From NCBI GenBank assembly GCA_965652415.1, contig CBFGVH010000005.1, forward strand, positions 1 to 60,294: 60,294 bases of DNA, given 5' to 3'. A program made the translations under genes and the position numbers. Positions 1 through 60,294 of this stretch are shown here, piece by piece (position 1 is the stretch's first letter; each line of letters starts with the position of its first letter). Origin of the DNA: an uncultured Gammaproteobacteria bacterium (GTDB lineage: Bacteria > Pseudomonadota > Gammaproteobacteria > Arenicellales > CAJQKF01). Below the pieces are notes generated by a model that was not told where the DNA came from, made no database searches, and saw only the letters and a list, made by a program, of their open reading frames with translations.

Positions 1-272
1 CCTTGCGTGGAGTGATGGTTCGCATTCCTTGCGACGGGGTCCTGCTCCCTGGTTTCAGACCGGGCGCCTTGGCGGCCGGGTGGAATCAAGTGTATCCATC
101 TGGCGCCGGAGGTCAAATCGGCACAATCGTTGCCGTCGTTCTCGGGGCCGGGAGCGCGGCTGGTTCGGGTGATAATGTTCCGGGGCGGTCGCTTGGATGG
201 GGTCGGTGCTTGTGGGAGAATATGCGGTTTGAGATTTTTGCGATAACAACCTGATTTTCCGAGGTCCCCTCC

Positions 273-1568
273 ATGTCGAACGACATCAAGATTCCCGCCG
301 ACGGCGCCAGGATTTCCATCGAAAACGGCGTCCTGCAGGTCCCCGACAACCCCATCGTTCCCTACATCGAGGGCGACGGCATCGGCGTCGATATCTCGCC
401 GGTGATGATGAAGGTGGTCGATGCGGCGGTGAACAAGGCCTACGGCGGCGGTCGCAAGATCCACTGGATGGAGGTCTACGCCGGGGAGAAGGCCAACAAC
501 CTGACCGGGTCGTGGCTGCCGGATCAGACCATCGACATGCTCACGGAGTATCTCGTGTCCATCAAGGGACCGCTGACCACGCCCATCGGCGGCGGCATCC
601 GCTCGCTGAACGTCGCGGTGCGCCAGATCATGGACCTTTACGTGTGCCTGCGCCCGGTTCGCTGGTTTACCGGCGTGCCCTCTCCGGTGCGCCATCCCGA
701 ACAGGTGGACATGGTGATCTTCCGCGAGAACACCGAGGACATCTACGCCGGCATCGAGTTCGAGGCGGGCAGCGAGGAGTGCCGGCGCTTCCTGGAGCTG
801 TTCAAGGAGGCGTTCCCGGCATCCTACGAGAAGATCCGTTTTCCCGAGACCTCGGGCATCGGCATCAAGCCGGTATCGAAGGAGGGCACCTCGCGGCTGG
901 TGCGCGCGGCGATCCGCTACGCCATCGACAACAAGCGCAAGAGCGTCACCTTCGTGCACAAGGGCAACATCATGAAGTACACGGAAGGGGCGTTTCGCAA
1001 CTGGGGCTACGAGGTGGCGGAGAAGGAGTTCGCCGAGGAAACCTATACCTGGAGCCAGTGGGAGCGCACGGTTGCCGACAAGGGCCAGGAGGCGGCCAAC
1101 GCCGAACAGGAAGCGGCGCTCGCGGCCGGCAGGATCCTGTGCAAGGACGCCATTGCCGACATCACTTTGCAGCAGGTGCTCACTCGGCCGGCCGAGTTCG
1201 AGGTGATCGCCACCATGAACCTGAACGGCGACTACCTCTCCGACGCCCTCGCCGCGCAGGTCGGCGGCATCGGCATCGCGCCGGGCGGCAACATCAACTA
1301 CGACACCGGCCACGCGGTGTTCGAGGCGACCCACGGCACGGCGCCGAAGTACGCCGGCAAGAACATGGTCAATCCCGGTTCGCTGGTGCTCTCGGCCGAG
1401 ATGATGCTGCGCTACATGGGCTGGAAGGAGGCCGCGGACCTGGTGCTTCAGTCCATGGACGCCGCCATCGCCAGCAAGAACGTCACCTACGACTTCGCCC
1501 GACTCATGGACGGCGCCAACAAGGTCTCCTGCTCCGAGTTCGGCGACACCATGATCGCGAAGATGTAG
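273..1568 (+). CDS. icd: NADP-dependent isocitrate dehydrogenase
   Basis: 431-aa ORF colinear with prokaryotic IDH. Phospho-acceptor loop [12 protein letters not shown] and metal/isocitrate motif [23 protein letters not shown] are present. Confidence 0.95.
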
Positions 1569-1596
1569 CACGAAGGCGCCGCCCCGGCCGGCAGGC

Positions 1597-3360
1597 ATGC
1601 AGCGCCTTCACCACGATGCCGCGGTCGCGCAGACCGCGCAGACCATCTACAACGGCTTCGCCCACTACAACCGGCAGTTCCAGCGCATCACCGACCGCGC
1701 GCGCCGCCGCTTCGAGGCGCGCGACTGGAAGGGGCAGATCGAGGATATCGGTGCCCGCGTCGAGCTCTACGACAAGTGGGTGCTGAAGATCCACCGCCGG
1801 GTACGAAAGGAGCTGGGTCGGCGCTGCCGCGACCGCGTGCTGTGGCGCGAGGTGCGCAACTTCTACGGCTCGCGCCTGGAGAACGTTCCCGACGCGGGCT
1901 TCATGAAGACGTTCTTCAACTCGATCAGCCGGCGCGTGTTCGGCACCGTGGGCACGGACGGCGAACTCGAGTTCGTCCAGCCGCCGCCCGAGGAGGGCCT
2001 GGAGACGCTCGCCAAGCGGCGTTATCCGTGCTGGGAGAACATCGCCGACACCTGTCGCGCGGTGCTGCGCGACTTCCGCTTTCGCGTTCCCTTCCTCGAC
2101 TTCGAGGCCGACGTGGAACTGATGGCCGGCGAGGTGCGCGCGTTCGCGCGCGAGCGCGGTATCGACGTCGACAAGTTCCACCGCTTCGAGTTCATCGACT
2201 CGCACTTCTTCCAGGGCGCGCGCGCCTATCTCGTCGGCAGGATCCTGCACGGCGAGCGCCGCTACCCGATCGTGGTGGCGCTCGAGAACACGGGCGAGGG
2301 CATCCGCGTCGACGCGGTGCTGCTCGAGGAACGCGAGGTGAGCAACGTGTTCAGCTACACCCGCTCCTACTACTTCGCCGATCCCACCTCGGTGGTGGCC
2401 GCGGTGCAGTTCCTGCACACCATCCTGCCGCGCAAGCCCATCGACGAGTTGTACACGGTGCTAGGGCGGCTGCGCCAAGGCAAGACCGAGCGCTTTCGCG
2501 TGTTCTCGGACCACCTGAAGCGAACGCAAGACCCGTTCGTCCACGCCGAGGGCGACAAGGGCCTGGTGATGCTGGTGTTCACGCTCAAGTCGTTCAACCT
2601 GGTGTTCAAGGTCATTCGAGACCAGTTCGGCTATCCCAAGAACACGACCCGCGAGAAGGTCATGGGCAAGTACCGCCTGGTGTCGCGCCACGACCACGCC
2701 GGGCGCCTGATCGACACCCAGGAGTTTCGCAACCTGACCCTGCCCGCCAACCGCTTCGAAGCGGGCCTGCTCGACGAGCTGCTCACCGGCGCCACCGAGT
2801 CGATCCGCCGGGACGGCGACGACCTGGTGCTCAACCACGTCTACATCGAGCGGCGCGTGCGGCCGCTCAACCTTTACGTGCGCGAGGAACCCCTGGAGGC
2901 GGCGCGCGCCGCCATCATCGACTACGGCACCGCCATCCGCGATCTCGCCGAGACCAACATCTTCCCCGGCGACCTGCTGCTGAAGAACTTCGGTGTCACC
3001 GCGTCAGGACGCGTGGTGTTCTACGACTACGACGAAGTCGCGCTGGTCACCGAGTGCCGCTTCCGCGAACTGCCCGACACGGACGACGATTTCGGCCTCG
3101 CCGATCCGACGACGGCGATGTACATCGGCGCCAACGACATTTTCCCCGAGGAGTTCATCAAGTTCCTGGCCATGGACGCGCGCCTGCGCGAGGTGTTCCT
3201 CAAGGTCCATGGCGACCTGTTGACGCCGGCATGGTGGCGCGCCGTCAAGAATCGCCGCCTGGCGGGCGAGATCACGCAGGTGGTGCCCTATGCCAGGCGC
3301 GAAACGACGAACGCGCCGGCCAATGACGGGCTCCCGACATTGGCGGGCGTATCGGTCTGA
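1597..3360 (+). CDS. aceK: isocitrate dehydrogenase kinase/phosphatase
   Basis: 587-aa ORF starting 28 nt after icd. AceK-like N-terminus (TIYNGFAHYNRQFQRIT..RFEARDW) and kinase core (GRVVFYDYDEV). Confidence 0.92.
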   Translation: MQRLHHDAAVAQTAQTIYNGFAHYNRQFQRITDRARRRFEARDWKGQIEDIGARVELYDKWVLKIHRRVRKELGRRCRDRVLWREVRNFYGSRLENVPDAGFMKTFFNSISRRVFGTVGTDGELEFVQPPPEEGLETLAKRRYPCWENIADTCRAVLRDFRFRVPFLDFEADVELMAGEVRAFARERGIDVDKFHRFEFIDSHFFQGARAYLVGRILHGERRYPIVVALENTGEGIRVDAVLLEEREVSNVFSYTRSYYFADPTSVVAAVQFLHTILPRKPIDELYTVLGRLRQGKTERFRVFSDHLKRTQDPFVHAEGDKGLVMLVFTLKSFNLVFKVIRDQFGYPKNTTREKVMGKYRLVSRHDHAGRLIDTQEFRNLTLPANRFEAGLLDELLTGATESIRRDGDDLVLNHVYIERRVRPLNLYVREEPLEAARAAIIDYGTAIRDLAETNIFPGDLLLKNFGVTASGRVVFYDYDEVALVTECRFRELPDTDDDFGLADPTTAMYIGANDIFPEEFIKFLAMDARLREVFLKVHGDLLTPAWWRAVKNRRLAGEITQVVPYARRETTNAPANDGLPTLAGVSV

Positions 3361-3367
3361 GAGTGGA

Positions 3368-3802
3368 CTACTCGGCCAGGGTCGCCCCGGACCCGCCGAG
3401 TTCGGCCGGGATGTCCTTGAGCTTGGGCAGGCCGTCGGCAATCCTCAGCACCGTTTCCTGGTAGTGCACGTGCAGCGCGGGCCGGAAGTCGAGATCCGGC
3501 AACAGGGCCGCATAGACGTCGGTCAGTCCCATTCCCGGGTGCTCGGTGAGTACGTGCCCGCCGCAGGTCTCGCACCACTTGCGCAAGCTGTGTTCGGTCT
3601 TGTTGTAGGCGGCGAGATTGTCGGCGCCGCGGGTGACCTGTACCGCCTCGGGCTTCCACAGCGTAAAGGCATTGACCGGGCCTGCCGACCACTGCCGGCA
3701 GGACTTGCAGTGGCAGTAGCCCATCGCCTCCGGCTCACCCGTTACCGTCACCTCGACAGCACCGCAGAAGCAGGTACCTTGCAGCTGGCGTTCACCCGGC
3801 AT
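3368..3802 (-). CDS. GFA/CENP-V family zinc-binding protein (glutathione-dependent formaldehyde-activating enzyme-like)
   Basis: Cys pattern GTCFCGAV, YCHCKSCRQWSAG, CETCGGH. The track ORF (to 3910) is trimmed to Met37, which has GGAGGAG just upstream. Confidence 0.8.
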   Translation of the reverse strand: MPGERQLQGTCFCGAVEVTVTGEPEAMGYCHCKSCRQWSAGPVNAFTLWKPEAVQVTRGADNLAAYNKTEHSLRKWCETCGGHVLTEHPGMGLTDVYAALLPDLDFRPALHVHYQETVLRIADGLPKLKDIPAELGGSGATLAE

Positions 3803-3952
3803 CGTCTTCTCCTCCGGTAATCGGCCCGGTGGGCCATCCGTGGTTCGCCGAGACCGCATGTTGACCGCCCGGCGGATCCCTGGCGGTCGGTCGGGTTCAC
3901 ACCATACCACGACGGGACCGGCGGTCGCGACGCGCGCGGTTCGTCGCCGCGC

Positions 3953-5281
3953 CTACGCCGTCCGTCGAAACCACGTCCAGGCCATCGCCGCCGCCGCCAC
4001 GTTGGCCGCGGCGACGCCGGCGAAGATCCCCGGCACCCCGAACAGGCGGCCGCCCAACCATGCCAGCGGCACCATGACGATGAACATGCGCGTGGTCGAC
4101 ACGACGACCGCCGGCAGCGGCCGGCCCATGCCGTTGAACGCGGCATTGACCACCATGACGATGCCGGCGGGCCCGAAGGCCGGGGCAACCATCAACAGGT
4201 AGGCGCGGCCGTGCTCCACCACCGCCGGATCGTCGCTGAACAGGCCCACCAGCACCCGCGCCGCCGGCATCATGACCAGCGCCGCGACCGCGCCGACCGC
4301 CAGGCACATCAACGTTGCCTCCTTGAGCGCGAGGTGGATGCGGTCGTGCCTTCCCGCACCCAGGTTCTGGCCAACGAACGGCCCGATGATCGACGACATG
4401 GCGAAGAACACGACCAGCGCCAGCGACTCGAGACGGCTCGCGGCGCCGTAGCCGGCCACCGCGTCGGGGCCGTGAACGGCGACCATCGCCACCACCACGC
4501 CGGTGGCGAGCGGGATGATGACGTTGGTGCCGGCCGCCGGCAGCGCCACGTGACCCACCGCCCTGACCGAGTCGATGAAATCGGCCGTGCTCGGCAGCTC
4601 GAACGAGAGCATCGCCTTGCGGTGGTGCAGCACGTAGAAGCCGAGCGCCAGCGACACCGCGCGCGCGATGACCGATGCCAGGGCCGCGCCCGCCATGCCC
4701 AGGGCGGGAAACCCGGCGAGGCCGAAGATCAGCAGCGGATCGAGCACGAGGTTGACCAGCGACGCCACGATCATGATGCCGCTCTGCCAGCGCGCATCGC
4801 CGACGGCGCGAATCGCGCCGACGCCGGCCATGGGCGTGAGAAACACCACGTAGCCGAGGTACCACACCACCATGTACTCGCGAATCAGCGGCAGCAAATC
4901 GTCGCCGGCGCCGAGCAGGCGAAACAGCGGGTCGATGGTGGCGAGCCCAACCGCGGACAGCAGCAAGGCGCAGGCTGCCGAGAGTATCAATGCGTCGGTG
5001 GTCAGGCGGCGGACGCGATCCATGTCGCCGCGCCCGACCACCCGCGCAATCACCGAGGAGGTGCCTGCCATGAGCCCGATGCCGAGGCTGACGAGCACCA
5101 TGATCACCGGGAAGGTGAAGCTCATCGCCGCCAGTTCCGCGCTGCCGAGCATGGACACGAACCAGGTATCCACCACGTTCAGCGACATCATGGCGAGAAT
5201 GCCGCCGATCATCGGCACGGTGAGGCGCACGAGGTGGCGGCGTACGTCGCCCTCGGTGAGTAGTGCGGCGCCGCGGCTCAC
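3953..5281 (-). CDS. MATE family multidrug/toxin efflux transporter
   Basis: 442 aa with about 12 hydrophobic segments. NorM/DinF-like N-terminus (LTVPMIGGILAMMSLNVVDTWFVS). Confidence 0.85.
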   Translation of the reverse strand: MSRGAALLTEGDVRRHLVRLTVPMIGGILAMMSLNVVDTWFVSMLGSAELAAMSFTFPVIMVLVSLGIGLMAGTSSVIARVVGRGDMDRVRRLTTDALILSAACALLLSAVGLATIDPLFRLLGAGDDLLPLIREYMVVWYLGYVVFLTPMAGVGAIRAVGDARWQSGIMIVASLVNLVLDPLLIFGLAGFPALGMAGAALASVIARAVSLALGFYVLHHRKAMLSFELPSTADFIDSVRAVGHVALPAAGTNVIIPLATGVVVAMVAVHGPDAVAGYGAASRLESLALVVFFAMSSIIGPFVGQNLGAGRHDRIHLALKEATLMCLAVGAVAALVMMPAARVLVGLFSDDPAVVEHGRAYLLMVAPAFGPAGIVMVVNAAFNGMGRPLPAVVVSTTRMFIVMVPLAWLGGRLFGVPGIFAGVAAANVAAAAMAWTWFRRTA

Positions 5282-5440
5282 CGGGTCACCCGCGACGAGG
5301 CGTTCATCCGCGGCACGGCGGGCGGCGGGGACGGGATCGATGCAGTCAGGATCGGCCCTTCTGGTGCATGCCGTCGGGCGGCGTTATGATAGGAAAACGA
5401 TGTCAGGCCAAGCGCATTATACGACCCGGAGCAAGCCCCG

Positions 5441-6094
5441 ATGAGGCGACAGGCGGCAATCATGGCCGCGGCATTCCTGACGGCCCAGCCCGCGTTCGCC
5501 AGCGACGGCTTCGACGAACTCGATGAGCTGGCGACCCTGTGGTCGATCGCCGATGAGCCGTTCAGGCCCGTGACCCGCGAGCTCGACAAGCCGCCGTTCG
5601 TGCACCAGAAGACTCTCACCATCACCGCCGACAGCCTGGCCAGGGGCTGGGTGCCCAACCGCCAGTGTCACCGCAACTTCCCGCTGTTCCCGGCGCTGCA
5701 GATCTCCTTTCGCGAGGGCGCGGTGCGACACATGGAGATCGTCGAGCGAAGCGGCGTCGAGGAGGCATGGGTGGACGAACCCACCATCCAGATGAAGCGC
5801 ACCCGGCCCGAGACCACCCTGTGCTTCGTCAGCGAGAACCGCACCATGTCCTACAACGACATCTCGGGCGAGTACCAGATGACGGTGGGTCCTTATTACC
5901 TCAAGCTGTTCGACGGCTACTTTCCCCTCGACGTCGATCTGACCATCGAGTATCCCGCCGAGCTGCTGCGCTTCTCCAGCATGGAGCCCGCTTCGGTGGA
6001 GGGCGCCACCATCGATCACCGGGAAGGACGGATCCGCTTCGACGCGCTGTTCGAAGGCAAGCTGCTGCTGGTGTTCCGATTCAAGCCGGCATGA
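5441..6094 (+). CDS. secreted protein of unknown function
   Basis: 217 aa with a signal peptide (MRRQAAIMAAAFLTAQPAFA|SD). GC3-rich codon usage. Its stop overlaps the next start (ATGA). No family recognised. Confidence 0.6.
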   Translation: MRRQAAIMAAAFLTAQPAFASDGFDELDELATLWSIADEPFRPVTRELDKPPFVHQKTLTITADSLARGWVPNRQCHRNFPLFPALQISFREGAVRHMEIVERSGVEEAWVDEPTIQMKRTRPETTLCFVSENRTMSYNDISGEYQMTVGPYYLKLFDGYFPLDVDLTIEYPAELLRFSSMEPASVEGATIDHREGRIRFDALFEGKLLLVFRFKPA

Positions 6095-6327
6095 CGACAG
6101 TGGTGGTGTACAGCCGCGACGGCTGCCACCTGTGCGAGGACCTCGTCGCCGACCTTTCCGTGATGGCCGCCGAGCACGGCTTCGCTGTCGAGGTGCGCGA
6201 CATCGACGACGACCCCGAACTCAAGGCCCGCTACCACGCGCGGGTACCGGTGGTGGAACACGACGGCGAGGTGATCTGCGAGTACTTCCTCGATCCCGCC
6301 GCGGTGCGCGCCCGGCTGGGCCTTTAG
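6091..6327 (+). CDS. glutaredoxin-like (thioredoxin-fold, DUF836/YruB-like) protein
   Basis: 78 aa: MTTVVVYSRDGCHLCEDL...VPVVEHDG. CxxC in a Grx-like context. ATG at 6091 inside the longer shadow ORF 5665..6327. Confidence 0.75.
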   Translation: MTTVVVYSRDGCHLCEDLVADLSVMAAEHGFAVEVRDIDDDPELKARYHARVPVVEHDGEVICEYFLDPAAVRARLGL

Positions 6328-6330
6328 CCC

Positions 6331-7092
6331 GTGGCCCTGATTCATGAGGAGCGCCGCGACGGGCGGCTTTACCAGGTTCGAAGCGCCGGTACCTCGGTGA
6401 GGCTCTACACCAACGGCGTGCTGCACAGCCAGTACAGCCCCTCGCCACGCGCCGCCACCAGCATCTGGGACCTGTTGTCGATGTCGGCACTGCTGGCCGG
6501 CGGCGGCCGCCCCGATCGCGTGCTGGTGCTGGGCGTCGGCGGCGGCGGCGTGCTCAGGACCCTCGACCAGCGGTTCGACGCTCCGCGCATCACGGGCGTC
6601 GAACTCGACCCGGTGCACCTCGCCCTGGCGCGACGCTATTTCGCTCTGTCGCAGGAAAACTTCGATCTCGTCAACGCCAATGCCCGCGACTGGCTGGCGG
6701 GCGACGCGGACAATTGCTTCGACCTTGTCATCGACGACCTGTTCGGCGACCACGACGGGGTGCCCCGCCGCGCGATCGAGGCCGACGGTCCCTGGCTCGA
6801 CACCCTGGCCCGCCGCGTCGGACCGCGCGGCGCGCTGGCGGTCAACTTCGCCGATCCGGGCGAGTTTCGCCGCTCGGCCCTGAACAGGAGCGCGCATGCG
6901 TCGCGGCTCTTCGCGAGCGGATTCACCATGCGCCTGTCGGTGCTCGAGAACGTGGTCGCGGTGCTGACACGCGAACCTGTCGGCATGGGTGAATTCTCGA
7001 GCCGGATCGGTACCTCGTTCGGCCGCGCCGCGGCATCGCGGGTGAGCCTCAAGGCCATGGGGATGAAGCGCGGGCGAAGGTCCGACCGATGA
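6331..7092 (+). CDS. spermidine-synthase-like class I SAM-dependent methyltransferase/aminopropyltransferase
   Basis: 253 aa. LYTNGVLHSQ (SpeE-like), motif I VLVLGVGGGG, ITGVELDP, DLVIDDLF. GTG start 3 nt after the Grx-like stop. Confidence 0.7.
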   Translation: MALIHEERRDGRLYQVRSAGTSVRLYTNGVLHSQYSPSPRAATSIWDLLSMSALLAGGGRPDRVLVLGVGGGGVLRTLDQRFDAPRITGVELDPVHLALARRYFALSQENFDLVNANARDWLAGDADNCFDLVIDDLFGDHDGVPRRAIEADGPWLDTLARRVGPRGALAVNFADPGEFRRSALNRSAHASRLFASGFTMRLSVLENVVAVLTREPVGMGEFSSRIGTSFGRAAASRVSLKAMGMKRGRRSDR

Positions 7093-7123
7093 CCGGCGCC
7101 GCGGTCGAAGTCGTCGGCCGGTT

Positions 7124-7873
7124 TCACGTCGCCGGCGCAGGCAGCGTACCGTCGACGAGGAAGTCCCCGCGCGGATAGTGCCGCGTACCCGCGTCGACAT
7201 TGTAGAAGCTCACCGCGTCGTACCGGGTATCGCACAGCCAGCGCTCCCGGGACAGCGGGCGCTTCGACGCCAGCGCATGCGGCTCGAACAGGGCGATGTT
7301 GAGCCCGCCGGCGCGGTCGCGGGCGGAGCGATACTGGATTGCCGCGACCGACGCACGGCGAAGCGACGCGCCCAGCTGCTGGGTCTCGTCGTAGCGGGAC
7401 GGATTACGCAGGCGGTCCTGGCAGGCATCGAACGGCGGGCGGTGCAACCGCACGCCGCGCGCGGTGCGGTAGCGGGCCGAGAACGCCGTGTGCTGGGTCG
7501 TGATGCGGCCGCCCGGCGGCGGCTCGGCCATGCCCGCGAGGAACACGAGGCGGTAGTAGGCGGTCTCGGCCAGCGCCGTGTCGATGCGCGCCGAGCCGTA
7601 GAAGACCGAGGGCTCGTCACGGCGGCCGAAGCGCGAGCCGTGCGCGAGCGGCGGGTAGCGAAAGGGCGTGGCGAGCAGGTAGTGCAGACCCTCGCAGCCG
7701 GGCGGCCGCGGCGGCTTGGAGGTTTCGAGCAGGCTCTCGAGCAGCGCCTGCTCGTCGAGGGTGTCAACGAGTCGGTTGGTGGCGACCTGCTCCTGGCTCT
7801 CCACCACCCGAACAAGGGTTCCCGACAATGGCCCGATGCCGGCCGAGCCGCCGGCGGCCGCCCAAAGATCCAT
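7124..7873 (-). CDS. RES-domain toxin (NAD+-targeting, MbcT/ParT-like)
   Basis: 249 aa with R..E..S hallmarks (GSRFGRR, ALAETAYY, IQYRSARD). The start overlaps the upstream antitoxin stop (ATGA). Confidence 0.85.
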   Translation of the reverse strand: MDLWAAAGGSAGIGPLSGTLVRVVESQEQVATNRLVDTLDEQALLESLLETSKPPRPPGCEGLHYLLATPFRYPPLAHGSRFGRRDEPSVFYGSARIDTALAETAYYRLVFLAGMAEPPPGGRITTQHTAFSARYRTARGVRLHRPPFDACQDRLRNPSRYDETQQLGASLRRASVAAIQYRSARDRAGGLNIALFEPHALASKRPLSRERWLCDTRYDAVSFYNVDAGTRHYPRGDFLVDGTLPAPAT

Positions 7874-8259
7874 CAGGCGCGTCCGCGCATGGCGTCGAGG
7901 TACTCGGTTACGCGCACCAGTCCCGGCACGGTGCGGACCTGCTCGGCCGGCACACCGCCGGTGTGCAGGTTCTGCGTGTGCATGAAGTGGCGCATCTGCT
8001 CGCCGTCGCCGCCGACGAGGGCGTACAGGGCGCGGTAGACCCGGATCAGCAGCAGCGCCAGTTCCCCGGCCTTGCTGTCCGGTTCCACGCCGTGGCGGTG
8101 CAGCGAGGTGCGGTTGCGGCCGACCACCGCGCCGACCTCGGCCTGGGTGAGGCCCAGCTCACGGCCGGCGGCAAGCAGCGCGCGAGTCAGTGTCGCGGCG
8201 GGATCGGGGGCGGGTCGGGCCTCGGCGCTCACCGGTCGATGGAGTTGTCGCGATTGCAC
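7873..8259 (-). CDS. Xre-family antitoxin with DUF2384 (MbcA/ParS-type) toxin-binding domain
   Basis: 128 aa. HTH LGLTQAEVGAVVGRNRTSLHR and C-terminal ...HTGGVPAEQVRTVPGLVRVTEYLDAM. GTG start at 8259 (alternative GTG at 8232). Confidence 0.8.
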   Translation of the reverse strand: MQSRQLHRPVSAEARPAPDPAATLTRALLAAGRELGLTQAEVGAVVGRNRTSLHRHGVEPDSKAGELALLLIRVYRALYALVGGDGEQMRHFMHTQNLHTGGVPAEQVRTVPGLVRVTEYLDAMRGRA

Positions 8260-8439
8260 ATGACTGGAATATATGTCCTATATGCAACAAAATCAACTGC
8301 GCTGGTGCCGTTCAGCGCGCTGGTTCGGGCGCGGTAGCGAATATTCCCAGGCTGGCCGAGAACACCCGGCGAGCACATTGGACTTGAACGGCGCGGTCAG
8401 TACACTTGGCCGCCGCCGATCCACACCGAGGTCCATTGC

Positions 8440-10854
8440 ATGGCGAAGTCCAGACGCCGTAAATCCGCAGCCAAACCGCGGCGCTTGTCCCACACCCGTC
8501 CGGCGGAAGGCCTGGAAATCGCCGAGTGGCAGGTGGCGCTGCGACGCCAGTACGGAGCGGAACAGGCATTCACGCTGGAGAACCTGGGCGACCACCCGGT
8601 GTTCTCGGAATTCGCCGTGCACAACCCTGGAAGCGGTGCGACCTATCGCGTCGCCATTCGCGGCGCCGGGCTCGGTGTCAACTTTTGCGCGTGCCCGGAC
8701 TTCGCCACCAACCTGCTCGGCACCTGCAAGCATATCGAGTTCGCGCTCGCCCGCCTTCGGCGCCGCCGCGGCGGCAAGGCCGCCCTGCGTCGCGGCTTCG
8801 AACCCGATTTCAGCGAAGTATTCCTGCACTACGGCGCGCGTCGGGACATTCGCTTCAACCCCGGTAGGCGTTGCACGCCGGCACTGCTGAAACGCGCGCG
8901 GTCCCTGTTCGACGAGAACGACCACTGGCGGCTGCCGGTCGACCGGCTCGATCAACTCGATGATTTTCTCGCCGCCGCCGGGCGCTCGCGACACGAGGTC
9001 AGGTGCTACGACGACGTCTTGGCATTCGCCGCCGCCCGGCGCGACGACAGGATCCACCGCGATCGCCTCGCCGTGTTGTTTCCCGAGGGGCCGGCCACAC
9101 CGGCGCTGCGCGACCTGCTGGCGGTACCGCTTTATCCCTACCAGTGCGAAGGCGCCCTGTTCGCGGCCCGGCAGGGGCGCGCGATCATCGCCGACGAGAT
9201 GGGGCTGGGCAAGACCGTGCAGGCGATCGCGACGGCGGAGATCCTGCTTCGCCACCTCGACGCCGAGCGGGTGCTGGTGGTATGCCCGACTTCGCTGAAA
9301 CACCAGTGGCACGAGGAGATCGCACGCCTCGCCGGACGCGATGCAGAAGTCGTGGGCGGGTCGAAGCGCGAACGCGCCCGGCAGTTCGCGACGCCGACCA
9401 GCTTCAAGATCACCAACTACGATACGCTGCGGCTCGACCTCGACCTCATCGGCGCCTGGGCGCCGGACCTCGTGATCGCCGACGAGGCCCAGCGCATCAA
9501 GAACTGGGACACCAAGGCGGCACGCGCGATGAAGCGGCTCGCGAGTCCCTACGCGCTGGTGTTGACCGGCACGCCGCTGGAAAACCGCCTTCGCGAGCTG
9601 GTCTCCATCGTGCAGTTCGTGGACCAGCACCGGCTCGGACCCACCTGGCGCTTCCTCGAGCGCCACCAGGTCGTCGCCGACACGGGGCAGGTGGTCGGCT
9701 ACAGGCACCTCGACGAGGTGTCAACGAGCCTCGCGCCGATCCTGATTCGCCGGCGCAAGGCCGAGGTGCTCGACCAGCTGCCGCCCCGCCGCGAGAAGAT
9801 CTACCGGCTGCCGCTCACCGCGCCCCAACGCGCCCTGCACGAGGAGAGTGCGGAAATCGTGGCGAGGATCGTCGCCCGCTGGAAGCGGAGACACGTCTTG
9901 TCCGACGGCGACCAGAAGCGCCTGATGGCCGCGCTGCAGAACATGCGCATGGTGTGCGACAGCACCTACCTGGTCGACGGTCGGAACGATCACGGCCGCA
10001 AGATTCCGGAATTGATGCGTGTGCTCGAAGAATGGCTCACCATCGACGGCGTGAAGGCGGTGATCTTCAGCCAGTGGCTGCGCAGCCACGAGCTGTTGGC
10101 CCGCGCCCTCGAGCACGCGGGACACGACTTTGTGCTCTTCCACGGCGGCGTGCCTGGACAGCGCCGCGGCGCGCTGGTCAAGCGCTTTCGCGACGACCCG
10201 AACTGCCGCGTGTTCCTGTCCACCGATGCCGGCGGCGTCGGACTCAACCTGCAATGCGCGAGTGTGGTCATGAACCTGGACCTGCCCTGGAACCCGGCGG
10301 TGCTCGAGCAGCGCATCGGCCGCGTGCATCGACTCGGCCAGCACCACGTCGTCCAGGTGCTGAACTTCGTCGCCGAGGACAGCATCGAGCAGAACCTCAT
10401 GCGGCTGCTCGCGTTCAAGCAATCGCTCGCCGCCGGGATCCTGGACGGCGGCGAAGCGCAGCTGCACCTGGGCGGCAGCCGGCTCAACCGCTTCATGGAA
10501 GGTGTGGAACGGGCGATCTCGACGGAGGCGGTCGAACCGCCGACTCCGGAACACACCACGCCCCGGTCCCCGACGGCGACGGAAGCAGTCGCCGAGTCGC
10601 ACGGCACCGGGTCCGATCGAGGTGCGCCCAGTATCGCCGGTGATGGGCGCGACGGCTGGCAGCCGCTCCTGGATTTCGCCCAGGCAATGCTCTCCGCGTT
10701 GGCTCGCCAGCCCGTGAACGGCGAGGAACGTTCGCCCGGCAACGTGGTACGGCGGGATCCGCGGACCGGCGAGCGGTATCTGCATCTTCCCCTGCCGGAC
10801 AAGGACAAGATGACGCGGCTGATCGATGCCCTTCGCGACGTCCTCGCCGGCTGA
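8440..10854 (+). CDS. SNF2-family helicase with N-terminal SWIM zinc finger
   Basis: 804 aa. SWIM CACPDFATNLLGTCKH. Helicase motifs ADEMGLGKT, VIADEAQRIKN, QRIGRVHRLGQ. Confidence 0.9.
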   Translation: MAKSRRRKSAAKPRRLSHTRPAEGLEIAEWQVALRRQYGAEQAFTLENLGDHPVFSEFAVHNPGSGATYRVAIRGAGLGVNFCACPDFATNLLGTCKHIEFALARLRRRRGGKAALRRGFEPDFSEVFLHYGARRDIRFNPGRRCTPALLKRARSLFDENDHWRLPVDRLDQLDDFLAAAGRSRHEVRCYDDVLAFAAARRDDRIHRDRLAVLFPEGPATPALRDLLAVPLYPYQCEGALFAARQGRAIIADEMGLGKTVQAIATAEILLRHLDAERVLVVCPTSLKHQWHEEIARLAGRDAEVVGGSKRERARQFATPTSFKITNYDTLRLDLDLIGAWAPDLVIADEAQRIKNWDTKAARAMKRLASPYALVLTGTPLENRLRELVSIVQFVDQHRLGPTWRFLERHQVVADTGQVVGYRHLDEVSTSLAPILIRRRKAEVLDQLPPRREKIYRLPLTAPQRALHEESAEIVARIVARWKRRHVLSDGDQKRLMAALQNMRMVCDSTYLVDGRNDHGRKIPELMRVLEEWLTIDGVKAVIFSQWLRSHELLARALEHAGHDFVLFHGGVPGQRRGALVKRFRDDPNCRVFLSTDAGGVGLNLQCASVVMNLDLPWNPAVLEQRIGRVHRLGQHHVVQVLNFVAEDSIEQNLMRLLAFKQSLAAGILDGGEAQLHLGGSRLNRFMEGVERAISTEAVEPPTPEHTTPRSPTATEAVAESHGTGSDRGAPSIAGDGRDGWQPLLDFAQAMLSALARQPVNGEERSPGNVVRRDPRTGERYLHLPLPDKDKMTRLIDALRDVLAG

Positions 10855-10882
10855 CGGCCCGGCGGTGCCTCAGGGACAGACG

Positions 10883-11338
10883 CTACGACGGCCGCACGTA
10901 CTTGATGAACGGCGTCACCTGGCCGATGCGGTCGTACAGGCGGCGCGCGGTGTGGTTGAACTCCTGGGTCAGCCAGTACACCGCCGGCGAGCCGTTGGCG
11001 TCGGCGGCTGCGTACACCGCCTCGATCAGCGCCCGGCCGACGCCGCCGCCGCGCAGATCGGGGTCGACGAACAGGTCCTGCAGGTAGCACACCGGCTCCA
11101 CCCGCCACATGTGTCGGTGATAGATGTAGTGAACCAGTCCGACCGGCTCCCCGTCGGCGACCGCGAGCAGGCCGTGGCAGGACTCGTCGTCGCGCGACAC
11201 GAGGCGCTCGAAGCTGGTCCGGTACACCTCCTCGGGGACGGTGGACTCGTAGAACTCGAGGTAGGCGGCCCACAGGCGCCGCCAGTCGGACTCGTCGCCG
11301 GGTTCGAGTCGGCGGATGGTGATGTCGGCACGGGCCAT
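10883..11338 (-). CDS. GNAT family N-acetyltransferase
   Basis: 151 aa. Acetyl-CoA motif A LRGGGVGRALIEAVY. AGGAGAA RBS upstream. Confidence 0.85.
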   Translation of the reverse strand: MARADITIRRLEPGDESDWRRLWAAYLEFYESTVPEEVYRTSFERLVSRDDESCHGLLAVADGEPVGLVHYIYHRHMWRVEPVCYLQDLFVDPDLRGGGVGRALIEAVYAAADANGSPAVYWLTQEFNHTARRLYDRIGQVTPFIKYVRPS

Positions 11339-11370
11339 GTAATTCTCCTGGAGGTGATGACGCGCTCGGC

Positions 11371-11384
11371 GTCCCGCGCGGGAC
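11371..11384 (-). terminator. GC-rich palindrome just after the glmS stop (possible terminator stem)
   Basis: GTCCCGCGCGGGAC is a perfect palindrome with imperfect extension on both sides. No U-tract follows. Confidence 0.3.
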
Positions 11385-11390
11385 GACGCG

Positions 11391-13214
11391 CTACTCGACG
11401 GTGACCGACTTGGCGAGGTTGCGCGGCTTGTCGACGTCGGTGCCGCGGATCAGTGCCACGTGGTAGGCGAGCAGCTGCAGCGGGATGGTGTACACGATTG
11501 GCGAGACGAGGTCGTTGACCGGCGCCACGTCGAGCACCTCGATACCGTCTTCGGCGGCGATGCCGGCCGCCTGGTCGGCGAACACCAACAGGTGGCCGCC
11601 GCGCGCGCGGACCTCCTGGATGTTCGACTTGAGCTTCTCCAGCAGCTGGTTGTTCGGCGCCACCGCGACCACCGGCATGCCGGCGTCGACCAGCGCTAAG
11701 GGACCGTGCTTGAGTTCGCCGGCGGCATAGGCCTCGGCGTGGATGTAGGAGATTTCCTTGAGCTTGAGCGCCCCCTCCATGGCGATCGGGTAGTGCACGC
11801 CGCGGCCGAGGAACAGGGCGTGCTGCTTGTCGGAGAACTGTTCGGCGAGCTCGGCGATGCGCGCGTCCATGGCCAGGGCGCCCTCGATCTTGGCCGGCAG
11901 GCTGCGCAGCTCCTGGACGATCTCCGACTCCTCGGCCTCGCTCATGGCGCGGCGCCGGCCGAGCGCCACCGTGAGCATCATCAGCGCGGTCAGCTGGGTG
12001 GTGAAGGCTTTGGTGGAGGCGACACCGATCTCGGGACCGGCGTGGGTGAGCAGCGACAGGTCGGTCTCGCGCACCAGCGAACTCTCGGCCACGTTGCATA
12101 TCGCCAGCGAATGGGCGAAGCCGATCCTGCGCGCGTATTCCAGGGCGCTCAGGGTGTCGATGGTCTCCCCGGACTGGGAGATCGCCACCACGAGGGCGTC
12201 TTCGGGCACCACGTGTGCCCGGCTGCGAAACTCGCTGGCGATCTCGACGCTGCACGGCACGCCGAAGCGCTCCAGCCAGTGGCGCGCCACGAGGCCGGCA
12301 TGGAAGCTGGTGCCGCAGGCGATGATCGCGACCGCCCGCACCCGGTCGAACACGGCGTCGGCGCCGACGCCGAACACCTGCTCGAGCATGTGGCGGCCGG
12401 AGATGCGCCCCTCGAGAGTGTCGGAGATGGCCTGTCCCTGCTCGAAGATCTCCTTCTGCATGAAATGGCGGTACTCGCCCAGTTCGACCGCGCCGGGGTT
12501 GAGGTTGCTGTGGTACAGCGCCCGCTCGACGACATTGCCGTCCTCGTCGGTGATGCGCACCTTGCCGCCGTCGATCTCGGCGATATCGCCGTTGTGCAGC
12601 ACGTGGAAATCGCGGGTGACGCTGATCAGGGCGGCCATGTCGGAGGCGAGGTAGGCAGCGCCATCGCCCACGCCCACCACCAGCGGGCTGCCGCGGCGCG
12701 CGCCGGCGATGCGACCGGGCGAGTCGAGGCTGACCACCGCCAGGGCGAAGGCGCCTTCCAGCATCCGCACGGTGGCGCGCAGGGCGTCGAACAAGTCGAG
12801 GCCGTCGCGCATGAACCAGGACACCTGGTTGACCACGACCTCGGTGTCGGTCTCGGAGTTGAACGTGAAGCCGGCCTCGCGCTGGGCGCGACGCAGGGCC
12901 TCGTGGTTCTCGATGATGCCGTTGCACACCACCGCCACGTTCTCGCTGACGTGGGGATGGGCGTTGCGCTCACTTGGCACGCCGTGGGTGGCCCAGCGGG
13001 TGTGGGCGATGCCGGTGGTGCCGCTCACCGGCTCGGCCTCGAGGGCGCGCTCGAGTTCGCGCACCTTGCCGACGGCGCGCACGCGGCGCAGCGCGTCGCC
13101 GGTGATGACCGCGACGCCCGAGGAATCGTAGCCGCGATACTCCAGGCGCCGAAGGCCGTCCATCAGGACCGGCAGCACGTCCTGCCTGCTCACCGCGCCG
13201 ACTATGCCGCACAT
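11391..13214 (-). CDS. glmS: glutamine--fructose-6-phosphate aminotransferase
   Basis: Starts MCGIVGAV (Ntn Cys2). SIS motif SQSGETIDTL. Ends KSVTVE. The track ORF's 40-codon 5' extension is rejected. Confidence 0.96.
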   Translation of the reverse strand: MCGIVGAVSRQDVLPVLMDGLRRLEYRGYDSSGVAVITGDALRRVRAVGKVRELERALEAEPVSGTTGIAHTRWATHGVPSERNAHPHVSENVAVVCNGIIENHEALRRAQREAGFTFNSETDTEVVVNQVSWFMRDGLDLFDALRATVRMLEGAFALAVVSLDSPGRIAGARRGSPLVVGVGDGAAYLASDMAALISVTRDFHVLHNGDIAEIDGGKVRITDEDGNVVERALYHSNLNPGAVELGEYRHFMQKEIFEQGQAISDTLEGRISGRHMLEQVFGVGADAVFDRVRAVAIIACGTSFHAGLVARHWLERFGVPCSVEIASEFRSRAHVVPEDALVVAISQSGETIDTLSALEYARRIGFAHSLAICNVAESSLVRETDLSLLTHAGPEIGVASTKAFTTQLTALMMLTVALGRRRAMSEAEESEIVQELRSLPAKIEGALAMDARIAELAEQFSDKQHALFLGRGVHYPIAMEGALKLKEISYIHAEAYAAGELKHGPLALVDAGMPVVAVAPNNQLLEKLKSNIQEVRARGGHLLVFADQAAGIAAEDGIEVLDVAPVNDLVSPIVYTIPLQLLAYHVALIRGTDVDKPRNLAKSVTVE

Positions 13215-13272
13215 ATCAGTCGTCCTCTCGAGGGGTGGTTTCGTTGCCGCCGGTCGCCGCCCGGGCCGACGT

Positions 13273-14634
13273 TCATTCGTCCTTTTTCCGCGGCCGCCGC
13301 CAGCCCGCCACGGTGCGCTGGGGCGCGCGGCCAACGGTGAGCTTATCCGCGGGGGCGTCGCGCGTCAGCGTGGTGCCGGCACCGACGGTGGCGCCGGCGC
13401 CGACCTCGACCGGTGCCACCAGCTGGCAGTCCGAGCCGATGAACGCCTCGTCGCCGATCACCGTGCGGTGCTTGCTGGCACCGTCGTAGTTGCAGGTGAT
13501 GACTCCCGCCCCGACGTTGACGTCGCGGCCGATGTCGCAATCGCCGACGTAGCTCAGGTGGTTGACCTTGGAACCCGGGCCGATCCGGGCTTCCTTGGCC
13601 TCGACGAAGTTGCCGAGGCGCGCGCCGGCCTCGAGCACGGTGCCCGGGCGCACCCGCGCGAACGGCCCCACGTGGCAGCCGGCGGCGAGGCGGGCACCCT
13701 CGACCACGCTCATGGCGAGGATCTCGGCGCCATCACCGATGTCGGCGTCCCGGATCACGCAGCCGGGGCCGACGCGCACGCCGCGCCCGAGGGTGACCGC
13801 GCCTTCCAGTACCACGTTGACGTCCAGGAAGCAGTCCTCGCCGGCGGTGACCTCCCCGCGCACGTCGAGTCGCGCGGGGTCGGCGACCGTCACGCCGGCG
13901 TCCATCAGCCGCCGCGCGATGCCCTGCTGCCAGCGCCGCTCCGCGCGCGCCAGTTCGGCGCGGGTGTTGATGCCCTCGACTTCGCCGGGATCGGCGGCGC
14001 GAACCGCATTGACGGTGACGCCGTCGGCCGCCGCCATGGCGACGATGTCGGTGAGGTAGTACTCGCGCTGGGCGTTGTCGTTGCCGAGGCGCTGGATCCA
14101 GCCGGCGAGCAATCCCCGCGGTGCGGCGACGAAGCCGGTGTTCACCTCGCGGATGGCGAGCTCGCCGGCATCGGCGTCCTTCGCCTCGACGATGCCGGTG
14201 ACCCGCCCGGCGCTTCGCAGGATGCGCCCGTAGGCGCCCGGCTCGTCGAACTCGACCGTCAGCACAGCCAGCGCACCGGCGGCGGCGTCGACGAGGCGGG
14301 AGAGCGTGCCCGCCTCGATGAGCGGAATGTCGCCGTACATGACGAGCAAGGTGGTGTCGTCCGGGCAATCGGGCAGTGCAAGCCTGACTGCATGCCCCGT
14401 GCCGAGCTGTTCGTCCTGGCGCACGAAGCGGATCGACGGGTCGTCGACCACCGCCGGCACCGAATCGCCGCCGTGACCGTACACCACGGTGATGCGCCCG
14501 GGTCCGAGCGCTCGAGCGCGCTCGAGCACGTGGGCGATGAGCGGCCGGCCGGCCAACTCGTGCAGCACCTTGGGGCGCTGCGAGCGCATCCGGGTGCCCT
14601 GGCCGGCGGCGAGAACGATGACTTCTAGCGGCAT
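13273..14634 (-). CDS. glmU: bifunctional UDP-GlcNAc pyrophosphorylase / GlcN-1-P acetyltransferase
   Basis: 453 aa. LAAGQGTRMRS N-terminus and C-terminal hexapeptide repeats. Confidence 0.95.
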   Translation of the reverse strand: MPLEVIVLAAGQGTRMRSQRPKVLHELAGRPLIAHVLERARALGPGRITVVYGHGGDSVPAVVDDPSIRFVRQDEQLGTGHAVRLALPDCPDDTTLLVMYGDIPLIEAGTLSRLVDAAAGALAVLTVEFDEPGAYGRILRSAGRVTGIVEAKDADAGELAIREVNTGFVAAPRGLLAGWIQRLGNDNAQREYYLTDIVAMAAADGVTVNAVRAADPGEVEGINTRAELARAERRWQQGIARRLMDAGVTVADPARLDVRGEVTAGEDCFLDVNVVLEGAVTLGRGVRVGPGCVIRDADIGDGAEILAMSVVEGARLAAGCHVGPFARVRPGTVLEAGARLGNFVEAKEARIGPGSKVNHLSYVGDCDIGRDVNVGAGVITCNYDGASKHRTVIGDEAFIGSDCQLVAPVEVGAGATVGAGTTLTRDAPADKLTVGRAPQRTVAGWRRPRKKDE

Positions 14635-14862
14635 GGGAGGAGCGGGCGATACCAGTCGAACGACTTCGAATCGATTATAGGCAAATTCGCGCGCCGCCGC
14701 GCCTGGGCGCGTTCAGCCGCCGCTTGGCCGCTCGTCCACGATGATCCGGCCGTCGGCATTGATGATGGTGCAGGCAAGGCCGACCAGATCGCCGCAGCCG
14801 ACAACGTGGCTGCTCATGGGCACTCCGGTGACAGCACCGCCGCGACGCGGCGGCGGACGCGG

Positions 14863-15285
14863 TCAGCCGCGCTTGCTGCGCAGCTTCTGGATGGCGCGCA
14901 GCTGGGCGGCGGCCTGGGCCAGCTCGGCGCGGGCCTTGGCCAGCTCCATCTCGCTGGTGTTGTCGGCCATGACCCGCTCGGCGCGCTGCTGCGCCTCCAG
15001 GGCACGCGCCTCGTCGAGGTCCTCGGCGCGAAGCGCGGTGTCGGAGAGGATGGTGACGAGATTCGGCTGCACTTCCATCAACCCGCCGGAGACGTAGAAC
15101 ACCTCCTCGTCGCCGTCCTCCTTGAGCACCCTGACGTCGCCGGCCTTGATCGGGGAAAGCATCTGCGAGTGATTGGGCGCGATGCCGACCTCGCCCATCA
15201 GCGCCGGCGCGAACACCATCTGGCCTTCGCCGCTCCACAGCTCCCGTTCGGCGCTGACGATCTCGACCCTTATCGTGGACGTCAT
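14863..15285 (-). CDS. atpC: F0F1 ATP synthase subunit epsilon
   Basis: 140 aa, immediately after atpD. Typical epsilon N-terminal beta domain plus C-terminal helical hairpin. Confidence 0.95.
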   Translation of the reverse strand: MTSTIRVEIVSAERELWSGEGQMVFAPALMGEVGIAPNHSQMLSPIKAGDVRVLKEDGDEEVFYVSGGLMEVQPNLVTILSDTALRAEDLDEARALEAQQRAERVMADNTSEMELAKARAELAQAAAQLRAIQKLRSKRG

Positions 15286-15304
15286 GATGGTGTACCTCGG
15301 GCAA

Positions 15305-17641
<2,337 letters not shown>

Positions 17642-17655
17642 TCAGGTGCGCCGCG

Positions 17656-19203
<1,548 letters not shown>

Positions 19204-19221
19204 ACTCTGTGTTCCTCGAAT

Positions 19222-19758
19222 TTATGCGTTCAGCGCCGCGGTCATCTTCTCGAGCTGGCCTCGCACGGAGCCGTCGTAGACCCAGTCGCCGGTGCGAATC
19301 ACTGCCCCGCCGAGCAGTTCGGGGTTGGTGGTCAGGGTGAGCCTCACCGTGCGGCCGACCTTCGCCTCGAGTGCATCGGCGATGCGCTGGCGCTGGCCGT
19401 CGTCAAGTTCGGTCGCCGTTTCGACCTCGGCCTCGAGGACGTTCTCGGCCTCGGCCTTGAGCCGCTCGTACTGGGCGTGGATCTCGCCCGCCGCCGCCAG
19501 CCGACGGTTGTGGGCGAGCAGCCGCACCAGGTTCTGCGCCTTCGGCGAGAGCGCCTCGCCGGCGACGTCGAGCACCAGCTCCGCGAGGTGCTCGCGCGTC
19601 ACCCGCGGGTTGCCGTCCAGCGCGCGTACCGCCGGGTCCGTCGCGATACGGGCGATCAGGGCGAGCTGGTCGCTGAAGGCGCCGAGTTCACCCGACTCGC
19701 GGGCGATATCGAAAATCGCGCGAACGTAGGGGCGGGCGAGGGAGGCGAATTCTGACAT
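19222..19758 (-). CDS. atpH: F0F1 ATP synthase subunit delta
   Basis: 178 aa from MSEFASLARPYVRAIF (ATG at 19758). The longer track ORF is rejected. Confidence 0.9.
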   Translation of the reverse strand: MSEFASLARPYVRAIFDIARESGELGAFSDQLALIARIATDPAVRALDGNPRVTREHLAELVLDVAGEALSPKAQNLVRLLAHNRRLAAAGEIHAQYERLKAEAENVLEAEVETATELDDGQRQRIADALEAKVGRTVRLTLTTNPELLGGAVIRTGDWVYDGSVRGQLEKMTAALNA

Positions 19759-19772
19759 CGATCGGCCCTCGT

Positions 19773-20243
19773 CTACAGTTCCCGGGCCAGCTTGTCGAGC
19801 ATTTCGCCGTGGGCGCTGGCGTCGATTTCGCGGGCGAGGATCTTCTGTGCGCCGGCCACCGCCAGCGAGGCCACCTTGCCGCGCAACTCTTCGCGCGCCT
19901 GGTTGAGCTCGCGGTCGATCTCCGAGCGCGCCGAATTGACGATTCTCTCGCCCTCCGTGCGCGCCCCATCCTTGGCGCTTTCGACGATCTCGTTGCCGCG
20001 CTTCTCCGCCCTGGCGATGATCTCGTTCGCCTGGGCCTTGGCCTCGGCGATGAGCTTCTCGGCCTTCTGGTGGCCGATCTCCTCGGCCTTGACGCCCTTT
20101 TCCGCGGCGGCGAGGCCGTCGGCGATCTTCGTCTTGCGCTCGTTGAGCACGCCGATGATCGGCACCCACACGTACTTCTTGGTGAACCAGACGAAGAAGG
20201 CGAAAAACACCATCTGGAACAGCAGCGTGAGATTGATGTTCAT
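19773..20243 (-). CDS. atpF: F0F1 ATP synthase subunit b
   Basis: 156 aa. One N-terminal TM helix followed by a long charged coiled coil. Confidence 0.9.
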
Positions 20244-20295
20244 CTCGCTACACCTTCTGAAATCTTGAAGTCCTGGCTGCAGGGCCCCGTGGGCG

Positions 20296-21465
<1,170 letters not shown>

Positions 21466-21882
21466 TTATCGGTCGACGGCGAGCGACACCACCGACGCCA
21501 TCAGGTAGCCGAATTGTGACAGGACCAGCCCCAGTATCAGGAACAGCGCGGGCAGCTCGAGCACGACCAGCCCGAAGGCGACCCCCGCCGCGGCAATCAG
21601 CAGCTTCTGGATCTCGCCGAGGTACAACGAAGCCAGCGACCGGCTCGCCTGCCCGTCCCGGTCAGCGACCCGCCCGGCCATCCGGGCCGAGGCCAGCGTA
21701 CCCGATATGCCGACGGCGGCACCGAAAACGGCCGCCAGGGCGGACGGTACCTGCGACCACGCCAGTGTACCCGCGACCAGCAGGGCGGCGAGTGCCAGCT
21801 GGCAGCGAATCACCAGGCCAACGCTGCGCCTCAGCGAATCGTCGCGACCATGGGCCATTTTACCACCGCTGGCGGGCGCCAC
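21466..21882 (-). CDS. atpI: ATP synthase protein I
   Basis: Small hydrophobic protein directly upstream of atpB. Start uncertain (21882 or internal Met at 21858). Confidence 0.65.
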   Translation of the reverse strand: MAPASGGKMAHGRDDSLRRSVGLVIRCQLALAALLVAGTLAWSQVPSALAAVFGAAVGISGTLASARMAGRVADRDGQASRSLASLYLGEIQKLLIAAAGVAFGLVVLELPALFLILGLVLSQFGYLMASVVSLAVDR

Positions 21883-21908
21883 AGACCCCCGCGCAAAAAG
21901 AGCCGCGC

Positions 21909-21937
21909 AGTATAATTACGACGTATGAGAGGGTCAA
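21909..21937 (-). promoter_or_regulatory. candidate sigma70 promoter of the atp operon
   Basis: On the minus strand: TTGACC, 17-nt spacer, TATACT, about 27 nt upstream of the atpI ORF. It sits in a locally AT-rich spacer. Confidence 0.5.
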
Positions 21938-21973
21938 GAATTTCTAATAGACGGATATCTATAGGTATTTCGG

Positions 21974-22381
21974 CTACTCGGCCGGTGCCGGCGCCGTATC
22001 GCCGCCGCGTGCGGGCCGGGTAACGACGGACAGGTTGTCGAGGCCGCGCTGGCGCAGCAGGTCGACGACGCCGAAGAAACTGCCGAACGGCGCCTCGCGA
22101 TCGACCCCGAGGACCACGGGCGTGGCGGCCGGAAGGGCGTCGAGTTCGGCGCCGAGTTCGTCCGCCGTAAGCACCGCGGCGCCCACGTACAGCGTGCCGT
22201 CGGCGGTGACGCTGATCTCGAACGAATCCTCAGGCGCCGCCCCGGCGGCGGCCGCCGACTCGGGGTAGTGCACCTCGATCACGCCGCGCGAGATGAAGGT
22301 CGCGGTGGTGAGCACGATGGCGAGCAGCACCAGCATGATGTCGATGAACGGAATCACGTTGATGGTGTCGATCCGCTTCAC
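21974..22381 (-). CDS. ExbD/TolR family biopolymer transport protein
   Basis: 135 aa from GTG at 22381 (VKRIDTINVIPFIDIMLVLLAIVL). GTGA overlap with the upstream gene. Confidence 0.8.
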   Translation of the reverse strand: MKRIDTINVIPFIDIMLVLLAIVLTTATFISRGVIEVHYPESAAAAGAAPEDSFEISVTADGTLYVGAAVLTADELGAELDALPAATPVVLGVDREAPFGSFFGVVDLLRQRGLDNLSVVTRPARGGDTAPAPAE

Positions 22382-22830
22382 GGCCGCGGTACGCTCTCGC
22401 CGAGGCCCCGCATCTTGCGCCAGCGCATCACCAGCACGTCGACCCGCCTGAGCAGCGCGTTGTAGAACCAAACCGCCGGTATGGCGACCACCAGCCCGAG
22501 GGCCGTCGCCTTCAGCGCCAGCGCCAGCCCCACCATGATCGCGGCTGCGTCGATGTTGCCGCCGGCGCGGCCGAGGTCGTGGAAGGTGAGCAGGATGCCG
22601 AGCACGGTGCCGAGCAGCCCGACGTAGGGCGCGTTGGCGCCGATGGTCGAGATCATGGTGAGATTGCGGGTGAGCATCACCGTCAACTCCTCCTGGTGCT
22701 CGAAGCGCTCCAGCGCGACGCGCCGGTAGTACAGGTAGCGCTCGACCACGCACCACACCATGACGAAGCTCATGGCGCCGAGGACGCCGATCACCGCGGC
22801 GTCGAGGTACTGGCGGAGGAGTTCGATCAT
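22378..22830 (-). CDS. MotA/TolQ/ExbB proton-channel family protein
   Basis: 150 aa from MIELLRQYLD. GANAPYVGLLGTVLGI motif. The rest of track ORF 22378..23556 is shadow. Confidence 0.8.
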   Translation of the reverse strand: MIELLRQYLDAAVIGVLGAMSFVMVWCVVERYLYYRRVALERFEHQEELTVMLTRNLTMISTIGANAPYVGLLGTVLGILLTFHDLGRAGGNIDAAAIMVGLALALKATALGLVVAIPAVWFYNALLRRVDVLVMRWRKMRGLGESVPRP

Positions 22831-22934
22831 CGACCTTGGGACCTTGCGGGACCGCGGCGAACACCGCCCCGGGTTCGGGAGTCGTAGGATACGGGATCGG
22901 GCGTGCGCGCGGAACCGGCTGCGGGCGATGCCAA

Positions 22935-23609
22935 TCAGGAACCGGTCGCGAGCCCCAGCCGGACCAGGGCCTCGCGGCCCGCGGCGACCACGTCCTGCGG
23001 CGCCCGGTAGCCGAGCGTCACCGCAACGAGCGCGCCGCCGTCGTCGCCGCCTTCTCGAAGCGCGAACACCGCGGGGAACCCGGCGACGCCGAGGTCGCGG
23101 GTCAGCGCGAGGTCCGCGGCGAAGTCCCGCCGTACCGCCTCGCCGTGGAACTCGTCGGAGAACCGGCGGCGATCGAGTCCGATCGAGCCGGCGATGTCGA
23201 TCAGCACCTCGTCGAGGGAGGGGTTGCGCGCCTCGCGGTAGTAGGCCCGCTGGATCGCCTCGATCATCTCCGGGCCGGCACTCTCGCGTACGCGCGCCGC
23301 TGCTATCACGGCGCGGCAGGCGGGCCAGGTGGACCGGCGCGGCTCGTTCAGCCGCCAGAAATCGTGGTTGAAGGACGCCCCGGTGTGCCGCTCGATTGCA
23401 CGCCAGGTATCGGCGATGGCGGCGCGCATGGGTTCGGGCATGGGCGCATCGCTGTCGGGCGCCAGCCCCCCCATGACGTGGCGCAGCGCCACCGATCGAC
23501 CGCAGTCGTCGACGAGCGCGCGCCAGCTCGGGGCGAAGGCATAGCACCACGAGCACATCGGATCGACGATGTATACGAGGACGAAGCGAGGCTCGGCGGG
23601 AGAATGCAC
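22935..23609 (-). CDS. DsbA-family thioredoxin-fold protein
   Basis: CSWCY active-site motif near the N-terminus. GTG start at 23609 chosen because pgm ends at 23614. Confidence 0.7.
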   Translation of the reverse strand: MHSPAEPRFVLVYIVDPMCSWCYAFAPSWRALVDDCGRSVALRHVMGGLAPDSDAPMPEPMRAAIADTWRAIERHTGASFNHDFWRLNEPRRSTWPACRAVIAAARVRESAGPEMIEAIQRAYYREARNPSLDEVLIDIAGSIGLDRRRFSDEFHGEAVRRDFAADLALTRDLGVAGFPAVFALREGGDDGGALVAVTLGYRAPQDVVAAGREALVRLGLATGS

Positions 23610-23613
23610 CGGC

Positions 23614-25248
23614 TCAGGTCCGCGCGGACGGCTGCTCGCGACCGGTGAAGCGGGCGATGCCGGCGATGTCGGCGGCGGCCTCGCCGAGACCGCGGTTGGC
23701 ATCGATGGCATCGCCGGTGAAGCCGTCGTCGCGATACTGCTCGAGGTAGACACGCAGCGTGGCGCCGCTCGTGCCGGTGCCGGACAGCCGGTAGACGATT
23801 CGCGCACCGCCGGCCAACTCCACCTGGATGCCCTGGGGACCGCTGGCGACCTGCTCAACCGGATCCGTGTAACGGAACTCGCCGGCCGCGTCGATGATCC
23901 GCCCCGCCGCCTGCCTCCCGGCGAGGCGGGGCAGCGACTCGGCGAGCGAGCGCATCATCGCCGCGGCGGCATCGCCGTCGAGGTCCTCGTAGTCGTGCCG
24001 GCAGTACACGTTGCGCCCGAAGGCGCGCCAGTGGTCCTCGACGATCGCGCGCACCGGCCGCGCCGCCGATTCGACCAGGGTCAGCCACGCCAGCACGGTC
24101 CATAGGCCGTCCTTCTCGCGCACGTGGTCGGCCCCGGTGCCGAAGCTCTCCTCGCCGCACAGGGCGATGCGGCCGGCGTCGAGCAGGCTGCCGAAGTACT
24201 TCCAGCCGGTGGGCGTCTCGTAGCAGTCGATGCGGAGCGCGGCCGCCACCCGGTCGACGGCGCGCGAGGTGGGCATGGAGCGCGCCACGCCGGGCAGCCC
24301 GCGCGCGAACTGGGGGATGACGGCGGCATGGGCGGCGAGCAGCGCCAGCGAGTCGCTTGGCGAGACGAAGAAGCCGCGGCCAAGGATGAGGTTGCGATCG
24401 CCGTCGCCGTCGGACGCCGCGCCCAGCACCGGGGCGTCGGCGCGTGCCATGCGCTCGACGAGGACGCGCGCGTGGACGAGGTTGGGGTCGGGATGCTCGC
24501 CGCCGAAGTCGGCCAAAGGCTCGCCGTTGACGACGCTGCCCGCCGGTGCGCCGAGGGCGTCCTCGAGGATGCGCCGGGCATAGGGCCCGGTGACGGCGTG
24601 CATGGCGTCGTAGCAGATCGACAGGTGGCCCGCGGCGAACGCATCGCGCAGGCGATCGAAGTCGAACAGCGACTCCATGGCGTGCTGGTAGTCGTCGACC
24701 GGGTCGACCACCTCGACGACGGTGTCGCCGACGCCGAACTCGCCCGGGCGCGAGAGGTCGATGCCGCTATCGGGAGCGATGCGGTAGCGGTGCAGCTCGC
24801 GCGAGCAGGCGTGGATGCGCTCGGTAACCGCTTCGGGCGCGGGCGCCCCGGAGGCGTTGTTGAACTTGATGCCGAAGTCGCCACCGGGGCCGCCTGGATT
24901 GTGGCTGGCCGACAGGACGATGCCGCCGTCGGCGCCGCGCCGACGGACAAGGTTGGACACGGCCGGCGTGGACAGCAGTGCATCACGACCGACGACGACC
25001 CGGGCGAAGCCGTTTGCGGCGGCCATGCGCACGATGGTGCGCGCGGCGGCATCGTTGAAGAAGCGGCCGTCGCCGCCGAGCACCAGCGTGCCGCGCGCGC
25101 CGGGACCCATGGCGTCGAAGATCGACTGCACGAAATTCTCGAGGTAGTTCGGCCGCCGGAACTCGGCCACCTTCTTCCGCAGCCCCGAGGTACCGGGCCG
25201 CTGGTCGTCGAAGGGCCGGGTGGGAACGATGTCGATGCCGCCTGTCAC
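23614..25248 (-). CDS. pgm: alpha-D-glucose-phosphate-specific phosphoglucomutase
   Basis: 544 aa. Phosphoserine loop LSASHNPGGP and GTSGLRKK N-terminus. Confidence 0.93.
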   Translation of the reverse strand: MTGGIDIVPTRPFDDQRPGTSGLRKKVAEFRRPNYLENFVQSIFDAMGPGARGTLVLGGDGRFFNDAAARTIVRMAAANGFARVVVGRDALLSTPAVSNLVRRRGADGGIVLSASHNPGGPGGDFGIKFNNASGAPAPEAVTERIHACSRELHRYRIAPDSGIDLSRPGEFGVGDTVVEVVDPVDDYQHAMESLFDFDRLRDAFAAGHLSICYDAMHAVTGPYARRILEDALGAPAGSVVNGEPLADFGGEHPDPNLVHARVLVERMARADAPVLGAASDGDGDRNLILGRGFFVSPSDSLALLAAHAAVIPQFARGLPGVARSMPTSRAVDRVAAALRIDCYETPTGWKYFGSLLDAGRIALCGEESFGTGADHVREKDGLWTVLAWLTLVESAARPVRAIVEDHWRAFGRNVYCRHDYEDLDGDAAAAMMRSLAESLPRLAGRQAAGRIIDAAGEFRYTDPVEQVASGPQGIQVELAGGARIVYRLSGTGTSGATLRVYLEQYRDDGFTGDAIDANRGLGEAAADIAGIARFTGREQPSART

Positions 25249-25275
25249 GCCGCTGTTGCTCCCGTCGCCTTTTGC

Positions 25276-26247
25276 CTACAAGCCGTAGACCCGGCGCATG
25301 GACCCGAAGATGGTGTCGAGATCGGAGTAGCGCGGCTTGAAGCCGAGTTCGCGCGCGGCGCGCTCGCTCGACGCCACCAGCGCCGGCGGGTCGCCAGGCC
25401 GGCGAGCGACGACCTCGTAGGGAATCTCCCGGCCCAGCGCGCGGCCGGCGGCGGCGATCATCTCCAGCACCGTGGCGCCGCGCCCGACGCCGAGGTTGAG
25501 CACCATGCTCGGCCCGCCGTTCAGCAGGCGGTCCATTGCCGCGAGGTGGGCGGCGGCCAGATCGTTGACGTGAATGTAGTCGCGGATGCAGGTGCCGTCG
25601 CGGGTGTCGTAGTCACCGCCGTAGACCTCGAGGCGCCGGCGCAGCCCGGCGGCGACTTCCAACACCACCGGGGTCAGGTTGGCCGGATCGCGCTCGGGCG
25701 TTGTCACGCGACCGGCGACGTCGTAGCCGGTGGCGTTGAAGTAGCGAAGGCTGATGTAGTCGAGCCCGGCCAGGCGCGCGAACCAGGCGAGGTTCTGCTC
25801 GATGGCAAGCTTGGTGTATCCGTAGTAGTTCTCCGGCTCACAGGGATGATCCTCGTCCACCGGCAGGCTGCGCGGCGAGCCGTAGACGGCCGCCGACGAG
25901 GAAAACACGAAGCGGGTGACGCCGGCGTCATGCATGGCGCCGAGCAGGCGCAGAGTTCCGCCGATGTTGTTGTCGGCGTACATGTGCGGGCGCTGCATCG
26001 ACTCGCCGGCGGCCTTGAGCGCGGCGAAGTGAAACACGACGTCGACGCCGCCGGCGAGGGCCTTGGCGAGTGCGTTGCCGTGCCTGAGGTCGCCCTCGAT
26101 GAACGCCGCCGCCTTCGGAATGTTGTCGGTCGAACCGCTGGCGAGGTTGTCCAGCACCACCACGCGGTGGCCCGCCTCGGTGAGGTCGTGAACCACGTGC
26201 GCGCCGATGTAGCCGGCACCACCGACCACGAGCACCCGCGCGCTCAT
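25276..26247 (-). CDS. galE: UDP-glucose 4-epimerase
   Basis: 323 aa from MSARVLVVGGAGYIGAH. Catalytic YGYTK. Confidence 0.92.
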   Translation of the reverse strand: MSARVLVVGGAGYIGAHVVHDLTEAGHRVVVLDNLASGSTDNIPKAAAFIEGDLRHGNALAKALAGGVDVVFHFAALKAAGESMQRPHMYADNNIGGTLRLLGAMHDAGVTRFVFSSSAAVYGSPRSLPVDEDHPCEPENYYGYTKLAIEQNLAWFARLAGLDYISLRYFNATGYDVAGRVTTPERDPANLTPVVLEVAAGLRRRLEVYGGDYDTRDGTCIRDYIHVNDLAAAHLAAMDRLLNGGPSMVLNLGVGRGATVLEMIAAAGRALGREIPYEVVARRPGDPPALVASSERAARELGFKPRYSDLDTIFGSMRRVYGL

Positions 26248-26272
26248 GATGCGTCGTTCGAAAGCGGCACGC

Positions 26273-26821
26273 TCACGGAAACACCTCGGCGCGGGCGAGC
26301 GGCGGGAACCGCATGTCCTTGTCTGACAGAAGGGGCGAGGCGAGCGGCCAGTCGACGGCGATGTCGGGATCGTTCCAGATGATGCCGCGCTCGCTCGCCG
26401 GGTGATACTCGGCGCTGACCATGTAATTGACCTCGGCATCGTCGGTCAGGGTGACGAAGCCGTGGGCGAAGCCGGAGGGAATGTAGTACATGCGGCCGTT
26501 GTCGGCCGACAGCTCCTCGCCGACCCACTGCCCGAAGGTGGGCGAGGCGCGGCGAATGTCGACGGCGACGTCGAAGACGGCGCCCACGGCGCAGCGCACC
26601 AGCTTGGCCTGGCCGTGCGGCGGCAGCTGGTAGTGCAGCCCGCGCAGCACGCCGACCCTCGAACGCGAGGCGTTGGCCTGGACGAAAGTCTCGACGATCC
26701 CGCCGGCGGCGAACTCGGAACGCTTCCAGGTCTCGCAGAACTGGCCGCGCGCGTCGCTGAACACGCGCGGCGTCACCAGGATCGGGCCGTCGATGCGGGC
26801 GGCCTCGAACGTGAACGGCAT
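26273..26821 (-). CDS. rfbC: dTDP-4-dehydrorhamnose 3,5-epimerase
   Basis: 182 aa from MPFTFEAARIDG. RGLHYQ motif. Confidence 0.9.
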   Translation of the reverse strand: MPFTFEAARIDGPILVTPRVFSDARGQFCETWKRSEFAAGGIVETFVQANASRSRVGVLRGLHYQLPPHGQAKLVRCAVGAVFDVAVDIRRASPTFGQWVGEELSADNGRMYYIPSGFAHGFVTLTDDAEVNYMVSAEYHPASERGIIWNDPDIAVDWPLASPLLSDKDMRFPPLARAEVFP

Positions 26822-26953
26822 GAATCGGTGGTCCTCGGTTGGTGCTTCGATCGCGGCGGTGCGGCATGACAGGTCCCCGGGCCGCGGGGCGATCGTCGTA
26901 GAGTTTCCGCGTGCAGTCAAGGTCGCCGCGGGGTAGACGCGAGGCAGGCGGAT

Positions 26954-26983
26954 TTGTCACGACGCGCCGCTACCTCCCATAAT
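26954..26983 (+). promoter_or_regulatory. candidate promoter for adk
   Basis: TTGTCA, 18-nt spacer, CATAAT, about 58 nt upstream of the adk ATG. Confidence 0.35.
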
Positions 26984-27040
26984 CGGGCCTTCGAAGCGGC
27001 ACCGAGGCACAACGCCAACAACCCCAGGGACAGACATCAC

Positions 27041-27697
27041 ATGCGAATCATACTGATCGGCGGACCCGGCGCCGGCAAGGGAACGCAGGCCGGTTTCATC
27101 TGTGCCCGATTCGGCATACCCCAGATTTCCACGGGCGACATGCTGCGCTGTCACATTCGCGACGGCACCGACCTCGGTCGCGCAGCGCGCGCGATGATGG
27201 ATGCGGGCAGGCTGGTGCCGGACGACATCATTCTCGAGCTCGTGCGCGAGCGCATCGGCCGCGACGACTGCGCCAACGGCTACCTGTTCGACGGTTTTCC
27301 CCGCACCCTCGTGCAGGCCGAGGCGATGCGCGAAGCGGGCATCGACGCCGACGCGGTGGTGGAGATCGCGGTCGACGACGAGGAGATCATCCGCCGCATG
27401 AGCGGGCGGCGCGTGCACCTGCCGTCGGGGCGCACCTATCACGTCGAGTTCAATCCCCCGCGCGAGGCGGGCCGCGACGACGTCACCGGCGAACCGCTGG
27501 TGCAGCGCGACGACGACCGCGAGGACACCGTGCGCGCCCGCCTCGCCGTCTACCACGCCCAGACCGAACCCCTGATCGAGCACTACCGGCGACGCGCCGC
27601 CGCCGGCGAGCCGGGCGCGCCTCGCTACGTGCGGGTCGACGGCGTCGGCTCGGTGGAGTCGATACGCGATCGCATCTTCGAGCAACTGTCCGGTTGA
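27041..27697 (+). CDS. adk: adenylate kinase
   Basis: 218 aa from [16 protein letters not shown]. The track ORF's upstream extension is rejected. Confidence 0.96.
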
Positions 27698-27770
27698 CCG
27701 GCGCGCAGCGGTCGCGAACGCGCTTTGTGCTAGAATTTCGCGCTTCGATTCAGCGAATCGCCAGCGCCAG

Positions 27771-28427
27771 GTGCGCACCGTGGATATCGAACAAGCCCGC
27801 TTCAACATGATCGAGCAGCAGATCCGGCCGTGGGATGTCCTCGACCCGGTCGTGCTCGACATCCTCAGGCAGACGCCTCGCGAGCGCTTCGTGCCCCAGG
27901 ACCACCGCGACCTGGCGTTCGCGGACATGCAGATCCCCATCGGCCACGGCGAGGTGATGATGGAGCCGAAGGTCGAGGCGCGCCTGTTGCAGGAGCTCGG
28001 CGTTGTCGGCGGCAAGGTGCTCGAGGTAGGCACCGGCAGCGGCTACATGACGGCGCTGCTGTCGAAAGTCGCCGGCAGCGTGGTCAGCGTAGATATATAC
28101 AAGGATTTCACCAACCGCGCCGCCGAGCGCCTGGCGCGGTTCGGCATCGTCAACGTGGTGCTGGAAACCGGCGACGCCTGCCGCGGCTGGCCGTCGTCCG
28201 GGGGCTTCGACGGCATCATGCTCACCGGCTCGGTGCACGAAGTGCCGGCTGCGTTCACCGAGGCGCTCAAGCCCGGCGGCCGCCTGCTGGCCGTCGTCGG
28301 CACGGAGCCGATGATGGAAGCGGTGCGCATCGAGAAGCGCGGCGACGAACTCGTGACCACGTCGCTGTTCGACACCGTGATTCCGGCTCTCATCGGGGCA
28401 TCGCCGCCCCGCCGGTTCGTATTCTGA
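27771..28427 (+). CDS. protein-L-isoaspartate O-methyltransferase family protein
   Basis: 218 aa. SAM motif VLEVGTGSGYMTALL. GTG start. Pairing with tolC is common in gammaproteobacteria. Confidence 0.85.
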   Translation: MRTVDIEQARFNMIEQQIRPWDVLDPVVLDILRQTPRERFVPQDHRDLAFADMQIPIGHGEVMMEPKVEARLLQELGVVGGKVLEVGTGSGYMTALLSKVAGSVVSVDIYKDFTNRAAERLARFGIVNVVLETGDACRGWPSSGGFDGIMLTGSVHEVPAAFTEALKPGGRLLAVVGTEPMMEAVRIEKRGDELVTTSLFDTVIPALIGASPPRRFVF

Positions 28428-28467
28428 CGCGGCCGCCGCGGCCGTGCATTAGACACGTGTACCCGCA

Positions 28468-29784
28468 ATGAACAAACGTCTCCTTTGCCTGCTCGCCGCA
28501 GCCCCGCTGGCCAACGCCGCCCATGCGACCGACCTGCTCGACGCCTATCGCATGGCACTTGCCAACGATCCGGCGTACCAGGCCTCGGTGTACCAGCGCC
28601 GCGCCTTCGGCCAGGATCCCGACATCGCGCGGTCGGCCCTGCGGCCCTCGGTGTCCCTGTCCGCCGACGGCAGCCTGATTCGCGAGGACGCCGACTCCAG
28701 CCGCGCCACCACCAGCGGCAGCGACACCTACAACAGCGCCGGCACCTCGCTCGGGGTGTCGCAGGCGCTCTACGACCGCACCGCCAACATCGCCGTCGAC
28801 CAGGCCGAACTCGGCGACCAGCGCGCGGGCATCGATCTCGAGGCCGCCGAGGACGACGTCATCATCCGCGTCGCCGGGGCCTATTTCAACGTGCTCGGCG
28901 CCATCGACAACCTGGAGCTGGCGACCCGCGAGAAGATCGCCATCGGGCGCCAGCTCGAGCTTGCCCGCGAGCGGCTCAACGTCGGCATCGGCACCCAGAC
29001 CGACCTGTACGACGCCGAGGCGCGCTACCAGCTCGCGGAGGCCAACGAGATCGAGTCCGGCAACCTCATCGAGGATGCCGTTCAGGCTCTGATCGCCATC
29101 GTCGGCGGCGACCCCGGCGAGCTCGAACGGCTACGCGAGAACGCGCCGATGCAGATGCCCGATCCCGCCGCAGAGACCGATTGGGTGGCGATCGCGCTGG
29201 CCAACAACCCGACCCTGCGCTCGGCCGCCCTCGACTACGAGATCGCGCGCCAGGAGATCGATCGCCAGCGCTACGTGCGTCACCCGAACGTGTCGCTGAA
29301 CGCCTCGGGCAGCTACCGCGACTCGAGCGGCGGCATCAACGGCAGTTCGGACCGCACCGACGCCCGGGTCGGATTGGCGGTGGAGTTCCCCCTTTACCTC
29401 GGAGGACTGGTGGCGGCCCAGGTGCAGCGCGCGGCGCTCGGCGCCAACGCCCAGGAGCAGGTGGTGGAGCAGACCCGGCGCGAGGTGTACCGCAACGTGC
29501 GCGACGTCTACAACGACGTCTCCAGCGGCATCAGCCGGGTCGAGGCACTGCGCCTGGCCGTGATCGCCAGCGAGAGCGCCCTGGAGGCTCGCCAGGAGGG
29601 CTTCGCTGCCGGCCTCATCACCAACCTCGACGTCCTCGACGCCCAGCGCGACCTGTTCCAGGCCCGCCGCGACTACCTGCGCGCCCGCTACGACTTCATC
29701 GTTTCGCTGCTGCGCCTCGAACAGGCTGCCGGCCAGCTCGACGAGGAAGACGTGGCCCGCATCAACGCCTGGCTCGGCGAATAG
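28468..29784 (+). CDS. tolC: TolC-family outer membrane efflux/type I secretion channel
   Basis: 438 aa. Signal peptide, then TDLLDAYRMALANDPAYQAS and the duplicated coiled/beta repeat architecture. Confidence 0.9.
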   Translation: MNKRLLCLLAAAPLANAAHATDLLDAYRMALANDPAYQASVYQRRAFGQDPDIARSALRPSVSLSADGSLIREDADSSRATTSGSDTYNSAGTSLGVSQALYDRTANIAVDQAELGDQRAGIDLEAAEDDVIIRVAGAYFNVLGAIDNLELATREKIAIGRQLELARERLNVGIGTQTDLYDAEARYQLAEANEIESGNLIEDAVQALIAIVGGDPGELERLRENAPMQMPDPAAETDWVAIALANNPTLRSAALDYEIARQEIDRQRYVRHPNVSLNASGSYRDSSGGINGSSDRTDARVGLAVEFPLYLGGLVAAQVQRAALGANAQEQVVEQTRREVYRNVRDVYNDVSSGISRVEALRLAVIASESALEARQEGFAAGLITNLDVLDAQRDLFQARRDYLRARYDFIVSLLRLEQAAGQLDEEDVARINAWLGE

Positions 29785-29800
29785 TCACGCCGCACGAAGC

Positions 29801-30679
29801 TCAGCGAAACCCGATGTGGATCTCGACCGGCTCGCGGTCGAGACCTTCGTAGGTGGCGGTGACGCGCTCGAGCCCGGAGAGGGGTACCGGCGCGCCGAGC
29901 GAGCCCAGGGAAAGCAGGTCGCCGGGCTTGAGCCGGTAGCCCTGCCGCAGGACTTCGTTCTTCAGCCACAGGGCGGCGCCCAGGGGATGGCCCATGAGCG
30001 CGGCGCCGTCGCCGCCGGTGATGACCGCGCCTGCCTGGTCGACTACCCCGGCGGTGAACCGGGCAAGGCGATCGCGCGTCTCGCCCGTCGCCGAAAGCGC
30101 GATGTTCGGCCCCGCCACCATCAAACGCGCACCGGCGTTGATGGCGGTGATTGCCGGGCCGTCGATGACGGCGGGATCGGCGTACATCAAGTCGGCGATC
30201 TCGATCGCCGGGATCACTTCGGACAGCGCCGCCAGCACCTCGTCCTCGTTGCGGGCATCGTTGATGGCCGCGTCGCCGACCCGCACCAGCAGGTCGGCCT
30301 CGAGCACCGGGCGCACGAAGGCAGCGCGATCGACGATCGAGCCGGTGCTGGTGAACATGTTTTCCAGCAGCACGCCGGCGAGCGGCCCGTCGACACCGAA
30401 GCGCTGCTGCGCGGCCGGCGAGGTCAATGCCGCCTTGTAGCCGGCGATCTCGCCGAAGCGCGGCCTGAGCGTCAGGATCAGCATGCGCTGCACTTCGGCC
30501 GCCTGGGCCGCATCGAGCACGGTGCCGCCAGGCATCGGCACGAGGGCGGTATAGGCGGACACCGCGTCGGCCAGTACCTGCTGCGGCGAGCCCGGTGCGG
30601 GGGCGGTCGCGGCGCTCGTCATCACCATTGCCGCGGCGACGAGTGCCGCCGGGGCGGCTGTGCGGACGGACAGGGCCAT
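29801..30679 (-). CDS. 2-keto-4-pentenoate hydratase (MhpD/HpcG)-like protein with N-terminal signal-like sequence
   Basis: IAGYKAALTSPAAQQRFGVDGPLAGVL matches the hydratase substrate loop. The N-terminus MALSVRTAAPAALVAAAMVMTSAATA looks exported. Confidence 0.7.
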   Translation of the reverse strand: MALSVRTAAPAALVAAAMVMTSAATAPAPGSPQQVLADAVSAYTALVPMPGGTVLDAAQAAEVQRMLILTLRPRFGEIAGYKAALTSPAAQQRFGVDGPLAGVLLENMFTSTGSIVDRAAFVRPVLEADLLVRVGDAAINDARNEDEVLAALSEVIPAIEIADLMYADPAVIDGPAITAINAGARLMVAGPNIALSATGETRDRLARFTAGVVDQAGAVITGGDGAALMGHPLGAALWLKNEVLRQGYRLKPGDLLSLGSLGAPVPLSGLERVTATYEGLDREPVEIHIGFR

Positions 30680-30683
30680 GGTG

Positions 30684-31262
30684 TCAGGTCTCCGTGTCGG
30701 TTGGCGGGCGCCTGCCGCAGGCCGCGGCCAGCGCCCCCATGTCCGGGGAGCAGCGGCGATTCTCGCTGACCCTGGCGAATGCCGCCTCGAGATCGTAGCC
30801 GTGGCGGGTGACGAGGTAGCAGATCACCGCCGCCGGCGAGCGCTGCTGGCCGGCGGTGCAATGCACGTAGACGCGGTGTCCCACCTCGATCAGCCGGGCA
30901 AGGCGCTCCGCCGCCTGGGTCACCCGGGCCGCGAGGTCTTCGGGGTCGAAGTCGCGGATCGGCACGCGCTCCACGGCGATCTCGTGTGTGCCGTAGGCCG
31001 CGAGCAGGGCCGGCCAGTCGATGCGCCAGCGCTCGAAGTCCTCGTCGGTCTGAAGATTCAGCACCGCGCTCACGCCGAGTGCGCTCTTCAGCCGCCGAAC
31101 GTCGGCGGCGCGAACCGGGCAGGTGCCGATGAACACTTCGTCGAGCACCTGGTCGAACTGCAGGACCCCGTAGTCGCCGGCGGGCCGGGCGGGGGCGACC
31201 GGGGCCCTAAAAAGACGTTTCAGTGCTGCCGTAAACCTTTGTCTCGCCGCCATCGATTCCAT
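30684..31262 (-). CDS. dual-specificity (Cys-based) protein phosphatase
   Basis: P-loop VHCTAGQQRSPAAV (HCxxGxxRS). Start at 31262 or 31253, overlapping the 3' end of the OMP85 gene by about 50 nt. Confidence 0.7.
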   Translation of the reverse strand: MESMAARQRFTAALKRLFRAPVAPARPAGDYGVLQFDQVLDEVFIGTCPVRAADVRRLKSALGVSAVLNLQTDEDFERWRIDWPALLAAYGTHEIAVERVPIRDFDPEDLAARVTQAAERLARLIEVGHRVYVHCTAGQQRSPAAVICYLVTRHGYDLEAAFARVSENRRCSPDMGALAAACGRRPPTDTET

Positions 31263-32475
31263 AGCCGATATCGAGTCTCAAGTCGGTGCGCACGAACGCT
31301 CGCAGCTTGTAGCGAATACCGAGCCCGACGCCCACCTCGAGTTCCGAGGCATCGAACGAGGCGCTGTCCTCGAACGCGCCGCCGATGTCGGCGAACAGGG
31401 CACCGCGAAAGGTGTTGTGCCCGAACAGCGGGGTGATGAACTCGACGTTGGTGATGAAGTAGCTCTCGCCCTCGAGTGCGTCGCGCTCGAATCCGCGCAG
31501 GGTGCTGTTGCCCCCCAAACCGTAGCTCGGGTCGCCGAAGATCGTACCCGAAGACGTGCCGTAACGGACCTGGTAGTTGAAATTGGTGTGCTCGCGGTCG
31601 GTCACGTGATGGTAGCCGCGATACCAGGCGCTGTGCCTGACGTAGCTCGACTCGGAGCCGTAGGCGTCGCTGGCGCTCTCGACCTCGTAGCCGAACTCGC
31701 GCCCGGTGCGGCTGTAGAGCAGGTCGGTGATGTCGCGGTACTCGATGCCGAAGGTGAGCGCGACCACACTGGTGTCGAAGAACAGGCCCGTGTCGCCGGA
31801 CAGGTAGGTGTTGGCGTAGTCCTCGTAGCGCACCTGGCCGTGAACCCGCCAGCCCTGGCTCGGACCGGTTTCGCGCAGCCAGCGCGAGAAATCGATCCTG
31901 AGCGAGTCCAGTTCCTGGTTGTATCGGCCGGCCAGTTCGCCGCGCTCCTCGTCGATCTCGATGTCCTCGCTCCTGACCTCGAAACCGAGGTCCCAGGGGC
32001 TGCCCCACACGCGCGGCAACAGGTACTCGACGCTGAGCTGGTCCTCCTGCTCGACGTCTCCGCCCTTGAGGTCCTTGCGGCGCACACCGATGTCGAGCCG
32101 GCGATTGCGGCCGCCGACGTTGTCCCAGCGCAGGCGCGCGCCCCACGACCAGTCGCCGTCGCCGCTGCGGCTGAGCCGGGGCAGCACCAGCAGGTAGCGC
32201 TTCTCGTACACGGTGTAGATCAGCACGGTGTCGCCGTCGCGCCTCTCCAGGTCCGCGCTTACCCGTCTGAACAGCCCGAGGTTCATGATCGACTGGCGCC
32301 CGCGCTCGATATCGTCGTCGCTGACCGTCTCCCCCGGGCCGAACTCCAGCTCCTGCAGCATGGTCGACGGCTTCGTCTTCTCGTTGTCGCGGAACTCTAT
32401 CTCGGAGATGAAATACGACTCGGCCATGGCCGGTACGGCGCAGGCGGCAAGGACGAGGGCCAGGACGATACGCAT
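31207..32475 (-). CDS. Omp85/BamA-TamA family outer membrane protein (single POTRA + beta-barrel)
   Basis: 422 aa from MRIVLALVLAACAVPAMA|E. POTRA-like ISEIEFRDNEKTKPSTMLQEL. Alternating beta-strand pattern. C-terminal ...TETSF aromatic terminus. Confidence 0.75.
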   Translation of the reverse strand: MRIVLALVLAACAVPAMAESYFISEIEFRDNEKTKPSTMLQELEFGPGETVSDDDIERGRQSIMNLGLFRRVSADLERRDGDTVLIYTVYEKRYLLVLPRLSRSGDGDWSWGARLRWDNVGGRNRRLDIGVRRKDLKGGDVEQEDQLSVEYLLPRVWGSPWDLGFEVRSEDIEIDEERGELAGRYNQELDSLRIDFSRWLRETGPSQGWRVHGQVRYEDYANTYLSGDTGLFFDTSVVALTFGIEYRDITDLLYSRTGREFGYEVESASDAYGSESSYVRHSAWYRGYHHVTDREHTNFNYQVRYGTSSGTIFGDPSYGLGGNSTLRGFERDALEGESYFITNVEFITPLFGHNTFRGALFADIGGAFEDSASFDASELEVGVGLGIRYKLRAFVRTDLRLDIGYGIDGGETKVYGSTETSF

Positions 32476-32657
32476 CGACAACACTTCGGTTCTGGTCAGG
32501 TCACGATGCGCCGGCATACGGGCATCCGCGAAATGGACGGCCTGCCGGAACCCCCGAATCTTCGCGCGGATTCCCCACCCCCGGGTACGACGGGCCGCCT
32601 TGCACCCGCCGCGTACGATACCGCGCACGGCGCGCCCGTGTCACTAGCCGGCCGCCC

Positions 32658-33149
32658 CTACGGTGCACGGTCGATGGAATCGATGGCCGCCGAGAATCCG
32701 TTGAGGCTTGCCTGGAAGCGGTTGGCCCGGCGGCTGCCATCCTGGTAGCTGACGTTGAGCCAACGGCCCTGGCGAAACATCCGATACAGTTCGGGCGTCA
32801 TGCGGTAGTAGGCATGGCAGCCGTCGGCATTGCAGTGGGCGACCGTGGCCCGCCACTGGCCGGTGTCGTCGACCCCGATGACGATTCCCGGCGGCAGGAA
32901 GCTACCGAGCGGTATCGTCATCAGCAGCAGCGGATACTCGCCGCCGAGGGGATAGCCGGCGGCGATCTCGAACAGCATTTCGCCGCTGTTCCTGAGGGTC
33001 AACGTCTGGCGGATGTAGCATCGCCCTGCGAACTCCCCCTGCTCCTCGCAGTGCCGGGTCCAGTCCTGGTAAACCTGTGGCGCCTGGGCGCGGACCGACG
33101 GCGCCGCGGACACTGCGAAAGCCAGCGCACACAGCACGGCCGCGATCAT
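32658..33149 (-). CDS. periplasmic IalB-like (invasion-associated locus B family) protein
   Basis: 163 aa from MIAAVLCALAFAVSAAPSVRA|Q. The family call is from overall resemblance only. Confidence 0.5.
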   Translation of the reverse strand: MIAAVLCALAFAVSAAPSVRAQAPQVYQDWTRHCEEQGEFAGRCYIRQTLTLRNSGEMLFEIAAGYPLGGEYPLLLMTIPLGSFLPPGIVIGVDDTGQWRATVAHCNADGCHAYYRMTPELYRMFRQGRWLNVSYQDGSRRANRFQASLNGFSAAIDSIDRAP

Positions 33150-33295
33150 CCTTCTATGTCGCGCATCGCGTTCACGGACAATGCACTTGAGGCCGGCAGT
33201 TATCATAGTGTCGTAGAATAGCGGCGCCGACGTGGCGGGTAAACGACGCTCGCGGACACCATCACGCGACCACACCAGCGAGGGAGCCGACGAAC

Positions 33296-34096
33296 ATGCT
33301 GACCATTTTCGCACGCCGGGCAGGCGCGGGCCGTCCGTCGATTTCGCTCTCGGCGCTGGTGGCCTTGTTCCTGCTGGCGGCGGCGCCGGCCCAGGTTCTC
33401 GCCCAGGGTGACGTCGCAACGGTGACCGCGGTCGAGGAGATCGATCATGATCCCTTCGAGGGGTTCAACCGCGCCGTGTACCGCTTCAACGACCGCCTCG
33501 ACCGCGCTGTGCTCAGGCCGCTCGCGGTGCGCTACGAGCGCTACGTACCGCCGAAGGTGCGGCGCGGGGTTCGCAACTTCGGCCGCAACCTGCGCGAGCC
33601 GACCACCATCGTCAACAACCTGCTGCAGGGCAAGGTCACCGAGGCGGCCGAGGACACGTTCCGCTTCGTGGTGAACTCCACGGTCGGCATACTCGGCATC
33701 TTCGACGTCGCCAGTCATTTCGGCGCCGAGCGCAATGTCGAGGACTTCGGCCAGACGCTGGGCCGCTGGGGCGTGCCGCCGGGGCCCTACCTGGTGCTGC
33801 CGCTGCTCGGTCCAAGTACCATTCGCGATGCCGCCGGACTGGTGCCGCAGTACTTGTACACCGACCTGACCGCCGGCATCGAGGACGACGGCCTGCTGTG
33901 GACCATCTTCGCGGCGCGCGCAGTGGATACCCGCGCCGCCCTGCTCGGTGCCGACAAGGTGCTGGCGGAGCAGATCGACCCGTACTCCTTCGTCCGAGAA
34001 ACCTACCTGCAGCGCCGGATCATCGACATCCATGACGGCAAGGCCCCGGAGGTGGAGGACGAGTTTCTCGAGGAACTGCTCGAGGAGACGGACTGA
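33296..34096 (+). CDS. mlaA: MlaA/VacJ family lipoprotein
   Basis: 266 aa. DPFEGFNRAVYRFNDRLD and GPYLVLPLLGPST hallmarks. Confidence 0.87.
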   Translation: MLTIFARRAGAGRPSISLSALVALFLLAAAPAQVLAQGDVATVTAVEEIDHDPFEGFNRAVYRFNDRLDRAVLRPLAVRYERYVPPKVRRGVRNFGRNLREPTTIVNNLLQGKVTEAAEDTFRFVVNSTVGILGIFDVASHFGAERNVEDFGQTLGRWGVPPGPYLVLPLLGPSTIRDAAGLVPQYLYTDLTAGIEDDGLLWTIFAARAVDTRAALLGADKVLAEQIDPYSFVRETYLQRRIIDIHDGKAPEVEDEFLEELLEETD

Positions 34097-34153
34097 CGGG
34101 TACCTCGCATCACGCGGGCGCCTTGGCAGCGACACGGTATTGCGAATGGGCAC

Positions 34154-34966
34154 ATGGCGCTTTACGCCGTAGGCGACGTCCAGGGCTGCCGCGACAGCTT
34201 CCTCGGGCTGCTCGGGGAATCCGGTTTCGACCGCGACCGCGACCACCTCGTGCTGGTCGGGGACCTGGTCAACCGCGGTCCGGACTCGGCCGGGGTGGTG
34301 CGCGAGGTCATGGCGCTGGGCGACGCCGCGTCCTGCGTGCTCGGCAATCACGACCTCAACGCGCTGGCCGTCGCGATAGGCGCGCGGCCGCTGAAGCCGC
34401 GCGACACGATGGCCGATCTCATCGACGCGGCCGACGGCTCCGAACTGCTCGAGTGGCTGCGCAGCCGCCCGCTGCTCGTCGAGCGCGAGGGGTACCTCTT
34501 CTGCCACGCCGGCATCTACCCCCGCTGGTCGCTGGAAACCGCGCGCGGCGCGGCGCGGGAAGTCGAGTCCGCGCTGCGTGGCGCCGACCACGGCGAGTTC
34601 CTGGCGCGCATGTACGGCAGTGAACCGGACACCTGGGACGGTGCGCTTGCCGGCTACGACCGCCTGCGCTTCATCACCAACGCCTTCACGCGCATGCGCT
34701 ACGTGTCCGCAACCGGCTCGCTGGATCACCTGGACACGGGTCCGCCCGGCACCCAGCGCCACGGGCTGGTACCGTGGTTCGACGCGCCGGGCCGGCGGCC
34801 GCTCGATGCACAGGTGGTGTTCGGTCACTGGTCGTCGCTCGGGTATTATCGCGGCGCCGACGTCATCGGCCTGGACAGCGGGTGCGTTTGGGGCCGCTAT
34901 CTCACCGCGGTAAGATTGGACGGTCGTGACGTCACCGCGTGGCAAGTCGAATGCAGGGTTGATTGA
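34154..34966 (+). CDS. apaH: bis(5'-nucleosyl)-tetraphosphatase (symmetrical)
   Basis: 270 aa. MALYAVGDVQGC, GDLVNRGP and GNHD metallophosphatase motifs. Confidence 0.93.
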   Translation: MALYAVGDVQGCRDSFLGLLGESGFDRDRDHLVLVGDLVNRGPDSAGVVREVMALGDAASCVLGNHDLNALAVAIGARPLKPRDTMADLIDAADGSELLEWLRSRPLLVEREGYLFCHAGIYPRWSLETARGAAREVESALRGADHGEFLARMYGSEPDTWDGALAGYDRLRFITNAFTRMRYVSATGSLDHLDTGPPGTQRHGLVPWFDAPGRRPLDAQVVFGHWSSLGYYRGADVIGLDSGCVWGRYLTAVRLDGRDVTAWQVECRVD

Positions 34967-34970
34967 GATC

Positions 34971-35351
34971 ATGGAGAAACAGGCACCGTCCATCGCCATT
35001 TCGGTTCGCACCGCCTACCTGCCGGCGCGTTCGAGCCCCGACGAGAACCGGTACTTCTTCGCCTACACCATCACCATCCGCAACGACGGCGAATGCCACG
35101 CCCAACTCCTGTCGCGTCACTGGATCATCACCGACGCCGACGGAAACCGCCAGGAGGTCCGGGGAGAGGGCGTCGTCGGCCAGCAACCGGTGCTCGCCCC
35201 GGGCGAGACCTTCGAGTACACGAGCGGCACCTACATTTCGACACCGATCGGCACGATGAAGGGAAGTTATCAGATGATCGCGTCGGAAGGCCGCACGTTC
35301 GACGCAGAAATCCCGGAGTTCGTGCTCTCCTTTCCGCGCACGCTGCATTAG
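34971..35351 (+). CDS. apaG: ApaG (DUF525) protein
   Basis: 126 aa from MEKQAPSIAI. YFFAYTITIRN and GEGVVGQQPVLAPGE. Confidence 0.9.
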   Translation: MEKQAPSIAISVRTAYLPARSSPDENRYFFAYTITIRNDGECHAQLLSRHWIITDADGNRQEVRGEGVVGQQPVLAPGETFEYTSGTYISTPIGTMKGSYQMIASEGRTFDAEIPEFVLSFPRTLH

Positions 35352-35421
35352 TGGTAAGCCGCGAGACCCCGGTAACGGACTGATCTACTCGCGGTTCGGT
35401 CGTCACGAGGCTTCGTTCACC

Positions 35422-35501
35422 GGTTCCGAGGGTGGGCAGGGGCCGCCCGCTCGGATCGCACTTCGTGCACTCGCGTTCGGCCCCTGCCCACCCTCGGAAC
35501 C
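35422..35501. repeat. 80-bp inverted repeat (23-24-bp perfect stem, 32-nt loop) between the convergent apaG and gyrB
   Basis: GGTTCCGAGGGTGGGCAGGGGCC (35422-35444) is the exact reverse complement of 35479-35501. The loop contains a nested GCAC-TTC-GTGC hairpin. Confidence 0.8.
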
Positions 35502-35547
35502 TGCACTGATGACGATCGCTGGCGGGTCTCGCCCGTCTTTGGCGGGC

Positions 35548-37962
<2,415 letters not shown>

Positions 37963-38108
37963 CTATCGCCGCGGAAAAGACCCGATTTTAGCATTTTTTT
38001 CAACTAGATATCAGGTCTGTTCTGGACCCGTCCCCGCCCGATCCGGGCCCGGGCGAATCGGGTGCGAAGTTGAGCCCGAGGGGCGTTCGCGGCCCTGGCG
38101 CTGGCATG

Positions 38109-38124
38109 TGTTCCACGTGGAACA
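38109..38124. other. parS centromere-like site 1
   Basis: TGTTCCACGTGGAACA is a perfect 16-bp palindrome. 15/16 to TGTTNCACGTGAAACA, and both halves are accepted parS half-sites. Confidence 0.75.
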
Positions 38125-38316
38125 TCTGCGCATCACCGCCACCGGGCAGGATGCCTCGATATGACTGCCGGGGATGGAAAAAACACCCGCGGCGCCTGGG
38201 GTGGCATTGCGCGGTGCGTGCCGGCCAGGCCAGCGGAAGGTGTCATGATGCGCGCTCGGCACGCGCGACCGCCCTGCAGCCGCGCGCCCGAGCTTTGAAG
38301 GGGGGGGTGTCAGCGA

Positions 38317-38332
38317 TGTTTCACGTGAAACA
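38317..38332. other. parS centromere-like site 2
   Basis: TGTTTCACGTGAAACA is an exact match to the parS consensus. The palindrome extends to 20 bp (GATGTTTCACGTGAAACATC, 38315-38334). Confidence 0.85.
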
Positions 38333-38365
38333 TCGCCCTGCCGCTTCGATCGAACCGAGCGCGGA

Positions 38366-39466
38366 CTAGAGCCGCATCGGCATGACCAGGTAAAGCGTGT
38401 CGTCGTTCTCCGGTTCCTTGATGATGCAGCCGCTGTTGCTGTCCTGAAGGCGCAACTGAACCAGCGACGACGGCACCGCCTTCAGCGCGTCGAGCAGGTA
38501 ATTGACGTTGAACCCGATATCCAGTTCGGCACCGTCGTACTCCACGGAAATCTCGTCGCTCGCTTCCTCCTGGTCGGGATTGTGCGCGGTGACGGTGAGC
38601 AGGTTTGACGCGAGGTGGATGCGGATCCCCCGGAATTTCTCGTTGGTCAGGATCGCCGTGCGATTGAGCACGTCGGTCAATTCCGGGCGGTCGACGATCA
38701 GTGATACCGACAGGGCCTGCGCCATGACGGTCTCGTAGTCCGGGAAACGCCCATCGATCAGCTTGGTGGTCAGGGTAGAGGCGTCGGTGTGGAGGCGGAT
38801 GTGGTTCGGATTGAGCTCGAGCGTCAATTCACGATCCTCGTCCTCCAGGAAGCGCAACATCTCGAGTACCGCCTTGCGCGGCACGATCACTTGGCGAAAC
38901 GCATATTTTCCCGACTCGAGACTCGTCTCGCTCTTGGCGAGTCGGTGACCGTCCGTGGCTACCGCGCGAACCGTGTCATCGTGAATCTCGAGCAGGACAC
39001 CATTGAGAAAGTAGCGCACGTCCTGCTGGGCCATCGAGAACGCGGTCGACTCGAATAACCCCTTGAGCTCACGCTCGGATACCTTGAGGCGCTCCTCCCA
39101 GTCCTTCGTGTCGAGCCTGGGAAAATCCCCCGCGGGCAGGGTCTGGAGCTTGAAACGGCTGCGCCCGGACTGGATATGAGCTCCCTTTCCGTCGACCCTG
39201 AATTTTATCAGCGCGTCGTCCGGCAGCGCGCGGCAGATCTCGTAGAGCTTGCGCGCCATCACGGTGCAGCTGCCATCCTCGCCCTTGATGTTGCCGATCC
39301 GGAAGCTTACCTCGACTTCGAGATCGGTACCGGTGATGGTCAAGGAACCGTCCTCGACACTCAGGAACAGGTTGGAGAGGATCGGCAGCGTCTGGCGTTT
39401 CTCGACCACGCTGGTGGCCAGCCCAAGCGGTTTTATCAACCGGCTTTTTTCTATTTCCAGATACAT
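38366..39466 (-). CDS. dnaN: DNA polymerase III subunit beta (sliding clamp)
   Basis: 366 aa: MYLEIEKSRLIKPL...LYLVMPMRL. Three-domain clamp length. Confidence 0.97.
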   Translation of the reverse strand: MYLEIEKSRLIKPLGLATSVVEKRQTLPILSNLFLSVEDGSLTITGTDLEVEVSFRIGNIKGEDGSCTVMARKLYEICRALPDDALIKFRVDGKGAHIQSGRSRFKLQTLPAGDFPRLDTKDWEERLKVSERELKGLFESTAFSMAQQDVRYFLNGVLLEIHDDTVRAVATDGHRLAKSETSLESGKYAFRQVIVPRKAVLEMLRFLEDEDRELTLELNPNHIRLHTDASTLTTKLIDGRFPDYETVMAQALSVSLIVDRPELTDVLNRTAILTNEKFRGIRIHLASNLLTVTAHNPDQEEASDEISVEYDGAELDIGFNVNYLLDALKAVPSSLVQLRLQDSNSGCIIKEPENDDTLYLVMPMRL

Positions 39467-39659
39467 GACAAGTCCGGGAAGAGAATGTTCATTGAAACAC
39501 CTACGCCTGTGGACAACTGCCAGGACGAGATATTTTCCTTTGTATTCAAATACTTGAGTAGATTTTCGGCTGTGGATAACAGGGGTATGAATACCTGCGC
39601 GCCTGTGGGTGAGATGCTCGCCTCGGTGGATGAATTCTTACCCACAGGTTGTCCCCGAC
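39467..39659. other. candidate oriC / DnaA-box cluster with AT-rich unwinding-type patch (dnaA-dnaN spacer)
   Basis: Perfect box TGTGGATAA at 39571-39579. 8/9 boxes at 39508-39516 (TGTGGACAA) and 39638-39646 (TTACCCACA). 7/9 boxes at 39604-39612, 39625-39633 and 39660-39668. The ~40 nt at 39528-39568 are only about a quarter G+C in a very GC-rich genome. Confidence 0.5.
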
Positions 39660-41009
39660 TTATCCGCTGAGTTGTCTACGCAGGTTATTGTAGTCCTCCC
39701 CCATCTTCGAGTCGCTCTGAATCAACTCCTCGATCTTGCGGCAGCCGTGGATCACGGTGGTGTGGTCGCGGCCGCCGAAGGCGTCGCCGATGTCGGGCAG
39801 GCTCATGTTGGTCAGCTCCTTGGCCAGCGCCATGGCGACCTGCCTCGGTCGCGCGATGTTGCGGTTGCGCTTCTTGGAGAGCAGGTCCGAGACCCTGATG
39901 TTGTAGTACTCGGCGACCCGCTTCTGGATATTGTTGATGGTGACCTGCTTCTCCTGGAATACGATCAGGTCGCGCAGCGCTTCCTTGATCAGGTCGAGAT
40001 CGATGAGGCGCCCGGTTATCCCCGAGCTGGCGATGACCCGGTGCAGCGCGCCTTCGAGTTCGCGCACGTTCGAGCGGATCTGCTTGGCCATGAAAAATGC
40101 GGCATCGTCGTCGAGCGTGATGTCCTTCTGACGCGCCTTCTTTTTCAGTATCGCCACCCGGGTTTCCAGTTCCGGCGGATCGATGGGCACCGTCAGCCCC
40201 GATCCGAACCGCGAGATCAGCCGCTCCTGCACGCCGGAGATCTCCTTCGGAAAACGGTCGGAGGTGATCACCACCTGGCGCTGGCCTTCGAGCAGCGTGT
40301 TGAATGTATGGAAAAATTCCTCCTGGGAGTGGCTCTTGCCGGCGAAGAACTGGATGTCGTCGATCAAAAGCGCGTCCAGTGAGCGGTAGTAACGCTTGAA
40401 CTCGTTGATCTCGTTGTGCTGCAGGGCGCGGACCATGTCCGCGACGAAGCGCTCGGAATGGATGTACACGACCTTGGCCGAGTCGTTGTTCTGGCAAATC
40501 AGGTTGCCGGCCGCCTGCATCAGGTGGGTCTTGCCGAGGCCGACGCCGCCGTAGATGAAAAGCGGGTTGTAGGCCCTGCCGGGGTTGGCCCCGACCTGCA
40601 GGGCGGCGGCGCGGGCCAGCTGGTTCGACTTGCCCTCGACGTGTGTCTCGAAGGTGAAGCCCGGATTGAGCTTGCCCTTGGTGTAGTCCACCGCCGGGGG
40701 CTTGCGTCGCGGCGCGACGGCGGGCCCCTCGCCGGCGGGCTCGACGTCCACTCCGCCGATGGCGAGGGTGACATCGAGCGGCGCGCCGCTGTAGGAACCC
40801 GCGATCTCGCGCACCCGTTCCAGGAACGTGCGACCGACGAAGTCGCGGACGAACTGGTTCGGCGCCAGCAGGGTCAGCCGATCGTCGCGCTGCACCGCCT
40901 GCAGCGGCCGGATCCAGGTGTTGAACTGCTGATCCGTCAGCTCGTTCTCGAGGCGGTTGAGGCAGTGGCGCCAGATGCGCGGTTCGCTGTCTTGGCCGGG
41001 TTCGGGCAT
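39660..41009 (-). CDS. dnaA: chromosomal replication initiator protein DnaA
   Basis: 449 aa from [24 protein letters not shown]. Walker [12 protein letters not shown]. Domain [22 protein letters not shown]. The 61-codon upstream extension in the track is rejected. Confidence 0.95.
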
Positions 41010-41211
41010 GGTTGCTGCTTGGCAATGAAATCGGGCGAAAAGTCCCGGTCGCGGGCCGCGGTCGACCCCTCCGGCGGCAAGTCGGCGGCCACCGGCGGGG
41101 CGGCGCATCGGCCGCCAGGCGCCTGAAAAATCAGGGACTTTTCTGAAAAACTCGGAAACCCCGCGCCACAGCGTCGCGCTTCGCCACCGCATCGAAGGGC
41201 CGCGCCGGGGC

Positions 41212-41220
41212 TGTGGATAA
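41212..41220. promoter_or_regulatory. perfect DnaA box in the dnaA-rpmH divergent spacer
   Basis: TGTGGATAA (reverse complement TTATCCACA) about 200 nt upstream of dnaA. Likely an autoregulatory or origin-associated box. Confidence 0.6.
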
Positions 41221-41306
41221 GTGTAACGCCACCCCTTGCCCCGCCGTCAAGTCGAAAGCTCCCGCGCAGCGCTCGTCGCGCAGGCGGTCGCACTCCAGCT
41301 TCTCGG

Positions 41307-41336
41307 TTGACAGTATTCGCGGGAAAACAGTACATT
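41307..41336 (+). promoter_or_regulatory. candidate rpmH promoter
   Basis: TTGACA (41307-41312), 18-nt spacer, TACATT (41331-41336), about 57 nt upstream of the rpmH ATG. Confidence 0.45.
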
Positions 41337-41393
41337 CCGCCCCCTTTTGTAGCAGCGATCCGCGCGCTGCCGTACCGCACAAGGTTTGACGTC

Positions 41394-41528
41394 ATGAAGC
41401 GTACTTTTCAGCCCAGCGAACTCAAGAGAAAGCGGACCCACGGGTTCCGCGCCCGCATGCGCACGCGCGGGGGCCGAGCCGTGATCAACGCTCGTCGCGC
41501 CAAGGGGCGCTCGCGGCTGAGCGCCTGA
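41394..41528 (+). CDS. rpmH: 50S ribosomal protein L34
   Basis: 44 aa: [44 protein letters not shown]. Confidence 0.97.
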
Positions 41529-41547
41529 GGCGCTCGACGCCGCCCGT

Positions 41548-41919
41548 TTGTCGGGGCCGCAACGCGGCAGGTCCTCGTTTCCGCGCGAGCACCGCCTGCT
41601 CGACAGCGCCGGGTACCGGCGAGTGTTCACGGCCAGGCGGCGGGTCAGCGCCCGCCATGGCGCCTTCCACGTTCGGCCTAACGGACTGGATCATGCCCGG
41701 CTGGGCATAACCGTGTCGCGCAAGGTGTCGAAGAAGGCGGTCCAACGCAACCGGATCAAGCGCCAGGTGCGAGAGTATTTTCGCCACCACAGAGACAGCC
41801 TGAAGGGCATGGACGTGGTATTCACTGCCTATCCCGGATGCGCCGAGCTCGACAATCTCGCGCTTGCCCGGTTGCTCGAATCGCTGTGGCACAGAACCGA
41901 GGCCAAATGCGCTCACTGA
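41548..41919 (+). CDS. rnpA: ribonuclease P protein component
   Basis: 123 aa. FPREHRLLDSAGYRRVF plus basic RNR-type motif VSKKAVQRNRIKRQVRE. TTG start, so the start is uncertain. Confidence 0.87.
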   Translation: MSGPQRGRSSFPREHRLLDSAGYRRVFTARRRVSARHGAFHVRPNGLDHARLGITVSRKVSKKAVQRNRIKRQVREYFRHHRDSLKGMDVVFTAYPGCAELDNLALARLLESLWHRTEAKCAH

Positions 41920-42140
41920 TCATCCTCGTCCTGAAGGGCTACCGGTACCTCGCAAGTCCCCTGCTCGGGCCGAGCTGCCGCTTCTATCCGAGCTGCTCCG
42001 AGTACGCCATCGAGGCGGTCGAGCGTCACGGCTCGCTCAAGGGCGGCGCGATGGCGGTCGGTCGGGTGCTCAAGTGTCATCCGTGGCATGCCGGGGGTTT
42101 CGATCCGGTGCCCGAATCGTCCCCGAAACAGCCGTCATGA
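41907..42140 (+). CDS. yidD: membrane protein insertion efficiency factor YidD
   Basis: 77 aa. YRYLASPLLGPSCRFYPSCSEYA. Overlaps the rnpA 3' end and the yidC start (ATGA). Confidence 0.9.
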   Translation: MRSLIILVLKGYRYLASPLLGPSCRFYPSCSEYAIEAVERHGSLKGGAMAVGRVLKCHPWHAGGFDPVPESSPKQPS

Positions 42141-43846
42141 TGGAAACCCAACGACTGATCCTGTACGTGGCCCTCGGGCTCGTGCTGATGCTGCTGTGGC
42201 AGTCCTGGATACAGTACACCACGCCGACCCAGGCGCCGGGTCAGAACGAACAGGTCCAGGCCGGCGGGTCGGGCACGACGACTCCTGCGCGCGACGCCAC
42301 CGTGCCGGACGCACCCGACGCGCCGTCCGCTCCATCGGCCCCGGCGGCTCCGTCGACGCCCGGCACCCCCGATGCCAGCACCGAGGCGCCTGCCCAGGCC
42401 GAGGCTGGCGGCACCATCGTCGTCGAAACGGATCTTATCCGCGCCGAACTGAGCACGATCGGCGGCGATATTCGAAAGGTAGAGCTTCTCGACTATCCGG
42501 TTGACGTGGACCATCCCGAGGTCCCGCTGTCGCTGATGTCGTCCGAGCCGCCCAACATATTCATGACGGAAACGGGTCTGCTCGGCCGCGGCCACGAGTT
42601 CCCCAATCACCGGACCGAGTGGCGGATCGACGGCGAGAAGTTCACGCTCGATTCCGGTCGCGACAGTCTCGAGATCACCTTCTCCCACGAGGCGGGCGCC
42701 GTCACCTACCGCAAGGTCTACCGCTTTCGCCGCGACAGCTACCTCGTCGACGTCGAGTACAGGGTCGACAACGGCAGCGACACGCCCTGGAGCGGCTACC
42801 AGTACGCGCAGTTCGTTCGCACGGACTACGAAGAAGCCCGGACGATGGGGTTTCTCACCGCGCTGCCGAGCTTCCGAGGCGGCGCGATCTACACCCCCGA
42901 GGACCGTTTCCAGAAGATCGGCTTTTCCGATCTCGCCGATAGCGACCTCAAGCGCCAGACCGAGTCGGGCTGGGTGTCGATGCTTCAGCATTACTTCGTC
43001 GGCGCATGGCTGCCGGCCGAACCCGGTCCCTACGAATTCTACACCAGCGTCGCCGACCGCGCCGCGATGCTGCCGATGTACCGGATCGGCTACAAGACGC
43101 TGGCACCGGTGGAAGTCGCACCCGGCGCGTCCGGCGTCCTCGACAACCGCCTGTACATCGGCCCCAAGGAACAGGACCGCCTCGAGGAGGCCGCCGAGGG
43201 CCTGGTGCTGTCGGTCGACTACGGCTGGCTCACGGTCGTCGCCTCGCCATTGTTCTGGCTGTTGAGCTGGATTCACAAGGTGGTTGGCAACTGGGGCTGG
43301 GCGATCATCTTCCTCACCGTGCTGATCAAGCTGGTGTTCTTCCCGCTGTCGGCGGCGAGTTACAAGTCGATGGCGAAGATGAAGAACCTGCAGCCGCGCC
43401 TGAAGACCCTCAAGGACCGCTACGGTGACGACCGCCAGAAATTCCAGCAGGAGATGATGAAGATCTACAAGGAAGAGAAGATCAACCCGCTCGGCGGCTG
43501 CCTTCCCATCCTGGTCCAGATCCCGGTATTCATCGCCCTGTACTGGGTGTTGCTCGAGAGTGTCGAGTTGCGCCAGGCCGACTGGTTCTGGCTCAAGGAC
43601 CTGTCGGTGAAGGATCCGTTCTACATCCTGCCGATCCTCATGGGCCTGTCCATGCTGGTCCAGCAGCGCCTCAACCCGGCGCCCATGGACGACATCCAGA
43701 AGAAGGTGATGATGGCGCTGCCGTTCGTGTTCACCGTCTTCTTCCTGTTCTTCCCGTCCGGGCTGGTGTTGTACTGGGTGGTCAACAACGTGTTGTCCAT
43801 CGCCCAGCAGTGGTTCATCACCAACAAGCTGCAGGCGAAGAGCTGA
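42137..43846 (+). CDS. yidC: membrane protein insertase YidC
   Basis: 569 aa from MMETQRLILYVALGLVLMLLWQSW. Large periplasmic P1 domain. C-terminal core ...NPLGGCLPILVQIPVFIALY. Confidence 0.96.
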   Translation: MMETQRLILYVALGLVLMLLWQSWIQYTTPTQAPGQNEQVQAGGSGTTTPARDATVPDAPDAPSAPSAPAAPSTPGTPDASTEAPAQAEAGGTIVVETDLIRAELSTIGGDIRKVELLDYPVDVDHPEVPLSLMSSEPPNIFMTETGLLGRGHEFPNHRTEWRIDGEKFTLDSGRDSLEITFSHEAGAVTYRKVYRFRRDSYLVDVEYRVDNGSDTPWSGYQYAQFVRTDYEEARTMGFLTALPSFRGGAIYTPEDRFQKIGFSDLADSDLKRQTESGWVSMLQHYFVGAWLPAEPGPYEFYTSVADRAAMLPMYRIGYKTLAPVEVAPGASGVLDNRLYIGPKEQDRLEEAAEGLVLSVDYGWLTVVASPLFWLLSWIHKVVGNWGWAIIFLTVLIKLVFFPLSAASYKSMAKMKNLQPRLKTLKDRYGDDRQKFQQEMMKIYKEEKINPLGGCLPILVQIPVFIALYWVLLESVELRQADWFWLKDLSVKDPFYILPILMGLSMLVQQRLNPAPMDDIQKKVMMALPFVFTVFFLFFPSGLVLYWVVNNVLSIAQQWFITNKLQAKS

Positions 43847-45198
43847 GCGCGGCGCCGTCGGCGAGTCGATCCGCCGACACCATCGCCGCGATCGCCACGC
43901 CCCCCGGCATCGGCGGCATCGGCATCGTGCGCGTGTCGGGGCCGGCCGCCTGCGCTGTCTGCCGCGCGCTGACCGGTTCCTGTCCGCCGCCGCGACAGGC
44001 CCGCTTCGGACCTTTCCGGAACGGCGACGGCACCGCCGTCGACCACGGCATCACCCTGTTCTTTCCCCGCCCAGCGTCGTACACCGGCGAGGACGTGGTC
44101 GAGTTCCAGGGGCACGGCGGCGACACCGTCATGGAGATCCTGCTCGACGAGGTTTGCCGTGCCGGCGCGCGCCCGGCCCGGCCCGGAGAGTTCTCCGAGC
44201 GCGCCTTTCTCAACGGCCGCATGGACCTCGCCCAGGCCGAGGCCGTGGCCGACCTGATCGAGTCGGCCAGTCGCGAGGCCGCGCGGCTCGCCATGCGCTC
44301 TCTGGAGGGCGCCTTCTCGACACGCGTCGGCGAGTGCGCCGAGGCGCTCATGTCGATACGGCTGTACGTCGAGGCGGCGATCGACTTCCCGGAAGAGGAG
44401 ATCGACTTCCTCGCCGAGAGCGACGTCGCCGAGCGCATCGAGCACGCGCGCGCCCTCGTCGCGCGCACCCTGGACGAGTCACGCCGCGGCGCCCTCGTGA
44501 GGCGCGGCCTCGACGTGGTGCTGGCCGGCGCGCCCAATGCCGGCAAGTCGAGCCTGCTCAACGCGCTGGCCGGCCGCCAGCGCGCCATCGTCAGCGCCAC
44601 GCCCGGCACCACCCGCGACACCGTCGACGAGCGGGTCAGGATCGGCGGCGTGACGGTCAACCTGGTCGACACCGCCGGGCTGCGCGAGGCGGCCGAGGAG
44701 ATCGAGCGTGAAGGCATCCGCCGCGCCCGCGAGGCCGCCGCCGCCGCCGACCTCGTGCTGGCGGTCTGCGACGACGCCGGCGGCGACGAGGCGGCAGCTG
44801 AACTCACCGCGTCGTTGCCGCCGGGCCCGGCGACTCTGGTGGTGCACAACAAGATCGACCTCACCGACGCCGCACCCGGCGATCACGGCCGCCCCGGCCA
44901 CCTGTGGGTATCGGCGCTGAGCGGGGCGGGTATCGACGTCCTCGAGCAGGCGATCATGGCCCACGCCCGCCGCGGCGGCGGCGAGAACGCGTTCCTGGCC
45001 CGCCGCCGCCACGTCGACGCACTCGAGCGCGCCCTTGCCTCCCTCGACGAGGCTGCCGTCGAGGCGCGCCACGGCAACGGCGAGCTCGTCGCCGAGTCCC
45101 TGCGCCTCGCCCACGAGGCCCTCGGCGAGATCACCGGCGCGGTGACTTCGGACGACCTGCTCGGGGCGATCTTCGGCAGTTTCTGTATCGGCAAGTAG
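43810..45198 (+). CDS. mnmE: tRNA modification GTPase MnmE
   Basis: DTIAAIATPPGIGGIGIVRVSG, G-domain GAPNAGKSSLLN, C-terminal FCIGK. No in-frame ATG near the 5' end. Start is GTG at 43810 (37-nt overlap with yidC) or CTG at 43843, so the start is uncertain. Confidence 0.9.
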   Translation: MVHHQQAAGEELSAAPSASRSADTIAAIATPPGIGGIGIVRVSGPAACAVCRALTGSCPPPRQARFGPFRNGDGTAVDHGITLFFPRPASYTGEDVVEFQGHGGDTVMEILLDEVCRAGARPARPGEFSERAFLNGRMDLAQAEAVADLIESASREAARLAMRSLEGAFSTRVGECAEALMSIRLYVEAAIDFPEEEIDFLAESDVAERIEHARALVARTLDESRRGALVRRGLDVVLAGAPNAGKSSLLNALAGRQRAIVSATPGTTRDTVDERVRIGGVTVNLVDTAGLREAAEEIEREGIRRAREAAAAADLVLAVCDDAGGDEAAAELTASLPPGPATLVVHNKIDLTDAAPGDHGRPGHLWVSALSGAGIDVLEQAIMAHARRGGGENAFLARRRHVDALERALASLDEAAVEARHGNGELVAESLRLAHEALGEITGAVTSDDLLGAIFGSFCIGK

Positions 45199-45227
45199 CA
45201 CGCCGCGCGCAGTGCGCGATGCGGTGC

Positions 45228-45713
45228 TCAAAAGCCGATGCCGACGCCGATGGAGAAGAACGGGGTGACGCCGGCCGGGCGGTGCTCCTCGACCGGTGCC
45301 ATGTCGACGACGGCCACGACCGGCCACGTGAAGGGGGCGTCGCCGACGCTACCCTCGCGCCGCGACATGATGCGCCCCACCACGCTGACGGCGCGCCCGG
45401 GACCGTAGACCAGCGGGTCGACGAAACCCTCGCGCACGGCGATGAAACGGCCGTCGCTGTCGCGTCGTGTGTCGGGACGCCCCGTGGAGGTGAGCGGGAA
45501 ACTCAGGACCTCGATCTCGCTGCTCTCGTCGACGGTGCGAATGGCGATGATGCGCCCGCCCCAGTTGACCGTGCCCTCGGGCATCGATTCGCTCGACGCG
45601 GCGTCGCGCGGCGCCATGTCGAGATCGACCGTGGAGCGGTCGAGGGACGGGGTCGCGGCGCAGCCGGCGAGCATTGCGGCGAGGAGCAGGACGGCCGTGC
45701 GGCGCGTGAACAT
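45228..45713 (-). CDS. Slp-family outer membrane lipoprotein
   Basis: Lipobox LLAAMLAGC|A. Slp-like core GRIIAIRTVDESSEIEVLSFPL...GRFIAV. Start taken at MFTRRTAV. Confidence 0.72.
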   Translation of the reverse strand: MFTRRTAVLLLAAMLAGCAATPSLDRSTVDLDMAPRDAASSESMPEGTVNWGGRIIAIRTVDESSEIEVLSFPLTSTGRPDTRRDSDGRFIAVREGFVDPLVYGPGRAVSVVGRIMSRREGSVGDAPFTWPVVAVVDMAPVEEHRPAGVTPFFSIGVGIGF

Positions 45714-45817
45714 GCGGATAATCCGGAGTCGAACCACGAACCGCCAACTTTAACCCCAACGCGGGGCGCGCGCATTATCGGCGTGGCGGCATCATCGATC
45801 ATGGAGCATGATTGTAT

Positions 45818-45838
45818 GGATGTTATGTTATAACATTC
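45818..45838. promoter_or_regulatory. Zur box (zinc uptake regulator operator)
   Basis: ggaTGTTATgTTATAACAttc. The 7-1-7 core TGTTATG-T-TATAACA has one mismatch to the TGTTATA-W-TATAACA consensus. It ends 28 nt upstream of the zrgA-like ATG, overlapping the likely -10. Confidence 0.7.
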
Positions 45839-45866
45839 AATATTGCCTGACCCGGAGAATCGCCCC

Positions 45867-46448
45867 ATGACCCGCCAGATCGTCCACGCCACGCTGCTCG
45901 CCGCGCTCGCGGCCTTGCCTGCTGCCGCCGAACAGCGCAGCCGCGGCGCGCATGTCCACGGCATCGCCACCGTCAACGTTGCCGTCGAGGGCGGCACCTT
46001 CGTGGTCATGCTGGAGACACCGGCGGCCAACGTCACGGGCTTCGAGCACGCCCCCGGCAGTGACGCCGAGCGCGAGCTGGTGGCCCGCGCCGCATCGCGG
46101 CTCGGTTCGGGCGAGGCCTTCACGCCCGACCCCGATGCCGGCTGCGAGCTGGAAACGGCCGAGGTCGAGGGCGCCCTGCTCGGCGACGTTGCCGAATACG
46201 AACACGATGACAACGATCACGCTCACGGCGACGACCATGTCCACGACGACGGCCGCGGTGCCCAGGCCCACGCCGACTTCGAGGCGGTACTGACCTGGAA
46301 CTGTACCCGGCCGGAAGCGCTCGCCACGGTGCGGATCAACCTGTTCGAGATGTTCGACGGATTCGACACCATCACCGTGAACGTGGCGGCGCCCGCCGGG
46401 CAGATCCGCATCGAGGCGACGGCCGCCTCGCCCACGGTTTCGTTCTGA
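45867..46448 (+). CDS. ZrgA-like (DUF2796) periplasmic His/Asp-rich metal-binding protein
   Basis: Signal peptide MTRQIVHATLLAALAALPAAA|E. His-rich loop EYEHDDNDHAHGDDHVHDD. GGAGAA RBS. The family call is by recollection. Confidence 0.75.
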   Translation: MTRQIVHATLLAALAALPAAAEQRSRGAHVHGIATVNVAVEGGTFVVMLETPAANVTGFEHAPGSDAERELVARAASRLGSGEAFTPDPDAGCELETAEVEGALLGDVAEYEHDDNDHAHGDDHVHDDGRGAQAHADFEAVLTWNCTRPEALATVRINLFEMFDGFDTITVNVAAPAGQIRIEATAASPTVSF

Positions 46449-46474
46449 TTGCCGCAATGTCAGCGCCCGCCCTC

Positions 46475-46636
46475 GTGTCCTGTCCCGCAAGCAACGTCAA
46501 ATATCGTGCGGCTGCAGCGGCCCCGGGAGGCGTTACGCCTCCTTGCCATATGGCCCGGTATGACTCGTCGACGTGCCTTGCCGGGAACCGCTACAGCCAC
46601 ACGATTTTCATGCGACAAACTTGCGGGACAGGACAC
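46475..46636. repeat. 162-bp imperfect palindrome with 17-bp perfect terminal inverted repeats (MITE-like element or structured intercistronic RNA)
   Basis: GTGTCCTGTCCCGCAAG (46475-46491) is the exact reverse complement of 46620-46636. A second tier of about 22 bp pairs 18/22. Internal hairpins include GGAGGCG-tta-CGCCTCC plus palindromes GCCATATGGC and CGTCGACG. Confidence 0.75.
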
Positions 46637-46683
46637 TAGCCGGCGCGGGTACACTTGCCGCCATTCATCACCGGGACCGGGAC

Positions 46684-47391
46684 ATGGCCGCCGCCCCCAT
46701 CATCGACATCGCAGATCTCGTGTTCGGCTGGAAACGTAACGAGGTGACTCTCGACATTCCCGCGTTGTCCGTCGAGTCGGGCAGCCGCGTGTTCGTGCAG
46801 GGGCCGAGCGGATCGGGCAAGAGCACATTGCTCAACCTGCTCGGCGGCATCATCGTTCCCCGCGCCGGCCGCATACGGGTTCTCGACGAGGACCTCGGCG
46901 CCCTGCCGGCGGCGGCGCGGGACCGGTTCCGCGCCGACCACGTCGGCTTCATCTTCCAGCAGTTCAACCTGGTTCCGTATCTCGACGTGGTGGACAACGT
47001 CCTGCTGCCGCTGCGTTTCTCCGCCGCCCGCCGCGCACGGCTCGACGGCGATGCGCGCGACGTGGCGCGGCGCCTGCTGGCCGACCTCGGCCTTTCCACC
47101 GCCGACGTCGATACGCGCCGCACCCACGAACTCAGCGTCGGCCAGCAGCAGCGGGTGGCGGCGGCGCGGGCGCTCTTGGGTGCCCCCGAGCTGGTCATCG
47201 CCGACGAGCCGACATCGTCGCTCGACGTGAAGCACCGCGAAGCCTTCCTCGCCCTCCTGGAAGCCGAGTGCGCGCGCTCCGGTGCCACCCTTGTGTTCGT
47301 CAGCCACGACCCGGCGCTGGCGCCGATGTTCGACCGGGTGGTCGACCTGGTGCAGATCAACCGCGCCCCGGGCGGTGGGCAGGTGCCATGA
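46684..47391 (+). CDS. ABC transporter ATP-binding protein (ZrgB/PA4064-like)
   Basis: 235 aa from MAAAPIIDIADL. GPSGSGKSTLLN, LSVGQQQRVAAARAL, IADEPTSSLD. Confidence 0.9.
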   Translation: MAAAPIIDIADLVFGWKRNEVTLDIPALSVESGSRVFVQGPSGSGKSTLLNLLGGIIVPRAGRIRVLDEDLGALPAAARDRFRADHVGFIFQQFNLVPYLDVVDNVLLPLRFSAARRARLDGDARDVARRLLADLGLSTADVDTRRTHELSVGQQQRVAAARALLGAPELVIADEPTSSLDVKHREAFLALLEAECARSGATLVFVSHDPALAPMFDRVVDLVQINRAPGGGQVP

Positions 47392-48647
47392 CACTGCTGT
47401 CCCTGGCGGCGAAGAGCCTCGCCAACCGCCGCTTCACCTCGATACTGACCGTGTCGACCATCGCCCTGTCCGTGCTGCTGCTGCTCGGCGTCGAGCGGAT
47501 GCGCACCGAGGCCCGCGAGGCCTTCACCAGCACGGTGTCCGGTACCGACCTGATCGTCGGTGCGCGCACCGGCGCGGTGCAGCTGCTCCTGTACTCGGTG
47601 TTCCACATCGGCAGCGCCACCAACAACATCACCTGGCAGAGCTACCGGGACATCGCCGCCCTGCCGGGCGTGGCGTGGACGGTGCCCATCTCCCTCGGCG
47701 ACTCCCACCGCGGCCACCGGGTCATGGGCACCGAGGCGGCCTTTTTCGAGCATTACCGCTATGCCCGCGATCGCCGGGTCGCCTTCGCCGCCGGCTCGAC
47801 CTTCGACGACCTCTACGATGCGGTGCTCGGCGCCGAGGTCGCCGCGCGGCTCGGCTACCGCATCGGCGAGGCGCTGGTCATCGCCCACGGCGCCGGCAGC
47901 GCCAGCGTGCTCGATCACGGGGACAAGCCGTTTCGCGTCGCCGGCATTCTCGAGCGCACCGGCACGCCGGTCGACCGCACGGTGATCGTGTCGCTGGCCG
48001 GCATCGAGGCCATCCACGCCGACTGGGCTGGAGGCGTGCCGGTACCCGGCCGACGCCTCGACGCCGACGCCGTGCGTGAACTCGACCTCACGCCCGACGC
48101 GATCACCGCGGTGCTGGTCGGCCTGTCGTCGCGGGTTCACACCTTCCGCGTGCAGCGCCTGGTCAACGAGTATCCCGGGGAGCCGCTGCTGGCCATCCTG
48201 CCCGGCGTCACCTTGGCCGAGTTGTGGAACGTCATGGGCGTCGTCGAAGGGGCGCTCATGGCGATCTCGGCGCTGGTGGTGCTGGTGGGCCTGGGCGGCA
48301 TGGTCACGGCGCTGGTCACGGGCTTGAACGAACGGCGCCGCGAGATCGCCGTGCTGCGCTCGGTGGGGGCGCGGCCGTGGCAGGTGCTGGGGCTGCTGGT
48401 TGTCGAAGCGATGTTCCTCGCCGCCGCCGGCATCGTCATCGGCCTGCTGTTACTCTACGCGGTGATCGGTACCGCCGGCGGCGCGCTGGAATCGCACCTC
48501 GGGTTCTCGCCGGCGTGGCGCATGCCCGGCCTCGTCGAGTGGCTGATGCTGGGCGGCGTGCTGGCGGCCGCGCTCCTCGCCGGACTGGTGCCGGGCATGC
48601 GCGCCTATCGCTACTCGTTGTCGGACGGACTGGCACTTAGACTATGA
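47388..48647 (+). CDS. ABC transporter permease, FtsX/MacB-type (ZrgC/PA4065-like)
   Basis: 419 aa from MTLLSLAAKSLANRRFTS. ATGA overlap with the ATPase gene. N-terminal TM, periplasmic domain, then three C-terminal TMs. Confidence 0.88.
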   Translation: MTLLSLAAKSLANRRFTSILTVSTIALSVLLLLGVERMRTEAREAFTSTVSGTDLIVGARTGAVQLLLYSVFHIGSATNNITWQSYRDIAALPGVAWTVPISLGDSHRGHRVMGTEAAFFEHYRYARDRRVAFAAGSTFDDLYDAVLGAEVAARLGYRIGEALVIAHGAGSASVLDHGDKPFRVAGILERTGTPVDRTVIVSLAGIEAIHADWAGGVPVPGRRLDADAVRELDLTPDAITAVLVGLSSRVHTFRVQRLVNEYPGEPLLAILPGVTLAELWNVMGVVEGALMAISALVVLVGLGGMVTALVTGLNERRREIAVLRSVGARPWQVLGLLVVEAMFLAAAGIVIGLLLLYAVIGTAGGALESHLGFSPAWRMPGLVEWLMLGGVLAAALLAGLVPGMRAYRYSLSDGLALRL

Positions 48648-49207
48648 ACATGAAACCGCTGTTGTCCCTGGCCTGCGCCATGCTGCTCGTCACGGGATGC
48701 AGCGAGGCGCCGCAGGAGTCGGTCGGCGCCGCGCCGCGCCAGCTCGAATGGGACGACCTGATGCCGGCCGACTTCGACCCGACCGGCGCGCTGCCCGATG
48801 TCGACATCGGGGCCCTGAGCGACGACGACCCGCGCACCCAGCGCTTCTACGAACTGGTGCGCGAGGCCTGGAACAACGCCCCGGTGGTCGCCGAGCTGGA
48901 CGGTACCCTGGTGCGGCTGCCGGGCTTCGTGGTGCCGCTCGAGTACGACGAGAAGCAGGTATCAGAGTTCCTGCTGGTGCCGTATTTCGGCGCCTGCATC
49001 CACACCCCGCCGCCGCCCGCCAACCAGATCGTTCACGTCACCACCGGCGGGTTCGGGCCGAGTCCGGAACAGTTGTGGGACCCGGTCTGGGTGACCGGCA
49101 CCCTGCGCACCGAGACCGTTGCCTCGGAACTCGCCCATGCCGGTTACCGCATGGACGCGACAGTAATCGAGCCGTACGAGGAACCGGCGGAAAGCGCGGC
49201 CAACTGA
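48644..49207 (+). CDS. DUF3299-like lipoprotein (PA4066-like)
   Basis: Lipobox LLVTGC|S. ATGA overlap with the permease. ...LLVPYFGACIHTPPPPANQIV... motif. Confidence 0.7.
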   Translation: MNMKPLLSLACAMLLVTGCSEAPQESVGAAPRQLEWDDLMPADFDPTGALPDVDIGALSDDDPRTQRFYELVREAWNNAPVVAELDGTLVRLPGFVVPLEYDEKQVSEFLLVPYFGACIHTPPPPANQIVHVTTGGFGPSPEQLWDPVWVTGTLRTETVASELAHAGYRMDATVIEPYEEPAESAAN

Positions 49208-49265
49208 CGGCCAGGCGTCTCGAGGCCGCCGTGCTGTAACATCGCGCCGAACGGTTTGTGCCATA

Positions 49266-50549
49266 ATGATTCCCGCGGTCGATGATTCGCTCCGCGTTGC
49301 CGATCCATCCTCCCCGGGACCTGACGCTTTGACTGCCCCCGCGACCAATCCATCGGGCAAGGCGGTGTTCGTGTTTTCCTCGCTCGGACACTTCTTCGTT
49401 CACCTGTGCATCGCCTTCTACTTCGTGATCGTGCTGTCGCTGGAGCGCAGCTGGAACGTGCCGTATCACGAACTGGTCAGCCTGTGGACGCTCGGCTCCC
49501 TCATGGTCGGGCTCGCCGCGCTGCCTGCCGGCATGATCGCCGACCGCTTCGGCGCGCCCGGCATGATGGCGGCATTCTTCATCGGCATGGGCGCCTGCTC
49601 GATCGGCGCCGGCCTGTCCGACGGCACTTTCGCCCTGCTGCTGTGGCTGACCGGCATCGGCGTGTTCGCCGCCATCTATCACCCCGTCGGCATTCCCTGG
49701 CTGGTGCGCAACACCGACGGCGCGCGCGGCAAGGCGCTGGCGGTGAACGGCATCTTCGGCTCCTTCGGCGGCGCCGCCGCCGGCATCGTCAGCGGCCTTC
49801 TCATCGATGTCTTCGACTGGCGCGCTGCGTTCATCGTCCCCGGCGTCGTGATCGCTGCGACCGGGGTGGTGCTGGCGGCCATGATGCGTGCCGGCTCGCC
49901 TCTCGACCGTCCGGCCCCGACGGCATCGGTGAAGGGCGAGGGCGGCGCGCCGGTGCGCGTGTTCCTCCTGCTGATGGTCACCATGTTCGTCGCCGGACTG
50001 GTGTTCAACGGCACCCAGGTCGCGCTTCCGAAGCTGTTCGAGTTGCGTCACGGCGGACTGGCCGGGGAGGGCATCGCCGGCATCGGCATCCTTGTCGCCA
50101 TCGTCTATTCCCTGGCCGGCGTCATGCAGCTGGTCGGCGGCCACCTCGCCGACCGCTACCCGCTCAAGGCCGTGTACACCGCGGCCATCGCCATCCAGGT
50201 GCCGCTGCTGCTGGCGGCATCGTGGGTCGGCGGGGCCGTGCTGGTAGTGGTGGCCACGCTGATGGTGATGGCCAACGTCAGCGCGCTGCCGGCGGAGAAC
50301 ATGATGCTGGCGCGCTATGCGCCGGGACGCCGGCACGGGCTCGCCTTCGGCGCCAAGTTCGTGCTCGCCTTCGGCGCCGCGCCGCTCGCCGTGCAGTTGG
50401 TGTCGCTGATCCAGGATGCGACGGGCGAGCTCGGCGCGCTGTTGCAATTGTTCGCCGTCTGCGTGGTGCTGGCGCTGGCCGCTGCCCTCGCCCTGCCGGC
50501 GCTGCCGCGCACTGCGCCGGTCCGGACCGTACCGGCCGGGGCCGGGTAA
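49266..50549 (+). CDS. MFS transporter
   Basis: 427 aa with 12 hydrophobic segments. MFS loop motif GMIADRFG. Confidence 0.85.
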   Translation: MIPAVDDSLRVADPSSPGPDALTAPATNPSGKAVFVFSSLGHFFVHLCIAFYFVIVLSLERSWNVPYHELVSLWTLGSLMVGLAALPAGMIADRFGAPGMMAAFFIGMGACSIGAGLSDGTFALLLWLTGIGVFAAIYHPVGIPWLVRNTDGARGKALAVNGIFGSFGGAAAGIVSGLLIDVFDWRAAFIVPGVVIAATGVVLAAMMRAGSPLDRPAPTASVKGEGGAPVRVFLLLMVTMFVAGLVFNGTQVALPKLFELRHGGLAGEGIAGIGILVAIVYSLAGVMQLVGGHLADRYPLKAVYTAAIAIQVPLLLAASWVGGAVLVVVATLMVMANVSALPAENMMLARYAPGRRHGLAFGAKFVLAFGAAPLAVQLVSLIQDATGELGALLQLFAVCVVLALAAALALPALPRTAPVRTVPAGAG

Positions 50550-50559
50550 GACCGGCTTC

Positions 50560-52113
50560 GTGTTCTCCCGCACCGGCGCGGCGGAGTTCGCGGTCCCCTC
50601 CGAGTGGCCGCGGGCGCGGGTCAGGCGCCTCGTCGGGCGGCGGCTCGACCTCAAGGCCGAGGGCGCCCGGCAGCGGATGATCTTCTACGATACGTTCGAC
50701 TGGCGCTTGCACCGTGCCGGCTACACCCTCGAACTGGCGCCCGGCAGGCCTTCGATGGCGCGGCTGCGACGGCTCGACGACGGCCGCGCCGAGGCCGAGC
50801 AGGAACTCGACGGGGAACCGCCCCGCTTTGTTCACGACTGGCCGCGCGGCCCGGTCGGGGCGGCTGCGGCGAGGGCCTGCGGGATACGCGCGCTGATGCC
50901 GCAGGTCGCCTTGGCGGGCGGCGCCGAGGAATTGGCCGTCGTCGGCGCAGAGGGCAAGACCGTCTGCCGGTTGTCCCTCGAGCGCTGGCGGGTCGAGAAG
51001 AGCCGCGGTGCCGAGGCGTGGCAGCGGATCCGCGTCATGCCCCTGCGCGGCTTCGACGAAGAGGCCGCGCAGGTCTTCCGGGTGCTGGCCGATACCGGGC
51101 TGCCGCTGGCGCTGACACCGACACTCGATACCGGGCTGGCGGCCATCGGCCGCCGGCCGCGGGATTATTCATCGAAGTTTCGGCTCGAACTCGATGCCGG
51201 CGCTGGCGCCGCGGCCGCGGTGCGCGCCATCCTCGCCCGCCTGCTCGACGACCTCGAGCGCAACGAGCAGGGCACTCGGTGCGACATCGACCCGGAGTTC
51301 CTGCACGACTACCGGGTCGCAGTGCGGCGCACGCGGTCGGCGCTGTCGGTCCTCGGCCGCGCGCTCGACCCGGAGGCGCCGCGGCCGTTCGTCGAATCGT
51401 TCCGCGAGCTCGGTCGCGTCACCGGCGGCAAGCGCAACCTCGACGTCCACCTGCTGGACTTCGACGCCCATCTCGCCCTGCTCGATGCGCCCCGCCGCGA
51501 GGCGCTCGCCGAACTGCGCCGGGTCTTCGAAGTCCGCCGAGACGCCGCCGGCGCCGAGCTCGCCGCGTACCTGGCGAGCCCGGGCTACCGCGACTTCAAG
51601 CGCCGCTACCGGCGCTTCGTCGATGCCGGCACCGACGCCGATCCCGGCCGCCAGTGGCCGCTCGTCGACTTCGCCGGCCGGGTCATCTGGAAGACGTACC
51701 GCAAGATCCTCGAACATGGGCGTGCCATCGACGCCTCGTCGCCCGACGAGGCCCTGCACGACCTTCGCAAGCGCGGCAAGAAGCTGCGCTACCTCATGGA
51801 GTTCTTCCAGGACCTCTATCCGCGCAAGGGCATGAAGCCGGCGCACGCCGAGCTCAAGGCGCTGCAGGACCATCTCGGGCTGTTCCAGGACCAGTGCGTG
51901 CAGATCGAGACCCTCGAGGCGCTCGGCACCAGCGACATCGATGCGCTGGCGGCCGCCGCGGTGAACGAGCTGGTCGACGGGCTGACGAGCGAGCGCCGCC
52001 GAACCCGCGCGGCCTTCGCCGATCACTTTGCGCGCTTCGACGCACCTGCCCGGCGGGCGCGCTTTGCCGCCCTGTTCAAGCCGTCGAAGTGCGCGGACAA
52101 GGAACGCCGGTAG
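50560..52113 (+). CDS. CHAD-domain protein with N-terminal CYTH-position domain
   Basis: Two canonical CHAD helical motifs: LHDYRVAVRRTRSAL and LHDLRKRGKKLRYLMEFF. Start is GTG at 50560 (alternative ATG at 50677). The track ORF 5' end overlaps the MFS gene and is rejected. No ExExK CYTH signature seen. Confidence 0.8.
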   Translation: MFSRTGAAEFAVPSEWPRARVRRLVGRRLDLKAEGARQRMIFYDTFDWRLHRAGYTLELAPGRPSMARLRRLDDGRAEAEQELDGEPPRFVHDWPRGPVGAAAARACGIRALMPQVALAGGAEELAVVGAEGKTVCRLSLERWRVEKSRGAEAWQRIRVMPLRGFDEEAAQVFRVLADTGLPLALTPTLDTGLAAIGRRPRDYSSKFRLELDAGAGAAAAVRAILARLLDDLERNEQGTRCDIDPEFLHDYRVAVRRTRSALSVLGRALDPEAPRPFVESFRELGRVTGGKRNLDVHLLDFDAHLALLDAPRREALAELRRVFEVRRDAAGAELAAYLASPGYRDFKRRYRRFVDAGTDADPGRQWPLVDFAGRVIWKTYRKILEHGRAIDASSPDEALHDLRKRGKKLRYLMEFFQDLYPRKGMKPAHAELKALQDHLGLFQDQCVQIETLEALGTSDIDALAAAAVNELVDGLTSERRRTRAAFADHFARFDAPARRARFAALFKPSKCADKERR

Positions 52114-52847
52114 TGCGGGTCGTCGCCCTCTACAGCATCAAGGGCGGCGTCGGCAAGACCGCCGGTGCGGTCAACCTCGCCTGGGAGGCGATGCGCCACG
52201 GTTATCGCACCCTGCTGTGGGACATCGATCCCCAGGGCGCGGCATCGTGGTACCTGCGCATCCGCCCGGAGCTGCCCGGGGGCGTCGACACGGTCCTCAA
52301 GAAACGCGTCACGCGCGGCATCAAGGCGACCGACTACCCGGGGCTCGACCTGCTGCCGGCCGACTTCACCCACCGAAATCTCGACCTCCTCCTCGATCGG
52401 CGCAGGAAGCGGCGCAAGTCGCTGGCGCGGGTCGTGGATCGCTTCGCCGCCGACTTCGACATGGTTTTCGTCGACTGCCCGCCGGGCATCTCGCTGGTGT
52501 CGGAGAACGTGTTCCGAAGTGCCGACGTGCTGCTCAACCCTGTCATCCCTTCGACGCTGTCGGTACGCACGCTGGAACAGCTCGCCGATTTTCTGCGCGA
52601 GTCGGGACCGGCAGGCGTGCGCTTGCTGAACTATTTCTCCATGGCCGACCGCCGGCGGCGCATGCACCGCGACGTGATGGAAACCCTTGCTCGCGAGCGC
52701 GCCGACGTCCTCGACACCGCGATCCCCGACTCGAGCGTGGTCGAGCGCATGGGCGTCGAACGACGCCCGGTGGGAGCCTTCGCGCCGCGCAGCACCGCCG
52801 CGGCCGCGTACCGGCGCCTGTTCGAGGAGCTGGAGGCGGTGCTCTAG
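52113..52847 (+). CDS. orphan ParA/MinD-family (deviant Walker A) ATPase
   Basis: 244 aa from GTG at 52113 (VRVVALYSIKGGVGKTAGAVNLA). DIDPQG, VFVDCPPG. AAGGAA RBS 9 nt upstream. The start overlaps the CHAD TAG stop (TAGTG). Confidence 0.86.
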   Translation: MRVVALYSIKGGVGKTAGAVNLAWEAMRHGYRTLLWDIDPQGAASWYLRIRPELPGGVDTVLKKRVTRGIKATDYPGLDLLPADFTHRNLDLLLDRRRKRRKSLARVVDRFAADFDMVFVDCPPGISLVSENVFRSADVLLNPVIPSTLSVRTLEQLADFLRESGPAGVRLLNYFSMADRRRRMHRDVMETLARERADVLDTAIPDSSVVERMGVERRPVGAFAPRSTAAAAYRRLFEELEAVL

Positions 52848-53680
52848 AAAGCCGCGACGAGGTCCGCGCGGGCGTCGATGATCTCGCGCCGCGCACTGTC
52901 GGCGACCTTGAGTTCCAGCGCGTCGCCGCCGGCAGCGCGCGCGAGCAGCGTGATGGTCTCGCTCACGAACACCGGCGCCTTGACGCGAAACGAGAACGCG
53001 CCGAGGGTGCGCTCGCCGTCGAGGCCGTCGGCGAAGTTCATCAGCCACGTCGCCATCAGCGGGCCGTGCACGACGAGCCCCGGGTAGCCCTCCACCTCGG
53101 TCGCATAGCGCTGGTCGTAATGGATGCGGTGGCCGTTGAAGGTCAGGGCCGAGTAGCGGAACAGCTGCACCGTGTCGGTGGTGATGTCGCGCCGCCATTG
53201 CCAGTCGCCCGGGTCCAGCGTGCCCGCCGCCGTGGCCGCGGCAGCGACGCCGGCCGCCTCGCGATAGACGATGGTATGACGCTCATCGAGCCACGGCATG
53301 CCGTCGGCGGCGAAGGCATGGTCGACCTTGACGAACACCAGTGCGCCGCTCCGGCCGCTTTTCTCCTCGATTGCTGCAACGGTCGAATCCCGCGACACCC
53401 GCGCACCCGCCGCCGCGGCGCCGTGAAACCGGATCTCTCCCGCCGCCCACATGCGCCGCGGCAGCTCGACCGGCGGCAGGAAGTCGCCGCGCTGCGGGTG
53501 CCCGTCGGGCCCGAGCCTCGACTGGCGCACGCGCTCGGCGCACAACAGCCACTGCAGGCCCAGCGGCACGCCGCCGTCGCGGTCGAGCAGCGCGTTGAGC
53601 CCCTCGACGTGGGCCTCGGTCAGCAGTTCCTCGCGATGCTGGCGGCGTCCGAGCCAGTCGGCGAGAGGTGCCTCGCTCAT
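52844..53680 (-). CDS. MaoC-like double hot-dog (R)-hydratase family protein
   Basis: 278 aa. C-terminal half ...NGHRIHYDQRYATEVEGYPGLVVHGPL is a typical MaoC dehydratase motif. ATGA overlap with the upstream aminotransferase gene. Confidence 0.75.
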   Translation of the reverse strand: MSEAPLADWLGRRQHREELLTEAHVEGLNALLDRDGGVPLGLQWLLCAERVRQSRLGPDGHPQRGDFLPPVELPRRMWAAGEIRFHGAAAAGARVSRDSTVAAIEEKSGRSGALVFVKVDHAFAADGMPWLDERHTIVYREAAGVAAAATAAGTLDPGDWQWRRDITTDTVQLFRYSALTFNGHRIHYDQRYATEVEGYPGLVVHGPLMATWLMNFADGLDGERTLGAFSFRVKAPVFVSETITLLARAAGGDALELKVADSARREIIDARADLVAAF

Positions 53681-54840
53681 GCCGCCCGGCGCCAGTCGGC
53701 GAGGCGGCCGGCCGCGTCCTCGAGCACGTGGTCGGCCTTGCAGAAGCAGAACCGGACGAGATGGCGCGGTGCGTCGGCGGCATAGAAGGCGCTGACCGGC
53801 ACGCCGGTGACGCCGCCGTCGACGGTGAGCTGCCGGCAGAAGTCCTCGTCGTCGAGATCGGTCAGGGCGCGGATGTCGACGGTCAGAAAGTACGTCGCCT
53901 GGCAGGGCAGTACGTCGAAGCCGACCGCCGCCAGCGTTTCGGCGAGGTAGTCGCGCTTCGACGCCAGGCGCGCCGCGAGATTCGTGTACCAGTCGATCTC
54001 GTTGTCCAGGCCGTGCGCCACCGCCGCCTGCAGGTTGGGCGGCGTGGTGAACACCAGGAACTGGTGGGCGCGGCTGATGACGCCGACGAGTTCCGGCGCC
54101 GCGCTCACGAATCCGACCTTCCAGCCGGTCAGCGAGAAGATCTTGCCGCTCGAGCCGATACGCACGGTGCGCTCGCGCATGCCCGGCAGGGTCATCAGGG
54201 GCACGTGCTCGCGTCCATCGAACACGAGGTGCTCGTAGACCTCGTCGGCAATCACCGTCACGTCGTGCCGCCGCGCCAGCTCGGCCACGGCCTCGAGCTC
54301 GGCCCGCTCGAACACCCTCGCGGTCGGGTTCATCGGGTTGTTGATCAGCAGCACCCGCGTGCGCGGCGAGAAGGCGCGTTGAAGCACTTCGAGATCGAGG
54401 GACCAGCCGGGCGGATGCAGGCGCACCGGCACCGGCACCGCGCCGGCCATCTTCACCAGCGGCAGGTAGGCGTCGTACAGGGGCTCGACGAGGATGGCCT
54501 CGTCGCCGGGATTCAGCAATCCGAACAGGCTCGCGGCCAGCGCCTCGGTGGCGCCGCTGGTGACAAGCACCTCGCGCTGCCAGTCGAGGTCGAGGCCGTA
54601 GACGCGCGACGCGTGGCGCGCCACCGCCTGGCGCAGTGCCGGCAGCCCCATCATCGGCGGATACTGGTTCGAGGAGCCGGCGGTGTACTCGGCCAGCACG
54701 CGCTTCATGCTGGCCGGGCCCTCTTCGTCGGGAAAGCCCTGGCCGAGATTGACGCTGCCGTGCTCGATGGCGAGCCGCGTGTTGCGCTCGAATACGGTGG
54801 TGCCGAATCCGGCCAGCAGGCGGTTGCCGGCCGCTACCAC
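53677..54840 (-). CDS. class I/II pyridoxal-phosphate aminotransferase (YbdL/kynurenine-aminotransferase-like)
   Basis: NLGQGFPD, NNPMNPTA, PLP-Lys motif SSGKIFSLTGWKVG. GTG start at 54840, uncertain. Confidence 0.85.
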   Translation of the reverse strand: MVAAGNRLLAGFGTTVFERNTRLAIEHGSVNLGQGFPDEEGPASMKRVLAEYTAGSSNQYPPMMGLPALRQAVARHASRVYGLDLDWQREVLVTSGATEALAASLFGLLNPGDEAILVEPLYDAYLPLVKMAGAVPVPVRLHPPGWSLDLEVLQRAFSPRTRVLLINNPMNPTARVFERAELEAVAELARRHDVTVIADEVYEHLVFDGREHVPLMTLPGMRERTVRIGSSGKIFSLTGWKVGFVSAAPELVGVISRAHQFLVFTTPPNLQAAVAHGLDNEIDWYTNLAARLASKRDYLAETLAAVGFDVLPCQATYFLTVDIRALTDLDDEDFCRQLTVDGGVTGVPVSAFYAADAPRHLVRFCFCKADHVLEDAAGRLADWRRAA

Positions 54841-55493
54841 GGCAGGATCTCGCCGTTGGCGTGCCAGAACGTCCCGCTGCTCGACATGTCGAGCGCGTCG
54901 AGGCGCGCGACGAGGCCCGCGGCTGCTTCCGAAGCCGGGATGCCGTGGCCGCCGGTCATGTCGGTGGCGACCATGCCGGGGTGCAGCAGCGCGACCGCGA
55001 TGCCGCGCCCCGCGAGGTCGCGCGCCAGGCTCACGCCGACGGCGTTGACCGCCGCCTTCGAGGCGCGGTAGCCGTAGTAACCGCCGCTGCCGTTGTCGCC
55101 GATCGAGCCCATGCGGCTGGTGATGATGCCAACCTTCGATCCCTCGTCCAGGTTGCCGAGGCAGGTGGCGGTCACCCTGAGCGGTCCGAGGGTGTTGATC
55201 TCGAACTGGCGCCGGATGGCGTCGAAATCCAGGCTGTCTAGGCCCTCGCGCGAGAGCACGCCGGCATTGTTCACCAGCACGTCGATGCGGGCGTCGCCGA
55301 GTCCTGCGCGCAACTCGCGCATGGAGGCGTCCGAGGTGACGTCGACGCCCTCGATGATGCGTGCACCGCTGTCCTTCAGTTCGCGGCTCGCCCGCCGGCA
55401 CAGCCCGATCACGGTGTCGCCGCGTTCGCCGAGGCGGCGCGCGAGTTCGAGGCCGATGCCGCGACCGGCCCCGCTTATCACGTAGGTGGCCAT
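54834..55493 (-). CDS. short-chain dehydrogenase/reductase (SDR)
   Basis: 219 aa from MATYVISGAGRGIGLE. NNAG. Catalytic YRASKAA. Confidence 0.88.
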   Translation of the reverse strand: MATYVISGAGRGIGLELARRLGERGDTVIGLCRRASRELKDSGARIIEGVDVTSDASMRELRAGLGDARIDVLVNNAGVLSREGLDSLDFDAIRRQFEINTLGPLRVTATCLGNLDEGSKVGIITSRMGSIGDNGSGGYYGYRASKAAVNAVGVSLARDLAGRGIAVALLHPGMVATDMTGGHGIPASEAAAGLVARLDALDMSSSGTFWHANGEILPW

Positions 55494-55631
55494 GATGGTC
55501 TCCGTCGACTTGGGAATCTTCAAGTGGGCCGGACATTATTTCAAACCCGGGCACCTCTTGCCTATGGCCGGCGGCGGCAGCGGCGCCGAAACGCTATCAT
55601 TGAACGATTTGAGGACCTTGCGGACGCCGCC

Positions 55632-56114
55632 ATGCGCCATGCGAAGCGACTCGCCTTCATTCCCGAGGCTCCCGGCAGCTACGCGCTGCTGTTTCGCTGC
55701 AATATCGCCCGCCGGGTGCGGGTCGGCGCGCTCGGCGTCGTCGCCACAGAGCCCGGCTGGTATCTCTACGTCGGTGCCGCGTTCGGGCCCGGCGGACTGC
55801 GCGCCCGCATCGCCCGCCACGCCCGCGGGAACAAGGTGAAGCGCTGGCACATCGACTACCTGCGGCCGTTCCTGCGCATGGAGGAGATCTGGTACTGCCA
55901 GGCGCCCCGCAACCTCGAGCACCGCTGGGCCGACCGGCTGCTGGACCTTGCCTACGCGACCAGTTCGGCGGTGGTGCCGCTGGCGAAGTTCGGCGCCGGC
56001 GACTGCGCCTGCCGCACCCACCTCGTGCGCCTGCCGTTCCGGCCGCGGCCGGAGAACCTGAGGTCGCGCGGCGGCTGGCGCTACGGCATCGTGTCCGTCG
56101 TGTGGCAGTCGTGA
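55632..56114 (+). CDS. DUF123 / GIY-YIG (URI) superfamily nuclease-like protein
   Basis: PGWYLYVGAA, RIARH, RWHIDYL, GAGDCACRTHL motifs. Start taken at MRHAKRL. Confidence 0.7.
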   Translation: MRHAKRLAFIPEAPGSYALLFRCNIARRVRVGALGVVATEPGWYLYVGAAFGPGGLRARIARHARGNKVKRWHIDYLRPFLRMEEIWYCQAPRNLEHRWADRLLDLAYATSSAVVPLAKFGAGDCACRTHLVRLPFRPRPENLRSRGGWRYGIVSVVWQS

Positions 56115-56242
56115 GTGCCGCTCGCGGTTTTGCATGGCGGGCCGCGTTTAAGGTTTAATGGCGGCGAGCATCATCCGGGTCGTGCGCACGAGCGTCACCC
56201 AACCGAAGATCCTATCTGTCCAACCTTGTTTTGGAGACCGAC

Positions 56243-56536
56243 ATGGCGAGCGAAGGCTATCACGAGCCCATCGAGGAACTGAGCGACGCCACCCGCGACA
56301 TGCATCGCGCCATCGTCTCGCTCATGGAGGAACTCGAGGCGGTGGACTGGTACAACCAGCGCGTCGACGCCTGCAAGGATGCCGAGCTGAAGGCCATCCT
56401 CGCGCACAACCGCGACGAGGAAAAGGAGCACGCCGCAATGGTGCTGGAATGGATCCGGCGCAAGGACCCGACGCTCGACAAGGAACTCAAGGACTACCTG
56501 TTCACCGAAGGCGAGATCGGTCACCACCACGAATGA
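56243..56536 (+). CDS. encapsulated-ferritin (EncFtn)-like ferroxidase, without recognisable targeting peptide
   Basis: 97 aa. HRAIVSLMEELEAVDWYNQRVDAC..LKAILAHNRDEEKEHAAMVLEWIRR is near-identical in pattern to the Rhodospirillum rubrum EncFtn core, with Glu/Glu/His ferroxidase residues retained. GGAG RBS. Ends ...FTEGEIGHHHE. Confidence 0.82.
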   Translation: MASEGYHEPIEELSDATRDMHRAIVSLMEELEAVDWYNQRVDACKDAELKAILAHNRDEEKEHAAMVLEWIRRKDPTLDKELKDYLFTEGEIGHHHE

Positions 56537-56595
56537 GTGCGACGAGCGTCCGTCGCGCTGACCGTCCGGCCGTTCGCGGCGGCTGACTGGCGTTC

Positions 56596-57315
56596 ATGGG
56601 CGCGCGCGGCGGGTTCGGATTTGCCAGCGGCCACCTGCTGGCCGGCAAGTACGAGGTCCTCGACTACCTCGGCGGCGGCTGGCAGGGCGAGGTATACAAG
56701 ATCCGCGAGCGCGGCACGCGCGTCGAGCGCGCCGCCAAGATCTTCTATCCCAAGCGCAACGTCCGCAACCGCACCGCGTCGACCTATGCCAAGAAGCTGC
56801 ACAAGCTGCGCAGCTGCCCGATCCTGATCCAGTACCACACCTTCGAGACCATCGAGCACGAGGGGCGTCCGGTCACGCTGTTCATATCGGAGTACGTCGA
56901 GGGCGAGCTGCTGCAGCACTTCGTCACTCGCTACCGCGGCGAGCGCCTGCCGTTGTTCATGGCCATCCACCTGCTGCACGCCCTGGCGGTGGGCGTGGAG
57001 AGCATTCACCGCATGGGCGAGTATCACGGCGACCTGCACTCGGAGAACGTCATCGTGCAGCGGCTTGGCCTGACATTCAATCTCAAGCTGCTCGACCTGT
57101 TCCACTGGGGGCCGGCCAATCGCGAGAACCGCCACCACGACATCTGCAGCATGATCCGCATCTTCTACGACGCGCTCGGCGGCCAGAAGACCTACGCCCG
57201 CCAGCCGCAGAAGGTGCGCGACATCTGCTGCGGCCTGAAGCAGTCCCTGATCCGCAAGAAGTTTCGCACCGCGAGCGAGCTGCGCCTGTACATCGAGGCG
57301 CGCGACTGGAGCTGA
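56596..57315 (+). CDS. small atypical protein-kinase-fold protein (RIO/Bud32-like)
   Basis: 239 aa. Gly-loop LGGGWQGEVYK, VAIK-type Lys in RAAKIF, catalytic loop YHGDLHSENVIV, metal-binding LLDLF in place of DFG. Confidence 0.72.
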   Translation: MGARGGFGFASGHLLAGKYEVLDYLGGGWQGEVYKIRERGTRVERAAKIFYPKRNVRNRTASTYAKKLHKLRSCPILIQYHTFETIEHEGRPVTLFISEYVEGELLQHFVTRYRGERLPLFMAIHLLHALAVGVESIHRMGEYHGDLHSENVIVQRLGLTFNLKLLDLFHWGPANRENRHHDICSMIRIFYDALGGQKTYARQPQKVRDICCGLKQSLIRKKFRTASELRLYIEARDWS

Positions 57316-57342
57316 CGGCGAGGCATCCCCGGCACGCCAGCG

Positions 57343-58131
57343 ATGGAATCCGTGACCCGCAGCATACTGACCATACTGGTGATCGTCGTCATCGGCTACG
57401 CCGTGATCTGCGCATGGATGTACGCCAGGCAGCGGCAGCTCATCTACTTCCCGACGCCCCCCGCGAGCGCCGCCGGCATCGAGCCGCTGTGGGTCGACAG
57501 CGCCGGCGAGCGGGTCAAGGTGTGGCCGCTCAACGAGGGTGCGGACGACGCCGTGATCTACTTCGGCGGCAATGCCGAGGACGTGCTGTACGCGGCGCCG
57601 CTGTTCGAGTCGGTGTTTCCCGATCGCGCGGTGTACCTGGTGAACTATCGCGGCTACGGCGGCAGCTCCGGCTCGCCCTCCGAGCACGGCTTCTACGCCG
57701 ACGGGCTCAACGTTTTCGACGTGGTGGGCGTGCGGCACGAGCGCGTGTCCGTGGTCGGCCGCAGCATCGGCAGCACGGTGGCCACCCACGTCGCCGCCCG
57801 CCGCCCTGCGCACCGGCTCGCGGTGGTGACGCCCATCGACAGCGTCGAGGCGCTGGCGCGCCACTACTACCCGCTCCTGCCGATATCACTGCTGCTCAAG
57901 GACCGCTTTCGCGCCGTCGACGATGCGCCGCGGGTGAGCGCACCGACCCTGGCGGTGATCGCGGCCGCCGACGAGATCGTGCCGCGCGCCAACAGCCTGC
58001 GCCTGGTCGACGCCTTCGAGGCGGCCACGGTGGAAGTCGCCTTCCTGGAAGGCGCGGGCCACAACGACATATCGGCCAACCCCGACTATGCAGAGACCCT
58101 GCGCGCGTTTTTCCTTGCCACGGCCGACTGA
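57343..58131 (+). CDS. membrane-anchored alpha/beta hydrolase
   Basis: N-terminal TM (ILTILVIVVIGYAVICAWMY). Nucleophile elbow GRSIGS. C-terminal GAGHND His motif. Confidence 0.8.
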   Translation: MESVTRSILTILVIVVIGYAVICAWMYARQRQLIYFPTPPASAAGIEPLWVDSAGERVKVWPLNEGADDAVIYFGGNAEDVLYAAPLFESVFPDRAVYLVNYRGYGGSSGSPSEHGFYADGLNVFDVVGVRHERVSVVGRSIGSTVATHVAARRPAHRLAVVTPIDSVEALARHYYPLLPISLLLKDRFRAVDDAPRVSAPTLAVIAAADEIVPRANSLRLVDAFEAATVEVAFLEGAGHNDISANPDYAETLRAFFLATAD

Positions 58132-58164
58132 GGCGGCCGCCCGGCCGCGGCGGCAGAACGTGCC

Positions 58165-58527
58165 GTGCGCCTGATCGGCGGCCTTTGCGTGCTGCTCTGC
58201 TACCAGCTCGCCGGCGAGCTGGTGGCGATCTTCTTCGAGCTGGCCATCCCCGGCCCGGTGATCGGCATGCTGCTCCTGCTGGCCACGCTGATGGTGCTGG
58301 GGCGCGCGCCGGCGGGACCGGACGCGGCGGCCGGCGCCCTGCTGGCCCACCTGTCGCTGCTGTTCGTACCGGCCGGCGTCGGCGTGATGGTGCACCTCGA
58401 CCTGGTGGCGGCCGAGTGGCTGCCGATCACGGCCGCTCTCGTCGCCAGCACCGTCGCCGGCATGGCGCTGACCGCCCTGGTGATGAAGTGGGTGATGCGA
58501 CTGACCAGCCGGAGGGCGCGGCCGTGA
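58165..58527 (+). CDS. CidA/LrgA holin-like family protein
   Basis: 120 aa with 4 TM segments. Typical ...LLCYQLAGELV...IPGPVIGMLLL. Confidence 0.82.
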   Translation: MRLIGGLCVLLCYQLAGELVAIFFELAIPGPVIGMLLLLATLMVLGRAPAGPDAAAGALLAHLSLLFVPAGVGVMVHLDLVAAEWLPITAALVASTVAGMALTALVMKWVMRLTSRRARP

Positions 58528-59264
58528 ACGAGGCCGGCCTGGAACGCATCTGGGTGTTCCTGGCGGCTTCGCCGCTGGCCGGGCTGACCGTGACGCTGGC
58601 GGCCTACGTCATAGCGTGGCGCATCCACGCCGCCGCCCGCATGAACCCGCTGTTGCACCCGGTGGCGCTGTCCGTGGCCATGCTGATCGGCCTGCTGATG
58701 GCGACCGGCGTGTCGTACCGCGACTATTTCGACGGGGCCCAGTTCGTGCATTTCCTGCTGGGCCCGGCCACCGTCGGCCTGGCGCTGCCGCTGTACCGCC
58801 AGCTCGACCGGGTGCGCCGCGTCATCGTGCCGCTCGCCGCCGGACTGGCGGCCGGCATCGTCGGCGGTCTCGCGGTCGCGGTGGCGGTGGGCCTCGCTCT
58901 CGGCGGCAGCCTCGAGACAGTGCTGTCGCTGGCTCCGAAGTCCGCCACCGCGCCGGTGGCGATGGGCGTTGCCGAGCGCATTGGCGGACTGCCGTCGCTG
59001 ACCGCGGTGCTGGTGGTCGCCACGGGTATTCTCGGCGCGGTGATCGGTGTTCCGCTGCTGCGCTCGCTCGGCATCCGCGACGACGCGGTCGCCGGCGTCG
59101 CCATGGGCTCCACGGCCCACGGCATCGGTACCGCCCGAGCCTTCCAGGTGAGCGAGGAGATGGGCGCGTTCTCAGGCCTGGCCATGGCCATCTCGGCATT
59201 CCTGATCGCGCTGGTGCTGCCCACGCTGCTGGCGGCGTTCGGTCTCCCCGGCGCCGCGCCTTGA
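58524..59264 (+). CDS. LrgB/CidB family protein
   Basis: 246 aa from GTG at 58524 (GTGA overlap with lrgA-like). ...LAPKSATAPVAMGVAERIGG... motif. Confidence 0.85.
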   Translation: MNEAGLERIWVFLAASPLAGLTVTLAAYVIAWRIHAAARMNPLLHPVALSVAMLIGLLMATGVSYRDYFDGAQFVHFLLGPATVGLALPLYRQLDRVRRVIVPLAAGLAAGIVGGLAVAVAVGLALGGSLETVLSLAPKSATAPVAMGVAERIGGLPSLTAVLVVATGILGAVIGVPLLRSLGIRDDAVAGVAMGSTAHGIGTARAFQVSEEMGAFSGLAMAISAFLIALVLPTLLAAFGLPGAAP

Positions 59265-60205
59265 GCCCGCGCCCCTGGAAGCGGGTGCTCGCGCGACGCG
59301 GTTACGCCCTGGTCGACGGCGCTCTCGCCACGGAACTCGAGCGGCGCGGCCGCGACCTCGGAACGGCCCTGTGGTCGGCCGCGGTGCTCGCCGACGACCC
59401 GGACGCGATCCGCGCCGTGCACGACGACTACCTCGAGGCCGGGGCAGATATCGTGATCGGCGCCACCTACCAGGCGAGCTTTGAAGGCTTCGCCGCTGCC
59501 GGCATCGACCACGATCGCGCCTGCGCCCTGATGCAGCGTGCCGTCGATCTCGCGCTGGCGGCCTGTCGCGACCATGGCGGCGCCGACGACGGTCCTCTCG
59601 CGGCCGCCGGCATCGGCCCGTACGGGGCCATGCTGGCCAACGGCGCCGAATATACCGGCGACTATGGTGTCGGCGAGGCTGAACTCATGCGGTTTCACCG
59701 CGAGCGCCTGGCGCTGTTGTCCGCGAGCGGCGCCGACCTGCTGGCGATTGAGACCATACCGAGCGCCGCCGAGGCCGCCGTGCTGGCCGCGCTGCTGGAC
59801 GAGGCCGACGGTCCCGGCGCCTGGCTCAGCTTCTCCTGCCGCGACGGCGCCCGCCTCAATGACGGCAGCGCCATCGGCTCGGTGGTACGCGCGCTGGCCG
59901 CGGTGCGGCGGATCGCGGCGTTCGGCGTCAACTGCACCCACCCGCGGTTCGTCGAATCCCTGATCGGGGAAATCCGAGCCGCGGCGCCGGAGGCCGACGT
60001 CGTGGTCTATCCGAACCTCGGCGAGCCGTGGAACCCCCGCACACGCCGCTTCGAGCCGGCGCCGGGGTCCGAGCCGTTCGAAGCCCTCGCCGTGCGCTGG
60101 TACCAAGCCGGGGCGCGACTCATCGGCGGCTGCTGTCGCACCACGCCGGCCCACATCGCCGCCGTCGGTCGGCGGCTCGACCGCGTGACCCGGCGGGGCG
60201 GCTGA
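59261..60205 (+). CDS. mmuM: homocysteine S-methyltransferase
   Basis: ALWSAAVL, GADIVIGATYQAS, Zn-binding GGCCRTTPAHI. TTG start at 59261 (alternative GTG at 59285), overlapping the lrgB-like stop. Confidence 0.85.
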   Translation: MSPRPWKRVLARRGYALVDGALATELERRGRDLGTALWSAAVLADDPDAIRAVHDDYLEAGADIVIGATYQASFEGFAAAGIDHDRACALMQRAVDLALAACRDHGGADDGPLAAAGIGPYGAMLANGAEYTGDYGVGEAELMRFHRERLALLSASGADLLAIETIPSAAEAAVLAALLDEADGPGAWLSFSCRDGARLNDGSAIGSVVRALAAVRRIAAFGVNCTHPRFVESLIGEIRAAAPEADVVVYPNLGEPWNPRTRRFEPAPGSEPFEALAVRWYQAGARLIGGCCRTTPAHIAAVGRRLDRVTRRGG

Positions 60206-60294
60206 CCCTGGGGGAACGCGCCAATCGCCGCGCGAACCCGCGGCCATAAACGGAATTTGTGCACTGCAGCATATTCCATAAAAACATTCTGTGG

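Follow-up and report, generated by a model that had tools for sequence, protein, structure and literature searches.

In several bacteria, polyphosphate (polyP) granules lie at regular intervals over the nucleoid and their inheritance is orderly, and the locus described here raises the question of whether a small ATPase of the ParA type, encoded next to a CHAD-domain protein, may be responsible for such order. Reviews from 2025–2026 ask about energy-consuming machinery of polyP granules, and no ATPase or candidate of the ParA/MinD family is named in them (PMC13052382, PMC13556221). The locus lies in a window of 60,294 nucleotides (the whole stretch of DNA that was analysed) from an uncultured gammaproteobacterium. 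A preliminary description of this DNA proposed that the CHAD protein, of 517 residues, is a cargo adaptor and that the ParA, of 244 residues, spaces the granules. In the present analysis, the reading that the pair forms a dedicated two-component system of the ParA type for the organisation of polyP granules is given a probability of about 0.55; we infer this function from the reciprocal pairing of the two genes, the polyP- and phosphate-related genes in their neighbourhood, the intact ATPase motifs and the conserved polyP-contact residues, whereas the three clades in which the pair is split count against it.

The two genes are translationally coupled. The TAG stop codon of the first (52111–52113) overlaps by one base the GTG start of the second (52113–52115), and an AAGGAA sequence is located 8 nt upstream of this GTG (Table 1); this overlap would lead to co-expression of both proteins. 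Upstream, an MFS transporter gene stops 10 nt short of the GTG at 50560, and in all these features the preliminary description was accurate. It had also counted the transporter gene as a probable partner in the operon; this gene is probably co-transcribed with the pair at this locus, but it is a lineage-specific companion and not a core part of the module, since a homologous gene precedes the pair only in the close relatives L005/L007 and in L001, one other lineage. The transporter itself resembles organophosphate/Pi transporter families weakly, with scores below the threshold. A scan for promoters and terminators between 48.4 and 53.8 kb gave nothing useful, and no Rfam family reached the threshold in the window.

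Table 1. Position of the CHAD-ParA gene pair, its upstream neighbour and the features of the encoded proteins in the window.
Feature	Position	Strand	Evidence
MFS transporter gene	49266..50549	+	PF07690
Gene of the 517-aa two-domain protein, predicted to bind polyP, proposed cargo adaptor	50560..52113	+	GTG start matches homologues
N-terminal beta-barrel, aa ~9-200, CYTH/TTM-like fold	50584..51159	+	Foldseek on AF2 model
CHAD domain, aa ~215-506, two four-helix bundles	51202..52077	+	Foldseek, phmmer
CHAD motif 1, LHDYRVAVRRTR, aa 248-259 (H249, R252, R256, R257, R259)	51301..51336	+	alignment
CHAD motif 2, LHDLRKRGKKLRY, aa 399-411 (H400, R403, K404, K407, R410)	51754..51792	+	sequence
AAGGAA ribosome-binding site (52099-52104) and TAGTG stop/start overlap (52111-52115)	52099..52115	+	sequence
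Gene of the 244-aa ParA/Soj-like deviant-Walker-A ATPase	52113..52847	+	Pfam, PDB profile search
Deviant Walker A KGGVGKT, aa 10-16 (signature K10, P-loop K15)	52140..52160	+	sequence
Walker A'/switch I, D37-I-D39	52221..52229	+	sequence
Walker B MVFVD (D121; VFVDCPPG)	52461..52475	+	sequence

The CHAD domain of the 517-residue protein was recognised by Pfam (PF05235) with 203.7 bits for a cut-off of 25.6 (E=5e-60). The two textbook CHAD motifs previously described in this protein are indeed two His/Arg motifs, but they belong to a single Pfam domain (residues 223–452), with one motif in each four-helix bundle. In the AF2 model of the protein (pLDDT 89.6, pTM 0.82), the CHAD domain matched the Chlorobium CHAD structures with or without polyP (6qv7/6qva) in Foldseek with E=1.6e-17, a TM of 0.90 and 36% identity, and a phmmer comparison of the protein with 3e0s/6qv7 gave E=1e-47. 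Among 109 family members the residues of motif 1 are at least 98% conserved and those of motif 2 at least 90%. The polyP contacts of the Chlorobium protein (CtCHAD) include H253, R256 and R260 (PMC6537752); together with R296 these correspond to H249, R252, R256 and R292 in the window, which are at least 99% conserved in the 109 members. CHAD domains bind polyP and do not bind nucleic acids (PMC6537752), and polyP binding together with granule localisation has been shown for CHAD relatives (PMC6537752, and Tumlirsch & Jendrossek 2017 as cited there). By homology, the CHAD domain encoded in the window is thus predicted to bind polyP.

CtCHAD (Chlorobium tepidum Q8KE09; 6qv7/6qva/3e0s) is also similar in its overall plan, with 522 residues versus 517 and a long CHAD domain (208–522) at the same position; the identity is 36–42% and the polyP-contact residues are identical. 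It probably belongs to the same family, although only its CHAD domain was studied, and Chlorobaculum tepidum possibly carries the gene pair as well.

The first 200 residues of the window protein, according to the structural model, are a degenerate CYTH/TTM barrel. This domain was modelled with a pLDDT of ~90, and Foldseek related it with probability 1.0 to ThTPase, AtTTM3, SaTTM and YgiF; its fold is the eight-stranded tunnel. No Pfam or NCBIfam model, including CYTH (PF01928), matched the N-terminal domain, and in a precomputed Pfam list only CHAD, and not CYTH, was found for the 120 relatives listed. The ExExK signature is absent from all 19 aligned members, as had been noted for the window protein, while the fold is still CYTH-like. 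The domain has its own invariant positions (DxFDWR, R110, K133 and G164), and five basic and two acidic residues are conserved among its charged positions. When the N-terminal domain alone was used as a query, 1241 cluster representatives were obtained, and nearly all of them are proteins of ~510–530 residues. It had also been suggested to look for a basic terminal peptide of the CHAD protein that stimulates the ATPase; no conserved peptide like those that stimulate other ParAs was seen at either the N- or the C-terminus, and the tails are short (median 8 residues), somewhat rich in K/R (20%) and not conserved across the family, a point against the proposed two-component system.

The identity of the second protein as a deviant-Walker-A ParA, proposed from its KGGVGKT, DID and VFVDCPPG motifs, was confirmed. 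It matches Pfam AAA_31 (93.9 bits, cut-off 27, E=1e-26), CbiA (42.8 bits, cut-off 25.4) and ParA (32.9 bits, cut-off 27.1). Among 139 members of this ParA subfamily KGGVGKT is invariant, and D37, D39 and D121 are each at least 95% conserved; by homology the protein would dimerise in an ATP-dependent manner. It has neither an N-terminal HTH nor a C-terminal membrane helix, and its sequence stops with the final core helix, which aligns to the C-terminus of Soj. With 93.9 bits for a cut-off of 180, it falls below the NCBIfam equivalog for ParA_partition (NF041546), and it is also far below the cut-offs of the RepA, SopA and PrgP models. The scores for the MinD equivalog (TIGR01968; 40 bits, cut-off 213) and for BcsQ (TIGR03371; 79.8 bits, cut-off 157.85) are likewise insufficient; no bcs genes adjoin the pair in the window, and no cellulose-synthesis family occurs among the annotated neighbours of the related loci.

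The count of CHAD genes adjoining ParA genes, proposed in the preliminary description, revealed a reciprocal association in several phyla, well in excess of what chance would give. A full-length two-domain CHAD protein is encoded directly upstream of the ParA relatives (ParA identity 45–56%) in 59 of 77 evaluable species-representative loci, with an overlap of 4 or 1 nt in 41 of these 59 paired genome loci; conversely, a member of the ParA subfamily (196–278 bits) is encoded directly downstream of the CHAD relatives (CHAD identity 30–39%) in 62 of 75 evaluable metagenome loci. Carriers were found in the Gamma-, Alpha- and Betaproteobacteria, Desulfobacterota, Desulfuromonadota and Actinomycetota, and they include Methylococcales, Sedimenticolaceae, Thiodiazotropha, Thalassospiraceae, Rhodospirillales, Nitrosomonas, Nitrotoga, Desulfobulbaceae, Trichloromonas and many Actinomycetota, as well as the cultured Emcibacter nanhaiensis, Methylomonas lenta, Sedimenticola selenatireducens and Nitrosomonas marina; Acidithiobacillus probably carries the pair too. 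The co-evolution that had been put forward as a check is apparent in the distance matrices of CHAD and ParA, which for 109 pairs correlate with r=0.86 (permutation maximum, 0.09). The ParA genes that lack a CHAD neighbour are confined to three clades; on the CHAD side, 13 genes lack a ParA neighbour, and 11 of these form one clade.

All-against-all clustering of the flanking ORFs in 83 loci did not reveal a universal third gene beside the pair, and no family other than CHAD and ParA, ParB included, recurs beside it in more than 15 of the 83 loci; the largest extra family, with 15, is lineage-specific. In Actinomycetota the flanking families include, for instance, an alpha/beta hydrolase and a radical SAM protein. 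Several neighbours are related to polyP or phosphate: 12 loci contain PPK1, which often immediately precedes the CHAD gene, PPX is near the pair in 5 loci, a SixA-like phosphatase in 15, and a stand-alone CYTH gene in 4. Where the pair is split, pstS/C/A adjoins the clade of separate CHAD genes, and PsiE together with PPK1 adjoins a separate ParA. A coupled pair that is kept across phyla and often lies beside polyP genes therefore represents the best available candidate for a polyP-granule positioning machine.

Natural CHAD-ParA fusions were also considered as evidence of an interaction and were rejected, given that they are mostly frameshift artefacts. Read-through from CHAD into ParA occurs in two genome loci (L035 and L048), both from long-read MAGs; a relative at 97% identity has separate genes, and a database search with the read-through ORF returned relatives that are nearly all separate proteins of ~519 residues. 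In three other apparent fusions (P0316, P0301 and P0259) the sequence that separates the two domains is frameshifted junk, and the only one with both domains intact (P0247) is doubtful; its AF2 model, built from an unpaired alignment as a proxy for the complex, was uninformative (pLDDT 66, pTM 0.42).

Among the known systems, the pair resembles McdA/McdB in that the gene of a small ParA-type ATPase adjoins that of a putative cargo-bound adaptor, forming a two-gene module without a centromere, in that the cargo would be a protein-coated inclusion other than DNA, and in that the pairing of the ATPase with a candidate cargo adaptor is conserved across taxa. Nevertheless, McdB is small and largely disordered, whereas the candidate adaptor is an unrelated folded protein with CYTH-like and CHAD domains; the gene order is the reverse of that in parAB and mcdAB, with the adaptor first and the ATPase second; and the cargo would be a granule of an inorganic polymer. 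The ATPase, which keeps the classical signature lysine, is also nearer to Soj than to McdA: in a profile search of the PDB the best match was a ParA (8ray, 2e-32), with TtSoj at 3e-24 and McdA at 1e-10. With the chromosomal ParA/Soj proteins it shares the fold, the catalytic motifs and ~30–35% identity; in contrast to them it has no recurrent ParB neighbour. The only proteins that have been tied to an even spacing of polyP or PHB granules are AlgP from Pseudomonas aeruginosa and PhaM/PhaF/PhaH (PHB), which act as nucleoid tethers (PMC9239181, PMC13052382). These are passive, histone-H1-like binders of DNA and granules that lack ATPase activity and are unrelated in sequence to the pair described here.

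That this pairing had not been described before, as first thought, is only partly correct. Two papers on Acidithiobacillus draw a folD-ppk-parA-(CYTH-CHAD)-pepN cluster in which ParA adjoins CYTH-CHAD and ppk1, but neither proposes a positioning role, and the ParA was left uninterpreted by the authors (PMC6416229, PMC10892726). The pepN flank is shared with 10 Sedimenticolaceae/Thiodiazotropha loci; on the other hand, these authors report that the CYTH active-site residues are conserved in the Acidithiobacillus protein, which was read as an adenylate cyclase or as a copper-related factor.

If the pair acts in granule organisation, the CHAD domain would hold the 517-residue protein on the surface of the granule, and its degenerate CYTH-like domain, or the short basic C-terminal tail, would provide the link to ParA. 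In an ATP-dependent manner, the ATPase would form sandwich dimers on a matrix within the cell, for which the nucleoid is the likeliest choice, and it would be released from there once the adaptor stimulates hydrolysis. Such a ParA-type ratchet could space the granules, limit their fusion and provide both daughter cells with a share. For this part of the initial proposal the pairing, the polyP neighbours and the contact residues speak in favour, and the state of the DNA-binding patch speaks against. Only two of the four basic residues of the Soj patch are kept, which makes nucleoid binding uncertain: the equivalent of HpSoj K199 (R189 in BsSoj) is R181, with R in 138 of the 139 subfamily members, and that of K247 (position 226) is K or R in 89 (64%), whereas that of K227 (position 206) is Y or A, and that of K230 (position 209) is D or E in 91. 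In other organisms, deletion of phosins reportedly has no strong effect on granule formation (PMC13556221).

The half-lost patch, with an acidic residue at the K230 equivalent, would also suit a pair that acts on polyP granules without riding the nucleoid, where the ATPase would serve as a nucleotide switch, located on the granule or on another scaffold, and would control nucleation, number, fusion or polar anchoring, in the manner of MipZ, PomZ or FlhG rather than McdA. Two elements conserved in the subfamily and different from those of Soj, the basic loop R-[IV]-K-P-K-[VI]-K-G-G (residues 49–55) and the DRRK cluster (residues 179–182), could bind another polyanion or a partner. The loop is weakened in the window ParA (RIRPELPGG), the arginine equivalent to R189 of BsSoj is practically invariant, and DNA is the usual matrix of small ParA/Soj-type ATPases that lack a membrane helix, so that this alternative appears unlikely. 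We consider still less probable an enzymatic role of the CHAD protein, as a class IV adenylate cyclase or as a tri/polyphosphatase, with an activity tuned by polyP as has been proposed for the CYTH-CHAD protein of Acidithiobacillus; the ATPase would then assist the metabolism of polyP or cAMP as a regulator or chaperone-like factor and would not be a positioning motor. Its architecture, a TTM barrel followed by CHAD, equals that of the E. coli CYTH-CHAD polyphosphatase YgiF (5a60; Foldseek E=1e-8), the five basic and two acidic N-domain residues are conserved, and the Acidithiobacillus cluster has been read as one of cAMP signalling (PMC6416229). Nevertheless, the ExExK tunnel of YgiF is active and its CHAD domain is short and lacks the central pore, whereas the 517-residue family has a degenerate barrel without ExExK or a CYTH match and a long CHAD domain. 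The separate canonical CYTH gene that accompanies the pair in several loci suggests that the fused N-terminal domain no longer supplies CYTH activity. YgiF is not known to have a ParA partner, nor are ParA/MinD ATPases known to act as metabolic regulators of such enzymes.

It is very improbable, in turn, that this ParA serves the organism as its ATPase for chromosome partition, working with a distant ParB and with parS sites near oriC, and that the CHAD protein is incidental or a modulator. The absence of parS noted in the preliminary description is true locally, but a perfect site, TGTTTCACGTGAAACA (38317–38332), and a second one with a single mismatch (38109–38124) are present in the dnaN-gyrB intergenic region, ~12–14 kb from the pair (shuffled sequence gave 0.01). 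The pair itself is ~9 kb from dnaA, a tblastn search found no second ParA-like sequence in this 60-kb origin window, and the solved structures nearest to this ParA are those of chromosomal ParA/Soj proteins. Against this, the subfamily is coupled to CHAD and not to ParB, the gene that overlaps the ParA start in the window being the CHAD gene, the ParA_partition score is low, half of the Soj patch is lost, and CHAD does not bind nucleic acids. The flanking genes vary by lineage, and dnaA, gyrB and yidC were not found in the fetched flanks of the other loci, a weak test of origin proximity, since these flanks of 4–6 kb are shorter than the distance of 6.7–9 kb in the window. The fear that the adjacency was lineage-specific noise without functional meaning, for which the separation of the two genes in three clades could speak, was unfounded; the association is reciprocal in at least four phyla, mostly with overlapping stop and start codons, while the other neighbours change, and the counts of 59/77 and 62/75 effectively refute it.

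The only granule-spacing factor for polyP so far is the passive DNA-binding AlgP of Pseudomonas, and the CHAD-ParA pair provides a concrete candidate that is widely distributed, genetically simple with its two genes, and found in cultured organisms. The chances seem about even that it represents the first ATP-driven ParA-type system for the positioning and inheritance of an inorganic storage polymer, with a dead triphosphate-tunnel domain fused to CHAD as the module that couples it to ParA, and with more than a thousand protein clusters that range from Proteobacteria to Actinomycetota. If the granule-organising function is correct, the ParA/MinD family would be extended by a new cargo and by an adaptor of new architecture, the long-unexplained CHAD proteins known as phosins would acquire a role, and the degenerate CYTH domain would be explained; the pair would also offer a handle to engineer polyP storage, for example in phosphorus-removal organisms.

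The three plus-strand genes that the preliminary description ascribed to this locus, with a TAG/GTG overlap between the last two, are confirmed by the sequence and by Pfam: the last base of the TAG of the CHAD gene is the first base of the GTG of the ParA gene, and AAGGAA is situated 8 nt 5' of this GTG. Both of the CHAD motifs reported there are present (LHDYRVAVRRTR and LHDLRKRGKKLRY); nevertheless, they belong to a single CHAD domain, with one motif per helical bundle. Likewise, the MFS transporter gene assigned to the same operon does closely precede the pair formed by the CHAD and ParA genes, but this neighbour is lineage-specific. Upstream of the pair there is a cluster of ZrgA, ABC, FtsX and DUF3299 genes, and downstream a convergent gene for a MaoC-like dehydratase. 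The ZrgA-like cluster is directly 5' of the MFS gene, its layout resembles that of the Zur-regulated ZrgABCDE zinc importer, and its synteny is kept in the closest related loci, L005 and L007. The window also encodes an EncFtn-like (encapsulated-ferritin-type) protein followed by a Ser/Thr-kinase-like protein; an encapsulin shell gene was not seen, and the arrangement is identical in L005. A promoter and terminator scan around the pair (48.4-53.8 kb) gave no useful result, and an Rfam scan of the window returned no family at threshold.

Features of the window
Feature	Position	Strand	Remarks
Isocitrate dehydrogenase, then AceK kinase/phosphatase	1555-3357		ORFs overlapping; ordinary pairing
Chromosomal origin region	14800-43850		
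atp operon (atpB, atpA, atpG)	atpB 20584-21447	-	
ExbB/ExbD-like ORFs	about 21974-23556		
glmS			origin gene
gyrB	35548-37956		origin gene
parS	38109-38124		one mismatch; TGTTCCACGTGGAACA
parS	38317-38332		perfect; TGTTTCACGTGAAACA
dnaN	38366-39466		origin gene
dnaA	39660-41192		origin gene
yidC	41804-43843		origin gene
ZrgA-like His/Asp-rich periplasmic protein, then ABC ATPase, FtsX/MacB-type permease, DUF3299	45843-49207		
MFS transporter	49266-50549	+	ends 10 bases before GTG of CHAD ORF
CHAD protein, 517 aa	50560-52113	+	GTG start; Pfam CHAD 203.7 bits (cut-off 25.6), aa 223-452
ParA, 244 aa	52113-52847	+	GTG start; AAA_31, CbiA and ParA Pfam models matched
ParA basic loop, aa 49-57	52257-52283		RIRPELPGG
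EncFtn-like protein (101 aa, ending HHHE), then 60 nt on Ser/Thr-kinase-like protein (239 aa)	56231-57315		

The preliminary description had proposed counting how often CHAD genes are followed by ParA genes and testing both for co-evolution, and the adjacency proved frequent from either side. A profile of 16 members of the ParA subfamily was searched against one genome per GTDB species, and upstream homologues were sought by phmmer with the CHAD protein of the window against six-frame ORFs; among the best 80 of at least 582 confirmed stretches, 59 of the 77 that could be evaluated have a full-length CHAD homologue ending where ParA begins, with an overlap of 4 nt in 36 loci and of 1 nt in 5. 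Reciprocally, a 19-member CHAD alignment was searched against metagenome contigs, and for 80 loci among the matches listed (30-39% identity), a ParA gene is directly downstream in 62 of 75 evaluable cases, scoring 196-278 bits against the ParA of the window. Carriers include Gammaproteobacteria (Methylococcales, Sedimenticolaceae, Thiodiazotropha, Tenderia), Alphaproteobacteria (Thalassospiraceae, Rhodospirillales and the cultured Emcibacter nanhaiensis), Betaproteobacteria (Nitrosomonas marina, Nitrotoga), Desulfobulbaceae, Trichloromonas and numerous Actinomycetota. Mean pairwise identity is 57% for ParA and 38% for the CHAD protein, and their distance matrices correlate with r=0.86 (permutation maximum 0.09), a value to which shared phylogeny contributes. 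The ParA genes without a CHAD neighbour fall in three clades, one of Methylobacter/Crenothrix, one with two members of Desulfuromonadales and one with a single acidobacterium; 11 of the 13 CHAD genes without a ParA neighbour form one clade with a GC content resembling that of Methylococcales, which may be the Methylobacter/Crenothrix lineage with the pair split. Apparent CHAD-ParA fusions were rejected as evidence, most of them being frameshift artefacts, and the structure prediction of the sole intact read-through protein was uninformative (pLDDT 66, pTM 0.42). Noise is excluded as an explanation of the adjacency, and it is very likely that the two genes are functionally linked.

The CHAD protein, which we regard as the candidate adaptor, gave a confident AlphaFold2 model (pLDDT 89.6, pTM 0.82). 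Over residues ~215-506 it overlays the CHAD domain of Chlorobium tepidum, with the structure of the polyP-bound form among the matches (Foldseek, 6qv7/6qva; E=1.6e-17, TM 0.90, 36% identity). In this crystallised protein (CtCHAD; Q8KE09, 522 aa, CHAD 208-522), which has the same layout as the adaptor family and 36-42% identity to its members, H253, R256, R260 and R296 contact polyP and their mutation abolishes binding (PMC6537752); the equivalent residues of the window, H249, R252, R256 and R292, show conservation of 99% or more across 109 members of the family. Residues ~9-200 are modelled as a beta barrel that matches triphosphate-tunnel (CYTH/TTM) enzymes and full-length E. coli YgiF in Foldseek, and have zero matches in Pfam and NCBIfam. 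As had been noted from the sequence of the window, this N-domain lacks the ExExK signature of CYTH, which is absent from all 19 aligned members; instead, it has an invariant DxFDWR motif together with R110, K133, R163 and G164. A search with the N-domain alone against 1.84 billion cluster representatives (E≤1e-3) recovered 1241 proteins, and since nearly all of them have 510-530 aa with the domain at the N-terminus, it is diagnostic of the adaptor architecture. A few family proteins (P0368, P0417 and P0424) are of 683-740 aa, and their N-domain begins at residue ~185-238, reflecting either an extra N-terminal region or miscalled starts.

Clustering of all the flanking ORFs revealed no universal third gene; genes related to phosphate and polyP recur, and a single-copy gene would be expected ~0.5 times by chance (our own estimate, from ~160 loci of ~10 genes). 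PPK1 occurs in 12 loci, directly 5' of the adaptor gene in Trichloromonas and at least six metagenome loci; PPX in 5, among them Nitrotoga, where it immediately precedes the adaptor gene; a SixA-like histidine phosphatase in 15; and a canonical stand-alone CYTH gene in 4 loci and Emcibacter. Such a separate CYTH (PF01928) gene adjoins the pair in unrelated lineages (L001 6764-7231, L169 7319-7828, L034, L109 and L157), as if to supply the activity lost by the degenerate domain of the adaptor. In the split CHAD clade, the CHAD gene is divergent from a SixA-like phosphatase and pstS-pstC-pstA (L168 5001-7891; L089, L092, L112, L127), and in L168 an IS (DDE transposase) occupies exactly the expected position of the ParA gene. 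PsiE is directly 5' of a split ParA gene, with PPK1 3.6 kb off. In 10 loci PepN borders the pair, an arrangement shared with Acidithiobacillus. Homology and gene context give good support to a link between the pair and polyP.

The ATPase has the deviant Walker A KGGVGKT, switch I DID and Walker B VFVDCPPG motifs, with neither an N-terminal extension nor a C-terminal amphipathic helix, and from its sequence it is classed as a minimal Soj-like ParA. A profile search against the PDB gave chromosomal ParA/Soj as the closest solved structures (8ray, 2e-32; TtSoj, 3e-24), whereas McdA and MinD were far weaker matches. The DNA-binding patch of HpSoj (K199, K227, K230 and K247; PMC6393308) was transferred through the TtSoj alignment and its residues counted in 139 subfamily members. 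R181, the equivalent of BsSoj R189, is an arginine in 138 of these within a conserved DRRK cluster, and position 226 is K/R in 64%; the equivalent of K227 is Y/A and that of K230 is D/E in 65%. Given that this patch is only partly kept, nucleoid binding by the ATPase is no more than plausible. The subfamily has a basic loop of its own, R-[IV]-K-P-K-[VI]-K-G-G (aa 49-55), which is weakened in the clade of the window; here and in the closest relatives it reads RIRPELPGG and not the usual RIKPKVKGG, which may be a lineage-specific change in the binding target of the loop.

The earlier remark that no description of the pairing was known needs qualification. The adjacency is not wholly unreported, because a conserved folD-ppk-parA-(CYTH-CHAD) cluster of Acidithiobacillus was drawn in two papers, where it was interpreted as cAMP signalling (PMC6416229) or copper resistance (PMC10892726); both left parA as a "partition protein" and neither gave a positioning interpretation. 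What appears to be new is how widespread and reciprocal the adjacency is, together with its interpretation in terms of positioning. Full-text literature searches found no proposal of a ParA/MinD ATPase for polyP granules, and CHAD and polyP go unmentioned in a survey of multiple ParA/MinD ATPases from 2023 and in a review of the family from 2024. AlgP is the sole entry for polyP granules in a 2025 review of organelle positioning, its ATP dependence marked as unknown (PMC13052382), and a 2026 mBio paper considered the mechanism still unclear and the function of CHAD proteins unknown (PMC13556221).

An enzymatic or cAMP-related role of the adaptor is disfavoured by the loss of ExExK and by the separate canonical CYTH genes that adjoin the pair in several loci. 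A role of the ATPase in chromosome partition draws on the location of this particular window at the origin and on its parS sites: the remark that no parS lies nearby is true locally, but two sites were found 12-14 kb from the pair, inside the 410-bp dnaN-gyrB intergenic region (0.01 in shuffled sequence), therefore the organism uses ParABS. No parAB operon was detected in this 60-kb origin window. recF is missing between dnaN and gyrB, and the usual gidA-gidB-parA-parB block beside atpI is replaced by ExbB/ExbD-like ORFs. Nevertheless, chromosome partition is also disfavoured, given that the coupling throughout the family is to CHAD and not to ParB, and that the protein scores below the curated equivalog cut-off for partition ParA (93.9 versus 180 bits), as it does for BcsQ (79.8 versus 157.85) and MinD.

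We infer, with a probability of roughly 0.55, that the two genes encode a ParA-type system of two components by which polyP granules are organised. In this model, attachment to the granule would be through CHAD, the adaptor would be coupled to the ATPase either by its dead tunnel domain, which is specific to the family, or by a short basic tail, and the ATPase would cycle on a matrix. This matrix is the weak point of the positioning model, and a switch centred on the granule, with the ATPase acting away from the nucleoid, is a real alternative, albeit a less probable one. The pair makes the question of how polyP granules are positioned directly testable.

Follow-up and report, generated by a model that had tools for sequence, protein, structure and literature searches.

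A short EncFtn-like protein and a compact protein-kinase-fold protein encoded as neighbours in a gammaproteobacterial lineage

In a 60,294-nucleotide stretch of DNA from an uncultured Gammaproteobacteria bacterium (GCA_965652415.1; hereafter the window), a gene for a short EncFtn-like protein is followed on the same strand by a gene for a protein with a protein-kinase fold (Table 1). A preliminary description of this DNA, with which the sequences of both ORFs agree, suggested that the two may form a ferritin-kinase functional module. The locus thus raises the question of whether the pairing is a conserved association between iron handling and phosphorylation, or the product of local gene order inherited within a single lineage. 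We addressed this by asking what each of the two proteins is, which genes accompany their homologues in other genomes, and how the two genes are arranged and transcribed in the lineage that carries both.

Table 1. Features of the EncFtn-kinase locus, in window coordinates. L018-L021 are the four further kinase loci that also carry an EncFtn gene.
Feature	Coordinates	Strand	Evidence
DUF123 (GIY-YIG-like) gene upstream of EncFtn	55632..56114	+	Pfam PF01986, E=1.4e-23; L018, L019, L021
Short EncFtn-like protein, s-FLP / Non-EncFtn class, 97 aa	56243..56536	+	Pfam PF22277, TIGR04535, similarity to 3k6c
Intergenic spacer, 59 nt, without intrinsic terminator	56537..56595	+	Terminator search, fold z-score, RNA contigs
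Compact protein-kinase-fold protein, 239 aa	56596..57315	+	Pfam Pkinase, alignment A1, AF2 model, Foldseek
Alpha/beta-hydrolase gene, 27 nt downstream of kinase	57343..58131	+	Pfam Hydrolase_4, Abhydrolase_1; synteny with L018-L021

The short EncFtn-like protein and its relatives

The first gene translates as a 97-aa protein (MASEGYHEPI...GEIGHHHE) that matches the EncFtn-like family of Pfam (PF22277) at E=1.9e-45; the score of 153 bits compares with a cutoff of 27, and the match takes in profile positions 2-85 of 85. We take the ATG at 56243 as the true start, since homologues have the N-terminus MA(N/S)EGYHEP and the ATG is preceded, at 6-7 nt, by a GGAG. Alignment to EncFtn of R. rubrum, with an offset of 2, identifies Glu30, Glu60, His63 and Tyr37 as ferroxidase ligands equivalent to E32, E62, H65 and Y39, and all four are invariant in the 15 homologues of alignment A2. 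The entry-site residues of EncFtn are likewise present in the window protein and invariant among homologues. These results bear out the initial identification of an EncFtn core with Glu/Glu/His ligands. In addition, NCBIfam TIGR04535 scores above its cutoff (138.5 bits versus 125), but of its 114 model positions the match takes in only 1-90. The protein therefore lacks the linker and targeting peptide, as had been claimed, and in the alignment it ends five residues past the core motif YLFTEGEI, without a targeting peptide of the SLGIGSLK or LxVGSL type.

A sequence search of the PDB returned NE0167 of Nitrosomonas europaea (3k6c) as the top match (80% identity over 94 residues, E=2.4e-46), followed by R. 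rubrum EncFtn (5da5; E=1.7e-35). NE0167 is of similar length (95 versus 97 aa), has the same ferroxidase residues and also lacks a targeting peptide, and its PDB entry holds 10 chains. The two proteins differ in their tails, which read EGEIGHHHE in the window and NKPIAHE in NE0167, the His-rich form being commoner among the nearest homologues. To our knowledge, neither protein has a published function. The R. rubrum protein, Rru_A0973, is 68% identical to the window protein in its core and has the ferroxidase and entry-site residues in common with it; however, like EncFtn of H. ochraceum, it belongs to the FLP-TP type, in which a 20-40-aa disordered linker and a SLGIGSLK-type targeting peptide are present, both of which are missing from the window protein.

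The short, tag-less class was named Non-EncFtn in 2016 by He et al. (PMC5012862), who used 3k6c as a molecular-replacement model, and was termed s-FLP in a 2024 review (PMC11202242). The review describes NE0167 as a decamer, states that s-FLPs form decamers while giving their encapsulation status as unknown, and puts forward LFTD(E/N)KPIAHE as their putative targeting peptide, so far uncharacterised. Judged by its sequence, the window protein is an s-FLP: it has 97 aa, an EncFtn core and 80% identity to NE0167. The shell-less EncFtn class is accordingly not new, having been named twice and having a crystal structure that is 80% identical to the protein studied here.

A protein search with the window s-FLP yielded at least 8000 matches, the best 120 of which were used for figures on length, identity and tail. 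Nearly all of these 120 homologues have 94-102 aa and are 85-93% identical, and they span Alpha-, Beta- and Gammaproteobacteria, with taxa that include Sneathiella, Burkholderiaceae/Zeimonas, Methylophaga, Marinihelvus, Woeseia, Halioglobus, Xanthomonadales and Pseudohongiellaceae. A His-rich tail is common among them (GHHHD, GHHHE, GHHH, GH and similar), and the part beyond GH varies from 0 to about 8 residues, with GH and GHHHHDDDDD as the extremes. Two longer homologues (112 and 125 aa) were considered as forms with a targeting peptide and rejected, as their extra length reflects an internal duplication and an upstream mis-start.

We then looked for genes that accompany s-FLPs. In the annotated contexts from Marinihelvus, Sneathiella, Methylophaga and Pseudohongiellaceae, the neighbourhoods differ from one another and contain neither an encapsulin nor a kinase. 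A metagenome scan added 80 further s-FLP loci, 56 of them with at least 800 nt of downstream sequence, and none of the 80 has a kinase homologue near the s-FLP gene. When all ORFs of 84 s-FLP loci were clustered, no neighbour family was found in more than nine loci, and no encapsulin-sized neighbour recurred. For a 97-aa protein that is uncharacterised, the s-FLP is conserved to an unusual degree across proteobacterial classes, and yet it has no conserved neighbour.

The window itself was checked for a shell gene using the Pfam annotation of related contigs, which covers 1-11.5 kb, 16-29 kb, 35-42 kb and 46-60 kb. No member of the encapsulin (Linocin_M18) family is present among the genes annotated over these parts, which make up most of the window, and Pfam scans of ten further window ORFs revealed no encapsulin. 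A 292-aa ORF at 29801-30679 on the minus strand has no Pfam match; its N-terminus is hydrophobic and resembles a signal peptide, and we read it as a secreted protein. Together with the lack of a shell gene beside any of the 84 s-FLP loci, these data uphold the claim that no shell gene lies nearby. Thus, unlike FLP-TP proteins, the window s-FLP and its close homologues are not encoded beside a shell gene in the annotated and clustered neighbourhoods.

The annotation also brought out other features of the window. A putative metal-uptake cluster (45843-49207, plus strand), comprising a ZrgA-family zinc-uptake protein, an ABC ATPase, an FtsX-like permease and DUF3299, is located some 7 kb upstream of EncFtn, with genes of unrelated function in between. 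A gene for a dual-specificity (DSPc) protein phosphatase is found between that for an Omp85/POTRA outer-membrane protein and the 292-aa ORF (29801-32628, minus strand). The genes gyrB-dnaN-dnaA on the minus strand, followed by rnpA-yidC-mnmE on the plus strand (35548-45198), indicate that the window spans the chromosomal replication-origin region. An ATP synthase operon is located at about 14.9-21.9 kb, and isocitrate dehydrogenase is followed directly by its kinase/phosphatase AceK at 273-3360 on the plus strand. At 7124-8232 on the minus strand, the annotation of the matching contig L107 places a RES-domain toxin gene followed by an Xre-like/MbcA-ParS_C antitoxin, forming a RES-Xre pair.

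The mini-kinase and its usual partner

The second gene codes for a 239-aa protein that scores above the cutoff of the Pfam Pkinase profile (PF00069; 48.2 bits versus 31.7), in a match that covers only positions 1-142 of 263, corresponding to the N-lobe and catalytic loop. In alignment A1, whose 23 homologues represent many phyla, the Gly loop (G26/G28/G31), Lys48, the catalytic loop H144-G-D146-L-H148-x-x-N151 and D167-L-F are invariant, confirming the earlier report of a kinase-fold gene 59 nt downstream with an intact Gly loop, Lys, catalytic loop and DLF. An AlphaFold2 model built from the alignment (pLDDT 89.3, pTM 0.82) was compared with the PDB using Foldseek, and the best fold matches were PknA and PknB, with a TM-score of about 0.74.

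The assignment of this protein to a RIO/Bud32-like type was not supported by these comparisons. Neither RIO nor Bud32 is among the top 50 structural matches of the model in the PDB, the Bud32 models of NCBIfam give 16-20 bits against cutoffs of 125-246, and no RIO family matches among the Pfam and NCBIfam profiles. The architecture of Bud32 and RIO kinases combines small size, an HGDLxxxN catalytic loop and the lack of an activation segment. The window kinase is similarly small, has the HGDLxxxN loop and also lacks an activation segment, and yet it is found without a Kae1/KEOPS or ribosome-biogenesis context. A minimal kinase with Bud32/RIO-like economy is therefore a fair description of how the protein looks, with membership of the Bud32 or RIO families being unsupported.

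Compared with Hanks-type bacterial Ser/Thr kinases that have a PP2C phosphatase as partner (PknB/PstP, PrkC/PrpC, Stk1/Stp1), the window kinase likewise passes the Pkinase profile and has the Gly loop, the catalytic Lys, Asp and Asn and the metal-binding Asp. It differs from them in its small size of about 240 aa and in lacking an activation loop, an APE motif and any sensor or transmembrane domain. HGD takes the place of HRD, a His replaces the catalytic-loop Lys and, in our reading of the profile alignment, a near-invariant Tyr64 occupies the position of the alphaC Glu. The helix after DLF follows at a distance of only about six residues in the model, which implies that there is no activation segment. 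With the alphaC Glu and the activation segment both missing, protein-kinase function is not certain. Outside the catalytic motifs, the family has invariant or near-invariant Cys74, Cys184, Cys211 (within a CCGLK motif) and His125/128/138 in alignment A1, and these extra Cys and His residues hint at a metal or redox site. Matches to the defence-system kinases mad6, PD-T4-6 and PglW (PADLOC, NCBIfam) were dismissed as generic N-lobe similarity far below the family cutoffs, and no other gene at the locus is matched by PADLOC.

At E<=1e-5, the family of this mini-kinase comprises 3038 proteins (clusters at 90% identity). They are uniformly about 240 aa long and about 60% identical across many groups, including Planctomycetota, Nitrospirota, Acidobacteriota, Desulfobacterota, Verrucomicrobiota, Krumholzibacteriota and Gammaproteobacteria, among others. 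To establish the genomic context of the family, we used the kinase alignment to search GTDB, with each species represented by a single genome, and retained 80 loci together with as much as 6 kb of flanking sequence. In 42 of these 80 loci the next gene downstream of the kinase encodes a PP2C phosphatase, as confirmed by Pfam PP2C_2, and five more have one within 1.5 kb; in locus L097, for example, the kinase at 6001-6696 is followed by PP2C at 6728-7642 (such loci range from L028 to L097).

A kinase paired with a PP2C phosphatase is the classic arrangement of bacterial Ser/Thr signalling. The recurrence of this neighbour argues for a protein-kinase function of the mini-kinase family, which together with PP2C forms, as far as we could find, an uncharacterised conserved signalling pair. 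In the four kinase loci that carry an EncFtn gene, no PP2C is present within 6 kb of the kinase. In the window clade, the position that PP2C takes in other genomes is occupied by the alpha/beta hydrolase, and regulation of the kinase in this clade may differ, given that the usual PP2C neighbour is missing. PP2C is likewise missing from about 29 other kinase loci for which downstream sequence is available, none of which has an EncFtn gene.

Gene order and transcription in the EncFtn-kinase lineage

Since a functional module would be expected to recur, as the preliminary description itself had supposed, we determined how often the two genes are found together. The EncFtn gene is present in only four of the 80 kinase loci (L018-L021), all from close relatives, in which the kinase is 79-90% identical to that of the window. 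No EncFtn gene is found in the other 76, where the upstream neighbours of the kinase are heterogeneous and include no recurrent iron-related family. The lineage with both genes is gammaproteobacterial, from sludge, sediment and rhizosphere samples. The fuller of its loci are syntenic with the window through CHAD, ParA-like, MaoC-like, aminotransferase, SDR, DUF123, EncFtn, kinase, alpha/beta hydrolase, LrgAB and S-methyltransferase genes, so that up to nine unrelated neighbours are syntenic too in the four EncFtn-bearing loci. Each of the five species of the clade has EncFtn, kinase and hydrolase strictly contiguous, including those in which an insertion separates them from DUF123, and the EncFtn-kinase gap measures 53-112 nt across the clade, always on the same strand. 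The insertion (L018:2250-4538 and L019:3383-5608) is about 2.2 kb long and includes a SnoaL-like gene between DUF123 and EncFtn.

The EncFtn-kinase adjacency shows no more conservation than that of genes in the block that plainly have nothing to do with either, and the pairing is explained by shared ancestry. The idea of a ferritin-kinase functional module did not survive this comparison: the adjacency is found in four of 80 kinase loci, all of one syntenic clade, in none of the 80 metagenomic s-FLP loci and in none of the four genera with annotated s-FLP contexts, and its conservation elsewhere, on which the proposal had been staked, was not found beyond that clade. An apparent 511-aa fusion of Pkinase and Hydrolase_4 (L001:10354-11889, GCA_027493835.1) was rejected as a false gene call, as a frameshift after CCGL leads into the hydrolase gene; in this relative, which is 93% identical, the frameshift is either an assembly error or a mark of a pseudogene.

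In the window, a search for an intrinsic terminator in the 59-nt gap found no terminator-like site. The gap does contain a GC hairpin, but a T-tract is missing and its folding is not stronger than that of shuffled sequence (z-score +1.1). Contigs from activated-sludge metatranscriptomes cover both genes at >=99% identity, although their depth is low and DNA carry-over is possible. One of these, X25, extends over 56351-56614, from within the EncFtn gene across the gap and into the kinase gene, and another, X24 (56556-56654), covers part of the gap and the start of the kinase gene. The lack of a terminator, together with an RNA contig that crosses the gap, makes co-transcription likely, and EncFtn and kinase are probably co-transcribed in this lineage. 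No Rfam family matches within 55300-58400, and a comparison of upstream regions for a conserved element showed that the five clade members share a Shine-Dalgarno sequence only. Antisense ORFs that overlap the two genes, among them one of 447 aa on the minus strand at 56521-57864, were set aside as artefacts of high GC content; GC3 of the plus-strand genes is 0.86 and 0.93.

Two probably independent genes in an inherited block

The explanation that we favour, and consider probable, is that these are two independent and individually conserved genes, a free EncFtn of the NE0167 type and a minimal Ser/Thr-type kinase whose normal partner is PP2C, which are neighbours in an inherited block and probably lie on one transcript. 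We infer decamer formation, ferroxidase activity and protein-kinase activity for the window proteins. By homology to 3k6c, the s-FLP would assemble into an open decamer of D5 symmetry whose dimer interfaces hold di-iron ferroxidase centres, and it may act as a free cytoplasmic ferroxidase, or as a protein that detoxifies iron or oxidants, rather than as encapsulin cargo; one might speculate that its His-rich C-terminal tail serves as a metal-capture site. With PP2C as the usual operon partner of its family, the mini-kinase would most likely run a small reversible phosphorylation switch. EncFtn, kinase, hydrolase, LrgA, LrgB and methyltransferase form a same-strand string that is probably transcribed as one unit, and the adjacency of the first two would reflect inherited local gene order with no dedicated iron-kinase module. 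The adjacency is coincidental, or at most lineage-specific, and is not a conserved iron-kinase module.

Other readings can be placed against this. One holds that the short EncFtn is still encapsulin cargo, packaged via its C-terminal LFTEGEIGHHH by a shell encoded elsewhere in the genome, in line with the published speculation on LFTD(E/N)KPIAHE as an s-FLP targeting peptide and the mention there of s-FLP decamers (PMC11202242). We regard this as distinctly unlikely, as YLFTEGxI of the window protein aligns to YLFTEGPI at residues ~87-94 of R. rubrum EncFtn, within the structured core. In that protein the stretch precedes the protein's own linker and SLGIGSLK targeting peptide, which identifies it as the end of the core and not a tag. 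Furthermore, the tail after GH, with its variable length, is unlike a docking motif, and a shell gene is missing from all 84 s-FLP neighbourhoods and from the annotated parts of the 60-kb window. For the second gene, one may ask whether the kinase-fold protein is a protein kinase at all, or instead a small-molecule kinase or pseudokinase-like ATPase, by analogy with Bud32, RIO, Kdo and APH-type enzymes. Its HGDLHxxN loop in place of HRDLKxxN, the replacement of the alphaC Glu by Tyr64, the missing activation segment and APE motif, and weak matches to Kdo/WaaP and Bud32 models, all below their cutoffs, point in this direction. However, the Pkinase threshold is passed, with Kdo and Bud32 under their cutoffs and RIO absent, the closest structures are PknA and PknB, and PP2C recurs as operon partner, being present in 42 of 80 loci, so that we hold this reading to be rather unlikely.

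The reading closest to the original proposal is that of a lineage-specific operon, in which the mini-kinase of this clade, having lost PP2C as its neighbour, was recruited to a place behind the s-FLP gene, where it phosphorylates the ferroxidase or is co-expressed with it in an iron or oxidative-stress response. Such an operon would fit with the contiguity of the EncFtn-kinase-hydrolase trio in five of five clade species, the short same-strand gap without a terminator, the RNA contigs that cross it and the absence of PP2C within 6 kb in L018-L021. Against this, block neighbours that are obviously unrelated are equally conserved, so that synteny alone explains the trio; no independent origin of the pairing is seen in the 76 other kinase loci or the 84 other s-FLP loci; and the roughly 29 other kinase loci without PP2C are also without EncFtn. 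We therefore attach little probability to it. The more specific version, in which the kinase of this clade swapped PP2C for the s-FLP operon and couples phosphorylation to the free EncFtn decamer, acting for instance on decamer assembly or ferroxidase activity, appears highly improbable. If it were true, a kinase-coupled s-FLP would offer a first handle on how the uncharacterised, shell-less class of EncFtn is regulated.

As originally posed, then, the finding matters little, as the shell-less EncFtn class has already been described and the kinase adjacency is no conserved module. Two by-products of the analysis are of modest value. The mini-kinase of about 240 aa and PP2C form a compact signalling pair that is worth characterising in its own right. 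The short, tag-less EncFtn proteins constitute a very large family with no conserved neighbour and no adjacent shell, which strengthens the case that they work free of encapsulins.
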